In this document: one piece after another, positions 1 to 64,000 of the stretch
How the letters are laid out: each line of letters begins with the position of its first letter
How positions within the stretch are numbered: the stretch's first letter is position 1
Source: Nemertoderma westbladi
Taxonomy: Eukaryota > Animalia > Xenacoelomorpha
DNA: 64,000 bases
Direction of reading: 5' to 3'
NCBI GenBank assembly: GCA_032718475.1
Contig: JAUCBJ010008400.1
Span: 20,032-84,031, forward strand
Translations under genes and position numbers: made by a program
Notes under the pieces: model-generated
Databases searched by the model: none
Seen by the model: only the letters and a program-made list of their open reading frames with translations
What the model was told of the DNA's origin: nothing

Positions 1-1
1 C

Positions 2-193
2 CACGATCAATTTATTACACTAGAAAATAAATGTGCTTTCCACTTAAACACAAGGGATAACTGTCTGCGGTACTGCTCTGCAAAACGTGTCGGTGGGTTT
101 GAATTGAAACGATTTTTCGTGAGAAAGCGTTTAACTGACACTGATGATAAACAGAAAGAAATAACTGCGGTGGAAGATGTACTCGTACAGTAG
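2..193 (+). CDS. 3' end of Polinton A putative DEDD-exonuclease-like gene (homologue of 35983-36581)
   Basis: Reads HDQFITLENKCAFHLNTRDNCLRYCSAKR...VEDVLVQ*, matching B's HDRFTTVESKCAFHLNTKDNCLRYCSAKR. Confidence 0.7.
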   Translation, partial: HDQFITLENKCAFHLNTRDNCLRYCSAKRVGGFELKRFFVRKRLTDTDDKQKEITAVEDVLVQ

Positions 194-698
194 GTTTACT
201 CTAAGCATGTAATATGATGGGATAATATAATTGTTTTAATGTCAATAAAAATAATAAAAACATTAAAATCTATTTTTTTATATCTCAGTTTGACTGAAGG
301 TGTAGGGCTTAAGTTTACACTCACAAACACACCGTACCTACCGGTAGCCGGCTGTTGTATCAGAGTTTAACTACCAGTAGCTGACTTTACACACATACAG
401 ACATATAGCAACAACGCTAAACTGTAGAACGGCAGAATGGCACCCCCTTCTAGAGTGCACCGACAGCAGCCACAGCGCTTTAGCGTTACTTACTAATAAT
501 AAAATTAAATTAACTCGACATGGGGGGGTTCGTGAATGCAGCATTAGAGGGGCCCACCTAACAATAGGCCTACTGGTACCGGCACTGTAGCACTCTTGTA
601 ACTGTATACTTGGATAGAGCAAGGGCATGCAGGTTTCTTCGATTTAAGGATTAGGCTATTACACTTGAATGCTTCCAATTTTCTGTTTACAACTTTAA

Positions 699-912
699 TT
701 GGTCTAATCTACATTACTGTGGGCTACTACTGTTGCATAGGCAAGCCTATACAGCTATAGTTAACTTTATGTGGCCCCCTTTTTCGAATGTTGACTCAAT
801 ATGGTTGGTCTAATCTACATTACTGTGGGCTACTACTGTTGCATAGGCAAGCCTATACAGCTATAGTTAACTTTATGCGGCCTCCTTTTTCGAATGTTGA
901 CCCAATATGGTT
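699..912. repeat. 106-bp tandem duplication (2 copies)
   Basis: TTGGTCTAATCTACATTACTGTGGGC... starts at 699 and again at 805. Confidence 0.9.
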
Positions 913-1241
913 TACGGTTAACCTTTAGAACTCACACTAGGCGCACCTTCATTCGGTTAGGCATATAGGCCTAATCACTACTCCTCAACTGAAAGCCGCC
1001 TAGCACATTGATACAATAGGTGTGGCTAGCAATATATAAAATTCACCGCGCCCAAGTTCATTCATTCACTTAAATGTTGTAGGCCTATAGGCCTATAAAA
1101 CATAGTTAGTTTATTTATGTATTCGCTTTTTTTTTAATTAGATATAAAATATAAAATATACAATACAATACAAAAACCTACTGATACCGGTAACACACGT
1201 GACTAATTATATAGGCCTATGAGTCTACTTGCTGTACGAGT

Positions 1242-1595
1242 CTACTGACGTATTCTCGGATCAGATGGAAGTAGTCGAGTTGGTGTTGGAACTGGAGCTG
1301 CTGCTATATCTTCATGTTCATCCCAGTTATCTCCCCTACTATAATTGTCTAGACTTATCTGATGCGCCGCTCCAGGTTGTACTCTAATGTTTAAATTGAA
1401 GTTTTTATTGGTCGTCAATGTGGTTTGGTAACCTTGGCTGCCGCTGGTTTTATTTTTAATCATTATTGTTATTTCACCGTTGTTGTTTTTTAAATGTAAT
1501 TCAGTTACATTTAATGATGTGAAATAAAGGTCGTCTCCATCAACATCAAATTTTAATAAACAGTCGTCGCTATTTTCAATGAAAGAAAATGCCAT
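1242..1595 (-). CDS. Polinton A accessory ORF of unknown function (117 aa)
   Basis: ATG-initiated ORF with protein-like composition, co-oriented with TBP-like/pPolB; no counterpart seen in Polinton B. Confidence 0.5.
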   Translation of the reverse strand: MAFSFIENSDDCLLKFDVDGDDLYFTSLNVTELHLKNNNGEITIMIKNKTSGSQGYQTTLTTNKNFNLNIRVQPGAAHQISLDNYSRGDNWDEHEDIAAAPVPTPTRLLPSDPRIRQ

Positions 1596-2363
1596 CTTGG
1601 ATGTCGGTGTTGGATGTTGGATGTCGGAACGGATGTTGGTTGATTGATAGAGAAGGATTGTCGGAACTGAAGTTTGTTGAGGTTAGTTTTTTTTTTTTTC
1701 AAATATGAAGATAAGTTAGGCCTAGTCTATACCGGTATTTATTTTTTTATTTTACGGTAGGGAAACAAAATTATAGTTCACTGTTAGAAAAATTGAGTTT
1801 ATATATATTTTTGTAGAGGGTCGCAGATGTTTAGATTACAAAATTCTCATAGTTAACAAAATGCACAACATAAACCTTTCCCATGCGGATTAGTTAGCGA
1901 TATATGCTCTGTTCGTTGTTCTATTCTGAATGTAGGGAGATGCATAGCTGATGTTTTAATAATATGTACCGGTATACAGACTAGTAACAGATAGGAGGGC
2001 ATCGTCTTTGACTATGAATACCAGCACATAGCCCTAATCTTTTCTCACCGAGCTTAGCGTTGCCTGCCGCACACACATACACTCATAAGTAACAGATGCG
2101 CTATTGTAGCTCACTCGTGAGCAGCGATGCTTAGTTAGCTAGCTAGCTAGCTACGGCCGCTGAGTAAACTATGCCTACTCGAGTGTTACAAGCAATCGCT
2201 CTACTGAAGTTAGTTAGTTAGTTAATTTCCCCCAACTAGTTGTTGATTTTAAAAAAATATTCATAAATTTTTTCCAGCCAAATTTAATATATATTTTACA
2301 GTAAAAATCTCCACCACCAAACAGCAACAACAACAACAACAACAACAATAAATTTCACTCGCA

Positions 2364-2918
2364 CTAATTATATTTTACATCAAAAACCCTCGCACCAAAC
2401 AATAATAAATTATTAACCAGTTTGTTGAATATAGGATAATATATATGAAATTTAAATGGGGAACACATTAATGTACATTTACCAGTGTAGAAGCAGCAAA
2501 CAACAACAATATTATTTATTCTGACTTTACAGTTATTGAATATTTCGGGCTCGTATGAAATTTCTAGTTTAATATTATCAAATATAACATAAAACCCGAT
2601 ATTGTTTATAAGTAACCTATAAATTACGGTATCGATACTAAAAATTTAAGAACACAAATTGATTGATTTAAAAATCAAATTAATGTTTGTTTTTTCGAAT
2701 ATATGCTTTTTCACTTTATTAAAATTATATTTTCTACCGAGAATTGTTATTCGTCCATTTGTAAACATTAATATGGTTGCACCAAATACCTTATATATAA
2801 ACTGATTAGGTTTGAGTACAATTTTACCATTCAATTGATTTTTTAATTCTTTTAAATTAAGTCCATAAATGATCTGCTTACAACTTATATTTTTATTTAC
2901 TATTTGATAATTCATCAT
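2364..2918 (-). pseudogene. TATA-binding-protein-like gene of Polinton A, one in-frame nonsense codon
   Basis: Collinear with 38059-38607; TAA at 2646-2648 replaces B's TAT; read-through gives ISYEPEIFNNCKVRINNIVVVCCFYTGKCTLMCSP...YPIF, ending TAG at 2364. Confidence 0.8.
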
Positions 2919-5900
2919 CAACACCATCGTCTTTTGGTTCTTCATAAATTGGTATATTTGATATTTTTATAGGTTTTTTGAGGTTTGTTTTATAGTGCCC
3001 CCAAGGAAGTGATTGATTTTTATTAACCCAATAAAGTTTATCATCAAAGCTACTGAGTGCAAATTTATTTTGCTTTAAGGTATAAATACGATGTAATTTA
3101 GATTGAAATCTGTGTATGTTTTTTTTTATTTCTTCATTTGAGTTATATGCTTTTAAATATTCTTCATGTGTAATATTCGTTTCCACAACAGCTCTTGTAA
3201 TACCTTTTGCTCTACGAATATTTTTGTTATTCCATTCCAAAATTGAATATAATTTTGGTCTTAAAAATACTGCTTGTTTAATTTCACGTGAAGCTAGTTC
3301 ATCTTTACAGTAATAAAGTCTCGATTTATTTTTATCGCTGTAGAGAGGGTGATCCTTAGGGTAATTGGATGTATCTAAAATATTATTTTTAATTAATGCT
3401 TTTAAAAAATTATTCTGCGATGTATTATAGTAACATCCTATTAAAGAGTCCGTATCTGATGCAGCAATTTCAATACGGCAGTTTAATTCTTTCTCAATAG
3501 GTAACAATTTATTGTAGAACAGCTCATACATATCCAATTTAGCCAAGTCCAACACAGTGCTACCAATAAATATAGGCTTATCGAGAGTTACAGAGTCTTT
3601 CACTAATAAATGTCCCAATAATGTATTATTGTATATTATAAATTGTTCATGATTAATACGATTTACTAATTGGTCGCATTTATCATTGCTATTTGCGATA
3701 CGAAAGTTACATCGATCTCTTATCTTTTCTATTGATTTGCCAAATAACGAATTATTAAGCAATTTCGTGACAGCTGTTTCAATGTAACTTTTTGCTAGTC
3801 GCCTTTGATTAATATTAAAATCGATGTAATTTTTAAATACAAATTCTTGTTGAAAAGAATATAATTTATGTAGTTTAGTAACAATTAATCCATGTTTTAT
3901 ATAAAATTTTAACAGTTTCAAATGTAAATGATAAAACTCTTTATCAAATTGCGTCAGCAAGAGTTTTGGTATAGACATTCTATATTTACGGGAGGTACCT
4001 CTTTGTATCGATAAGTTATTAAATTGTTCCCTCATATAAGGCGAAAGCATTGATTCATTTATACTTAAATGCTCTGGAGCTAACGGTAATTGTAATGTTT
4101 GATCGTGAATAGCTTTGGGATAATTTAAATCACATATTAAAAAATATCCAGTAGATCCATCAATGTCTAAATCTACCAAGTACTCGATTAGTTTTTCTGG
4201 AATTGCATTCTCTAAGTGTTTAATACTTACTTCTTTGAATTGTGAGGTGGGTAGTTTTTTACTTAAATTCCCAGAACATAAAGAGTTGAAATCAATATTA
4301 AAAATATGGCATTCTTCCTTAGTAGAATCATATGTACTTGTTCCTGGTATATTTGATTCTATATAATGCTTTGGACAAAATGAAACACCACCCCTAATTG
4401 ATTTTTCAAAATCTCTATATGTCTGATAATCCTTTATTAATTCTATTTTACATTTATTATATTTTAGTGCGCAATCATAGGTAAATGACGCGATACTACA
4501 GTAAAAAACCGCTTCTAAATCGTAATTTTGTTTACAAACATTCCTAAAATTCTCAAATATATCAGCAAGCAAACAAACATCGAGTTTTAAATAGGCTAAA
4601 AGATAATCTTTGAGATTCACACAGTCGAATTGTACCCATGATAATTCCGCAAACCTATAATCTTCAGTTGTGCATGTTTTTTGACTTAAGTTACTAAAAA
4701 AATTATTTATAGACGGCAAACCAGTATCATTAAATTTATTTATATCTGTCAAGTACTCGTATGGAAATACTCCTTTCCGTTTAATTGTTGAGTTATTCAA
4801 GTTTGGATAAAAATATTTCATTTCTTGTAGAGTAATAGGTAAAATTGAGCTTATATAATGACTCGCTACATCCTTTGTTGAACACTCAACTAAATTACTT
4901 AAAGAAAAGCTTAAAAATTGATATGTGTCTAAGAAACGTAACTCAATTTTCTTAGAAGTGTTTTTAATTGGGATAAATGCACTCAGTGAAATATATCGTT
5001 CTGTATTTCTCGGTATAACCTTTATATCCCGATCTGTGTATTTCTTATCTCTAAATCCGGTTTGTAATATACAATGTATATCATAATTACTGGAATTATG
5101 CCCGCAAAGTACATACAGGTATCGTTTCAATGATAAACTTCGGTTACAACTATTACAGGCTGCCGCAATATATTTACCTGTAATATGTGAATGATGTCTG
5201 TTTTTCCCTACATTATTATTTAAAGTAACATTACAATAGAAACAAAATTTTGCTTGTTCAAAATTTACAAAATCAATATTAGTAAATGACATAGATTTAT
5301 GAGTGTATATTTCTGACCAACAACATAATTCAGTTAAATCAGTATATAATGAATCTAAGAAATCTTGAATACAATTATTATTATTTGACTTTACGAATGT
5401 TTTCAAATGACATTTTGGAGCATCAATTAATTCAGTATTGGGAACAATTAAATAACTCACAGCACACGGTATATGCTCCTGTATAATTTGATTATTAACT
5501 GAAGGTTGTAAGATACATTCTATATCAAAGTAGGTGACAAACAATGGGGCTAAGGTTTTATCTAAATTTGTAAAACTAATGTGTGTTCTTTTTTTATTAG
5601 GTAGTTTCTCTCGTTGACTTCTTCCTTGGTAGCATGCGAGACGGTGTCGATGAAGAACTTCCGCTCGAAAAAAATGAGCCAAACACCTTTCACAATATTT
5701 CCTATTCCCGATATGAAGAGCTCTTGTATTCAGCAATCGATTCAAGTTAGTTATGCTAACATAATGATTCAGTTTAGGTACATTGTTATTTTTTACTACA
5801 AGTAATATATTTAATAACTGTTTATCAGGTGTAATTTTACTAAACGGAGGTTGTCTTAATATAGATACAGGGGTGCGTTTGTTGTCGTTATTCCAACATA

Positions 5901-6186
5901 GTAAATTAATTATATATTTTGAATTTTGTTTTTCAAAAAGTTTAATCGCTAACTGCCACTCTGTTGGATAATCATTTTTCCCGTTGTAAAAAATGAAATG
6001 ACTCATATAATTTTTGTACGACGAAGTAAGCTGTTTGTTGTTTTTCACTTTGCTACCAAATTTGGCGGTTAGAATAGTCCATTTGAAACAGTCATTATCA
6101 GCCGTTTGTATATTTATTGTACAATTTTTACCTGATAGAGCCTTAGGTAATTCCATATATCCATGCCCCTTATATAGTAACGACCT
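2893..6186 (-). CDS. polB: Protein-primed family B DNA polymerase of Polinton A, C-terminal part (exonuclease, EndoVII/HNH-like insert, polymerase)
   Basis: ExoI YFDIE, ExoII HNSSNYD, ExoIII YLKLDV, pol motifs DFNSL, KLLNNSLFGK, SDTDS, CxxC...HHSHITG...CNSCN insert; first 14 aa of ORF 2893..6228 come from the LTR. Confidence 0.93.
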   Translation of the reverse strand, partial: RSLLYKGHGYMELPKALSGKNCTINIQTADNDCFKWTILTAKFGSKVKNNKQLTSSYKNYMSHFIFYNGKNDYPTEWQLAIKLFEKQNSKYIINLLCWNNDNKRTPVSILRQPPFSKITPDKQLLNILLVVKNNNVPKLNHYVSITNLNRLLNTRALHIGNRKYCERCLAHFFRAEVLHRHRLACYQGRSQREKLPNKKRTHISFTNLDKTLAPLFVTYFDIECILQPSVNNQIIQEHIPCAVSYLIVPNTELIDAPKCHLKTFVKSNNNNCIQDFLDSLYTDLTELCCWSEIYTHKSMSFTNIDFVNFEQAKFCFYCNVTLNNNVGKNRHHSHITGKYIAAACNSCNRSLSLKRYLYVLCGHNSSNYDIHCILQTGFRDKKYTDRDIKVIPRNTERYISLSAFIPIKNTSKKIELRFLDTYQFLSFSLSNLVECSTKDVASHYISSILPITLQEMKYFYPNLNNSTIKRKGVFPYEYLTDINKFNDTGLPSINNFFSNLSQKTCTTEDYRFAELSWVQFDCVNLKDYLLAYLKLDVCLLADIFENFRNVCKQNYDLEAVFYCSIASFTYDCALKYNKCKIELIKDYQTYRDFEKSIRGGVSFCPKHYIESNIPGTSTYDSTKEECHIFNIDFNSLCSGNLSKKLPTSQFKEVSIKHLENAIPEKLIEYLVDLDIDGSTGYFLICDLNYPKAIHDQTLQLPLAPEHLSINESMLSPYMREQFNNLSIQRGTSRKYRMSIPKLLLTQFDKEFYHLHLKLLKFYIKHGLIVTKLHKLYSFQQEFVFKNYIDFNINQRRLAKSYIETAVTKLLNNSLFGKSIEKIRDRCNFRIANSNDKCDQLVNRINHEQFIIYNNTLLGHLLVKDSVTLDKPIFIGSTVLDLAKLDMYELFYNKLLPIEKELNCRIEIAASDTDSLIGCYYNTSQNNFLKALIKNNILDTSNYPKDHPLYSDKNKSRLYYCKDELASREIKQAVFLRPKLYSILEWNNKNIRRAKGITRAVVETNITHEEYLKAYNSNEEIKKNIHRFQSKLHRIYTLKQNKFALSSFDDKLYWVNKNQSLPWGHYKTNLKKPIKISNIPIYEEPKDDGVDDELSNSK

Positions 6187-6461
6187 TGTGCGAGACTCAG
6201 TCTCCCTGCCTTTGGATATATATTGCATAACCTACAAGAGGCCATGCCTTTGACTGTCTGACTATTCAGCTATTGTTATTAACCTACCGTATTCAGCTAT
6301 TATATTGCGCTGTATTAACGTTATGTACCGGTAACGACTGCTGTTACATATACCGGTATCTACAACTGATCTATATATATATTTTATTATTATATATGCT
6401 CGGGTCCGTGATAGTTGGAGTTTACCTACTCTTCATTTTATACACATATACAGTCCACACA
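6187..6461 (+). mobile_element. BEL/Pao LTR (275 bp) with non-matching flanks
   Basis: TGTG...CACA; reverse complement of 58102-58376; left flank GACCT, right flank ATTGC (neither the TSD nor the PBS). Confidence 0.93.
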
Positions 6462-6675
6462 ATTGCAGTTTAGGAATACTCTCGACTTTCTCTTTCATTA
6501 TTTTTATGTCTTTGGCAATAGCAGTTAGCATTGTCTCGAAGCGGTCGATTTTTGGGCCCATTTTGAGACTATGATATGCAGATTCAGAGATTTTGTACAG
6601 ATAGCAAATACAAAAATAGGCCTATGGCAGTAGGGAGTTACCTGTAGGCAAGTCAGTCACTCAGTCATCATCCCG

Positions 6676-7410
6676 TCATTTCATTTCCAATAACATTATT
6701 AAAATTTTATTTCCATAATCAATATATAAATCGTGAATAACATTTGTACAACTAGGCGTTACTACAACATGGTCCAGCCATGAGGTCGTGCCAAAAGCAG
6801 CACTAACAAAGGAAAAATTTGATTTATTTAAATGATCAACATCAAAAATTTCAAGGTTGAAATCTCTGCACCATTCAGACAGTTCATTGAAAAACATTCT
6901 ACCCGGTGCTGCATTAAAGTCTCCAATAATACAACAGCTGGTCGATGGAGATGACTCAATCAAGCACCGTAGCCTACCTAGATATTCTAAATATAAATCC
7001 ATATTATCAGTTGTCTCCTACGGTAAATATACATTAATAATAAGAGTTTTTATACCATTTATCCCATTAATATAAATAGGCATTATCCTAGAATCATCCA
7101 AATTTATTCGGTCTATAGCAGGAACTCATTCCTGCCTAACTAAAATAGATAAAAAATACTTATGTATCGTACTAAGAAATGCTAGTTCTTGTTTAGGTAA
7201 CATATGTTCCTGCAACAGTACTATGTCAGATCTATCACATGAAATGCTAGTTCTTGTTTAGGTAACATATGTTCCTGCAACAGTACTATGTCAGATCTAT
7301 CACACAAATTACACACTACTAAGAGAGATTCAACAGTGCGTATAGAATTACAATTATATGTAGCAATACAGATTGATTTAGTGTTATATATAGTAGAAGA
7401 AGCCATGATT
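6676..7410 (-). pseudogene. Degraded non-LTR retrotransposon AP-endonuclease fragment
   Basis: APE motifs ATYNCNS, LLQEH, IIGDFNA, SWLDHVV; internal ~66-bp duplication near 7177-7300 breaks the frame. Confidence 0.8.
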
Positions 7411-8159
7411 AAAAAATATATTATTTTATAAAAGTAAAGAACCATAAAAAAGCTAATTAATAGAAAACGCAATATATATACATAATAAGTACCGGTGGTA
7501 CAGCTGCTGCTTATTTATCAGAAGCATCAAATTCCATTATTTCCAATGAGTTAGCGAGATCGTCATTTACCGTAACTATTGTATTCTCGACACCTTGCGA
7601 TGCAACATTGGCCCCTTTGGGTGCTGTGTTGGAGTCCAGCACGGCATGCGGTAGATTGATTATCTGGACGCCTTAATCGCGGTCAGTATTCGAACTTCCA
7701 TATTTGGCTGAATTCCGGCTATATAAGGGGAGGGGAGTACGATTTTGAGGTCCAAGATTTGGATGAGTTGAGGTGGAGATCGGAGACCTCGGGCGAGTTT
7801 CGGCTAGGGGATGAGGTGGATTGGATGGAAGAGACACCGATACAGTCTACATCTGGACTGCAGGGAATGCCAATGCTTGGGGGGGTCCGAGGGAAGGACT
7901 AGGGGAGGATGAGCCAGGACGATGGAAGGGTGGAGGGTTACGGGCGAGTACCAGGCTGGGAAGGGATATGGTGGATGAACCGGGATCCTGGGTTTGGAGC
8001 CGCTTGTGGTAGAGGAAGTAGAGGAGGACGAGTTCGGGGAGATGCTGCTGATAGAGAGAATCGGCCGGGCGGACACGGACTGGGTGGACAGGAGAGTGAT
8101 GACAGCCAGCGGGGTGAGACGCCCCCGGCAAGCGAGCCTGGGAGCATGGGGAGCCGGCG

Positions 8160-8678
8160 ATGAACTTCCCGGCGAACATGATTCGGCTGGGCGAGCAACT
8201 GGGAATGGCACCACGAGTAGTGTTTGGGGAAATGATGCCAAGGGTGGAGGAGGACGTCGACATGGGTAGGGAAGACAAGGTTAAAATGTTCACCTATCAG
8301 CAGCTCCATAGACCCAGGAGGCTACACAGAGCCAAGGACGACTTGGGGCGAGAGACATTGATAGACGGTTGCGACTACTGTGGGAGACTAACCCATCAGC
8401 AGAAAAACTGTCTGTATCACTACCAGAAGGGGGCGACATGTCTATATTGCCACGAGCCTACCCATAGGATGGGTGCATGCCCAAGGTTGCACCACAGGTG
8501 TTCGAAGTGCAAGTTTAGAGGGCATTTTGAGCGCCAGTGGGACTGGATGGATGATGAGGAGAAGTTCCGTATTTTCGAGGATTGGGCCGACATCGGAGTC
8601 ATGATAAGGCCAATGATGAAGGCCCAGGAGTTCCGGTGGGGGCTTTTCAATGTAAACCTAGAGGCCCACCAGCACTAA
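8160..8678 (+). CDS. Triple CCHC zinc-knuckle (Gag nucleocapsid-like) ORF fragment
   Basis: CDYCGRLTHQQKNC, CLYCHEPTHRMGAC, CSKCKFRGHFERQW (third degenerate). Confidence 0.65.
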   Translation: MNFPANMIRLGEQLGMAPRVVFGEMMPRVEEDVDMGREDKVKMFTYQQLHRPRRLHRAKDDLGRETLIDGCDYCGRLTHQQKNCLYHYQKGATCLYCHEPTHRMGACPRLHHRCSKCKFRGHFERQWDWMDDEEKFRIFEDWADIGVMIRPMMKAQEFRWGLFNVNLEAHQH

Positions 8679-9068
8679 GAGGAGACTACCATTCACGTAT
8701 CAGGAGGTAGCGACAGCGGCATCACATGGAGGGGTTATTAACACCCAATGATATCTAGACAGGTGGTTGCCAGAGAACAGGATGGAATTCATGGACTTTC
8801 TGGTGGAGCATGTGCCGCGTGGGATGAAGATGATCTTGTGGGACGCTACCAGAGGGAAGCAGGCAGAGCACTCGGTGGCACCACCTGCGAAGCGATACCG
8901 CGAATTGCTAACGCCCGCACCCAAGGAACCAACAATGGGGCTCGGCAAGACAGTATCAACGCGTATGAGTAGCCTCAAGAGCAAACAGGAGGGGAGAAAG
9001 CGACCAAGGCAGGATAATGATGAGGCAAAGAGATGAAATGGTTTCCGGAGTGTACGGGAGGAGCACTT

Positions 9069-9615
9069 TGTTAGCTTATCCAATTCCGCTAACACAAACC
9101 CATAGAGTGAGCCATAAAGCAATATTGGGAGCACGAGGTTGATTACCAATCAACCTCGTGTCAGCCCAGTAAACGGGGACAATAGGCCCCAAAGGAGACA
9201 CACACAATAGGGGTCAGGGGCCAAACCCCTAACCGAGAGAGAACACAGGGAGTGAAGGGAAACACTCCAAAGGGTGCCAACAGGGGTATCAACCAATCAG
9301 AGGGGGGAAAGGCATCGATTGAGTAGCAATAAGGCCAACGTGCAATATATTACCGGTCGTGCTATCCATTCACTTCAGTTATCTCAGTCTGTCACTACAG
9401 TCACGGTAGTACGGTGACAATTTAGACCATCACCGCCGTCACCAATCACATATCATTCAGTATACCGGTTAACTGTGCTATCTACTATCACTCTGTATTA
9501 TATATATATCAGTCCATAATAACGACACTGGAACAACAACTCTTTTCATTCACACGGCGGGGACGCGTACATAAGCGACACCGGATAAACCGGGATCCTC
9601 TCGGATCCCGTCACA
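9069..9615 (+). repeat. 5' LTR (547 bp)
   Basis: Direct repeat of 15632-16178; terminal hairpins TGTTAGC..GCTAACA and CGGGATCC-tctc-GGATCCCG. Confidence 0.95.
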
Positions 9616-9665
9616 GTCTAAATTCTAGGCCTGCCGAACTGTAGCTGACAGCCACCAAAGACAAG

Positions 9666-11699
9666 ATGAGTAGAGGAGGAGAAACTACACCGCCGCGGAC
9701 CCCGGACGACGATCTAACGATCCGCGAGGCCACGGCGAGACGATACGAACCCACGACGCCGGTCGATGCTACGCCGACCACGTCGACGCAGGTTGACGCC
9801 ACGTCGACAACGAGCAACCCGACGAACCAAGATGTGGGGGGTCGTCTACAACCGGAGAGCGAGTCGAGGGAAGGAGACGAGAAGGGAGGAGAAGAGAAAG
9901 ACGAGTCGACGCGGAGCGAGGGTCGACATACCGATGTCACCGGCCAGCCACAGGCCGAGGACGACGAACGGTCCACCGGAACGGCGACGGTGGGGCCGTC
10001 GGTACGACGTCGGACCCGGAGAGACGGAAGAGAGGTCGGCGACGAGGACGTCGGGGTTTCTGATCGACTTCGACGGGCCTACCTCCCGACCCGGGAGCAA
10101 CTGAGAGAGGCCAAGGAGGGGGCGAAGGTAGACGAGGTGAGACTGAGGAGACGACTAGGTGAGTCGAACAGATACTTTGATCACCTAGTGTGTTTTGGGC
10201 AGAGAGAACTAGCCGAGGAGAGGGCGAGGGGAGTTGTCAACGAACTGATTGAACTATGGGAATGTGGGGGTATGGAACCTAGCGTAGTGTACGTAGGGCC
10301 GTACTTAGTCGATGCCCGGGGAGTGAAAGTAAGAGTTAGAAGACCTGGGGAGGGCGAATCCGAGGTTAATTCCGAGGATTCGGTCTCGTCGGTCGGAGGA
10401 AGTTCCGGGAAGCGGGGGAAAGTTAGTGGGACGGAGGGGCGACGGGAGTCCGTCGCAACCGATAAGTCTGCTACATCCTCCGTAAAAGAAAGACGGGTGC
10501 GACAGAGTGAACGCATAGAGTATAAATTAGAAACGGCTGCGAGTAAGCAGGAATGGTTAGAGTGGCAATTGAGAGAGGAAACCGCATTCTCAGAGAAGGC
10601 AGGAGAGTTGGAGAGGGAGTATAGAGAGAAAGCCGAGAAGTTTAGAGAGAGAGCCAAGGAGTGTAGAGAGCGAGAGATGGGAGTAGAGAGCGAGCCGGCG
10701 AGGCGGCTTGAGATGATTGCTAGAGAGGCAGAGTTGGCCGGGCAGAATACGCGAGAGTGGGGGATAGAGGGTGAGTGCAGGCGGGATGATTTGCATGCCG
10801 TGCTAGGGAGGCTTGCGCAATATCAAGCCAAACTGAATCAGCGCCGACTAGAACTGGCGCGGTTGGAACTGTCAGAGAGTGAGACCCCACTTACAGACAC
10901 CGGGCGAGAGAACCAGAACTGGTGTAGCCGTACGGGCGGGGGGGGTAGTAGTAGTACGTTAGAGACAGTTAATGTTAATAGTACCGTAGTAGATAACCCT
11001 AATCCCTTTATTACAGGAAATAATATTTTACCGGGTAGTAGTAATTTAAATTTAAATACAAATATTCTAAACAATAATTTCAATTCAAACCCGCAAAATA
11101 ATTCGAATAATAATTTAAGTTTAGAGAATAGTAGTGACCTAAGTAATTTAAATAATTTAAATAATAATCCCGTTTCAAATTCTAATAATTTAATTGATTT
11201 AACAAATAATATTGGGAATGGTGCTATTAATATGAGCGTGTCGGACGTACATAACCCGGCAGACGGTGGCCTGGTAGGCCACGTAGTTAGTAGGCAGGAA
11301 GTGGCAGGGTTGAGCCAACCCGACGGCGGCCTGGTAGGCCACGTAGTTGGTAGGCAGGAGGTAGCGGGGTTGAGCCAACCCAAGGTGGGCCTGATGGGCC
11401 ACGCAGTAGTAGAGAGAGAGGCGGGGGTGAATAGACCCAGCCGTAGTAGAGACAGTGCGTCGACTAGAGAGGGGTGTAGAGACGAAGTAAGAGATAGTGA
11501 AGTTAGATGTGGCGAGTGGGGGGGGGGGGCTACGGGCGCCCCACCACATAAGATTAGTGGCGAGAGAGGGGGGGCAGAGAAAGCCCCACAAGAGGGGTGT
11601 AGAGGTGTAGTAGGAGGTAGTGAAGTTAGAAGTAGCGGGTGGGGGGGGGGGCTACAGGAGCCCCACCACGAAAGATTAGTGGCGAGAGAAGTGGGGTAG
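9666..11699 (+). CDS. Gag-like ORF, N-terminal part (coiled-coil, Asn-rich tract, internal repeats)
   Basis: ATG 51 bp after the 5' LTR, 677 aa, E/R-rich coiled-coil; frame probably lost in G-runs. Confidence 0.55.
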   Translation: MSRGGETTPPRTPDDDLTIREATARRYEPTTPVDATPTTSTQVDATSTTSNPTNQDVGGRLQPESESREGDEKGGEEKDESTRSEGRHTDVTGQPQAEDDERSTGTATVGPSVRRRTRRDGREVGDEDVGVSDRLRRAYLPTREQLREAKEGAKVDEVRLRRRLGESNRYFDHLVCFGQRELAEERARGVVNELIELWECGGMEPSVVYVGPYLVDARGVKVRVRRPGEGESEVNSEDSVSSVGGSSGKRGKVSGTEGRRESVATDKSATSSVKERRVRQSERIEYKLETAASKQEWLEWQLREETAFSEKAGELEREYREKAEKFRERAKECREREMGVESEPARRLEMIAREAELAGQNTREWGIEGECRRDDLHAVLGRLAQYQAKLNQRRLELARLELSESETPLTDTGRENQNWCSRTGGGGSSSTLETVNVNSTVVDNPNPFITGNNILPGSSNLNLNTNILNNNFNSNPQNNSNNNLSLENSSDLSNLNNLNNNPVSNSNNLIDLTNNIGNGAINMSVSDVHNPADGGLVGHVVSRQEVAGLSQPDGGLVGHVVGRQEVAGLSQPKVGLMGHAVVEREAGVNRPSRSRDSASTREGCRDEVRDSEVRCGEWGGGATGAPPHKISGERGGAEKAPQEGCRGVVGGSEVRSSGWGGGLQEPHHERLVAREVG

Positions 11700-12373
11700 G
11701 GAATGTCCGACAAGAGGGACGCAGAAGTATAGTAAGAGATAGTGAAGTTAGAAGTGGCGGGTGGGGGGGGGCTACGGGCACCCCACCGCGAGAGATTAGT
11801 AGAGAGAGAGGGGGGGCAGAGAGTGTCCCACAGCCGTCAGCGGATAATGCGCGGGCCGAATCAGGTAAACCGCAACACCCGGCGACGGAGAGTAATAGGG
11901 GGATTGCGAGTATGCCCAGCGGCGTGCGATCGAGCAGAGAGAGGCAGGTTGACGTCGCGAGAGGGCAGGCGAAGCGTCGAGCCCGATCAGAAGAGGGAAG
12001 AAGAACAGTGGAGTTTAACCGGGAGGTCGACGAGAGACCTCACGAGCCGGAATACTACACATAAAAGAGAAGAAGAGAAGATAGTAGAAGAAGTGTCGCC
12101 ACGAACGATAGCAGTGCGAGGACGGATAACGGACCGTCGACAGTAGAGATGGAGTCAGGGAGCCAGTGGGGTCGAACTTCGGGAGATTGCCGTCGCCCCG
12201 GAGAAACGCACCGCACGCCAAGAGAGGGGTACAAGACGTACCAATACAGAGTCGAGAACAGGAGAGGGGATCGGAGAGAAGCTTCCTGACGGGATATAGC
12301 TGCCGATCGAGAGTGCAGTAGTCGCGGGGAGATTCGAGATTCGCGAAGAATAAACTTCGGTTCGGAAGGGCAC

Positions 12374-13525
12374 ATGCAGACTGCAGGACATACTGTAGGC
12401 CTTACTGCACATACTATTATAGGCCATGCTGGGAGAGATAGAGTAGGCGATGGGGTAGCGCGAACGACGGGATTAAACCCGGAAGTCGCGGAGTACATAC
12501 CGGTAGGTAGGCGAGAGGTAGGTAGGCCTATATCGGTACAGCAGCATGACTATAATACACAGGGACATAACATATATCCAGGGGAGGGGGGAGTTATTGG
12601 AGATAGACGTATGGGCCCCAATGTATCAACATCAACCCCAGTACCAAACATACCGGCTGGGGGGGGACAGGGTGACATTCCCCCATCACAATATCGACAA
12701 TATACCCCGATAGGAGCAAGAATATCGAACTCCCTGGACGAGAGCAGGTCGTGTGGACAGTCACCACCACACGCGGCCATACAGGGGACTACCAGTCCAC
12801 AGTTAGTTGGTAGCAGGACCACACCGTGGCAGGGACAGAAAGAAAATAACACCAAAAATAAACACAATCCCAATATACCCAGTAGGCCGAGTCTAGACAA
12901 TCGAAACACTAAATCGGTACATATAAACCTAAGCGCGATACGTGAAGGACTATACAGGAAACGCTATAATCCAGGATTCCAATGTCAATTACATCGGGAC
13001 GGAACCCATAAGACCAGGAGTTGCAAATACTGGCAAGCGTTGCCCAAACGAGATCGTGTAGCCTACACAGACGCAAACGGACTATGTCATCGATGTGTGG
13101 TAAAAGGACACAGATCCGGAGAGTGTTGGAAAGGGAGAGGATATGAAAGGACTAAACCAGGGGCAGAGAAGCCCATTAGCAAACATAAGGGAGTCGGGAA
13201 AGTAGAAGGAGGCGTGTCGCACACACACGCAGGACGGACACAGTGCGAGGGGGCATTGCACGGGCAAACGCCATGTGTACCAAGGAACGAGCGGGGGTCG
13301 TCGAGGCCTTTAATGCCAGCGCACATACGAAGGGGGAGGCCAGCAAAGGTAGCACCGAAGAGAGTGTGGCGAAGAGTTAGAGGACGTACAGGAGGGCAGC
13401 AGGAGAATGCCTACTGGAAGAAGGGGCACCTGAGAGTTTTTAGTCGTCCAAAGTTTTGGACTGAGGGGGGTGGGAATGAGGGCGAGACGCCCTTCCCACG
13501 CACAAAATATAAAATAATTATTTAA
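12374..13525 (+). CDS. Gag-like ORF, C-terminal part with BEL/Pao-type zinc knuckles
   Basis: CQLHRDGTHKTRSC...R...GLCHRCVVKGHRSGEC resembles BEL/Pao Gag knuckle spacing. Confidence 0.55.
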   Translation: MQTAGHTVGLTAHTIIGHAGRDRVGDGVARTTGLNPEVAEYIPVGRREVGRPISVQQHDYNTQGHNIYPGEGGVIGDRRMGPNVSTSTPVPNIPAGGGQGDIPPSQYRQYTPIGARISNSLDESRSCGQSPPHAAIQGTTSPQLVGSRTTPWQGQKENNTKNKHNPNIPSRPSLDNRNTKSVHINLSAIREGLYRKRYNPGFQCQLHRDGTHKTRSCKYWQALPKRDRVAYTDANGLCHRCVVKGHRSGECWKGRGYERTKPGAEKPISKHKGVGKVEGGVSHTHAGRTQCEGALHGQTPCVPRNERGSSRPLMPAHIRRGRPAKVAPKRVWRRVRGRTGGQQENAYWKKGHLRVFSRPKFWTEGGGNEGETPFPRTKYKIII

Positions 13526-13549
13526 TTAAAATAAGAAAATAATTAAATA

Positions 13550-15250
13550 ATAGAGTAGGTAGAAGTTAGGTAGTAAGAGTTAGTTAGTTAGAGGGTAAGT
13601 AGTACCGTTAGTAGAGAGAGTTAGAGAAGTTAGTTAGAGGGTACGTAGTACCGTTAGTTAAGAGTGTTAGAGGTATAGTTAGTAAGAGGGTACGTAGTAC
13701 CGTCAGTTAGTGGAGTTGGAGTAGTGAGAGGGTACGTAAGTACCATTAGAGAGTAGGAGTTAGAGGGTACGTAAGTACCGATTAGAGAGTAAGAGTTAGA
13801 GGGTACGCAGTACCGTTAGAGAGTTAGTAAGAGTAAGAGGGTACGTTGTACCGCTAACTAGTAGAGAGAGCTAGAGTAGTAAGAGGGTACGTAGTACCGC
13901 TAGCTAGTAGAGAGAGCTAGAGTAGTAAGAGGGTACGTTGTACCGCTAGCTAGTAGAGAGAGTTAGGAGTAGTAAGAGGGTACGTAGTACCGTTAGTTAG
14001 GGGTGTTAGTAGTAGCAGTAGCGGGTTGTGGGCATCATAAGCGCCACGTAGTTAGAGTTAGTAGGGAATGCGCTGAACTTAGTGGGGCACGGGCGTGATG
14101 ATGTGTTTGATGTAAGAGCAGGGTATGTTAATTAGGGTGGGTGCCGGGCACAAGAGGTGCCGGGCACAAAAAGAGTTAGTAGAGTTAGAAGGTGCCGGGC
14201 ACAAGAGGTGCCGGGCACAAAAAGAGTTAGTAAGAGTTAGTAGTAGAGTTAGTTGAGTTAGTAGAGAGTTAGTAGAGTTAGAAGGTGCCGGGCACAAGAG
14301 GTGCCGGGCACAAAAAGAGTTAGTAGAGTTAGAAGAGAGTTAGTAGAGTTAGTAGTAGTTCACATAATTAACGTACCCACTCTGCCGGCACTCAGAGCGT
14401 CACGTGTAGCCGATGAGACGTAAAGGGGGAGTAGAGGAGTAGAGACGGGCACATTGGGTGCCAGGTAGTAGAAGAGTAGAGAGGGCACATAGGGTGCCAG
14501 GTAGTAGAGTTAGAGTGTTAGAGGTAGTAGAGAGGGTACATAGGGTACCAGTGAGTAGAAGAGTAGAGACGGGCACGTAGGGTGCCAGGTAGTAGAGTTA
14601 GAGAGTTAGAGATAGAGTAGAATAGTAGAGACGGGCACATAGGGTGCCAGGTAGTAGAGTTAGAGAGTTAGAGATAGAGTAGAGTAGTAGAGACGGGCAC
14701 ATAGGGTGCCAGGTAGTAGAGTTAGAGAGTTAGAGATAGAGTAGAGTAGTAGAGACAGGCACATAGGGTGCCAGGTAGTAAGTTAGAGAGGTAGTAGTGT
14801 AGTAGAGAGGGCACATAGGGTGCCAGGTAGTAGAGTAGAGCAGAGGGGGCACATAGGGTGCCAGGTAGTAGAGCTAGAGAGGTAGTTGAGTAGTAGAAGG
14901 GCACATAGGGTGCCAGATAGTAGAGTGGTTGTGGGCACCGCAAGCGCCACGTAGTTAGAAGAGTGGAGTAGAGTTAGTAGAGCTAGTTAGTAGAGTTAGC
15001 AGAGCTAGTGGAGTAGAGTTAGTAGAGCTAGTTAGCGGAGTTGGTAGACTCGGAGGAGTCAAGTAGAGCTAGTAGAAGTAGAAAGTTAGTAGGAGTTAGT
15101 TAGACTTAGTAGAGAGTTAGAGTCAGTAGAAAGTTAGAGGCTCTCAGTTAGAGCTAGAAGTAGTAAGAGTTAGTAGTTAGCAGAGTTAGTTAGATAGTTA
15201 GAGTTAGTAAGCAGTAGGTAGATAGTATGATAGCACAGGGGTAGCATTAG
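13550..15250 (+). repeat. C-poor purine-rich tandem arrays with repeated GGYAC-N3-5-GTRCC hairpins
   Basis: About 10 GGTAC-N3/4-GTACC, 3 GGCAC-aagag-GTGCC and about 10 GGCAC-atagg-GTGCC units in AGTTAG/AGTAG linkers. Confidence 0.9.
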
Positions 15251-15631
15251 AGATTAAAGCCTTAGGGAGTGACAGAGAGTAGAGAGTAATAGTGCGGAGC
15301 GGAGTGCGAAGAGAGCGTGGGCGCAATTCAAGTGTGGGGGAGGAGAAGTGAGAGGAAGAGTGTGGGACGAGGAGGTCCGGGGGTATGTGAGAGTTGGAGT
15401 AGAATGGTGAGAGTGTTGGGGAAACAAAAATTGTGTGAGAGAAGCGCACGATCGGCCCGACACGAGACGCCAGAGGGTAGTGACATCATACCCATAGGGA
15501 GCGGCCTGGAAAGCCGACTCCGAAAAAAAATATACCCACCCCACACCCGATAATAGATCGGGATCCAACGGAATTGTAGCGCACTTGAGTTGGATGCTAT
15601 CTTCTCACCGGGAAGATAGCATGGGGGGGAG

Positions 15632-16178
15632 TGTTAGCTTATCCAATTCCGCTAACACAAACCCATAGAGTGAGCCATAAAGCAATGTTGGGAGCACGAG
15701 GTTGATTACCAATCAACCTCGTGTCAGCCCAGTAAACGGGGACAATAGGCCCCAAAGGAGACACACACAATAGGGGTCAGGGGCCAAACCCCTAACCGAG
15801 AGAGAACACAGGGAGTGAAGGGAAACACTCCAAAGGGTGCCAACAGGGGTATCAACCAATCAGAGGGGGGAAAGGCATCGATTGAGTAGCAATAAGGCCA
15901 ACGTGCAATATATTACAGGTCGTGCTATCCATTCACTTCAGTTATCTCAGTCTGTCACTACAGTCACGGTAGTACGGTGACAATTTAGACCATCACCGCC
16001 GTCACCAATCACATATCATTCAGTATACCGGTTAACTGTGCTATCTACTATCACTCTGTATTATATATATATCAGTCCATAATAACGACACTGGAACAAC
16101 AACTCTTTTCATTCACACGGCGGGGACGCGTACATAAGCGACACCGGATAAACCGGGATCCTCTCGGATCCCGTCACA
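15632..16178 (+). repeat. 3' LTR (547 bp)
   Basis: Direct repeat of 9069-9615, preceded by PPT ATGGGGGGGAG. Confidence 0.95.
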
Positions 16179-17204
16179 CACTTTAGGATTTTAGAACTGG
16201 TTACGAGCGGTGTTAATGTGCCTGGAAGGCACCGCACGAATATATAAGTACAAATAACTCATAAGTGCAATTAATATAAGTGCAATTAATATGTACGTAT
16301 GTAATAAATCAATGCTATATTTAGGCCCAAGGAAACACACTATATGTAGAATAGTCAGATAGAACCTTTTCCAATTAGCTATTGGGACCAGGGACTAATT
16401 GACTGAAACAGGAGGATGGGACAATGACGGATCTCACTGACATGGTGCACACATGCGTGAGGGCCGATAGGAGCATATGGAGAGTGAGAGCAAAAGGGGG
16501 TCGAGTATGAGAAGCGTGGGGAGAAGGTGCTAGGATTTGGGAGAAAGTAAGGAGTGCAAGGTCCAAGTGTGGAGAGCGAGCATAGAGGAGGACAAGTCCT
16601 ATGGGACTAGTGAGAGAGGAGAACGGACAATAGAGTCCGAGATAAAATTGTGTAAGGAAAGTCTAAAGAAGGGACGCCATATGCCTTGGTACAGCTTAGC
16701 TCGCAGATGTACCAAGGATAGGTAGTGAAAACAGACCCAGGGGGGCCAGCCTGGAAAGCTGGTCCCGAGAATAATATTCCACCCCACATCCAATACTAGA
16801 TTGGATTCCAGCGGAATTGGAGCGCACTAAAGGTTGATGCTATCTTCTCACCAGGAAGATAGCATGGGGGGAGAGTGTTAGCAGATCCTATTTGCTACAC
16901 CACCCAGCAGAAAATGGGGAAAGTGGCTTTTTACCAATTATAGTTGGCTAGGCGACATTACCAATATAATGTCACCTAACAAATAACGAAGGCAATATAC
17001 ATTGCCAGCCACAAGGAAAGATGAGAGGCTAAAAGCCATCTTGGGGGGGGGGGGGGGAGATAGCTAGCACGTGCACACAGAGTTAGGGATTGCTAGGGAG
17101 GAAGGACAGAGTAGCCAATGGCGGGACAGATTACCATCTGATTGAGGATATGTGTTAGTAATATAACCATTGTCTTTATTACCTGTCGTTTAGTTGGTTT
17201 GTAC

Positions 17205-17312
17205 TCATGGCGAAAACAATATCCTGCAAAGAGGATGCGGCTTTATTCAAGTGTCAAGCTTGGGGGAACCAATGAGACACCTCCAATTTTATATAATGTC
17301 TGGTTGGAGATA
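17205..17312 (-). mobile_element. Short RTE-clade LINE fragment
   Basis: Similar to 20053-20159 (GTGTCAAGCTTGGGGGAACCAATGAGACACCTCCAAT). Confidence 0.75.
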
Positions 17313-17731
17313 TTAATAAGTTTAATTCGGAGTATAAAATATAATTGTCAAGCAGTATATTAGGTACTATATATTATACAATTCGAATCGGTACGGCAGT
17401 ACGGTAGGGCCTAGGCAAAAGAAATATATTTCAACTGCAGATCGCAGCCGTTATCAATCACTGAATCAGATAATGAATTGGTAACCGGTAGTGGTACATC
17501 TGTTGCTTAAATATAAATTCTTATACAGTATGAGATAGTAGTGAATATTGCACAAAACGAACTTACTACAGTACAAATTATTACTATTACACCAAATAAA
17601 CACATAAATGAAATTACCTAACTACAGTATAATCACAACTATATAGCACACAACATAATATAATCTACAACCAACCCCCCCCCCCCCCCCCCCCCCCCCC
17701 CACACACACACACCATTTTTTTTTCACATCG

Positions 17732-18717
17732 TCAATCATTAAATTGGATTTTATTAATTTTTCCTGCGCTAAAGTTATCAACCTCAACTGAAACCCGTTT
17801 GTTTATTGCTTGATGTCCTAACTTCTTTATATGTAAACTCTCGAGAACTAAACGGGAGTACAACCTACTTTCTCGTCCTATTACTTTGGCCTTATGGAAT
17901 AACGGGACATGGTTCTCCTCTACTAAATGTGCCGCTAACTCTGTAGCTTTTACTCTCTCGTGTCTTAAGTCGCCATCATGAGCTACTAATCTTACATCTA
18001 ATGCGTATTTACTTTGTCCTACGTATACTTTATCGCACTCACATGGGATGGCGTAAACAATTCCCCTGGGACTACTCTCAGGCTTGTGACCATTCTGTAT
18101 GTATGATGCCAGGCTACGGCCCATTCTTGAGAAAGTTCCAATATTATATTTCCTATACAACCGTTCCAAACTCTCCGTGACATTTTGTACATATGGCAAT
18201 GCTATGTTAATTTCAGGTTTTTCCCGTGGTTGTTTGGATATTGGATTTTTAATTGCATTATTTATTTTCCTTTGTGTATTGTATATGATACGTGTCGGAT
18301 ACCCGTTGCATTTTAGTGTATTGGCTAGGATATTTTGGGTTTTAATTCTATTAGATTCTGTGGAACATAGTCTATTAGATCGATAATATAGGCCTTTGCA
18401 TACACTTTGTTTAATCCTAGGGTGATGATTTGAATTAAAATTAAGATACCTGTTCGAATGTGTTGGTTTTTGATATACTGTGGTGCTTATCGAACTAGAA
18501 CTACCCGGGTGGATTGTGACCAATGTATCTAAGAAGGGGAGGCAGCCGTCTTCTCGCTGGTGTTCTACAGTGAATTTCACATCGCTATGTAATGAATTTA
18601 GATTATTTAACAGTCGGTCTACCTCATCTTTATTAACTAAACACCATGTGTCATCCACATAGCGTAGCCACACTCTAGGTAAAATCCCCAGCTCAGCAGC
18701 TCTCCTTTCTAGACTGT
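17732..18717 (-). mobile_element. Penelope-like element, 5'-truncated ORF: RT C-terminus + GIY-YIG endonuclease
   Basis: RYVDDTW, LPFLD, VYQKPTH..YLNFNSNH, NGYP, LPYV, GIVYAIPCECDKVYVGQS. Confidence 0.92.
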
Positions 18718-19070
18718 ACACGTTCGTGGGGCCTTCGCGCAGCACGAAGTGAACAAAGCCTTTAGCATATGGGGGGGGGGGGGGGGGGGGGGTACCATTA
18801 ACGAGTTGTCTGCCGTTAGTCAGAAGTCTTCAACACAATACTCGTCCTTCTCTTGTGCATCGTTGCGTTCGTTCGTTTTTAACATAACTTGAGATTCTTT
18901 CTAAACTTTTGCCGGACAACATACATACCAAGTTTCGTTTAATTTCATCAAGGAATAACCGAGTTATTAGTGATCAAAAATTTACGACGACGACAGATGA
19001 CGACGACGACAGATAACTCGCCAATGGCACCTATATGATAAGCCTTCGCTCACTTTGTGGCTCGCCCACA
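18718..19070 (-). mobile_element. Small non-autonomous element, Helentron/DINE-1-like (same family as 50788-51298)
   Basis: Ends match 50788-51298 in reverse (GTGGGG..TTCGCGCAGCACGAAG; GTGGCTCGCCCACA), internal (GAC)n microsatellite. Confidence 0.6.
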
Positions 19071-19824
19071 GTAGTGCATGTTTCAGTCAATCGATAGTCA
19101 TTGGATGACGGACTGCATAGGCTGAGTGAGGGAGACTTGAACCCCAAAAGTTTTAATCGCTCTAAAGAACAGATAAATAAATTTTTCAATGCCGTTTTAA
19201 CTTTTTCACTTTACATTTATGATTGCTATCATTATGTGAGAGTTTGAGAATTACAACTCTTAAACTTTTTAAATTAAACCAATTATTCGTATTTTTGAAA
19301 AAGCGTCAAGTCTCCCTCAATGGGGGGAGACTTGACACCTAGGGTGGGAGACTTGAACCCCACCTCACATTCTTGTAAATTCGTTCAAAAATGCATAAGA
19401 AGTGTACTAATTACGTGTTCAACATGTCTATTTTCTAGTCGAGCAGCAAAAATTGCAAAAAAATGCGATTATTAATTTGATCAAATTATTTATCCAAAAT
19501 TGTGTACAAATTTAGGTGGTCGTTCACATGGTTCTCCTAACAAGAAATAAATAAATAATAGTTCATTAAAACCGCAATAAAATTTAAAGCGGAAAGGTAC
19601 TTTTTAATAATAAACATCTTGTATAATTTTCAATCCAGGAGCATTTTAATTGTTTTCCTGTAATTCTATTGATGTGTGCCTCTTTCTGACGTAGCGGCAT
19701 CTTGTTTAAGTTGTCAATCACCAAGATAGCAGGCTACCACATTGCAAAGAGGGAAGGAAGAGTTGTTGGTTGGCTTGGCTGGGTTTGGTTTAGTCTAGAG
19801 AGGGGCTACTCCTACTGCATGAAC

Positions 19825-20625
19825 TACTAGTATCGGCATGCTGCATTGCAGCTGCATTTTTAAGAATGCTGTGCCGGCTTGTCGACAAAATTGCGCCACC
19901 ACAACTCCCTATCACCCATGACATTTGCTAGATCATCCGCATCTTCAAGGCCAGTGTCCTTTAAGATGCGTCTCAAGAAAGTCAAGGGCTGTCCACCATG
20001 CTTATTCACTCCATGAGGCTGCCAAAGTACAAGATTATGCACTGGCTGGTCCTCACGGCGAAAGCAATGTCCTGCAAAGAGGAGGCGACTTTGTTCTAGT
20101 GTCAAGCTTGGGGGAACCAATGAGACACCTCCAATGTTATATAGTGTCTGGTTGGAGATGTGTGCATTGTACTTGACACAATGAACCCGGCGTAGCATTC
20201 TTGTGAATGTGCCATCCAGAGATTTGGTGTCCTCAGCAGTTAGAGCCCAGCATGGACTCCCATAGAGGAGTACTGGAACTACTGCTGCTCTAAATAATCG
20301 GACTATAAGTTTCCGATTAATTCTCGGTGACTTTCAAATCCTGGAAAGCCTATCCAAGGCTGCCCATGCCTTTCCCTTACGTATTCGAAGTTCCTCACCT
20401 GACTTCCGGATCCATGATCCCAGGTAACAGAAGTCGTCCACATGCTCAAGCATACCATCCTTTGAGCTTATGCTCATCCGATCAGAGACTTGCTGAGAAC
20501 TTTCAAAGTTAACTGTTAAAATTTTGGTCTTTCTGGAGTTATTAAAAAGACCAACACTAGAAGCAGCATGTTCTAATGAGCTGAGGAGCCGTTGGGCTCC
20601 CTCTAGTGATTCTGAGAGTACTCCT
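19825..20625 (-). mobile_element. RTE-clade LINE, 3' fragment (frameshifted RT C-terminus)
   Basis: DFCYLGSWI, RKGKAWAAL, LLYGSPCW, FAGHCFRR..P..LVLWQP; short TAG tail. Confidence 0.85.
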
Positions 20626-22205
20626 ATGGAAACATACCATCCTAAAGGTCCTATATAAAGGTAAAGGTTCAAGAGATGAAGAGAACAACTATCGAGGTAT
20701 AGCCCTTCTGTGTAACCCTTTCAAGGTGCTTACAGGGCTTGTTGGGAAGCGGCTCCGTGAGTTCCTCCATTCTAAGATTCCTAAAGACCACTTTGGTTTC
20801 ATGCCAGGTCGATCAACCATTCAACCGTTGCAGCGTCTACTAACTCGGATCAAAGGAAATCTATCAGAACCAAGGAAGCCTCTTTATGCCGCCTTTATCG
20901 ATTTCCAAAAAGCCTTCGATTCGGTGCCACGATCTAAAGTACTGTACAAATTGGAACACGTGTTCAAGGTAAATGGGAGATTATTGCGTCTAATTAAATG
21001 TATTCTAAGCCCAAATTTCATATATATTTCTGATGGTTTGAGGAAATCTAATCCTGTGAGGCAAACTCAAGGATTCCAACAGGGTGATAGTCTAAGCCCG
21101 TTCCTTTTTATATTATACATATGGGACTTAACCTAATGTTTATTACGAGAGTAGCCGAAGCAATTGTGGTATTCCTATTCGCTGATGACCTTTTGTTCTT
21201 CTCTGATAACAAGGACGCTTTACAGGCTGCACTCAATGCCACCAGCAGATGGGCTTCCATCAACGGCCTTACTGCAAACCTGCGAAAATCGCAAATCATC
21301 AAATTCAGAAGAGGGGGGCGCCTATGTGGGGCTGATAAGTTTTTCTACAATGGTCAACCAGTTGAAATAGTAAATCATTACACTTATCTCGGAATAGTAC
21401 TACAACCAACCCTTTCATTCACTCGACACATAATTAACACCACATGCAAATCGTTTAAAGTGATCCATTCTATCAAACAACCCAGCCTTTTATCTCTCAA
21501 CACAGCAATCAAGTTATTTACAATCAAAATCGAACCAATCGTCAGTTATGGGCTCACTGTTATATGGGAATTTCTGAAATCAAAGGACTTTGAAAACCTG
21601 GACAAGATTAAGTCATCGTACCTTAAAAGAGTTCTGTCAGTACACAAATCTGCTCAGAACAGGCTTGTCCTGGCGCTGAGTGGAAGCAAGAACCTGTGTA
21701 TGGATCTGCAACAAAAACTCAATCTCCCCAAAACTCCCGAATTTAATAAATACATAACTGGGGTCAATTCGCAAGAACAACAAAATAATTCCAGAATTCT
21801 GGCGTTCTCCCGGATTTACAAACCCAAAATGGAGGACCTCAAACTATAAAAACCGGCACATCATCACACGGGTGTCTATACATGGGTTTCATCACCTAAT
21901 TTGTAAAAACCCCGCGTTTCACGAGACTCAGATGAATGCGTCTGCCGATTGTGTGACGCCAGAGCCAGCCGATACCACATTTTAAATTGTCACAAGAATG
22001 ATGCACCCCTTGTGAACTGGGCAAATACAAAATGAGCCCATGTAAGTGGAAGAACTGCAATTTTATTTTATTTTGTATATATTTTATAATAATTTGTATA
22101 GTTGTGTGTGTTATTGATGTAATTTTAGCCTAATTTCTCGTTCCTACTGTAGAAGTGCCATCCTTTTGGCTTAATTAATAAATATTAAAAAAAATAAAAC
22201 AAAAA
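20626..22205 (+). mobile_element. 5'-truncated non-LTR retrotransposon (clade uncertain): RT + C-terminal Cys/His motif, poly(A) tail
   Basis: NYRGIAL, FIDFQKAFDSV, QQGDSLSP, LFADDL, YLG; tail HGFHH..C..CVCRLC..YHILNC; AATAAA and A-run near 22177-22205; frameshifts. Confidence 0.85.
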
Positions 22206-22449
22206 ATAACCAACAGGTCATAAAACATTGTTGCACGGGTGTAGCCTACATGTATTTTATACATTTATTATAGGAAGGGATCTAGGGGTCTTTACCTCGA
22301 ATGATAAGTTTATTTTACCGAAAATAACTTATCTTTTATTGGCGCAATTGTAGGACTAATCCCATCACATGCGTACTTTTTAACCGGGTAGTGTACAAAT
22401 TTAGGAATCGCGTAATTTTTCTTGAAATTAATATCTCATATCTCTCCAA

Positions 22450-22492
22450 ACCACGTACGCGTTTCGACCTTACTGGGTCTCATCAGCGTGGT
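22450..22492 (-). ncRNA. Minimal type I hammerhead ribozyme (minus-strand copy)
   Basis: Reverse complement of 22751-22793. Confidence 0.85.
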
Positions 22493-22689
22493 GTCGGATT
22501 CGAACCTGGGACCTCGAGGTGGAAGCCGAGACTACAACCACTAGGCCACAGGTTCTTGAGATATGGAGTATTAATTTCAAAGCCACCTCGATAAATACAG
22601 CTTGCCAACACATTGTTACTATCAATAATCAAAAATCAGGGCTAATAAAATGGCAGCTGGCTTTGAAATTAATACTCCATATCTCAAGA

Positions 22690-22754
22690 ACCTGTGGCCT
22701 AGTAGTTGTAGTCTCGGCTTCCACCTCGAGGTCCCAGGTTCGAATCCGACACCA
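22690..22754 (+). promoter_or_regulatory. tRNA(Gly)-like internal Pol III promoter (mirror copy about 22489-22553 on minus)
   Basis: A-box TGGCCTAGT(A/G)G, anticodon-like loop CTTCCAC, B-box GGTTCGAATCC at 22737-22747, ends ACCA. Confidence 0.7.
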
Positions 22755-22793
22755 CGCTGATGAGACCCAGTAAGGTCGAAACGCGTACGTGGT
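22751..22793 (+). ncRNA. Minimal type I hammerhead ribozyme
   Basis: Stem I ACCACG/CGTGGT, core CTGATGA, stem II GACC-cagtaa-GGTC, GAAA, palindromic stem III ACGCGT, GUA cleavage triplet ending 22787. Confidence 0.88.
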
Positions 22794-23897
22794 TTGGAGA
22801 GATATGAGATATTAATTTCAAGAAAAATTACGCGATTCCTAAATTGGTACACTACCCGGTTAAAAAGTACGCATGTGATGGGATTAGTCCTACAAATGCG
22901 CCAATAAAAGATAAGTTATTTTCGGTAAAATAAATTTATCATTCGAGGTAAAGACCCCTAGATCCCTTCCTATAATAAATGTATAATAACAAACACCTCG
23001 AAAAATACAGCTTGCTAACACATGTATTTTACACATTTTTGTGTTGTATTTTTGTGTTTGAGTTATTAAAAAAAATCAAGTCTCCCCTAAAGTCAAGTCT
23101 CCCTCACTCACCCTACTCCTATCTCAGTAATTCAACTGGTTCTCATTTGTTTGACCCCAGTTAAGGAAAGGCTGAGTGGATCCAGGCGGGGCTCGAACAT
23201 ACAACCAATGGATCAACCAACTGTCGTCCTAACCTGTCTTTTTTTATAAAAGGTTTAGGTACATAGTGTATCTAAACCTACTGTGTATACTATATCAAAC
23301 ACCTAAAACATGGTGTAGACACCTACAAATTATCAGATCCCACAGCACATAGTGCTCGGAATAGACACAAAAAACCAAGTCAAGTCTCTAATTTAATGAA
23401 TTCCGTGAACTAGAGTTCCAATGTAAGTAACCCCCTGCTGGTGTGTTGCTGTGTTTCATAATGTTCCTTATGTATTACAGTTTTTTAAGTAATCAATAAC
23501 ACTTTGTTAACTAAAGCTGGATAATAATTGTGCTGCAGGACGATTGTGCTCGACCTCTGCTTGAGTTTCTTATCATGGCTGCTCAGTGTGATACCAAACT
23601 TATTAATGAAGTAGTAATGTAGTACCCAACATTGTTAAAAATATAACGCTCTCGCTTGTTAATTAATTTAGATGAATCACAACTTATTTATTTTGTTATA
23701 AAATTTTTTTTATGTGTATAATTTCATGGTTAAATTTTCCGAATAATTACGCTGTAAGTTAGCAGTCAGTCAGTCAATTACGCAGTCTTCTTGCGCAGAA
23801 CACTTGTTGATATGGCCTCTTCATTATTAAATGCATTATTCAATCATTATTTAACAATTATAAAATTAAATTATCTATGTAACATTTTCCCTTATAG

Positions 23898-24450
23898 CAC
23901 AGTAACGGCGGTCCCAGCAGCCTAGCGCCCTCAGACCTAATGGTCAGCCATACACAGTGCCGGCGGACCCAGAGGCATAGCGCCCACAGATCTAACGGTC
24001 AGCCATACACCGTGCCGGTGGACCCAGCAGCATAGCGCCCTCAGACCTAATGGTCAGCCATACACAACACAGTGCCGGCGGACCCAGAGGCAAGCGACCA
24101 CAGATCTAACGATCAGCCATAGACAGTGCCGGTGGACCCAGCAGCATAGCGCCCACAGATCTAACGATCAGCCATACACAGTGCTGGCGGACTCAGCAGC
24201 ATAGCACCCACAGATCTAACGGTCAGCCATACACAGTGCCGGCGGACCCAGCAGCATAGCGCCCACAGATCTAAATATCAGCCATACACAGTGCTGGTGG
24301 ACCCAGCAGCATAGCACCCCCAGATCTAATGGTCAGTAACACACAGTACCGGTGGATCCAGCAGCATAGCGCCCTCAGATCTAATGGTCAGCCATACACC
24401 GGGCTGGTTGACCCAGCAGCATAGCAGCAGCATCTTACGGTCAGCCATGA
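23898..24450. repeat. ~55-bp minisatellite, about 10 copies
   Basis: ACACAGTGCCGGCGGACCCAGCAGCATAGCGCCCACAGATCTAACGGTCAGCCAT unit. Confidence 0.9.
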
Positions 24451-24702
24451 ACTTTCCTAGTTCATCCTTGTTCTTGAGTCCGATGACTTGGAGCAGCCGC
24501 TTGTGGAAAGTCATTGGCTTTCTACCACACCTATTTTCACCAGCAGTCTGCCTTAGAAAAGCTTGTGTACAGGTTTCTCGGCGGAAACAGTGACCAGCAG
24601 GCTAGGAAATCAGAGGAGAAGACTGAAGGCCACTTAAGTCATTAAAGTCAGCGGACTGTCCAACCACCTCGGTGATTAAGTCTGACATAACTGCAATAAT
24701 AT

Positions 24703-25174
24703 CAGCAGCAGTAGTTCCAGTACTCCTCTATGGGAGTCCATGCTGGGCTCTAACTGCTGAGGACACCAAATCTCTGGATGGCACATTCACAAGAATGCTA
24801 CGCCGGGTTCATTGTGTCAAGTACAATGCAAACATCTCCAACCAGACACTATATAACATTGGAGGTATCTCATTGGTTCCCCCAAGCTTGACACTAGAAC
24901 AAAATCGCCTCCGCTTTGCAGGACATTGCTTTCACCGTGAGGACCAGCCAGTGCATAATCTTGTACTTTGGTAGCCTCATGGATTGAATAAGCATGGTGG
25001 ACAGCCCATGACTTTCTTGAGACGCATCTTAAAGGACACTGGCCTTGAAGATGCGGATGATCTAGCAAATGTCATGGGTGATAGGGAGTTGTGGCGGTGC
25101 AATTTTGTCGATAAGCCGGCACAGCATTCTTAAAAATGCAGCTGCAGTGCAGCATGCCGATACTAGTAGTAGTA
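24703..25174 (+). mobile_element. RTE-clade LINE 3' fragment (same family as 19825-20625)
   Basis: Near-identical reverse complement of about 19825-20290; (TAG)n tail. Confidence 0.85.
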
Positions 25175-27131
25175 GAACAGCAATAATTGATCAAATATAG
25201 TCATGCATTAAGTTGGGATGATGTTCTACCTGCTACTAGTGAAACTCAGCAAAGTTAAGGACTCACTGGTGAGGAAGTGTCATAACTCCAACAGATTTTG
25301 AATAATTCTGCTGGCTAACTTGAATTCCTCCTCTGGTCCTGCAATGAGTAAAATGTCGTTCACATAACAATAGATCCGAGCCACATCAAACAAAGTAAGT
25401 CATAGAAACCATCTCCATTAAGACATTCTAACACCTCATTAATATATTATAGAAAGAAACTAGTAGGAAGAAGGGAAATTGTGTGACCTCTTATAGCCTC
25501 AGTTTCATTCCATTTGATTCAATGTTTGATCAATTCTACATTAATCAGACATGTATGGGCTGATGATATGTATTAGTTTTTGTAACAACTAGTTCGTTTC
25601 GTTGATTACAAAATGTATATTATTATAAAAGTAATGTTAATAAATGAAATTAAATATATTTAAATGGCTAAGTACCAACATTGTCAATAATCCTCGCAGA
25701 CTAGTCGTTAAAATTCGACGGCCAAAAGTACATTTCGCCACCTTCAAGGCAGAAACCCCTAAGGCTCATTCCAAAGTAAAGTACACAATTTTGAACTTTG
25801 ATTGCCTGTACAATGTTATCCACAGCACATATGTGCACAAAATTGTGCTTGGATTGAACTTTCGAATATCAGCTTTGATTTCGCGAAGATTATGGCGTGA
25901 CTTAGTCACTTTTGAGAAAACACCAGCTTGTCCAATTAAGGTAAAGTACGGATTCGTACGAAATTGTTTTTTTTATTTTATGATTTCAATTCTATAATTT
26001 AGCGAATTGTGCGCAGGTACAGTGTTGAGTTGATGTTTAGGATAAAGCTGTATTATTAATTAAGCTTAAATAAAAATATAAATATAAGACGAATTGCTGC
26101 ATTGCTAATTTTTTACAGTGTGGTTTGTGTGGTAAAGTATGGGACATTGCTAAGTAAAGTACGGGACCTGTACGAATTTTATGGTCAAAATGGTCTCTTA
26201 CACTTAACCTAACAGTAATTTCTGGATAATTTGTGATAATAAAGTGCAACTAAGTATTTCCAACCAAGATATGGATACAAAATGTGGGGCGGCCCACAAA
26301 TTGACCCGAAGTCTTAGCATATGTGCCCTTGAGGAGTTGTATGTCATCTGTCAAATTTTTGACCGCTAATACTGTATAACTCGGTCATTTTTAGATGAAA
26401 TTAAACCAAACATGGTACGTATGAAGTCTGTCAAAAGTTTGGAAATAATCTGAAGTTTAAGGAATTAAAGGTCACATATCAGACAGTCTGTCTGTTGGTA
26501 CCGATAGTTTCAAAATTTTGATAAAACCGAAATAAGTCCGCCAATCATTGATGAAATATAACCAAACTTGGTACACATGTAGTCTGTAAAAAGTTTAGAA
26601 ATTCTTTCCATTTTTCTGAAAATGTATCAATTACTGTACTTACCAATCTTCTTATCTGCTAAAAAACTAAATTTTTTGAAATTTGTTGTAAAGTACGGGA
26701 CTTTACATGCATAAACTCAAAGATTAGTTAACTGATGAATGATTCTTAGTTCAAATACATACTTCTATGCTTCCCCCTACTATCACCCTAAAGCATTATA
26801 ACACTCCTGCCCTCCAGGTTTCATATATTACATTAATACAGTGCACTAAAATGTAATCGCCATTATAATGGTAAAGTATGGGACAATTTTCAATTGGCCG
26901 TCATGATGTTTCTGAGGGAGTAGATTATGAAACTACAGGTAATTGTTTCTTAAGATGACGCAACACAAACGTGCTTTGCATTCAACTGGGTGATTGGGCT
27001 GAGTTAGACTACTTCTATGTGTATAAATTAAAAATTTCACTAATTTTTGGTAAAGTATGGGACTTTACATGCATAAACCCAAAGATTTCTTGACTGAGGA
27101 ATGATTCACAGTTCAAATATAGACTCCTATT

Positions 27132-27446
27132 AGTAGTATATATTACATGGAACCTCGGCCAAGGTCACCCGTAGTCCATCATTACCATCCATTTCTGGTA
27201 CTGCAGCCAATCAGAAGCCACCATTTCAACCTTTTGCAGTGGTCGTTATTATTTCAACCAATCAGATGTCAGCATTTCATCCGTAACCATGGTAACTTCT
27301 CAAGTTCCCGCTTATTCCGCTAGAGGCGTTATTAGTCACCCAACGCTAGTACTGCATCCAATCACCAACCTTTATTTTACAGGTGTTCGGGTGTCTACAC
27401 TTAGCATCAGGTAACTTCTATTATTTTTCAAATCGCAATTTTTCAC
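27132..27446 (+). repeat. Polinton B left TIR (315 bp)
   Basis: Reverse complement of 44760-45074, one mismatch seen. Confidence 0.95.
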
Positions 27447-28034
27447 CAACCATTGCATATTCATCTTCACATAGCCTAACCTCACGATGCATGGCTAGCC
27501 CCCATCCCATCGCTACTCAATCCACAGCTGTTACCCACCCAACCACCCACCAACCAACCAATCAACGGCGATGTTTGCCTAACCCTACGGTTATTCACCT
27601 TTTCACCACGTTACCACCACTGCCACGTTACCACCACCACTGTATACTGTATATGGTGACGACGTGGCCACCAACTACTCGCATCGTGCATATATTATAT
27701 TATATCGATTGCCAACTCCACGACAGCCGTCACCAAACCAACAAACCAACCACTCAGTATGATACATGAGATTCCGTCACGTTCCAGCTACGCGTATGTA
27801 TTAGTGATTATTATTATTACGCAATAATTTTTTTGTTTATACAGTAGTTCCCTACCAGCTAATCAACCAATCAATAAACCGAATTTAGGCTATTTTTCAG
27901 TTGAAGACTTGTATTATTTTTGAAAATATCTTATATATAATCTCTTGCTTTAATCGCAATTAATCATTTGTAATGGTTTTAGTTTAAAAAGTTTTTACTT
28001 TGTTTGTTTGATTTACAATAAAATTAATTAAATA

Positions 28035-28478
28035 ATGTCTTCTGATTCCGATATGGTTATGCCAATAGTAAGGCATTCATTTTTCGCAGAAGATGGTGAA
28101 GCCTATATTGTTATTGATCATACAATTTACCGTCAAGGAGATGATAAATATAAAATCGATTTTTCTGAAAAAGCCAGGAAAGTTTTAAGCTCAATCGATA
28201 TTGATGCTTCTGATAATAGTATTCATCTTTTAGATTACAACCGGAAAGTTGAGCAAGAGGGAAAATTAATCAACATCTTACTATTATCCATGATAGAGGG
28301 GTTTATTGTTATTACACAATACAACGAAGCTGGTGAAAAGTTTGAAATACAGCTAAATCGGCATAGCCCCTACGAAATTATGTCTTTCTTTATTGTAATG
28401 ATTTCAAAAGAATCCTTTGTCGAACCTGAAGAATCAACAGATAATGTTGAATATGTTGATAATATCATTGATTCTTGA
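28035..28478 (+). CDS. Polinton B hypothetical protein (147 aa, acidic)
   Basis: ATG ORF preceded by TATATATAA at about 27932; no motif recognised. Confidence 0.6.
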   Translation: MSSDSDMVMPIVRHSFFAEDGEAYIVIDHTIYRQGDDKYKIDFSEKARKVLSSIDIDASDNSIHLLDYNRKVEQEGKLINILLLSMIEGFIVITQYNEAGEKFEIQLNRHSPYEIMSFFIVMISKESFVEPEESTDNVEYVDNIIDS

Positions 28479-28648
28479 CTTTTCCCTCTATATTATAAAT
28501 ATTTTATGATTATATATAAAATTTTGATGTTTTTAAATAATCGAAAATTGTAGCAGTATTTGTATATATACAGTATAACAGTTTTGTTTGTTGTTGTTGT
28601 TGTTGTGTATTGCAGTAATTATTTTCAATTTACTTTAAAATTTGGAAA

Positions 28649-29101
28649 ATGGATATTTTAAATGAAAAATGTCCAGTTTGCTATTCTAAGTTATTGCAAC
28701 AACATCGAGATTATTATAAATGTGAAAATAAACATGCAACTTGCGTACAATGTATTGTACAATATTCCGAAATGAATAATTATTGTTCTAAAATTTGTCC
28801 TATTTGTCGCGCACCCATATCTAAGTTTAATATAAAGTTGGCAAGTTATCAACCCTATTATTGGAAAGAGCTTCGCAATATAACTTATATTTCTGCGGAA
28901 AGTAATGATCCGGGAGATTTATTTACAATATTGGAGAATATTTTTTATAGAAATGTAGTACGATGCTGTTGCTACTATATTCCTTATTTTTTTAGCAGCG
29001 AACATAAAAAAATTATTAGCGCGAAATTTTCGGGAAGTGATTTCCAAACCGCCGATGTTACCTATCATTATTTCGCGTATAAAGATGCTCACCATGCTTA
29101 A
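28649..29101 (+). CDS. RING-finger (C3HC4-type) protein, putative E3 ligase
   Basis: CPVC...CENKHATCVQC...CPICR. Confidence 0.85.
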   Translation: MDILNEKCPVCYSKLLQQHRDYYKCENKHATCVQCIVQYSEMNNYCSKICPICRAPISKFNIKLASYQPYYWKELRNITYISAESNDPGDLFTILENIFYRNVVRCCCYYIPYFFSSEHKKIISAKFSGSDFQTADVTYHYFAYKDAHHA

Positions 29102-29311
29102 AATTACATCAGTCTATACTATAATTGGAAATAGCACCTTTTGTTGCAGCGAGCGTCACATACTGTAGCGGCGTCGTATGTTAATTAAATATACAGTACT
29201 CTAATATTGTAGTTGCAACAATTATTGTTATATACATAGTAATGGTGATGGTTTATTGATATTGATATTATATTATATTGTATTGTTGATATATCTTAAT
29301 AATAATAATAA

Positions 29312-29995
29312 ATGGCTGACTTTAATTCAGGTCCATATAATTTAAACTTTCAAATGGGAACGAGTATGATAATTTCTGGGCCATCTGGTTCTGGAAAGTC
29401 AACCTTTGTAAGCAATTTAATTAAACACAAGAATGGTTGTTTCAACGAAGCACCCTTGCGAGTATTGTATTGTTACGGGAGCAATCCCCCGACTATTCCC
29501 GGTATTACTCACCTTTACAAAGGTTTGCCCGAAAATATAGATAGTTTAGTGAATAGTCGAGATTTATTAATTATAGATGATTTGTTAACAGAAACTGAGT
29601 CCAGTACAGCATTAACTGTATTGTTTACTAAGGTAGCTCATCATTCCAATATATTTATTTGTTTTATAACGCAAAACATGTTTTACAGTGGGAAGCATAA
29701 CCGGACAAGATCAATTAATAGCCATACTTTAGTATTAATGAAAAATCCGAGAGACAGTTTATCGGTTTTAAATTTCGCGAAGCAGATGTTACCAGGGCAG
29801 ACCAAATTTTTAGTTGATTCCTATCAAGATGCGACAATTCAACCATTTTCACATTTCTTAATTGATTTACGACAGGAAACACCCGAACATTTAAGATTTA
29901 GATCTGATATATTTCGTAATCATAATTGTTACATTAAAAATTACACTGACTATAAACGTAGCGAAAATAATAATAATAATAATAATGATAAATAA
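29312..29995 (+). CDS. A32/FtsK-HerA-type genome packaging ATPase
   Basis: Walker A GPSGSGKS, Walker B LLIIDD, HHSNI..ITQN, LMKNPRD. Confidence 0.93.
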   Translation: MADFNSGPYNLNFQMGTSMIISGPSGSGKSTFVSNLIKHKNGCFNEAPLRVLYCYGSNPPTIPGITHLYKGLPENIDSLVNSRDLLIIDDLLTETESSTALTVLFTKVAHHSNIFICFITQNMFYSGKHNRTRSINSHTLVLMKNPRDSLSVLNFAKQMLPGQTKFLVDSYQDATIQPFSHFLIDLRQETPEHLRFRSDIFRNHNCYIKNYTDYKRSENNNNNNNDK

Positions 29996-30032
29996 TTAAT
30001 ATTTTGTAACAATTTTCAATAATGTTGCAACA

Positions 30033-30416
30033 ATGAATAGACTTGTACAGAAATATCGTAACGAACTGGAATTTCTACGCAGCGCTACCCCTCAACAAAG
30101 AACTTATTTTATTAACCATACCGCAAGTAACGAATTAATACGGCTCATTGTAAATACTGCATTAAATGTTCTAAAAGGTAATGTACAATTAACCCCTCAT
30201 TCATTTAGAAATATTCGCCGCTATAAGAAGGTATTGAAATCACTCAACCGTAAAACAAAAAATATATCAAGTTACAGAAAAAAGTTAAGCAATCAATCTG
30301 GAGGTATACTACAGTTTCTAATACCCTTACTCGGCATTGGTGCGAAACTCGCCGCGAGTGCCGGAGCCGCCGCCGCTGGAGCAGCTATCGCGAAAAAAAT
30401 TAACCGTGGACGGTAA
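30033..30416 (+). CDS. Small basic Polinton virion-module protein with QxGG motif and hydrophobic C-terminus
   Basis: NVLKGNV..., NQSGGILQFLIPLLG; positioned between ATPase and integrase. Confidence 0.75.
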   Translation: MNRLVQKYRNELEFLRSATPQQRTYFINHTASNELIRLIVNTALNVLKGNVQLTPHSFRNIRRYKKVLKSLNRKTKNISSYRKKLSNQSGGILQFLIPLLGIGAKLAASAGAAAAGAAIAKKINRGR

Positions 30417-30418
30417 TA

Positions 30419-30589
30419 ATGGTTAAAACAGGAGTAACATTTAGAAAATTATATTTAGTATCGAGTAAACCGTTAGCTACTGATTTAAAACCTCAAGATA
30501 TACCTAGAGTAAATACTACAAAAAGAAAACCCTTTAAAACATCAACTTCAAAGAAAATAATTAAAAAATTTCAGTTGTTCTTACGGTGA
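30419..30589 (+). CDS. Short basic ORF (56 aa)
   Basis: ATG 2 bp after previous stop; MVKTGVTFRKLYLVSS. Confidence 0.35.
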   Translation: MVKTGVTFRKLYLVSSKPLATDLKPQDIPRVNTTKRKPFKTSTSKKIIKKFQLFLR

Positions 30590-30640
30590 TGCCCTTTATA
30601 AGAGATTTGAATATACATATTACTTGCGGTTGTCGAAAAG

Positions 30641-31721
30641 ATGCCTCGCAAGATGAAACCGAAGCTTAGACAAAAAACTGTTAAGAATTTATTTAGATCC
30701 ATCATCCCCCGCGGGTTTTGCAAGTGTTGCAAAATTAGCAAAAGCTGCAAACATCAAACCAGCCCAAACCCAGAAATGGTTGAGCGGGCAAAAGACATAC
30801 ACCCTTCACGCTCCACGTAGACATCATTATCCAACATCTAAAATATTTACGGGAGGCATAAAAGATATATATAATATGATAGATTTGGTGGATATGCAGC
30901 AATATAAGTCGCAAAATAATAATTATAACTATATATTAACATGTATTGATGCCTTTAGCAGGCTTGCTTTTGGCTATGGTATGAAAACAAAAAAGGGTGT
31001 TGAAATTATTAGTATATTGCAAAAAATATTCCAGAAAGGAAAACCAAACAGAATCGCGACTGATCAAGGGTCTGAGTTTTTAAATAAATCTGTAAGAAAA
31101 TATTTAGATACGTTAGGTATACAGTATTACGTAATGTATTCTGTGAATAAGGCGGCTATTGTCGAGAGATTCAATAGAACATTAAAAACAAAGATGTTCA
31201 AAATTTTTACACAACGAGGAAATAATGTTTGGTTTAAAATTTTACCTAAGCTTATCTCGGCTTATAATAGGTCATATCATAGGACAATAAAAATGACGCC
31301 TATTGAAGTTAATAAATTTAATGAAACTGAATTAATGAATAGATTATATGGGAAATATAGACAGATTAATCATAAGAAAATAAAATTTAAAGTTGGAGAT
31401 ACAGTACAATTATCTATCGCTCGTGCTGCTTTTGCTAAAGGCTATCGAGAACAATGGACACGTGAATTATTTATTATTCATCGTGTCAGATTGGATAGAG
31501 TACCAGCGGTAATGTTCGATATTAAGGACAGCGCTGGAGCTATAATAAAGGACTCATTTTATTCTCATGAACTCCAAAAGGTCCACCCGAATAGTAATAT
31601 TTATCTAGCAATTGATAAAAATATTAGCAAACTTAAAGAACGTGTACGCAATGGGAAGAAAGAATATTTAGTCCGATTCATCGGATCCAAGAAACAGTCG
31701 TGGGTACAGCATATTCAATAA
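30641..31721 (+). CDS. Retroviral-like (RVE) integrase with degenerate C-terminal chromo-like tail; 5' end apparently frameshifted
   Basis: YLDPSSPAGF, YTLH, DDE triad IDLVD / TDQGSEF / VERFNRT, KEYLVRF..SWV; ATG at 30641 is one base out of frame. Confidence 0.92.
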
Positions 31722-31970
31722 GCTTAGGTTTATACTGTATATTAATTCATTTTGGTCGCATATGACTGTAATTAATCAATATTAACTCGAATGATATTAC
31801 TATATCTATAGTTCATCTGCTTTAAATAAAGCCAGTAAAATATTGATCCCTCGCATATACTGTAGAAGATGCACAATGAACGTGGTCACAGATGTCTATA
31901 ATTTAACATTATACTGTACTGTATGTACAATGGAGTCAAGTAGAGAGAGCGAGCTTAAATAATAATAATA

Positions 31971-32843
31971 ATGGCCACAGATACATATATCACTCTACTT
32001 TCAGATAGTTCATTAAACACTTACCCCAATAATAATCCTAGCGAGTTTACTGTTGATTTAGCCGAAGAATTATATATTGGTCCAAACGCTAAAATTGGGC
32101 TTGCCGAGCTTCAATATCAAGCAACATACAGTAATATTACGCTGCAAACTCAAATCTCACTCTCAATCGGGGTAGATGCAAAAGATGCCAAATTATATAG
32201 TTTATTTCCTGGTATGCATAACTCTATTCAAGTCATTATTGATGATATAAATAAACTGTTTAATTCTGAAGCGAAATATAGAGATTTCGAATTCATTTTT
32301 AATACAAATAATTCTAGAATTAAATTTAAATTTCCTAAAAAGTTGAAAAAAATACAATTAAGTCTACGTGGTGATTTAATACAAATTCTAGGCTTAAAAC
32401 CGTTATTGGATCGGAATCATCCGGATATTCCGAATTGGGATATATACAGTACCACTACAGTAGATGAATTAAGCAATATAGAACAGCCGATATTAATTTT
32501 AAATTATAGCGGGCCAAAAATTTCGGAAATTGGCATTTTAGATTTTCCAGCTCCCACGAATATAACACGTAATAAAGACACTATCTTTATATACACAGAT
32601 ATTATTAAGAGCTCATTTGTTGGCGACGCTTTAGCTCCGCTCTTAAGAACCTGCCCTTTAACGCAATTAAATCGAAAATATATTAATCACGAATACGAGA
32701 GCATTTGCTATTACCCGTTGTTGAATAAAAAACTAAAAACAATCTTAATTACTTTACGTGACGGACAAGGCGAATTAATTAACTTCAGCGGAGGTCGCAC
32801 TGTTATAACACTTAAGTTAATACGGGGTGGCAGTGATGGGTGA
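31971..32843 (+). CDS. Minor capsid (penton-like) protein 1
   Basis: YITLLSDSSLNTYPNN..SEFTV.L...IGLAEL; IYTDII..SFVGD..APLLR; YYPL. Confidence 0.85.
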   Translation: MATDTYITLLSDSSLNTYPNNNPSEFTVDLAEELYIGPNAKIGLAELQYQATYSNITLQTQISLSIGVDAKDAKLYSLFPGMHNSIQVIIDDINKLFNSEAKYRDFEFIFNTNNSRIKFKFPKKLKKIQLSLRGDLIQILGLKPLLDRNHPDIPNWDIYSTTTVDELSNIEQPILILNYSGPKISEIGILDFPAPTNITRNKDTIFIYTDIIKSSFVGDALAPLLRTCPLTQLNRKYINHEYESICYYPLLNKKLKTILITLRDGQGELINFSGGRTVITLKLIRGGSDG

Positions 32844-33681
32844 ATTCTACGTAAGACTACCAAGTAATTCCTGTCCAATTGATTTTCCCCGCAATAGCGC
32901 TAGTAATTATCAGATAAATTTCCATGGCGCCTTACCTATAAACCCAAACGAAAACTTGGTGGTAGGTATAAAAAGTATATTTTACTTAGCTACATTGCCG
33001 TCCATGTATAACAATGTAGAGAATGTTATTTTATTAAAAAAAGGAAAAAAAAATTTTGAGGATACACTTCCATCCGGTTTGTTCTATAGTATCAATGACA
33101 TTATAGATTATTTTAACACGGGGGCGTTGAAAGATAAATTACAAATAGTTGAAAATACTCAGCAAAATAGGTTGCAATTTATTTTAGGGAAAACTGTGCG
33201 AGAGTTATTTATAGGTCAACAATTAGCCTATTATTTTGGAATTACTGAAAATAATCTCGGCGCAAATTTAAATCCAAATTTTAAAATTATTTTGAAGACA
33301 AAAAATAACATAAAGGGTTATTTAATAAAGGTTATCGGAAATGGAGAAAAAGCTTACCAGATGGTATTTTTATGCCCTCAACCACCCAATTCTATTCCAG
33401 AACCTAAGTCGAACATGTACGTGACTACTAATATAATTGAAAATCAATATATTAATGACTTTGGTTTAGCTTTACTTCGTCGTGTTGCGATACCTGATGA
33501 CGTGAAATATGGTAGCGTAATAAATAAAGAATTTGTCAAGGATACAATTCATTATATCCCTGTAAAAAAATCATATAAGAGAACATACATTCATATTGAA
33601 ATAACAGACAAAGAGGTTAAAGATTTGAATTTTGAATACGGGACAACATCTATTACATTACACTTTAAACAAATAAATTAA
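32836..33681 (+). CDS. Minor capsid (penton-like) protein 2, tandem paralogue
   Basis: FYVRLPSNSC...FPRN.ASNY....VGIKSI; YVTTNII....ND...LLR; YIPV; ITLHFK; ATG at 32836 overlaps previous stop. Confidence 0.8.
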   Translation: MGEFYVRLPSNSCPIDFPRNSASNYQINFHGALPINPNENLVVGIKSIFYLATLPSMYNNVENVILLKKGKKNFEDTLPSGLFYSINDIIDYFNTGALKDKLQIVENTQQNRLQFILGKTVRELFIGQQLAYYFGITENNLGANLNPNFKIILKTKNNIKGYLIKVIGNGEKAYQMVFLCPQPPNSIPEPKSNMYVTTNIIENQYINDFGLALLRRVAIPDDVKYGSVINKEFVKDTIHYIPVKKSYKRTYIHIEITDKEVKDLNFEYGTTSITLHFKQIN

Positions 33682-33682
33682 A

Positions 33683-34230
33683 ATGGATTCTGATTTATTT
33701 CAAAGATACAGTAAACCTCAATATGGTGGTTCAGACTCTAATCTTGCTGTTTTTAAAGGTGGTAGAAGTACCAGAGGTTCGACGCAAGTTCCTGTTTTTC
33801 GAGGTGGTTCATATATTGACCCTTACGGTCAACAAATTGGCACATTTGGTCCAAACTTAAAACAACGTCGTTTTCAGCGTTATCGTAGAGTTATGCAGGC
33901 AAAAATCAACACGGAGAAGGTATATTTACAGACGCCTTATCGACATTGAAAAAATTTGGTAAGCCATTAGCTAAAAAAGTTTTACAGAAAGCTTTACCAT
34001 TTACCACAAAATTTATACCAAAAGGTAAGCGGGTCTTACATCAGCAGGCTAATACGGTTATTAATAAAGCATTAAATAAAATGAAACCGTCAACAAGGTC
34101 AGTTGTAGAAAAAGTTTATAGAGATTTAAAGCGACCCGCTAGACCAATGTCTATGAACATACATCATCGACGTAGTAAAAAGAGAAATATAAAGGGCAAA
34201 CTGAAACACTGCGAAAAAAGTATTTTTTAA
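33683..34230 (+). CDS. Basic core-protein-like ORF(s) with xxGG motifs (33683-33949 and 33946-34230; possibly one frameshifted gene)
   Basis: QYGG, FKGG, FRGG then K/R-rich amphipathic segment ending SIF, directly before the major capsid gene. Confidence 0.6.
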
Positions 34231-34232
34231 TA

Positions 34233-35492
34233 ATGTCAATTATTAAGGAATTAGATTTATTTTCTACACAGCCAATACAGACTGAATTTAAAGCAAAGCA
34301 TTATGAAACAATTTACCCCGTATCTAATCTCAGAAGTGAATCTAGGGAGGTCACGTTCCTTGTACCGAGATCCAATGAATTCTATACGAAACTGCAAGAC
34401 GCGTTATTAATTACAAAATGTACTGTACGATGGGATAGACGACTTGAAAACTCCCATATTTATATGCTGAATTACCCCGCTGAAACTATGTGGAGTGATA
34501 TTAAAATAGACCTTAATGAGAAGCAGGTTGAAAATAGCAATAACCATTATTTCTACAAGTCGTACTTATCCAATTTATTATTTACAACTTACGAGGATAA
34601 AAATGGGTTACTGGGTGCGGGTGGCTTTCATCAACCTTTATCTGAACACGGAAATGAAATTGATCCCGGCGCGCATCCTATTGACGAGGCCTTTAGTAAA
34701 CAAATGCAATTTGTAAGTGGATTGACAATTGATTTTGATACTGAAACTAAAATAATACAACCCGGGTATGATTTAAGAATGCATTTTAGAAAAGTATCAA
34801 ATTCGTTTATTTTTAAAATCACTCCACACGCAAACGCTGTGACAAATCTTCGGTTAGAATTAGATGAAATAAAGATCCTAATCCCTAGAATGGAGGTTAA
34901 TCCAGTAATAGAAAGCAGTCACCTAAAAGGTTTAGAGAGTTACGATATTGAATATCAATTCCAAAAAAAGGAGGTGACAACATTTACTATTCCCGCACAA
35001 ACCACAAATTACACCCAAACAAACATATTTGATGGTAAAAAACCCAAATTAGTTATTATCGGCTTCATAACAAATAACGCTTATTCGGGAGAATTAATTA
35101 GCAATCCCTTGAAATTTGAACATTTTAACCTTAGACGCGCGGAGCTGATTGTAGACGGTCTTCCAGTAGGGGGTGTAATATACGAGCCTAATTTTACAGA
35201 TGGAACATATATTTTTGAGTATACTCAATTAATGAAGAACATTAATACATATATTAACGGTTATGGAGGTAATAATATAGACCATGAAACCTACTTAGGT
35301 AATTGCCCCATCCTATCCTGGGACCTAACCGCCGACGGCTATGTTAGAGATCCGCAACCGTCGATATATACTAACGGTCAATTAAAATTAAGATTTGCCG
35401 AACCGTTGGTTGAAACCATAAATGTAATCGTTTTTAATATTTATGATCAATCATTAAGTTTAAATAGCAGGAAAGAAATACATATCGATTAA
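34233..35492 (+). CDS. Major capsid protein (double jelly-roll, hexon-like)
   Basis: ELDLFSTQPIQT..YETIYP, NPLKFEHFNL, WDLT.D, LKLRFAEPL..TINVIV; 419 aa between core ORF and protease. Confidence 0.88.
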   Translation: MSIIKELDLFSTQPIQTEFKAKHYETIYPVSNLRSESREVTFLVPRSNEFYTKLQDALLITKCTVRWDRRLENSHIYMLNYPAETMWSDIKIDLNEKQVENSNNHYFYKSYLSNLLFTTYEDKNGLLGAGGFHQPLSEHGNEIDPGAHPIDEAFSKQMQFVSGLTIDFDTETKIIQPGYDLRMHFRKVSNSFIFKITPHANAVTNLRLELDEIKILIPRMEVNPVIESSHLKGLESYDIEYQFQKKEVTTFTIPAQTTNYTQTNIFDGKKPKLVIIGFITNNAYSGELISNPLKFEHFNLRRAELIVDGLPVGGVIYEPNFTDGTYIFEYTQLMKNINTYINGYGGNNIDHETYLGNCPILSWDLTADGYVRDPQPSIYTNGQLKLRFAEPLVETINVIVFNIYDQSLSLNSRKEIHID

Positions 35493-35518
35493 GTATATTA
35501 TCTACAGAGGACCTTGAT

Positions 35519-35947
35519 ATGTTTCCAGTGGGTGGTCACTATTTGGGTGCGTTTCCAGCTAATAAATTACCTAAATTAGATAATAATAAGCGGCAGGATT
35601 ATGGGCTAATAGTAAATACCGATAAAGAGCATCTGCCCGGGATTCATTGGATCGCGATATATATACGAGATAATGAGGCTGAAGTATTTGACTCGTTTGG
35701 ACCAAAATATCCAAACAGATGCATCGAAAAATGGCTTGAGAAAAATTCCGCAAGGTGGCGTACTACTCGCAAACAATTTCAAGACCCAAGGAGGACCACA
35801 TGCGGTCTGTACTGTCTGTATTATTTGGTAAATCGTATTCACACAATCTATCCAATGAGAGCGTTTACAAATAATGTGGAAATAAATGAAATAATATTAT
35901 ATAAATGGCTTGTTAATTATTATAAAATAAACCAACATGCGTTGTAA
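35519..35947 (+). CDS. Adenain/Ulp1-like cysteine protease
   Basis: VNTD....PGIHWIAI, FDSFG, Q......CGLYC (H-D-Q-C catalytic order). Confidence 0.92.
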   Translation: MFPVGGHYLGAFPANKLPKLDNNKRQDYGLIVNTDKEHLPGIHWIAIYIRDNEAEVFDSFGPKYPNRCIEKWLEKNSARWRTTRKQFQDPRRTTCGLYCLYYLVNRIHTIYPMRAFTNNVEINEIILYKWLVNYYKINQHAL

Positions 35948-35982
35948 TTAATCATTTAACTTGCTTTTGTTTATCAGATAAA

Positions 35983-36581
35983 ATGGATAATATTATTTTT
36001 GTTGATTTTCAATATTATAAGATAGACAATAAAGAGTATCCGGTAGTATTTAAAGAATTTGCTATTTTCGATTCTAATTACACCAAAACTAATGTAAAGA
36101 CGTTTTTAATTAAAGGCCCGTCTAATATTAAGTTATCAGCTTTAGATGCAGCCCACGTAAACAATTTACGGGATATGACTTCTCACTTGCCCTGGGACTA
36201 CAGGGACATTTCTCAAGATGACTTTAAATAATAAATGAAGAGACATTTAAAATATAAAAAAAACATTCATGTATTTGGGTTGCTGAAGCGGGCAATATTA
36301 GTTTCCCAACTCGATGTTCTCGAGCCAAATTCGGTGGAGAAATTGGGAATATATAAGCAATATCACGAATATTTAACCCCCTGTCGGTTTCACGACCGAT
36401 TCACTACAGTAGAAAGTAAATGCGCGTTCCACTTAAACACAAAGGATAACTGTCTGCGGTATTGCTCAGCAAAACGCGAGGGGGGTATGAGGTGCTACAT
36501 TTTTTCATGAGAAAGCGTTTAACTGCGACTGATGATGATGATAAACAGAAAGAAATAACTGCGGTGGAAGATGTACTGTAG
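35983..36581 (+). pseudogene. Putative DEDD-exonuclease-like Polinton gene, disrupted (stops at 36229-36234, frameshift near 36490)
   Basis: IFVDFQ...FKEFAI, HLPWD, C-terminal CxxH..C cluster; tail collinear with 2-193. Confidence 0.55.
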
Positions 36582-36949
36582 GTTTACTCTAAGCATGTAA
36601 TGTGATGGGATAATATAATTTTATTTTGGTGATGATCTTGATGTTAATATAAAAATATAATAAAATATAATTTTTTTACAACAAGTTCTCTAAATAAGAG
36701 TCAATTGCGGTAGGTTAACCATGCACATTTAACAATATGACGTAGACGTAACATGTACAGTAAGTATTCTCGATATCATTCTAATATAGATATACTGGTA
36801 TTGCGAAACAACCTATACATCGCAAACTAATAACACATACAGTAGTTGACTAGTAATATTAGTCAGAAATGCAACATAAACTGTATAGGATGTAGTGTTA
36901 ACCTGTTGGTATCGGTACTGATAAATTCAATAATTTATTATAAGCCTAA

Positions 36950-37730
36950 CCACAACTGTCATCCACTTTATCAGTACCGGTAGTGTTTTACTCTTCCAAC
37001 ACTGTAGTCACAGTCTACTGGTATCAGTACAGCAGTAATCTGAAGCAATAGCATACTGCTGTCATGATCTGGATTACACGCAGGGGTCTCTCATATTGGG
37101 ATTAGATCACCTATCCAAACAATACAGTACTGCAGTACTGTCGTTGTTGTTGTAACAGCATAGTCAGATACAGCATACTGATTTCCTTTGATTAGCATTG
37201 TACCGCAGTACCAGTACTACAGTATTAATGTAACAGTACCCGCAGTAACAAACTAGGCTAATGTATACAATATCGTGAGCCAGTTACAATCAGATGTGTA
37301 CGCAGTCAGCCACACTGCGAGGGATGTGGTCAACCTCGCAGCTCCTATCCACAACTGTCATCCACTTTATCAGTACAGCAGTAATCTGATGCAATAGCAT
37401 TTGTTTTTTTTTTACCTATAAGGATACTGCTGTCTACCCGAACCTTGATTAGCATACTGCTGTCATAACCTAGAAGGCACGCGTGGCTCTCACATATAGG
37501 GATTAGATCCCCTACCCAAACAATACAGTACTGCAGTACTGTCTTTGTTGTAACAGTATAGTCAGATACAGCATGCTGATTTCCTTTAATTAGCATTGTA
37601 CCACAGTACCGCTTCTACAGTATTAATGTAACAGTACCCGCAGTAACAAACTAGGCTAATGTATACAATATCGTGAGCCAGTTACAATCGGATGTGTACG
37701 CAGTCAGCCACGCTGTTGGGAAGCGGTCCA
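36950..37730. repeat. ~400-bp diverged tandem duplication inside Polinton B
   Basis: CCACAACTGTCATCCACTTTATCAGTAC at 36950 and 37349; shared ends ...GATGTGTACGCAGTCAGCCAC. Confidence 0.85.
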
Positions 37731-37734
37731 CCTC

Positions 37735-37970
37735 GCAGCCGCCCAGCCACCCTCGCAGCTAGTCACGCAGTCAGCCTCGCGGCACGCAGTCAGCCTCGCG
37801 GCACGCAGTCAGCCTCGCGGCACGCAGTCAGCCTCGCGGCACGCAGTCAGCCTCGCAGTCAGCCTCGCGGCATGCAGTCAGCCTCGCAGCCAGCCTCGCG
37901 GCACGCAGTCAGCCTCGTGGTCAGTCATGCAGTCAGCCAGCCAGCCACGCAGCTAGGCACGCAGTCAACC
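37735..37970. repeat. GC-rich 19-bp minisatellite
   Basis: GCACGCAGTCAGCCTCGCG units. Confidence 0.9.
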
Positions 37971-38058
37971 CGTGAGAGTCATGCTTATTCAAACGAGGTT
38001 AGTTTTCCCTAACTACCGATTGATTGATTGAAAAATAATAATGTTTAATTTTCACCTT

Positions 38059-38607
38059 CTAATCACCAACACCTAAAGTCACAACACCAAACATTAATAA
38101 ATAATTAACAAGTTTACTAAATATTGGGTAATAAATGTGAAATTTGCTAGGTGAACACATTAAAGTACATTTACCGGTATGAAAGCAGCAAATGACTACG
38201 GTATTATTTATTCTTATTTTGCAATTATTAAAAATTTCAGGTTCATATATAACTTGAACATACACATGTTGTACATATACAACATAAAACCCTGTATTGT
38301 TTATCAATAACCTATAGACTACAGACTTAATACTAAAAATATAAGTACATAAATTAACAGATTTTAAAATCAAATTAATACTAGTTTTATCAAATATATG
38401 TTTTTTTACTTTTTGGAAATTATACTTACTACCTAATAATGTAATACGACCATTTTTAAATATTAATAATGTGGCACCAAATATCTTATATATAAACTGA
38501 TTTGGTTTGAGTATGTGTTTACCAGATAATTGATTTTTTAATTCTTTCAAATTAATCGCTGACACTTGCTGGCAACTTACATTCTTATTGACTATCTGAT
38601 AGTTCAT
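38059..38607 (-). CDS. TATA-binding-protein (TBP)-like protein, 182 aa, intact
   Basis: Two TBP repeats: IVN...INLKEL...ATLLIFKNGRITLLGSK and VN...YEPEIF...CCFHTGKCTL...YPIF (cf. TBP ALIFSSGKMVCTGAK, YEPELF, LIFVSGK, IYPIL). Confidence 0.85.
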   Translation of the reverse strand: MNYQIVNKNVSCQQVSAINLKELKNQLSGKHILKPNQFIYKIFGATLLIFKNGRITLLGSKYNFQKVKKHIFDKTSINLILKSVNLCTYIFSIKSVVYRLLINNTGFYVVYVQHVYVQVIYEPEIFNNCKIRINNTVVICCFHTGKCTLMCSPSKFHIYYPIFSKLVNYLLMFGVVTLGVGD

Positions 38608-41600
38608 TGTTTGGTTCCCGATAAATTGGTATATTGTTTTTTTTCATAGGTTTTTCGACCTTTGTTTGATAGTGACCCCAGGGAAGCGAATGATTTTTAT
38701 TAACCCAATAAAGTTTATCATCAAATGCGCTGAGAGCAAACTTATCTCATGCTATAGTATACACTTTGTGTAATTTACTCTGAAATTGATGTGTTTCTTT
38801 TGAAATTTCTTCGTTATCGTAATAATATGCCCTCAAATAATCTTTGTGACAAATATTTTTATCCACGACAGCTCTTGTTATTCCTTTCGCCCGTCATATG
38901 TTGGATTCATTGAATTCCAAAATTGAATATAATTTTGGTCTTAAAAATACTGCTTGTTTAATCTCTCGTGAGGCTAGTTCATCTTTACAGTAATAGAGCC
39001 TGGATTTATTTTTATCGCTGTAAAGAGGGTGATCCTTGGGGTAATTGGATGTATCTAGAATATTATTTTTAATTAAGGCTTTTAAAAAATTATTCTGCGA
39101 TGTATTATAGTAACAACCTATTAAAGAGTCCATGTCTGATGCTACAATTTCAATTCGACAGTTTAATTCTTTCTCAATAGGTAGCAATTTATCGTAATAC
39201 AGCTGATACATATCCAATTTAGCCAAGTCCAAGACAGTACAACCTACATAGACTGGTTTATCGAGAGTTACAGAGTCTTTCACTAATAAATGTCCCGATA
39301 AGGAATCGTTATAAATCATGAAATTTTCATGATTTATACGTTTGACTAATTGGTCACATTTTTCTTTACTATTTGCGATACGAAAGTTGCATCGATCCCG
39401 TATATTCTCTATAGTTTTACCAAATAAAGAATTGTTCAGCAATTTCGCGACAGCTGTTTCAATATAACTTTTTGCTAGTCGCCTTTGATTAATATTAAAA
39501 TCTATATAGGGTTTAAATACAAAGTCTTGATGGAAAGAATATAATTTATGGAGCTTAGTAACAATTAAACCTTGTTTTATATAAAATTTTAACAGTTTTA
39601 AATTTACATGATAGAATTCTTTATCGAATTGTGTCAACATAAGTTTCGGTGCACACATCTTATACTTGCTATTAGTGCCTCTTTGTTTACAAACATTGTT
39701 AAATTGTTCCCTCATATAAGGTGAAAGCATTGTCTTATTTATACTTAAATGTTCTGGAGCTAAGGGTAGTTCTAATGTACGATCGTGAATATCTTTGGGA
39801 TATTTCAAATCGCAAATTAAGAAAAACCCAATATCACCTTCAGTATCAAGATTTGTTAAATATTTTATCAGTTCTTATGGAGCAGCATTCTCTAAATATG
39901 TTACGTTGACTTGTTCAAAACCTGAAACAGGTAGCTTTTTACTTAAATTACCAGAATACAAGGAATTAAAATCTATATTGAAAATATGACACTCTTCCTT
40001 GCTTGGATCATAATTATCAGTATCTGGTATATTTGATTCTATGTAATGCTTTCGACAGAATGAAACCCCTCCTCTAATAGATGCTTCAAAATCTCTATAT
40101 GTTTGGTAATCTTTTATTAATGTTAACTTACATTTATTGTATTTCAGGGCGCAATCATAAGTGAAAGCTGCGATACTGCAATAATAAACTACTTCTAATT
40201 CGTAGTTTTGTCTACACACTCTCCTAAAGTTCTCAAATATATCAGCGAGGAGACAAACATCGAGTTTTAAGTATGCTAAAAGATAATCCTTGAGATTCAC
40301 ACAGTCAAACTGACTCCATGATGCGTTGGCAAAACTATATTCCTCGGGTGTACAGGTATTTTGTGTTAATTTACTATAAAATTTGTCTATTGGTGGTAAT
40401 TTCGAATCATTGAATTTATTTAAATCTGTCAGATACTCGTAGGGAAATATACCTTTTCGTTTAATTGTTGCGTTATTTAAATTTGGATAAAAATATTTCA
40501 TTTGCTGTTCAGTAATTGGTAGAACTGATGTTATATCCTCGCTGTCTATATCCTTTGTTGAACAATCAACTAAAGTACTTAGGGAAAAGGATAAAAATTG
40601 ATATGTGTCTAAGACACGTAGCTCGATCTTAGTTTTTTCATCTTTTACTGGTATATGCATACTTAGTGAAATATACCTTTCAGAATTTTTAGGGATCACC
40701 TTTATATCCCAATCGGAATATTTATTATTGCTAAAACCAACTTGTAAAAGAAAATGCAAATCGTAGAGATTGCAGTTGTGTGCAGCGAGTATATACATGT
40801 GTCGTTTCAACGATAAAGAGCGGTTACATGCGTTACAAGCGGCCGCTATATAGTTACCAGTAATATGTGAGTGATGTTTGTTTTTCTCAGACTTATCCTT
40901 AAATAAAACATTGCAATAAAAGCAAGTTTTAGCTTTCCAAAAACTTAACTTATCTACATCATTAAGTGTCATTCTCTCTCTTGTGTGGTCTTCCGACCAC
41001 TTATATAATTGGGTGATGTCATTATATACAGAGTCTAAAAAGTCTTGAATACAGTTGTTGTCGATTGTTTTTGTAAAGGTCTTCAAATAAAATTTTGGTG
41101 GATTGATTAATTCACTACTAGGAACAATTAAATAACTTACAGCGCAAGGAATATGATTCTGAATAAATTTACTGTTGCTGGCTGGCTCCAAAATAGATTC
41201 TATGTCAAAATATATTACAAACAATGCTGGTAATGTTCTGTCTAAATTTCTAAAGCTAATGTGAGTTCTTTTTTCAGATGGTAGCTTCTCAACTTGACTT
41301 TTTCCTCGATAACAAGCAAGATGGTGACGTTCTAGAACATCATTGGTGTAGAAAGGCGCCAAACACCGTTCACAATATTTCCTACCACGAGTATGAAGAG
41401 CTCTCGTATTCATCAAACGATTCAAGTTAGTTATGCAAACATAATGTGATTGTTTACTCGTATTCTTATTTTTTACAAGTAATATATTCAATAACTCTTT
41501 ATCTGGAGTGATTTTACTAAATGGTGCCTGTCTTAATATAGATACTCGATTGTTGTTGTAGAGTAATAAATTAATTATATATGCTGAATTCTGTTTTTCA

Positions 41601-42610
41601 AAAAGTGTAATTGCAAGCGGCCATTTTGTTGGATAATCTTTGTTCCCATTGTCAAAAATGAAATGACTCATATAATCTGTGTACTGTGAAGTACGATATT
41701 TGTGATCTTTCACTTTGCTACTAAATTTTGTAGCTATAATTGCCCATTTAAAACAATCATTATCAGCCGTTTGTATATTTATAACACATTTTTTAACTGA
41801 TAGAGCCTTAGGTAACTCCATATAACCGTGTCCCTTATATAGTAACGACCTACACTTGGATTCAGCTACTTTAATTTCAACCCTTAATAAAGATTTAACA
41901 CGCCACCCTGAACCACGAGTGTTAAACATGGCTATTTTTTGCATTAATTTTTCTAATACATACTCAAACCATGTGTCAAAACTTTCATGTGAATCTACGG
42001 TATTAACTGCACTACCTGAAGAACTAAAATAGAAAGCTTCTTCTTGATCACCCTCTGAAAAATGTGATCGATACATGAGTATATTCACACCTAGCCAGGG
42101 TCTAAGTACATTCATTTCGCTAAGTTTTCCTAATAATAAAGTTTGGATGTGAGGTAGAATTTTAATTAATGATGAATGAATATCAGGAAAATCTTCATCA
42201 TTTGGAAGATTGTAAACATAGATTTCTAAACGGTTATCGTGTGCGGCTCGTTCAATGTTAAAAATTGATGAACCTTGACCAGATTTCAGTCTTTTTCTAG
42301 ATACGATAGTATTGTTTTGGTTCCGTTGTGGTGGTGGTCTAACATGATAATAACGTTGGTGACAGTCGTGACGTAAGTAATTCTCATATAAATACTCTTT
42401 ATTACAAGTAGGGCAAGTTTTTTCATAGATGCAAAACTTCATTTCTTTACATCCTGTAGTTGTTTCATGTCGTTTACATATTTCTTCACGTGAACATTTC
42501 ACTCGACAATTAAAACAATTGTATTCTTCAAAATGAGATTTCACATGTGTTAAATAATTTCGTTTAGAAATTTGAAGAGGACAAAATGGACATTTCAATT
42601 GTTTATCCAT
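38585..42610 (-). pseudogene. polB: Protein-primed DNA polymerase B of Polinton B with N-terminal zinc fingers; three in-frame nonsense codons
   Basis: Collinear with pPolB A; stops at 39875, 38894 and about 38747 read through in frame; motif C altered to SDMDS. Confidence 0.93.
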
Positions 42611-43165
42611 CTCTTTATTATCCTAAAAACAATTTAAAATTAATATGAATATTGTTATATATATAATAAAAAAAAACTCATAAGCTACTCAACACAAATA
42701 AAATATAATATCTAAACTTTAATTAATTTAATATTTTCAGAATGAGCTCGATTGAATCAGTTGAGCTCTTTATATATATATATTTCAAGTTTCTACTTAT
42801 ACCAACCAATCATAAATAACAGTTACATTGGAAACTAATATCATAAATAAAGTTGCTTTTACAACTGAATTCTTTATAATAAAATCAAGTCTAAACCAAG
42901 ATGTGCATAATGCGTTTTTAATTTTCATTGATAAAGTAGGTTTTACATGCAAATGTTTTATTATGGTGGTGTAAACTCATGCATTTACATGCGAATGTTT
43001 TATACCTAATCCCGTGCTCACATTAAATATAAACTATCACGAATATTTACTCAATAAAGTCACCTTTACATGCAAATACTTTATAATAATCACGCTTTGT
43101 GATAAAAAGTTACCTTTACAAGTCAGTGTGAAACTGAAAAAGAAAAGTCTCTAGTTAATAATAAA

Positions 43166-44209
43166 TCAATCTGATACTGTTTTTATATGTTCCTTATTGT
43201 AATCTGCTACCTCTTCACTTGCTTTTGTAACTTTTATTTTCTTTGTAGGTATAGAATCATTGTTGGGAATGGAAGATGTTTGAGATGTAGATCTGCGCTT
43301 TCTATCACTCGAGGTCTCTTCGATGTATGTCTTTGGATTAAATGTGGATGAAACTACTTCTGGAAATGACTTATTAACCTTAAACTTCCAAGTTGGTTGA
43401 TATAGAATCGCGAAACCGTCTGCTATATCAGTTGATGAAACATTTAACATCATATCGTAGAGAAACTCTATATATGGTATGTCTTTATCGTAATGTAACT
43501 GTAAATATTTGCTTTCCTTGTCTGTAATAATTACTTTTTTTTCTTGTACATTTATTTTTACTTTAAGTCGGTCAGATAAAGCTTTATCGTCCGTATCTAG
43601 CTCTGAAAAGACACCTTCGTTACTAATTTCATAATTCCATTCATACCACAATGAATTTACTTCCGATGCTGTTAAGTTAAACCCATTATAATACCTAAGA
43701 CCAATAGCATCAGAATATCTAGCTGAAATCTCCCATAGTCCCATATAAGTCGTTCCTTTATATTTGCTTACAAAACCAACAAAAGATGGGTTGGTTAAAT
43801 TAACAACAGAACACTGATTTATTATTTCGAGTGGTGGTGATAACAATTCTAATATTTCTGTCTTACTCTGAAGCAATAATTTAATGAGTGATTTGTTTAG
43901 AATTTGACATTTGCCTTGCTTCTGAGTATATACGTTTTCAGTAATAACACAGGTGGAAATATTTAACTTTCCTCTTGTAAATTCTATATTAGGATAAATA
44001 TTACCTCTTGAAACTGGTGATTCCTTTTGTCGGTTGATTAATATTTCTAAGACGTCTAGAAGGTAGAGTGTATCCTGGTAAGAGAAGCACGTTGTTACAT
44101 TGCTATCGCTTGAGAGTAATATAAAGTACTTGCCATAAACAATACTACAGGTATATTTATTAAATGTAAATTTCCAAGTATTGTTTGAAGTTTTTTTAAA
44201 TAAATCCAT
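43166..44209 (-). CDS. Polinton protein with probable PC4-like ssDNA-binding domain (347 aa)
   Basis: GFVSKYKGTTYMGLWE...GFNLTASEVNSL resembles PC4 (V..FKG..YV.IR....KGI.L...W..L); basic NLS-like tail; homologue at 56069-57135. Confidence 0.55.
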   Translation of the reverse strand: MDLFKKTSNNTWKFTFNKYTCSIVYGKYFILLSSDSNVTTCFSYQDTLYLLDVLEILINRQKESPVSRGNIYPNIEFTRGKLNISTCVITENVYTQKQGKCQILNKSLIKLLLQSKTEILELLSPPLEIINQCSVVNLTNPSFVGFVSKYKGTTYMGLWEISARYSDAIGLRYYNGFNLTASEVNSLWYEWNYEISNEGVFSELDTDDKALSDRLKVKINVQEKKVIITDKESKYLQLHYDKDIPYIEFLYDMMLNVSSTDIADGFAILYQPTWKFKVNKSFPEVVSSTFNPKTYIEETSSDRKRRSTSQTSSIPNNDSIPTKKIKVTKASEEVADYNKEHIKTVSD

Positions 44210-44759
44210 AATTAGAATGAAAACTATTTTGAAAAATAAAAACTAAATAAATGATTATTAGAATGTAAAACTTCGGTTTATATGCTTGCTTTAATAAAAC
44301 AGAGTGACTTACAGTGAGGAATATAGTTGCTTCGTGTAACAGATGCAACGTGTACAGCTAAATTTATTACATTAGCGTGAGTTAGAGAGTGAAATAGCAG
44401 TAACGTGTAACAGATGCAACGTGATCAATGCTAGCCCTGTCATTCTAACTTATATTCAACTTAGTTGATCGATCAGTTACATCGATAAAAGAAATCGATT
44501 ATTATTAATAGTTGAATTAATGTATTCTACGCTATAGTAATTATGTTAAGGAACTAGAAGCTATTTATAAACATCTGCTACCAGTGATGAAGATGAAGAA
44601 TTCAATGACTATGGTATAACTCAGATATTTATCGCCTTTTTCTCTCGAGGTTGGATGGAAGAGTGATTGGTGAGTTGTGAGGAGTTATATCGGTCCCGGG
44701 TTCGAACCCTGTTGAATATTTTGTTATCTGAAAAATTGCAAAATTAAATTTAGTTACTA

Positions 44760-45074
44760 GTGAAAAATAGCGATTTGAAAAATAATAGAAGTTACCTGAT
44801 GCTAAGTGTAGACACCCGAACACCTGTAAAATAAAGGTTGGTGATTGGATGCAGTACTAGCGTTGGGTGACTAATAACGCCTCTAGCGGAATAAGCGGGA
44901 ACTTGAGAAGTTACCATGGTTACGGATGAAATGCTGACATCTGATTGGTTGAAATAATAACGACCACTGCAAAAGGTTGAAATGGTGGCTTCTGATTGGC
45001 TGCAGTACCAGAAATGGATGGTAATGATGGACTACGGGTGACCTTGGCCGAGGTTCCATGTAATATATACTACT
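44760..45074 (-). repeat. Polinton B right TIR (315 bp)
   Basis: Reverse complement of 27132-27446, ends ACTACT. Confidence 0.95.
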
Positions 45075-45862
45075 CCTATTCTTACGGCCGACTATGACCT
45101 TAGAGTATTATAACACTCATGGCTTCACATATTACATTAATACAGTGCACTAATATAATCGCCATTTTAATGGTAAAGTATGGGACAATTTTCAATTGGC
45201 CGCCATGATATTTCTGAGGGAGTGAAGATGAAACTAATTGTATTATACGATGACGCAACACAAACGTGCTTTGCATTCCACTGGGTGATTAGGCTGAGTT
45301 ACATCTCTGTGAATAAACTAAAAATGTCACTATTTTAGGTAAAGTATGGGACATCACAAGATTAACTTTATCGATTTCATTACAGAGGAATGAAACACTG
45401 GTGAAATTAAATGAAACCAAAAAAATTCGAAAATGGGTTTGTTTTTGATTTGGTACATGCTCAGAAATGTTAATTTATTGGTCATAGGAAGTGCCTACAG
45501 GAAACGAAACTTTTGCACACTTTTGTTCACATTTTGTGCAGAGCAGGTGCATAATTTGTAATTCGACTATTTTTGATAAACCACCTGTGTTGATACAATT
45601 TTTAGCACTGAATTCATGAAGTACGATAAATTTTGACCTAAAATAAGTATAAATTCAAAGCTACATCTCATTTTTAGAAATTAGTGGGGAGGTTGAGCTT
45701 TTCATGGAATGAGCCCTAAGTCGATTTTTGTGGTTCTGAAATAATCGATAAAAACTGTTTATTTTTTAGAGAGATGTCTCAGTTTACTTGTTATTGTGTT
45801 TTTTGACAAATAAATATATATGGAATTCATATAACTAAACTTTCTATTTAATTTAGAATCAC

Positions 45863-46044
45863 CTTTGAAATATATTGCGATTTTTTTTGTAAAATTCGGA
45901 CTTATGGTGTTTTGCCAAAACAAGGGGGAACACCGCTTTCTTGTATTATCCCGTAACTATACGATAGTTACGGGGTATTGCCTAGAAAACAAGGTATCCT
46001 CAATAAGTCCGAATTTTTACAAAAAACACGCAAAATATATCAAA
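45863..46044. repeat. Imperfect ~180-bp palindrome
   Basis: GTAAAATTCGGACTTAT / ATAAGTCCGAATTTTTAC arms with central CCCGTAACTAT-acg-ATAGTTACGGG hairpin. Confidence 0.7.
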
Positions 46045-46744
46045 TTATAGCCAAGGCGTATCGTACGTCCTTAATTATTTAGTGCGTAGTGCGCACGTAA
46101 TACATGTGCGCATTTGTTATTAGCTAATACGTGCTATCTAACATGTCAACTAGCACATGATCAGGTGTTAGTATTACCTGTGAACGCAATAATAACAAAT
46201 AAGCACATACAATACAGCTAACACACTTGCGCACATGTTGGAAATTTTTGAATTTAATTTCTAAAGTGCTCCATAAGATTTTGATATTTTGGTATCAATT
46301 GCTTCTAAAATAAGTACGGGACTGTAGTTAGAATCATGTATCAATACAAATTGAACAAAATGTAGCCAAATGCAGAACTATAAGAACAAAATTTAGATTC
46401 AGAAGCGGAACTCTAAGTACAAAATATAGCCATGGGTGGTACTCGACAGTAAGAACAAAGTCTAGCTACAGGGTTACAGCTACGTTAAAGTAAAGTTCAC
46501 TTACAGTACGTCATGACGAATAATTAAAGACCTGTTTTTTCTACAGTACATTTTGAGCAACTCTATCAGCAACTTGGTGAGCTGAGCATGCCAGGTTGCC
46601 GATCAAGTTGCTCTATGTAAGCGCGAAGTTTGTTGCTGTAAAAGATGCCTCATATAACGGAGACTAAAAGTTAATGGTTACTCAAATTAAGTTGCTTGTT
46701 GCTGACCAAGTTATCCAAAACGTCCGGAACCCCATAGCAACTTG

Positions 46745-48150
46745 GACACAAACATTAAATGAAGGACAGATATTTATCAGCGCCACAAACATTAATGTGG
46801 GACAAACATTAATCAGGGGGACAAATATTAATCAGGTGGACAAACATTAATGAGGGACAAAAACATTAATGAGGGACACAAACATTAATGAGGGACACAA
46901 ACATTAACGAGGGACACAAACATTAATGAGGGACACAAACATTAATGAGGGACACAAACATTAATGAGGGACACAAACATTAAAGAGGTACACAAACATT
47001 AATGAGGGACACAAACATTAATGAGGGACTCAAACATTAATGAGGGACACAAACATTAATGAGGTACACAAACATTAACGAGGGACACAAACATTAATGA
47101 GGGACACAAACATTAATGAGGGACACAAACATTAACGAGGGACACAAACATTAATGAGGGACACAAACATTAATGAGGGACACAAACATTAATGAGGGAC
47201 ACAAACATTAATGAGGGACACAAACATTAAAGAGGTACACAACATTAAAGAGGAACACAAACATTAATGAGGGACTCAAACATTAATGAGGGACACAAAA
47301 ATTAATGAGGTACACAAACATTAATGAGGGACACAAACATTAATGAGGTACACAAACATTAAAGAGGTACACAAACATCAATGAGGGACACAAACATTAA
47401 TGAGGGACTCAGACATTAATGAGGGACACAAACATCAATGAGGGACACAAACATTAATGAGGGACACAAACATTAAAGAGGTACACAAACATTAATGTGG
47501 GACACAAACATTAATGAGGGACTCAAACATTAATGAGGGACACAAACATTAATGAGGTACACAAACATTAATGAGGGACACAAACATTAATGAGGGACAC
47601 AAACATTAATGAGGGACACAAAACATTAATGAGGTACACAAACATTAAAGAGGTACACAAACATTAATGAGGGACACAAACATTAATGAGGGACTCAGAC
47701 ATTAATGAGGGACACAAACATTAATGAGGGACACAAACATTAATGAGGGACACAAACATTAATGAGGGACACAAACATTAACGAGGGACACAAACATTAA
47801 TGAGGGACACAAACATTAATGAGGGACACAAACATTAATGAGGGACACAAACATTAATGAGGGACACAAACATTAAAGAGGTACACAAACATTAATGAGG
47901 GACACAAACATTAATGAGGGACTCAAACATTAATGAGGGACACAAAAATTAATGAGGTACACAAACATTAATGAGATACACAACATTAATGAGGGACACA
48001 AACATTAATGAGGTACACAAACATTAATGAGGGACACAAACATTAATGAGGTACACAAACATTAATGAGGGACAAAAACATTAATGAGGGACACAAACAT
48101 TAAACGAGGGACAGATATCAATCAAGGGCACAAACATTAATCATGGGCAC
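46745..48150 (+). repeat. 19-bp satellite array (~70 units)
   Basis: ATTAATGAGGGACACAAAC units. Confidence 0.95.
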
Positions 48151-48728
48151 CATCATTCCATTCCATACATGTTACCACCCATACACATACAATATATTAC
48201 ATTATTACAATTCTCATTACTGGCAAGCAATACAATAACAACAATAAATAATAACATATTAATGTGACCAAACCAATGTTATTTAAATAAATTAAACCCA
48301 TGTTATTACCAATTGAGGGGAAAGATCAGGTTACAGAGATGGTTTTTCTAACCAAAACAATAAACGATGTTGTTACTAATAAGGGAAGGAGTAAAAAAAT
48401 GATGAACATGAAGGGGAGACAGGAATGGGGGGGGGGGGGTAATATGAATGGTGGGGGTAGGAGGTAAATTGAAAATATGGGGGTATAACAGGCGGGGGGG
48501 GGGGGGGGGGGGGTAGCAGAAAACAGGCAGCTCAACAACGTAACCAAACGTCGCTTTCAATTAATTTCCATCTAATTAGTTAGATGGAATGTATACAAAG
48601 CGGCGCTACTTTGATCGAAGCTCACGTTCCCATGGTAGTATTTTTTCAGTTAATCACTTAATATCTGATCGTCTGATGGCAAGCATCACCATCGCTCATA
48701 TTAATATCCATTGGCAAGCATTCACCCC

Positions 48729-49307
48729 TATTAATGTTTGTGCCCCTGATTAATGTGTGTCCCTCATTAATGTTTGTGTCATACATTAATGTTTGTGTCC
48801 CTCAATAATGTTTGTGTCCCTTGTTAATGTTTGTGCCCCTTATTAATGTGTATCCCTCATTAATATGTGTCCCTCATTAATGTTTGTGTCCCTCGTTAAT
48901 GTTTGTGTCCATCATTAATGTGTGCCCCTCATTAATGTTTGTGACCCTGATTAATGTAAGTCCCTCATTAATGTGTGTACCTCATTAATGTTTGTGTCCC
49001 TCGTTAATGTTTGTGCCCCATATTAATGTGTGTCCCTCATTAATATGTGTCCCTCATTAATATGTGTCCCTCATTAATGTTTGTGTCCCTTGTTAATGTT
49101 TGTGTCCATCATTAATGTGTGCCCTCATTAATGTTTGTGACCCTGATTAATATCTGTGTCCCTTATTAATGTATGTGCCCTTGATTAATATGTGTCCCTA
49201 ATTAATGTTTTTGTCCCTTATTAATGTTTATACCACTTAATGTGTGTCCCTGATTAATGTTTGTGTCCCAGATTAATGTTTGTGTTCCCTCAATAATGTT
49301 TGTGTCA
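48729..49307 (-). repeat. Inverted, more diverged copy of the 19-bp satellite
   Basis: GTTTGTGTCCCTCATTAAT units. Confidence 0.92.
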
Positions 49308-50787
49308 TGGCCGCAATACAAACCAGTATATAAATGAGAAAGTACGGGGTTTTGCCAGGCTATTGTTTCTGATTTAAGGGGTTTTACAGGTTGTTATATC
49401 TGATTTAAGGGGTTTTGCCAGGTGGACTGAATTTCATATACTTGAATTTACGGTGATTTACAAGCCAATTATTGACTTGTGGGGTTCTGCCTCGAAGTGG
49501 GCATAAGTTACGGGGAACTGTCTTTGGCTTATAACTCAAAAATGGCTGGTAGAAAAGCTTCGGGGTTCTGCCAGACGAAAAAGCCGATATCGAATTACCC
49601 AAAAAGTCAAAAACATGAAAATCGAAAAAAATCGACTTAGGGGGTTCTGCCTTGAAGGTGGCGATTTATAGGAATGGTTTGTTTACAAACAAAGAAACGA
49701 AGAAACCTTTACCACTCGGTAAAGGTTTCTGGTGTGACTCAATTGGGGTAATTCGTTCACCATTGGGGTGATTTTGGGTTAAAATTTAAATGTGACTAAA
49801 ATTAACCAAATCTGTCCACAGGAATTTTTTTGCGTACAAATTCCCCATAGAACACATTGGAATATTTCAGTCGCCTTCACTTCAAATTTAACCATTTAGT
49901 TACCAATTGGGAAAAAAATTAACATTTTGGGAAGGTCGGGCTACGACATGTAAAAAACAAAATTATGTAAAATTCTTAGAATAACGAAAATTAAATAAAC
50001 AATTTTCAGAGAATAAAATTCCTAGGAAGTTGTAAATCCCTCCGAGTAAGCTCCACTTACTACAGTATATACTAATGTTGTATGCTTTGCGCCCGGTGTG
50101 GGAGAATTCTCACAAAGGATCCTCCCACGTTGTGTTGTTTTTAGATTTAGATTAACAAAAGCATATCCGAGTAGTTTATTTTTCAACATCAATCATCGAG
50201 AATATCCTTATTAGTAATTTTAATGATATATTATTATAATATAATAATATTGGACATTTTAAAATTCAAACGGTAGAACTCGTAGAGCACACCAAATTAA
50301 GTATATTGCTTTATAGCTGTACCATACCAGGTGATTGGTAATTATAACTTAAGTGAAAAAACGGATTTTTTGTATACAATCAATAATTGATTATCTTATT
50401 AAATATTAACAGACTGTAAATAACTCTATTTAATATTCTACAGTTTACAACAATTTATAACGTCATGCAAGTTATCTCCACGCTATTATTTGCTTTACAC
50501 ACAACAATGGCTGCTTCCAACTTTACATGTCCTGTTGGAGTGACATGAAAAATTTCCTCTGAAAGTGACGGCATAAAAAAGGCGTATCAAGATAAGATAG
50601 CGAGGTTTATAAAAAGTAACCCCCAGTTTCAAAACGAAACAACCACTGTGGGAGGTTGTTTGGCTTGCGGTGCGATAGCATACATTGCTTCTGGTTATGT
50701 TGATGGCTTTGGCCAGGAAAAAGGCACCATTGAGTTTCATAGTCATGATTGCAAAAACCAAAATTGTGTTCAACTGGTCGAGGATGG

Positions 50788-51298
50788 TTGTGGGGCGAGC
50801 CACGAAGTTGGCGGAGCCTTAGCGAATTGACACTGTTAGGGGGTGGGTCAATTTATGCAAATAGTTGTCGTCGTCGTTGTCGTCGTCGTCGTCGTTGTCG
50901 TCGTCGTCGTCGTCGTCGTTACGATTTTGACATGCTAATAACTTTGTCGGATTTAAAGCTGCCAAGTTGAAAATTTGTAGGTATCAATATGAGCAAAAGT
51001 TGAGATTTTTGAGAGACTTTCAGACACCATCAGTGCAATGGTCTCCCGCTAGAGGGCCACATGTCTAAACATTAAATGCCCTCCCATTTCTTTGCTTTTA
51101 ATCCGTTTAAGCTGAAACTTGGCAGATATGTATTAGACCATTAGCTGTGACTTTCAAAGGAGGCGAATCCATCTGCAGTTCTCCAGTCTGCCGCTAGAGG
51201 GCCAACGTGACTATTTGCATAAATTGACCTACCCCCTAACAGTGTCAATTCGCTAAGGCTCTGCCAACTTCGTGCTGCGCGAAGTCCCCACTTCGTGT
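50788..51298 (+). mobile_element. Small non-autonomous element with ~65-bp subterminal inverted repeats and (GTC)n, Helentron/DINE-1-like
   Basis: CGAAGTTGGCGGAGCCTTAGCGAATTGACACTGTTAGGGGG..GCAAATAGT inverted at about 51210-51273; ends shared with 18718-19070. Confidence 0.65.
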
Positions 51299-52083
51299 AT
51301 TTACTACATGCAGGTTGTCCTTCGTGATCATGGTGAGAGGGATGATCCTTATGTGAGATTGTTAAATATTGTGAAGTGGCTGCAGAATGATGTCGCAGTA
51401 ACATATGAATCATGCCAAGTGATATGTTGCAACGGCGAAGATCAGTGTCCCGCAATCGTTTGGAAAGAAAGGGTCACCGACAACCAAACCCCAACCACAG
51501 CGGATAACATCGAAACCTCATTGGCGGACGGATCCAACAATGTCCAATCAACCTGGGATTTGGTTGTGGCCATTATTGCTGCCGTTGTTTTAGGTGGAGG
51601 GCTTCATCAGAGACAATAAATATTCAAATGAAACAAAATGTTGAAACTAAAATATTGATATATGCAAGAATTCATTATCTAATAGATCATGGATAAATCT
51701 ATTTATCTTGAGCACGCGAACTTAAGCAAGTTCGAAACAAGTTCGATTTGATCTGGAGTCAAAAGTTCGAGAGGCATTTGCCCGTAACTTTAGAAAATAT
51801 TGGAACTTTTTCTCTAGTATGCCCATACTATACTACTATTTATAATGACCTTTTAAGACACACCTTTTAAAAATCGAAGTTTACCTTTATTTCAAACAAT
51901 GTAACACATCTCAACCCAAGAACTACCAAAATAAAAATCACTAAAACAAACAACAATGCTGGGTACCGTAGTCTATTAATAATTAAAACTCGTCTATGGA
52001 ACAATCTGGATAAGAGCCTCACAGGAAATAAACATCGCCAAATATTCGACACCAAAATAAAACTCCATTTTTATACAAAATAT

Positions 52084-53725
52084 ACTACTACTAGGTCGAG
52101 CGAACTCGGACAGTGGAAATGAGATCCTTCCAGGCTTCCCGATTCTCCATAGTTGTCGCAATTTCGTTTCTCCCAAGTTCAGTATCCCTTTCAAGTTGAT
52201 CTATATATGTTATTGCCGGTCGTCCACGACCACGCTTTCCATGAGTTGGTTGCCAGAGAAGTAGATCTGGTATGACCTCATCTTTACTTTGCCAGCAGTG
52301 CCCACTGAATCTTAATCTGCGTTCACGGAGGGTGGTTGATACAGGTGGTATTGTACCATAAAGCTCGGCGTTTCTCATTTGTTGTCTACAGCTGATGTTT
52401 AGGGCTGCCCTTAGTAGTCTTGTGTAGCAACCATCAATTCGTTGTTCAAGTGATTTAGTCAGTGTCCAGGTCTCACGTATAAAAATACACTTTCCACTGT
52501 GGCTCGAAAGAACTTAGTCTTTAGCTGCCTGGAGAGATCTGATTTCCAGATGGTATCCATTTTTGATAGAGCTACCCAAGCCTTTGCTTTCCTAACTTCT
52601 ATGTCCTTTTTGCTACTCTCTATCCATGATCCAAGGTACTGGAAGTCATAGACCTTCCTTAGTTGATTATTATCAATGGTTGTCAAGTTTCCATCAACAT
52701 TAAAGGTCATGAATTCGGTCCTGGTAGCATTTATATGCAATGCAACCTCCTTAGCAGCCCTCTCCACTTTATTTAGTAGAAGCTGTGCATCTGCTAGCGT
52801 ATTAGAGAGCAGGGCGATGTCATCCGCAAAGTCGGTGTCTGTGACTGTAGTTGCCGGATATCTACTACTTCTGCGTTCCTGAGGTGTGAATCCCAGATCT
52901 TCACCCTTTGTGGCCGTCCTCATTGCGTAATCCAGCACAATTACAAATAGTAATGGTGCTAATGTGTCATCTTGCAGTACGCCAGCCAGGATTGAGAAAA
53001 ACTCAGTTTCACCATCTGGTGCGAGTACCTGCGCTTCTGTGTCACAATATAACAATCCAATGCCAGCAACAATTACTTCTGGTATTCCATAAGCTCTTAG
53101 GATTTCAAGCATTTTACCTCTATGGATGGAGTCGAATGCCTTCTTGAAGCCCACAAAAGTCAGGACTTCGGGGAGATTCTTCTACTTAATTCCTTCAATC
53201 AGTCTCCGTAGTGCAAGTATCTGAGCTATTGGTGATCTACTTGGTCGAAATCCGTTTTGGCTCTTACGCAGTAGATTGTCTATGTGAGGCCTAATCCTAT
53301 ATAGAATCATTTTATTGTATATTTTGGCAGCTACCACAAGCAGACAGATCCCACGATAGTTTGTTGGTATGCCGAGGTCTCCTTTCTTGGGGAGAGGCTT
53401 TAGTTGACCTTTAGTCCATATTGGTGGTGGCTTTTCCCCTTTTAACATCCGGTTGCAACCATTCAATAATGGTCTGTTTAGCACTCTGGTTTTCCATACC
53501 TCCGCTGGGATTTCATCTAATCCACTCGCTTTATTATTGGACATGGTTTTGATGCATCTTTGGAGTTCGGCATGTGTGAAGTCCCCTGTCTCTAGGTAGT
53601 GTCTTGTCATATATTTTCCTTGTAGGGCTGACCTCCATGTTTGGTGGCTGCCCAAGCAAGTTGCTGAAGTGATTTTTCCACTTCCCCACACGTTCTTCGG
53701 GACTATCGGGTTTGAGGCGCCCCTT
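52084..53725 (-). mobile_element. RTE-clade LINE, 5'-truncated and frameshifted RT
   Basis: NYRGICL, QNGFRP, FKKAFDSIH, GVLQ.DTLAP, FADDIAL, YLGSW, FSGHC; (TAG)n tail. Confidence 0.9.
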
Positions 53726-55742
53726 TGTGTCTTTTTTAGACACAAACGTACACTTTTCTGAGGAACTACTGGAAGAAATCTCAAGATAATTTCAGGAAAT
53801 ATTCACAACAACGATTGGCCTATGCATGACTAGAATTTTGTTGTTTGGGTGCTTTCTTAAGAAGTTATTAAAATCACAGCTGTTGAACAGCTGTTCCCTG
53901 CACAGTTTGGGAAAGTACTCAGAATCTCTAAGTAATCTCCCTCTCCAGGGGAATTTGGACGCAAATAACAGCTGATTACTCCCAAAAATATAACTGTAAC
54001 ATGTTCTATTGTGTTTAGTTTATTGTTTGGGTTAAAATAACGTGCCACTGTAACCTGCTCCTTTCCCTAAATTGAGAATTTAACATTGAGGCGGGATATT
54101 AATTCGCGGGTTTTGCGTTCAGTCCCCCCCCCGCCCCCCTGTCTGTAATTTTCTTGTTTATCTATAATGTTTGGCATTGTTGCTTACCCTATTCAATTTA
54201 ATTAATAATGAAGATCCCGTTGATGCCATTGATGTTTTATTTTCTACTATATAATATACGGTAAATTATAAACCCCCACAGCTCACAATGTATTTCTGTA
54301 TTTTCCCCTTAAAACGACCTTATTAACATAACAAATCAATGCTCCCACCAAAGCGTACTTTGTCATCTGTCCTATGTATAGTTGGCCTTATTGAGTGTAG
54401 ATATCATTTTGTGGATCAAAAAATTACTGCCAGAAACAGATTCTCCATCATCGATTATCTCAAAAAGCATAATATAGTGAGTGTGAATGAATGGCCATTA
54501 TGATTAATCTATATTCCTTTACACTGTAGCACTATGGTGGCCCATGGCTGCCAGCTCTTGATAAAATATTTAAATAATAAATAAGTGGAAAAAATATCTT
54601 GAAAAAAAATAATTAAAAAAAGATATCTTAAAAAAAATCTCGGTAAAAAATAACTTGGAAAAGAAAGGTAAAAAAATACTCGCGAAAAAATTTCCATATA
54701 ATATTCTTGTATTCTTGTATTAATTTTACGGTTTATAGCAATTGATAAAAAACCAAGGAGAACTCATAGAGCACACCTATATAAAATGTTAAAGAATATA
54801 CAAACAAAGATAAATAAAATACATAAACAAAAAATAATTATATTATATTTTATTTATATTTAAACGTCAAGCTACTAATAGTAAAAAACCGTACCGGTAG
54901 GTATGTACAACAAGTAAATAAAAATCGACTGGAGACCCAGACATGAGTAGTAGGAGAAGCAGTGTCCCCCTCATAGTCCTCCCTAGCTTGGGCTATGGGC
55001 ATTCCATTCGGAGGCAATTAAAAAATGCCAAATTCTGGTGCTAAATTGCGGTGCGCACCATATGTCACCATCGGCAGTTGCCATCAACCAATCGTAGCGT
55101 AGCCTAACCTCGCGATGCCCGCCTTACTCGACTACTGACTAACTACTAACCCTAATGTTATTCACCTTTTCGCCACGTTACCACCACCACCGCCACGCTA
55201 CCACCACTGTATACTGTATATGGTGACGACGTGGCCATCTACACGCATCATGCATATACCCTCCCTCGATATTATATATTATATTATATCAATTGCCAAC
55301 TCAACGACTGCTGTCGCCAAACCAACAAACCAACCAACCAGCCAGTATGATACATGAAATTCCGCCACGCGTCAACTACGCGTATACGAGCATTTCCATA
55401 GTAGTTACTCATCCTAACCGATCCCTCAGCATCTGTGCCATATTGAAAGGCTACTACTAACATTATACTGTGCGTTTTTATTATAATTATTGATTATTAT
55501 TACGCACAACCCAATGATTCATATTCTTTCACATATTTCCTATCCACGCAACCATTCATCCACATTGCAACCCATCTCTTTTCTTATTCGTCGATGATTA
55601 TGCCACATCCCATCTCTTCTACGTTGATTATGCCACATCCACACGTATTCAAAAATTTATATATAACTGAATGTTTTTGTTAAAATTCATCACTTGTAAT
55701 CTTCATGGTAATACCATGAAGAGATACCATATCTAATTTTTT

Positions 55743-55992
55743 GTTCTCACTCTGAAATTGTTGTTATTTCCTTAATAATTTCTACATTATCTTACTCGTT
55801 GTATATTCGTTGGTCGGAAAACAACACCTCATAAAATGATACTGATTCCAGCATTGGGTATCGATCAAAAAAACGAAAATCTGAGCTATGTGTCTTGCTC
55901 AGTTTTTGTTTTTTGATCGATACCTAATGTCGAACTCAGCATCATTTTTCTTAGGTGTCGTTTTCCGACCATCACAATTTTAGAGTGAGAAC
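55743..55992. repeat. Long imperfect hairpin / MITE-like palindrome
   Basis: TGGTCGGAAAAC...GATCAAAAAA...CTGAGC-loop-GCTCAG...TTTTTTGATC...GTTTTCCGACCA plus outer GTTCTCACTC/GAGTGAGAAC. Confidence 0.75.
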
Positions 55993-56068
55993 TATGGTGT
56001 CAATTTATTACAGCGATACGGTTTAAAATTTATCACTTGTAATATTTTTCGTATTTATTATTATTATT

Positions 56069-57135
56069 ATGGCCTTAACGCAAAAAACCGGAGCAACAAA
56101 TAGCTGGAAATTTACTTACAATAAATATACTTGTACCGTCGTTCACAGCAAGTATTTTATTGTGGAATCTCAGGAGGACAACGAATCAATTTGTTTTTCC
56201 CATCAAGATACCCGCTATTTGCTAGACATTCTAGAAACAACAACCAACAACCAACATCAATCCAGACCAGCAATTATACCAGGTAGGATATATGCCGCTC
56301 TTCATTTTGCGCGGGGAAATTTGAATATTTCTATCAACCCCACATCGGGTGATGTTTACGTTCAGAAACAAGGCAAATGTAAAGTCCTCAACAAAGCTTT
56401 TACTGAAGTTCTAATTCAATACAGAGGGAAATTATTGCAATTTCTCTCTCCACCGCTAGAGATTATTAGCGATCAATTCTACATTGAATTATCAAATTGA
56501 ATTATCAAATTGGATTTGTAACAGCTTTTAAAGGAACCAACTATGTTGGCTTATGGAAAATCAGCGTCAGATACACTGATAGTGTTGGTTTTAACTATTA
56601 TATGGGTTTCAATTTGTCAAATCAGGAACTAACCGTTTTGTTGCGAGAGTGGGACACTCAAATTGATGAACCAGACAAGCATCTTTTTGATAAAAATATC
56701 ATTCAATTATCAGACCGTCTCAAAATGATTAAAACCAATAATAAAAAAATTATTATCACCAACACCGATAATTCTACTGAAGTAGGAGCAGGTGGAAATT
56801 CTATTGAGTTGCATTACTTGAATGATAAAGCCCATATTAGTTTTCTCAAAGAGGCTATGGATGGCGTTTCTCTTATTGAAGCCAATGTAGATGGTTTTGT
56901 CCTTTTGGATAAACCTAAAGCATTCGTAGAGATCCCATCACCTAATCCGGATGTTGAAGAGAGTTGCTCTCAACCGCAACAGGTCTTTCCTGAAATATTA
57001 CCTCGGAAGCCAAGATCATCGAGTAAATTTACCAACGCATCACCTGCAAAGAAACAGAAAGTTGCTGTTAACCCAGCTCCAGTAGATCTAGTTACTAATT
57101 CTCCATGGAAACCAGATTATTATCCTAACATGTAA
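56069..57135 (+). pseudogene. Homologue of the 347-aa PC4-like protein, split by a frameshift near 56497
   Basis: NSWKFTYNKYTC vs NTWKFTFNKYTC; GFVTAFKGTNYVGLW vs GFVSKYKGTTYMGLW. Confidence 0.8.
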
Positions 57136-57331
57136 ACCTGATCATAAGTTAAACTCTTTGAGGTTTCCAATACCCATAGGTGATTGGTGTTTGGTGATTG
57201 GTTTAAAATTATTTCACTCGCTAGCATATAAATGTTTAGATATAGTCAATATCATTTCATTTCATTTTATTTTAATCTTTGGAGATATTTTATTATTATT
57301 ATTATTATTATTTATCTAAACAAACTTCAGC

Positions 57332-58101
57332 ATGGATAAAATAACAATATGTTGTTCATTCTGTCATATGAATGTAACTAGACATAATTATTTACGCCAC
57401 CTACGGTCACATTTTGAAGGTTATTCTTGTTTTAAGTGTCACGTCGTGACTTCATGCAGCGAAATTTGTAAACGACATGAATCAACTACTGGTTGTAAAG
57501 AAATGGAGTTCCGTACCTATCAATTGACTTGTTCTACCTGTAATAAAGAGTATACATATGAGAATTATTTACGACACGATTGTCACTTGAAATGTTACTA
57601 CACAAGAAAGCGTAAATTTTCGCAACATAAAAATATATTATCCAGAAAAAAATTAAGGGTGGCTCTTGGTACATGCGCAACAATTTTTACGCGGGAACAA
57701 GAAGCTCACGATAATCGTCTTGAAATTTATGTCCACAACCTCCCAACTTCTAGAGATTATCCCGATGTAGAAACAGCATTAACCCAAATTCGAGGTAATA
57801 TTCTTCAGTTAATATTAGATAGATTGAAAGAAATGAATGTTCTTAGACTGTGGTTAGGTCTAAAAGTATTAATGTACGGATCACATTTTTCAGAAGGCGA
57901 GCAATTGGAAACTTTTTATTTTAATTCTTCCGGTGGTACTATTAATACTGTAGATTCATCACAAAGTTTTGACACATGGTTTGAGTATGTGGTGGAAAAT
58001 ATATTACAAAAAATAGCCATCTTTAACACACGTGGTTCAGGGTGGCGTATTAAATCTTTATTAAGGGTTGAAATTAAATTAGCAGAATCTAAGTGTAGGT
58101 C
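57332..58101 (+). CDS. polB: pPolB of Polinton A, N-terminal part (zinc fingers, pre-exonuclease region), cut by BEL insertion
   Basis: Homologous to the N-terminal ~255 aa of pPolB B, ends ...AESKCR at TSD AGGTC, continuing as RSLLYKGH at 6186. Confidence 0.92.
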
Positions 58102-61100
58102 TGTGTGGACTGTATATGTGTATAAAATGAAGAGTAGGTAAACTCCAACTATCACGGACCCGAGCATATATAATAATAAAATATATATATAGATCAGTTG
58201 TAGATACCGGTATATGTAACAGCAGTCGTTACCGGTACATAACGTTAATACAGCGCAATATAATAGCTGAATACGGTAGGTTAATAACAATAGCTGAATA
58301 GTCAGACAGTCAAAGGCATGGCCTCTTGTAGGTTATGCAATATATATCCAAAGGCAGGGAGACTGAGTCTCGCACATACCCCCACGTCGGGACTGTAGGG
58401 AGCTGAGTCAGTCCCGAAATCTATCAGGTTTACGTATGGTGCGTCCAAAGGAGCTGACCGGCGATGCACTAGTGGGCACATGGTTAACAACTTGGGTTAG
58501 TTGTTTAGTAGGAGTTGTAGATTGAGGAACGGCAGCACCCCCATGATTCAAAGGCACAGAGTTATTGACACTAAGGTCATTTCCCCCACGAATTGAGGTA
58601 GCTGGTTGATTGACCCTGAGGTCATCGCCCTGAATGAACCCCTGGTTTGATAGATGAGAATCGCATTCAAGGGGGACCAAAAGGTGAACAGCCGATGTAG
58701 TTACACGTCCACGTAGGGAGAGTTCAACAGCTCGAGGTTGGCCATCACGAGAGGGCAGAACAGTTGTAACCCTGGCCAATGGCCACTGACCTCTAGGGAG
58801 GTAGCCTCCTTTGAGGTTAGCTCGACGAACTAAGACGAGATCACCAACTGCAGGGACAGATTTAGGAGATTCGCTAGCAGCGGTGCGCCAGGAGCGCAGA
58901 GAAGCAAGGTACTGTGTAGACCATTGTCGCCAAAATTTACAAGCTAGTTGATCCCGAAATAGATTAGCGCGACGGAGCTGAGTAGAGTCTATGGTTGCAG
59001 GGTCAGCAACCGAATCAATGGGTGGGGATCCATATAGGAAGTGACTGGGTGTCAGGGGGTGACAGTCATCAGGATCACTTGAGACCGCAGTGAGTGGACG
59101 GAGGTTGACAACAGCCTCCGCTTCAGTGATAACTGTCGCAAGCTCTGGTTCAGTGAGAGTACGACTATGACAGGTTATCTTGATAGACATCTTCACTGAC
59201 CTGACAAGGCGTTCCCACCAGCCGCCCCAGTGAGGTGAGCGAACAGGGATAAAGGTCCAGGTAATGAAGTGTGATGGAAAACGCATTGCTGAGAGCTTCA
59301 GAAATGTCTTTGCATTGTCCGAGCGAAAGTTAACAGTTGTAAGAGGCCGCACACGACGTGCAAGAAAGCGCCGTATGGCGAGTTGTGTTATAGGAGATGA
59401 TCCGTTTAAAACGAGTTCTAAGTGCACGGCTCGGGATGAGGCGCAGGTACACAAAAGACAAAGACGTTTTGTACCATCTTTTAAAAATAATGGGCCAAAA
59501 AAATCGATACCAGTAGTTTGGAACGGAACCAATGCCTGTGAGCGAAAAGATGGCAAGGCCGATTCAGAGGTATGATAAGGAGTGGCACGGTAGCGTTTGC
59601 AGGAAGAACAGTTAAAAATAATATGGCGAACCAGAGACCGACCGTGTGGAATCCAATATCTGCTGCGCAATAGGGCCAAGGTCGCTTCAGCACCTTGATG
59701 CATGAGGCAGCTATGATATTTTCTGACAAGCAGAGTAGCCAGGTGGCTATATCGAGGAATGATAGGGAGAGGTGGTTCACCAGTGCGGGGAACCAGCACC
59801 AAAACTTTACCCTTGATAGCAGGATGTAAAAGCTTGAGTGGTGATTGAGAAGAAACAGCACTATGTGTTTCCAGATGATGCAAGTCATCATTATAGAACC
59901 GCCGTTGCTCGACTTGGATGAGTAGGCGTAGAGATGAGTCCATCTCTGATCCTGAGAGAGGACCAGTTTTCCGTTCAGTGTCAGATTTCTGACGAATATT
60001 GTTAATATAACGATGGACCCAAGACAAAACTCGGACTGGATGTTCCAATGAGGAGTATTTGGAGAGATCCAGGATATCCCAGTTTGATAGAGGTGCAACT
60101 GGTTCAATAGTTGCAAGTTGAGGAGGTGGCAAAGGTTCCACTGGCCAATAGCAGATGGGCTGAGTCAAGAATGGAGGACCATGAAGGTACAGTGAGTTAT
60201 TACAGAGATCTGATTTTCCACAACCACGGGATGGTATATCGGCAGGATTGAGAGTACCGGGAATAAATCGCCATTGCTGCGGTTCGGTAAGAGAGGCAAT
60301 CTCAGTAAGCCGGTTCGAGACAAAAACATCACGCTTAGCCAAGCCCTTACGTATCCAGACAAGTGTACATTGTGAGTCACTCCACAAGAATATACATCGG
60401 GGTTGAACAATAGCAGTACGAATATGTTTAGAGAATCGTGCTCCAATGAGAGCAGCCATAAGCTCTAACCGAGGAACGGATAGTGAAGATTTCTTAACAG
60501 ATCTCTTAACTGGAGCCGCACGGGCTTTACAAAAATAGAGGATTGGGAGAGAGCCCGGTTGAACTGCATACACAGAAAATGCATAGGCATAGCTAGAAGC
60601 ATCACAGAAGATATGAAAGTCTGTTCCATCCTTCTGGAAGTTTATGCAGCGAGGAATTGAGAACACTGCACTTGACTCAGATACCCAACGCGACCAACAC
60701 TGCTGGAGTTCAAGAGGCAGTTTGTCATCCCAAGATGTTGTAAGAATCCAGGCCCGCTGAAGTAGAATACGTGCTTGAAGAACCCATGGGGCAACAATGC
60801 CTAGGGGGTCGTAGACCTGAGCCGAAATCTGTAGAATTTCCCGACGAGTAAATAGGGTAGGAGTTGGAAGATCTGAAGTGTTTACTGAAAGACTGTCCGT
60901 AATGGTATTCCAAGGAACCCCAAGAACTCTATCAGGGCAGTTAACAACTTTAAGTGTCATACCAGCACCTGCAAGAATTTCTATAGCTGAGTGTAGAAAC
61001 TCCAGGGCTGAATTATAATCAGGATTACTATGCATTATATCATCGCAGTAGAGACTGGCAGTGAGTAATCGAAAGAAGTCTAAGCTGGCATTCTCTTTAA

Positions 61101-64000
61101 CATGTCCAAGAATTGTAGAGTGCAGCTCAAAGGGACTAGAAGTGAGTCCGAAAGGTGTGAAAATAAACTGATATGCTTTACCATCCCAGATAAACTTTGT
61201 CCATTGTCGATCATCAGGATCTAGTTCAATCTGGTGGAAAGCTGCAGCAACATCAGCAACCACAACATACTGATGAAGGCGGTAACGGAGCAGAACATCG
61301 ACCAAAGAGGCCAATAAGTTGGGCCCTGGATCAAGACATGAGTTAAGACTGATACCCTTGGCATCCTGAGCAGAGCCATTAAAGACTACTCGACGTTTCT
61401 CTTTACGAATTGCAAGGTGGTGAGATAAGTAAAACCCAGTATGCTGTGGAGTAGTTGCGAGTTCGATGACCCCATCAGCCTGAAGTTTAACCATCTTCTC
61501 GTTATATATTGCCCAGTCATTAGGAGAGAGGCGGGCGAGAAGTCGTGGTTGTATAGCAGCAACTTTAGAGAAATTACATTGGGGCCTGCGATGTCCAATG
61601 AATGGAAGCTGCACTCGGTAGTGTGGTGGTCGATCAGGGGACCGGGTGGGTGGGGGAAGTTCCGGAGGGGAAACATCCTGAACTCGAACGCCAACTGAGT
61701 CCAAATCCCATATTTGTTGAAGATCAGAGAGGTCACTAATGGCTAGAATTGGTGAGGGAGAGCCAACAGCACGTTGACTATAATAAGGTCCAGAAAAGAT
61801 ACGACCAAAGTAAGTCTCAACAACTATAGGACAATCTGAATAGCCGACAGTGTGACCTGTAACGTTCCAAATTTGGTCGGCACCAATAATAAGAGCAATA
61901 TCCCGTTCTCCACCATCAAAATTATCAGCCCAATGGCCGAAGTTAGCAATGGTGGGAGGCAGAGTGGAGAGATATTCTTGTCGCATGGTAGGACATAGTT
62001 TTTCAGCAGTCCATGCTGTAAGAGTAACAGGTTCTGAGAAATACTGACTGAATAATTGAAACTGAACGAGAGAACGTTCTTCTGTGGTCATTGTATCGTC
62101 AAACGAACCTGTAGTCATTGTCCGTGTTTCAAGACATGGTAGCTTATAGTCACGAACAAAGGAAGTTTTAATATAGGACCGTTTGGATCCATCATCGAGG
62201 TAGACATAAATCCAACAACCAGAATCTGGTCTAGACCCGGGTGAAGTTAGATATGCACGAGCCAGTTTTACAAAGACTTTACAATCTGTGTGAGTCTGTT
62301 CAGGCCGAACCTGTAGCACAGATAGTACAGTTGAATTGCCAGGATTACCTGTATTCGGGATATAGACGCTACTGGAAGGGGGAACAGAGGGTACAGGAAT
62401 AGTGTTTAACTTATTGTGTGAGGGTACTGGAGACAATGTGGAACCAGATTGTTGAACACCAGAATGACCCCTATTAGTTCGATTACGAAGTGAAGACTTC
62501 GAGAAACACAGTAGTGTATGGTGACGCCTATCGCAGTTAGTACATTGGCGTTTGGATTGACAGTCACTGACAGGGTGTAGACCAAAGCAGTTAATACACT
62601 GTAGAGCAGAGCGTACAATAGTAGCACGTGCTGAAGGTGTTTTAGCCAAAAAGGTAGCACAATTTTTATATAAATGGGCTGGAGCATGACAAGCAGGACA
62701 TTTGGACACTGACTCACTCACAGGAAGTGCAACCGAAGTACCAGTTTGGCCACGAGGAGTAAACCCACGGGCATGTGCAGTGTTGTAGTTCGGAGGTGCT
62801 GGAATCGTAATTGATGCTGTACGAGCAGATCTAGAGTTAGAGTTTAATGTAAAGAGAAGCGATTCTTGCGATTCCAGTTCCGTAAATACAAACTTTAGTA
62901 GACTATCGAGGTTAAACCGCTCATCGAGGCTGTTTCTATTCCACAACAGAACAGTTTCGTGTGGAAGTTTCTGGAGCAGAAGTGGTGCCAGGATAAGCGA
63001 GGTTATATCTGTAGATGGCGCATTAGTTGCAGTGGAAGGGTTTATTTCCAATGCGAGTTGACGGATTTGTTGAAGGGCTTCATCGAAGGAGTCCATCGTT
63101 TGTCGGAAGCAACGGACATCATTATCCTTGATCTTAGGCAATGAACAAAGAACACTGGAGTATAAACCAATAAGCAAATAAGGGTTGCCATATCGGCGTT
63201 TTAGTCGTGTAAGTGCAACGGCGTAGTTAGAGGACGAAATTGAGAGGCCCGATAATGCCTCTTTAGCCTCACCTTCGAGGCAACTCTTGAGATAAACAAA
63301 TTTCTGTACCTCAGGAAGTTTGGCCCTATCGTGTATGAGAGCCTTAAACTGTTCCCAGAAAGGACGCCAGTTGAGATATTCCCCCCCAAAGGAAGGAACA
63401 GTTATTTTCGGTAAACCGTGAGTAGGATCATCCGAATGATTTGGCGATGAACATCCGGAGCTGCTGTGGTTAGACCTGTTGGAAGAATAATTATTGTCAA
63501 CGCGTGAGAGTAGTCTCCGAGTTTTAAAGAGAGCCTTATGTAGGTCGCGTTCATATGGAGTGGAGGAGGAGTCATGAAATCCCAACTCGAGGAGTTCCGA
63601 TTCGATTTCGTTTAGACTCTGCTGCTGTAGTTCCGCGAGTTCTATTTGGTAGGCGAGGTCATCCGCAACAACTGTTTTCTCATCCATTACGCGAAAAGAC
63701 TCGAGTTCTGTTATTATGGTACGAGTTTTGCAACGTTCAGCAGCACGGCGTCTCTGAAGTGCTTTGATCCGGGGATCCAGTGTATCCTCATCTGAGTGAT
63801 CAGCTATTAGAGTTTCCTCACTGTAATCGTCAGCATCTCTATTAGAAGCCATATAGACGAGAATCCGGTTCGAAGAATGTGTGGACTGTATATGTGTATA
63901 AAATGAAGAGTAGGTAAACTCCAACTATCACGGACCCGAGCATATATAATAATAAAATATATATATAGATCAGTTGTAGATACCGGTATATGTAACAGCA
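58102..64000 (-). mobile_element. BEL/Pao LTR retrotransposon, apparently intact (3' LTR 58102-58376; 5' LTR from 63878 past window end)
   Basis: LTRs identical where visible, PPT-like GTGGGGGTA, tRNA-Tyr-like PBS TTCTTCGAACCGGATT, single open gag-pol. Confidence 0.96.
58408..63852 (-). CDS. BEL/Pao Gag-Pol polyprotein (Gag, protease, RT, RNase H, integrase)
   Basis: F.G...W..FW..F (Gag), three Zn knuckles, LDDGS protease, YCDD RT, FCDAS RNase H, GIDFFGP / SDNAKTF / GGWWERLV integrase; likely start MASNRD at 63852. Confidence 0.95.
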   Translation of the reverse strand: MASNRDADDYSEETLIADHSDEDTLDPRIKALQRRRAAERCKTRTIITELESFRVMDEKTVVADDLAYQIELAELQQQSLNEIESELLELGFHDSSSTPYERDLHKALFKTRRLLSRVDNNYSSNRSNHSSSGCSSPNHSDDPTHGLPKITVPSFGGEYLNWRPFWEQFKALIHDRAKLPEVQKFVYLKSCLEGEAKEALSGLSISSSNYAVALTRLKRRYGNPYLLIGLYSSVLCSLPKIKDNDVRCFRQTMDSFDEALQQIRQLALEINPSTATNAPSTDITSLILAPLLLQKLPHETVLLWNRNSLDERFNLDSLLKFVFTELESQESLLFTLNSNSRSARTASITIPAPPNYNTAHARGFTPRGQTGTSVALPVSESVSKCPACHAPAHLYKNCATFLAKTPSARATIVRSALQCINCFGLHPVSDCQSKRQCTNCDRRHHTLLCFSKSSLRNRTNRGHSGVQQSGSTLSPVPSHNKLNTIPVPSVPPSSSVYIPNTGNPGNSTVLSVLQVRPEQTHTDCKVFVKLARAYLTSPGSRPDSGCWIYVYLDDGSKRSYIKTSFVRDYKLPCLETRTMTTGSFDDTMTTEERSLVQFQLFSQYFSEPVTLTAWTAEKLCPTMRQEYLSTLPPTIANFGHWADNFDGGERDIALIIGADQIWNVTGHTVGYSDCPIVVETYFGRIFSGPYYSQRAVGSPSPILAISDLSDLQQIWDLDSVGVRVQDVSPPELPPPTRSPDRPPHYRVQLPFIGHRRPQCNFSKVAAIQPRLLARLSPNDWAIYNEKMVKLQADGVIELATTPQHTGFYLSHHLAIRKEKRRVVFNGSAQDAKGISLNSCLDPGPNLLASLVDVLLRYRLHQYVVVADVAAAFHQIELDPDDRQWTKFIWDGKAYQFIFTPFGLTSSPFELHSTILGHVKENASLDFFRLLTASLYCDDIMHSNPDYNSALEFLHSAIEILAGAGMTLKVVNCPDRVLGVPWNTITDSLSVNTSDLPTPTLFTRREILQISAQVYDPLGIVAPWVLQARILLQRAWILTTSWDDKLPLELQQCWSRWVSESSAVFSIPRCINFQKDGTDFHIFCDASSYAYAFSVYAVQPGSLPILYFCKARAAPVKRSVKKSSLSVPRLELMAALIGARFSKHIRTAIVQPRCIFLWSDSQCTLVWIRKGLAKRDVFVSNRLTEIASLTEPQQWRFIPGTLNPADIPSRGCGKSDLCNNSLYLHGPPFLTQPICYWPVEPLPPPQLATIEPVAPLSNWDILDLSKYSSLEHPVRVLSWVHRYINNIRQKSDTERKTGPLSGSEMDSSLRLLIQVEQRRFYNDDLHHLETHSAVSSQSPLKLLHPAIKGKVLVLVPRTGEPPLPIIPRYSHLATLLVRKYHSCLMHQGAEATLALLRSRYWIPHGRSLVRHIIFNCSSCKRYRATPYHTSESALPSFRSQALVPFQTTGIDFFGPLFLKDGTKRLCLLCTCASSRAVHLELVLNGSSPITQLAIRRFLARRVRPLTTVNFRSDNAKTFLKLSAMRFPSHFITWTFIPVRSPHWGGWWERLVRSVKMSIKITCHSRTLTEPELATVITEAEAVVNLRPLTAVSSDPDDCHPLTPSHFLYGSPPIDSVADPATIDSTQLRRANLFRDQLACKFWRQWSTQYLASLRSWRTAASESPKSVPAVGDLVLVRRANLKGGYLPRGQWPLARVTTVLPSRDGQPRAVELSLRGRVTTSAVHLLVPLECDSHLSNQGFIQGDDLRVNQPATSIRGGNDLSVNNSVPLNHGGAAVPQSTTPTKQLTQVVNHVPTSASPVSSFGRTIRKPDRFRD

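Follow-up and report, generated by a model that had tools for sequence, protein, structure and literature searches.

A divergent TATA-binding protein homologue carried by a Polinton of Nemertoderma westbladi

Two Polintons in the window

The window, by which we mean the whole stretch of 64,000 nucleotides analysed here, contains two Polintons, A and B. Element B spans positions 27132–45074 (~18 kb) and appears to be a complete Polinton, bounded by a left TIR at 27132–27446 (plus strand, 315 nt) and a right TIR at 44760–45074 (minus strand) that is 99.7% identical to the left one, with a 6-bp target duplication outside the TIRs. The ATPase, the integrase, two penton-like genes, the capsid gene and the protease lie on the plus strand, and a 347-aa ORF, pPolB and a TATA-binding protein (TBP)-like gene on the minus strand.

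The A32-like packaging ATPase of B (29312–29995, plus) matches Pfam Pox_A32 with an E-value of 8.5e-4, which is below the cut-off, and is 32–41% identical to the ATPases of most of the related metagenome loci. The retroviral-type integrase (30641–31721, plus) is frameshifted near its start and matches Pfam rve (E 1.8e-11), and the adenain-like maturation protease (35519–35947, plus) matches Peptidase_C5 (E 1.3e-5); both scores are above cut-off. Between these two genes are a pair of putative minor capsid (penton) genes (31971–33681, plus), a label inferred from position, and the gene of a putative major capsid protein (34233–35492, plus), labelled from its size and position. Pfam and NCBIfam searches returned no family match for the penton-like genes or for the putative major capsid protein; by tblastn, the former have weak matches to relatives and the latter matches five related loci with E-values of 1e-15 to 1e-31.

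The pPolB frame (38585–42610, minus) comprises 1341 codons with three internal stops. It has no PolB match in Pfam, and tblastn connects it at E<1e-50 to pPolB-sized ORFs of six metagenome loci. Besides size, position and homology to relatives, the pPolB and capsid labels in B draw in part on the general anatomy of Polintons. Since the pPolB frame contains three stops and the integrase is frameshifted, element B is inactive. Upstream of pPolB lies a conserved ORF of 347 aa (43166–44209, minus), whose homologue at 56069–57135 (plus) is 50% and 37% identical in two parts. This ORF has no family, Atlas or related-locus match; a PC4-like identity, suggested by a resemblance, found no support in Pfam, Atlas and NCBIfam searches and was rejected.

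Ahead of the ATPase of B, a 150-aa RING-finger-like ORF (28649–29101, plus) gives weak Pfam matches and is possibly a ubiquitin ligase carried as cargo. Orphan cargo ORFs are present at 1242–1595 (minus, 117 aa) and 28035–28478 (plus, 147 aa); the 117-aa ORF is situated in A between the TBP gene and the structural block, a place that is taken in B by tandem repeats. The non-coding gap between the convergent gene blocks of B holds a 290-nt duplication (89% alike) together with a 19-nt tandem array (37049–37739 and 37725–37939). At 46652–49307, units of 19 nt and of 17/19 nt form long arrays, some of them mutually inverted.

Element A represents half of another Polinton, the remainder of which is found in inverted orientation at about 55146–58101. 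The C-terminal part of its pPolB (2893–6186, minus) is an open frame that is cut at a Pao LTR, the N-terminal part (57332–58101, plus) belongs to the inverted half, and an identical 5-bp word is present on each side of the break. Pao/BEL LTR copies are located at 6187–6461, 58102–58376 and 63878–64000, the first being inverted and 100% identical to the second over 275 nt. A Pao insertion cut Polinton A within pPolB, and a rearrangement of ~52 kb parted the halves. The Pao element and further retrotransposon pieces in the window make an animal host probable.

Identity and conservation of the TBP-like gene

The TBP-like ORF of B (38059–38607, minus) is an open frame of 182 aa, and its start overlaps the stop of pPolB by 23 nt. 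The overlap, which had been noticed in a preliminary description of this DNA, has the same length in A. The orthologue in A (2364–2915, minus, with a further in-frame ATG at 2918) contains one in-frame stop, at codon 90, in line with the single nonsense codon reported earlier.

The claim that the 182-aa ORF comprises both TBP repeats is borne out by Pfam, which detects PF00352 on the minus strand in two stretches with an E-value of 5.8e-10 and 39.3 bits, above the curated cut-off of 22.9 bits. The two halves of the A copy each match the Pfam TBP family as well, with scores under the cut-off. Archaeal TBP models of NCBIfam match the ORF weakly (E 1.7e-4, far under their cut-offs), and a haloarchaeal TBP shows 25% identity in a pairwise comparison that covers both repeats (E 1e-4). 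In the ESM Atlas all neighbours of the protein are TBP clusters (0.95), the three displayed being 50–59% viral, at a recognition value of 2040, which is under 2300. Direct homologues were found neither among 5.8 billion proteins or 1.84 billion representatives nor in viral contigs, plasmids, phages or our initial metagenome scan. A phmmer search of the PDB with the 182-aa protein gave no match, and a profile built from both copies matched Sulfolobus TBP with an E-value of 0.067. At the level of sequence, these results confirm the ORF as a two-repeat TBP homologue carried by a Polinton, and its product appears to be a conserved but heavily altered relative of the cellular TATA-binding protein.

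We compared the protein with yeast TBP, using the numbering obtained from an alignment to chain 1rm1_A. Residues F38, F50, F126 and F142 correspond to yeast F99, F116, F190 and F207 in the alignments, and all four intercalating Phe are kept, as had been proposed for these two Phe pairs; the F38 column is less certain due to a loop deletion. The first central Asn is kept as well, N7 of the IVN motif being equivalent to yeast N69. The proposal of a second Asn, in the SVN motif, did not hold, since this residue (N85) never aligns with yeast N159. None of four alignments of the 182-aa protein places an Asn at that position: the column falls in three registers (S95, S83 or T88), of which S83 stems from a profile containing the query itself, and in one alignment the register differs between copies A and B.

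Glu122 and Glu124, which are present in both copies, align with yeast E186 and E188, the YEPE pair. By this mapping, which is our own, they would represent the Glu pair in contact with TFIIB. Residues T56, L58, N127 and C140 differ from the DNA-face residues of both cellular TBPs and the Polinton family described below; N127 occupies the position of P191, and no clear Gly follows the final strand. The protein shares the family's Asn at the position of yeast V71 and carries T56, L58 and C140 in place of the family residues.

A single-sequence structure model of the 182-aa protein has a pLDDT of 37.5. When the protein is aligned with nine archaeal TBPs, the pLDDT rises to 67, with the caveat that such an alignment presupposes the TBP fold and is thus circular; residues 103–127 of this model, including the Glu pair, remain below 50. 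Given the same circular input, the PDB matches of the model at E<1e-4 are TBPs only (TM about 0.5), and its BFVD matches are viral TBPs or unnamed proteins.

The two TBP copies are 75% identical over 172 codons. At a dS of 1.06, their dN/dS is 0.138 (bootstrap 0.08–0.23) rather than near 1, and the repeats taken singly give 0.12 and 0.14, compared with 1.26 and 1.59 for shifted frames as a control. For pPolB of the same elements, dN/dS is 0.15 and 0.21 in the two main stretches and 0.37 in the N-terminal part. The TBP-like gene is under purifying selection. A further TBP copy comes from run X1, in which coverage is fairly even along the element and which is possibly a DNA run. Of the 22 differences listed for this copy, 16 are at third codon positions. 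On a second contig of the run, which spans pPolB and TBP across a diverged junction, this is the case for 1 of 5 differences, and for both contigs pooled the count is 17 of 27 (p 0.0015).

Relatives in metagenomes and their promoter boxes

To find relatives, metagenomes were scanned with a pattern of YEPE-x-F followed after 15 residues by F-x-[ST]-G-K, whose Phe spacing is one residue under that of aligned archaeal and yeast TBPs. The scan yielded 81 loci. One or more Polinton core genes are present at 32 of these (tblastn, E 1e-5), many of the others being short contigs, and this does not support the idea that the gene is peculiar to the lineage in the window. With a 24-sequence profile, 156 proteins were retrieved at E 1e-10, gene context not included, and all eight relatives that we checked pass the Pfam TBP cut-off.

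Our tree has 76 rows, includes no eukaryotic TBP and leaves out 15 of the 81 metagenome proteins, which have lengths outside 140–230 aa. Fifty-eight of the 66 metagenome proteins within this range fall into one group, 29 of them Polinton-linked; the remaining eight group with archaea, and none of them is Polinton-linked. The window pair branches between the archaeal and the Polinton groups, on a branch of 2.33 changes per column. A 58-member Polinton profile scores the window protein with 43.8 bits and a 16-member archaeal profile with 26.1 bits, while shuffles reach at most 7.8.

The window protein is a divergent member of a widespread class of Polinton TBPs that is barely mentioned in print; a published description of this mini-TBP family was not found in the literature searched. 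The protein and the family (L033–L113, P0003–P0122) have in common the N-x-N first strand, the KPxQ loop and the 15-residue Phe spacing. In contrast to the family, the window protein is longer (182 aa versus a median of 167 aa), does not have the DNA-face residues Arg, Met, Pro and Asn and is placed by the tree on a long branch beyond the family clade, its gene overlaps pPolB, and its element lacks TATAAACA.

Among the relatives, the TBP gene is found directly before the ATPase (L040, L073, L061, L056 and L084), after the protease (L108, L049, L086 and L106) or two genes after pPolB (L062 and L090). Since the gene occupies these other positions, the overlap with pPolB is lineage-specific, and the coupling to pPolB that had been suggested does not extend to the class as a whole.

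Mapping 117 family proteins onto yeast positions reveals Asn at V71 in 103 of them, Arg at V122 in all 117, Met at T124 in 116, Ser at N159 in 107 and Asn at L205 in 112. Such near-invariant substitutions on the DNA face suggest a selected specificity. Each Glu of the pair is present in 116 of the 117 proteins, although it should be noted that the search pattern favours that motif. The position of F38 is mostly occupied by Leu in the family, so that the Phe of the window protein is cellular-like.

Several ORFs in or beside related Polintons (L105:12064–12561, L040:6806–7666, L040:8750–9151 and L058:10727–11170) include a ubiquitin-conjugating enzyme, a KilA-N protein and phospholipase A2-like genes adjoining the TBP gene. 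L046:100–1302 encodes a TBP-like protein of 401 aa with a long N-terminal extension, on a contig of 61% GC without Polinton genes.

Promoter boxes of the relatives were counted in 23 dereplicated Polinton loci of 29, which are mutually related. The word TATAAA[CT], chosen on the same loci in which it was counted, is found at −28 to −110 of 18 of 44 core genes in sense orientation and of 0 of 44 in antisense (Fisher p 8.5e-7, for kin loci); it is absent before 26 of the 44. It precedes only 2 of 21 TBP genes (p 0.011 versus core genes). In these relatives, the strand of the TBP gene carries 67 occurrences of TATAAACA and the opposite strand 9. Many of the TATAAA[CT] sites are situated 32–44 nt before the ATG, as would be expected if the leader that follows a TATA box were very short. 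Among viral contigs, no relative of the capsid, of pPolB, of the ATPase or of an archaeal TBP could be confirmed, and so no TBP-less Polinton was found for comparison.

In element B, TATAAACA is present before 0 of 12 plus-strand genes, and no k-mer shared by the 200 nt upstream of 10 B genes rises above shuffles. TATAA precedes 9 of 12 genes, where shuffles average 5.1 (p 0.01 without correction, for one of five patterns), and 6 of 12 in antisense, at distances scattered over 32–109 nt. Candidate TATA-like boxes, weak and chosen post hoc, are located at 30597–30604 (plus), 44 nt before the integrase start, and at 32804–32811 (plus), 32 nt before the second penton-like gene; a candidate TATA box, equally weak and post hoc, lies at 34188–34195 (plus), 45 nt upstream of the gene for the putative major capsid protein. 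These positions (−32, −44 and −45) match the spacing in the relatives, and neither the ATPase nor the protease of B is preceded by such a box. In B, AATATAGA occurs 7 times versus 1.3 expected, but mostly inside coding sequence and 245–617 nt from the next start, and was rejected as a promoter. TATAA[CG]A precedes 4 of 12 genes (p 0.001), but it was picked after viewing the sites and has 3 antisense occurrences, and it was left out of account.

Proposed role and known systems

We lean, if not strongly, towards a role of the element's TBP as a one-protein viral promoter factor that would borrow host TFIIB and Pol II. The earlier suggestion that this lineage has a promoter-recognition factor of its own thus survives as the likeliest role, with support that comes mainly from the relatives and not from the promoters of B. 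We infer the following sequence of events. TBP would be translated from the replication-strand transcript, where the 23-nt overlap would permit translation to re-initiate once pPolB has ended. The protein would use its four Phe to bind TATA-like boxes in front of the genes for capsid, packaging and integrase, and the kept Glu pair would recruit host TFIIB and with it host RNA polymerase II, switching the Polinton from early to late expression. In the window's lineage, the box that is read may be looser than the TATAAACA of the relatives, or another one.

Host TFIIB is proposed because TFIIB was detected neither in the scanned ORFs of B nor in 25 accessory ORFs of seven related loci, in a family search that could miss a very divergent TFIIB. 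The window lineage lacks both the DNA-face residues and the box of the family, and this single case would fit a co-variation of protein and site. More tentatively, and with clearly less confidence than we place in the promoter factor itself, Polintons may possess the smallest viral transcription switch seen: a bare TBP core acting on a private TATA variant with host TFIIB and Pol II, in which the TBP surface and the box change together, the window harbouring a specificity-switched TBP tied to pPolB.

Host TBP may also read boxes of the TATAAA[CT] type. The C(-25) variant of the adenovirus box is presumably TATAAAC. According to its title, PDB entry 1qn3 contains wild-type TBP bound to this C(-25) variant, and thus host TBP could read the boxes of the relatives.

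The decoy of host TBP raised in the preliminary description would be a protein that unproductively binds host TFIIB or host TATA boxes and thereby lowers transcription of the host, the viral boxes being read by host TBP. The combination of a kept Glu pair with a drifted DNA face and the lack of a clear private box in B are what one would expect of it, and viral TBPs are described as lacking the N-lobe signature for host regulators in the accessible text of Ravarani et al. 2020 (PMC7221094). Nevertheless, all four Phe are kept, the single box of the relatives is strand-specific, has promoter-like spacing and is mostly missing from the TBP gene itself, and the substitutions on the family's DNA face are near-invariant (Arg 117/117, Met 116/117 and Asn 112/117). 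We therefore consider the decoy unlikely, and less likely than a promoter factor.

The protein could instead supplement the dosage of host TBP, with ordinary TATA preference and no private code, so that the element could be transcribed in cells, perhaps germ cells, that are short of host TBP or in which it is replaced or bound by regulators. The candidate boxes of B do resemble ordinary loose TATA words, a cellular TBP binds the C(-25) box variant, and at F38 the protein agrees with cellular TBPs and not with the Leu of most family members. An identity of only ~20–25% to archaeal TBP and the changes in the centre of the DNA face fit poorly with unchanged specificity, however, and we regard this explanation as rather unlikely too.

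Still less probable is a helper of replication or packaging without a role in transcription, in which the TBP fold would assist pPolB by bending AT-rich DNA, either at the termini or at the origin. TBP and pPolB share one strand in B, and the 23-nt overlap in two copies and the adjacency in a third would be in keeping with such a function; but the position of the gene varies in the relatives, where it is mostly inside the structural block, the boxes follow gene starts and not termini, and the Glu pair is present in 116 of 117 homologues, though the searches favour it. Finally, a captured fragment of host TBP in neutral decay, for which the in-frame stop in copy A and the very long branch (2.33 changes per column) might be quoted, is highly improbable, as it is largely refuted by a dN/dS of 0.14 at a dS of about 1 and is at odds with the third-position bias in the further copy and with the widespread Polinton family.

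The timing of capsid-gene expression in Polintons bears on whether Polintons are real viruses. With a selected TBP gene and a matching box in relatives, the role as a promoter factor can be tested using one small protein and short reporters. The Polinton TBP family also provides natural TBP variants with altered DNA-contact residues, which are informative on how TATA specificity is encoded. The value of the window lies in its very divergent lineage combined with the metagenomic survey, the promoter evidence being weak for the window alone.

A TBP in a Polinton-like genome has been recorded before, for MELD viruses whose PolB is adintovirus-like: Starrett et al. 2021 (PMC8502044; preprint 10.1101/697771) list a gene "similar to TATA binding proteins" in the legend of Fig. 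5. In the accessible text of that paper the gene is named only in this legend, which belongs to the section about non-animal datasets, without analysis, residues or promoters. The adintovirus maps of Fig. S2, as far as their text is readable, carry no TBP label, slides and figures being outside the text search. Within the literature searched, as far as its text is accessible, this label is the only Polinton TBP in print. TBPs are mentioned in mirusvirus-like elements (PMC10675990, accessible text), and in PMC12220804 the word TBP occurs only within the reference list.

Cellular TBPs (PF00352; yeast 1rm1/1ytb, human 1cdw, archaeal 1mp9 and 1ais) and the window protein have in common the two repeats, the four Phe, the first Asn and the YEPE stirrup. 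The window protein is 19–25% identical to archaeal TBPs, has deletions in both stirrup-side loops, lacks the second Asn and the N-terminal extension, and is changed at several central DNA-face residues.

The TBPs of large dsDNA viruses resemble the window protein in being viral and divergent and in keeping the L5.1 Phe, which is kept in 90% of viral sequences in the accessible text of Ravarani et al. (PMC7221094), and viral TBPs are the nearest Atlas and BFVD matches of the window protein. The same paper describes two C-lobe Glu that bind TFIIB; most TBP-bearing viruses are said there to vary at these Glu, often losing the pair, and to encode their own TFIIB. In contrast, element B, with its ~18 kb, keeps both Glu, and TFIIB was not detected.

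A functional precedent for a viral TBP mimic is KSHV ORF24, which, according to the text accessible in PMC12529657, directs host Pol II to the late promoters of the virus by means of TBP-like Phe. Compared with ORF24, the window protein is a bare TBP core and would use host TFIIB. The late-promoter systems of herpesviruses are marked by a shared non-canonical box before late genes; a shared box is seen before core genes of the relatives (18/44 versus 0/44 antisense) and is weak or absent in B. If the proposal is correct, the Polinton switch would require neither a viral TFIIB, as in giant viruses, nor a multi-protein complex, as in herpesviruses.
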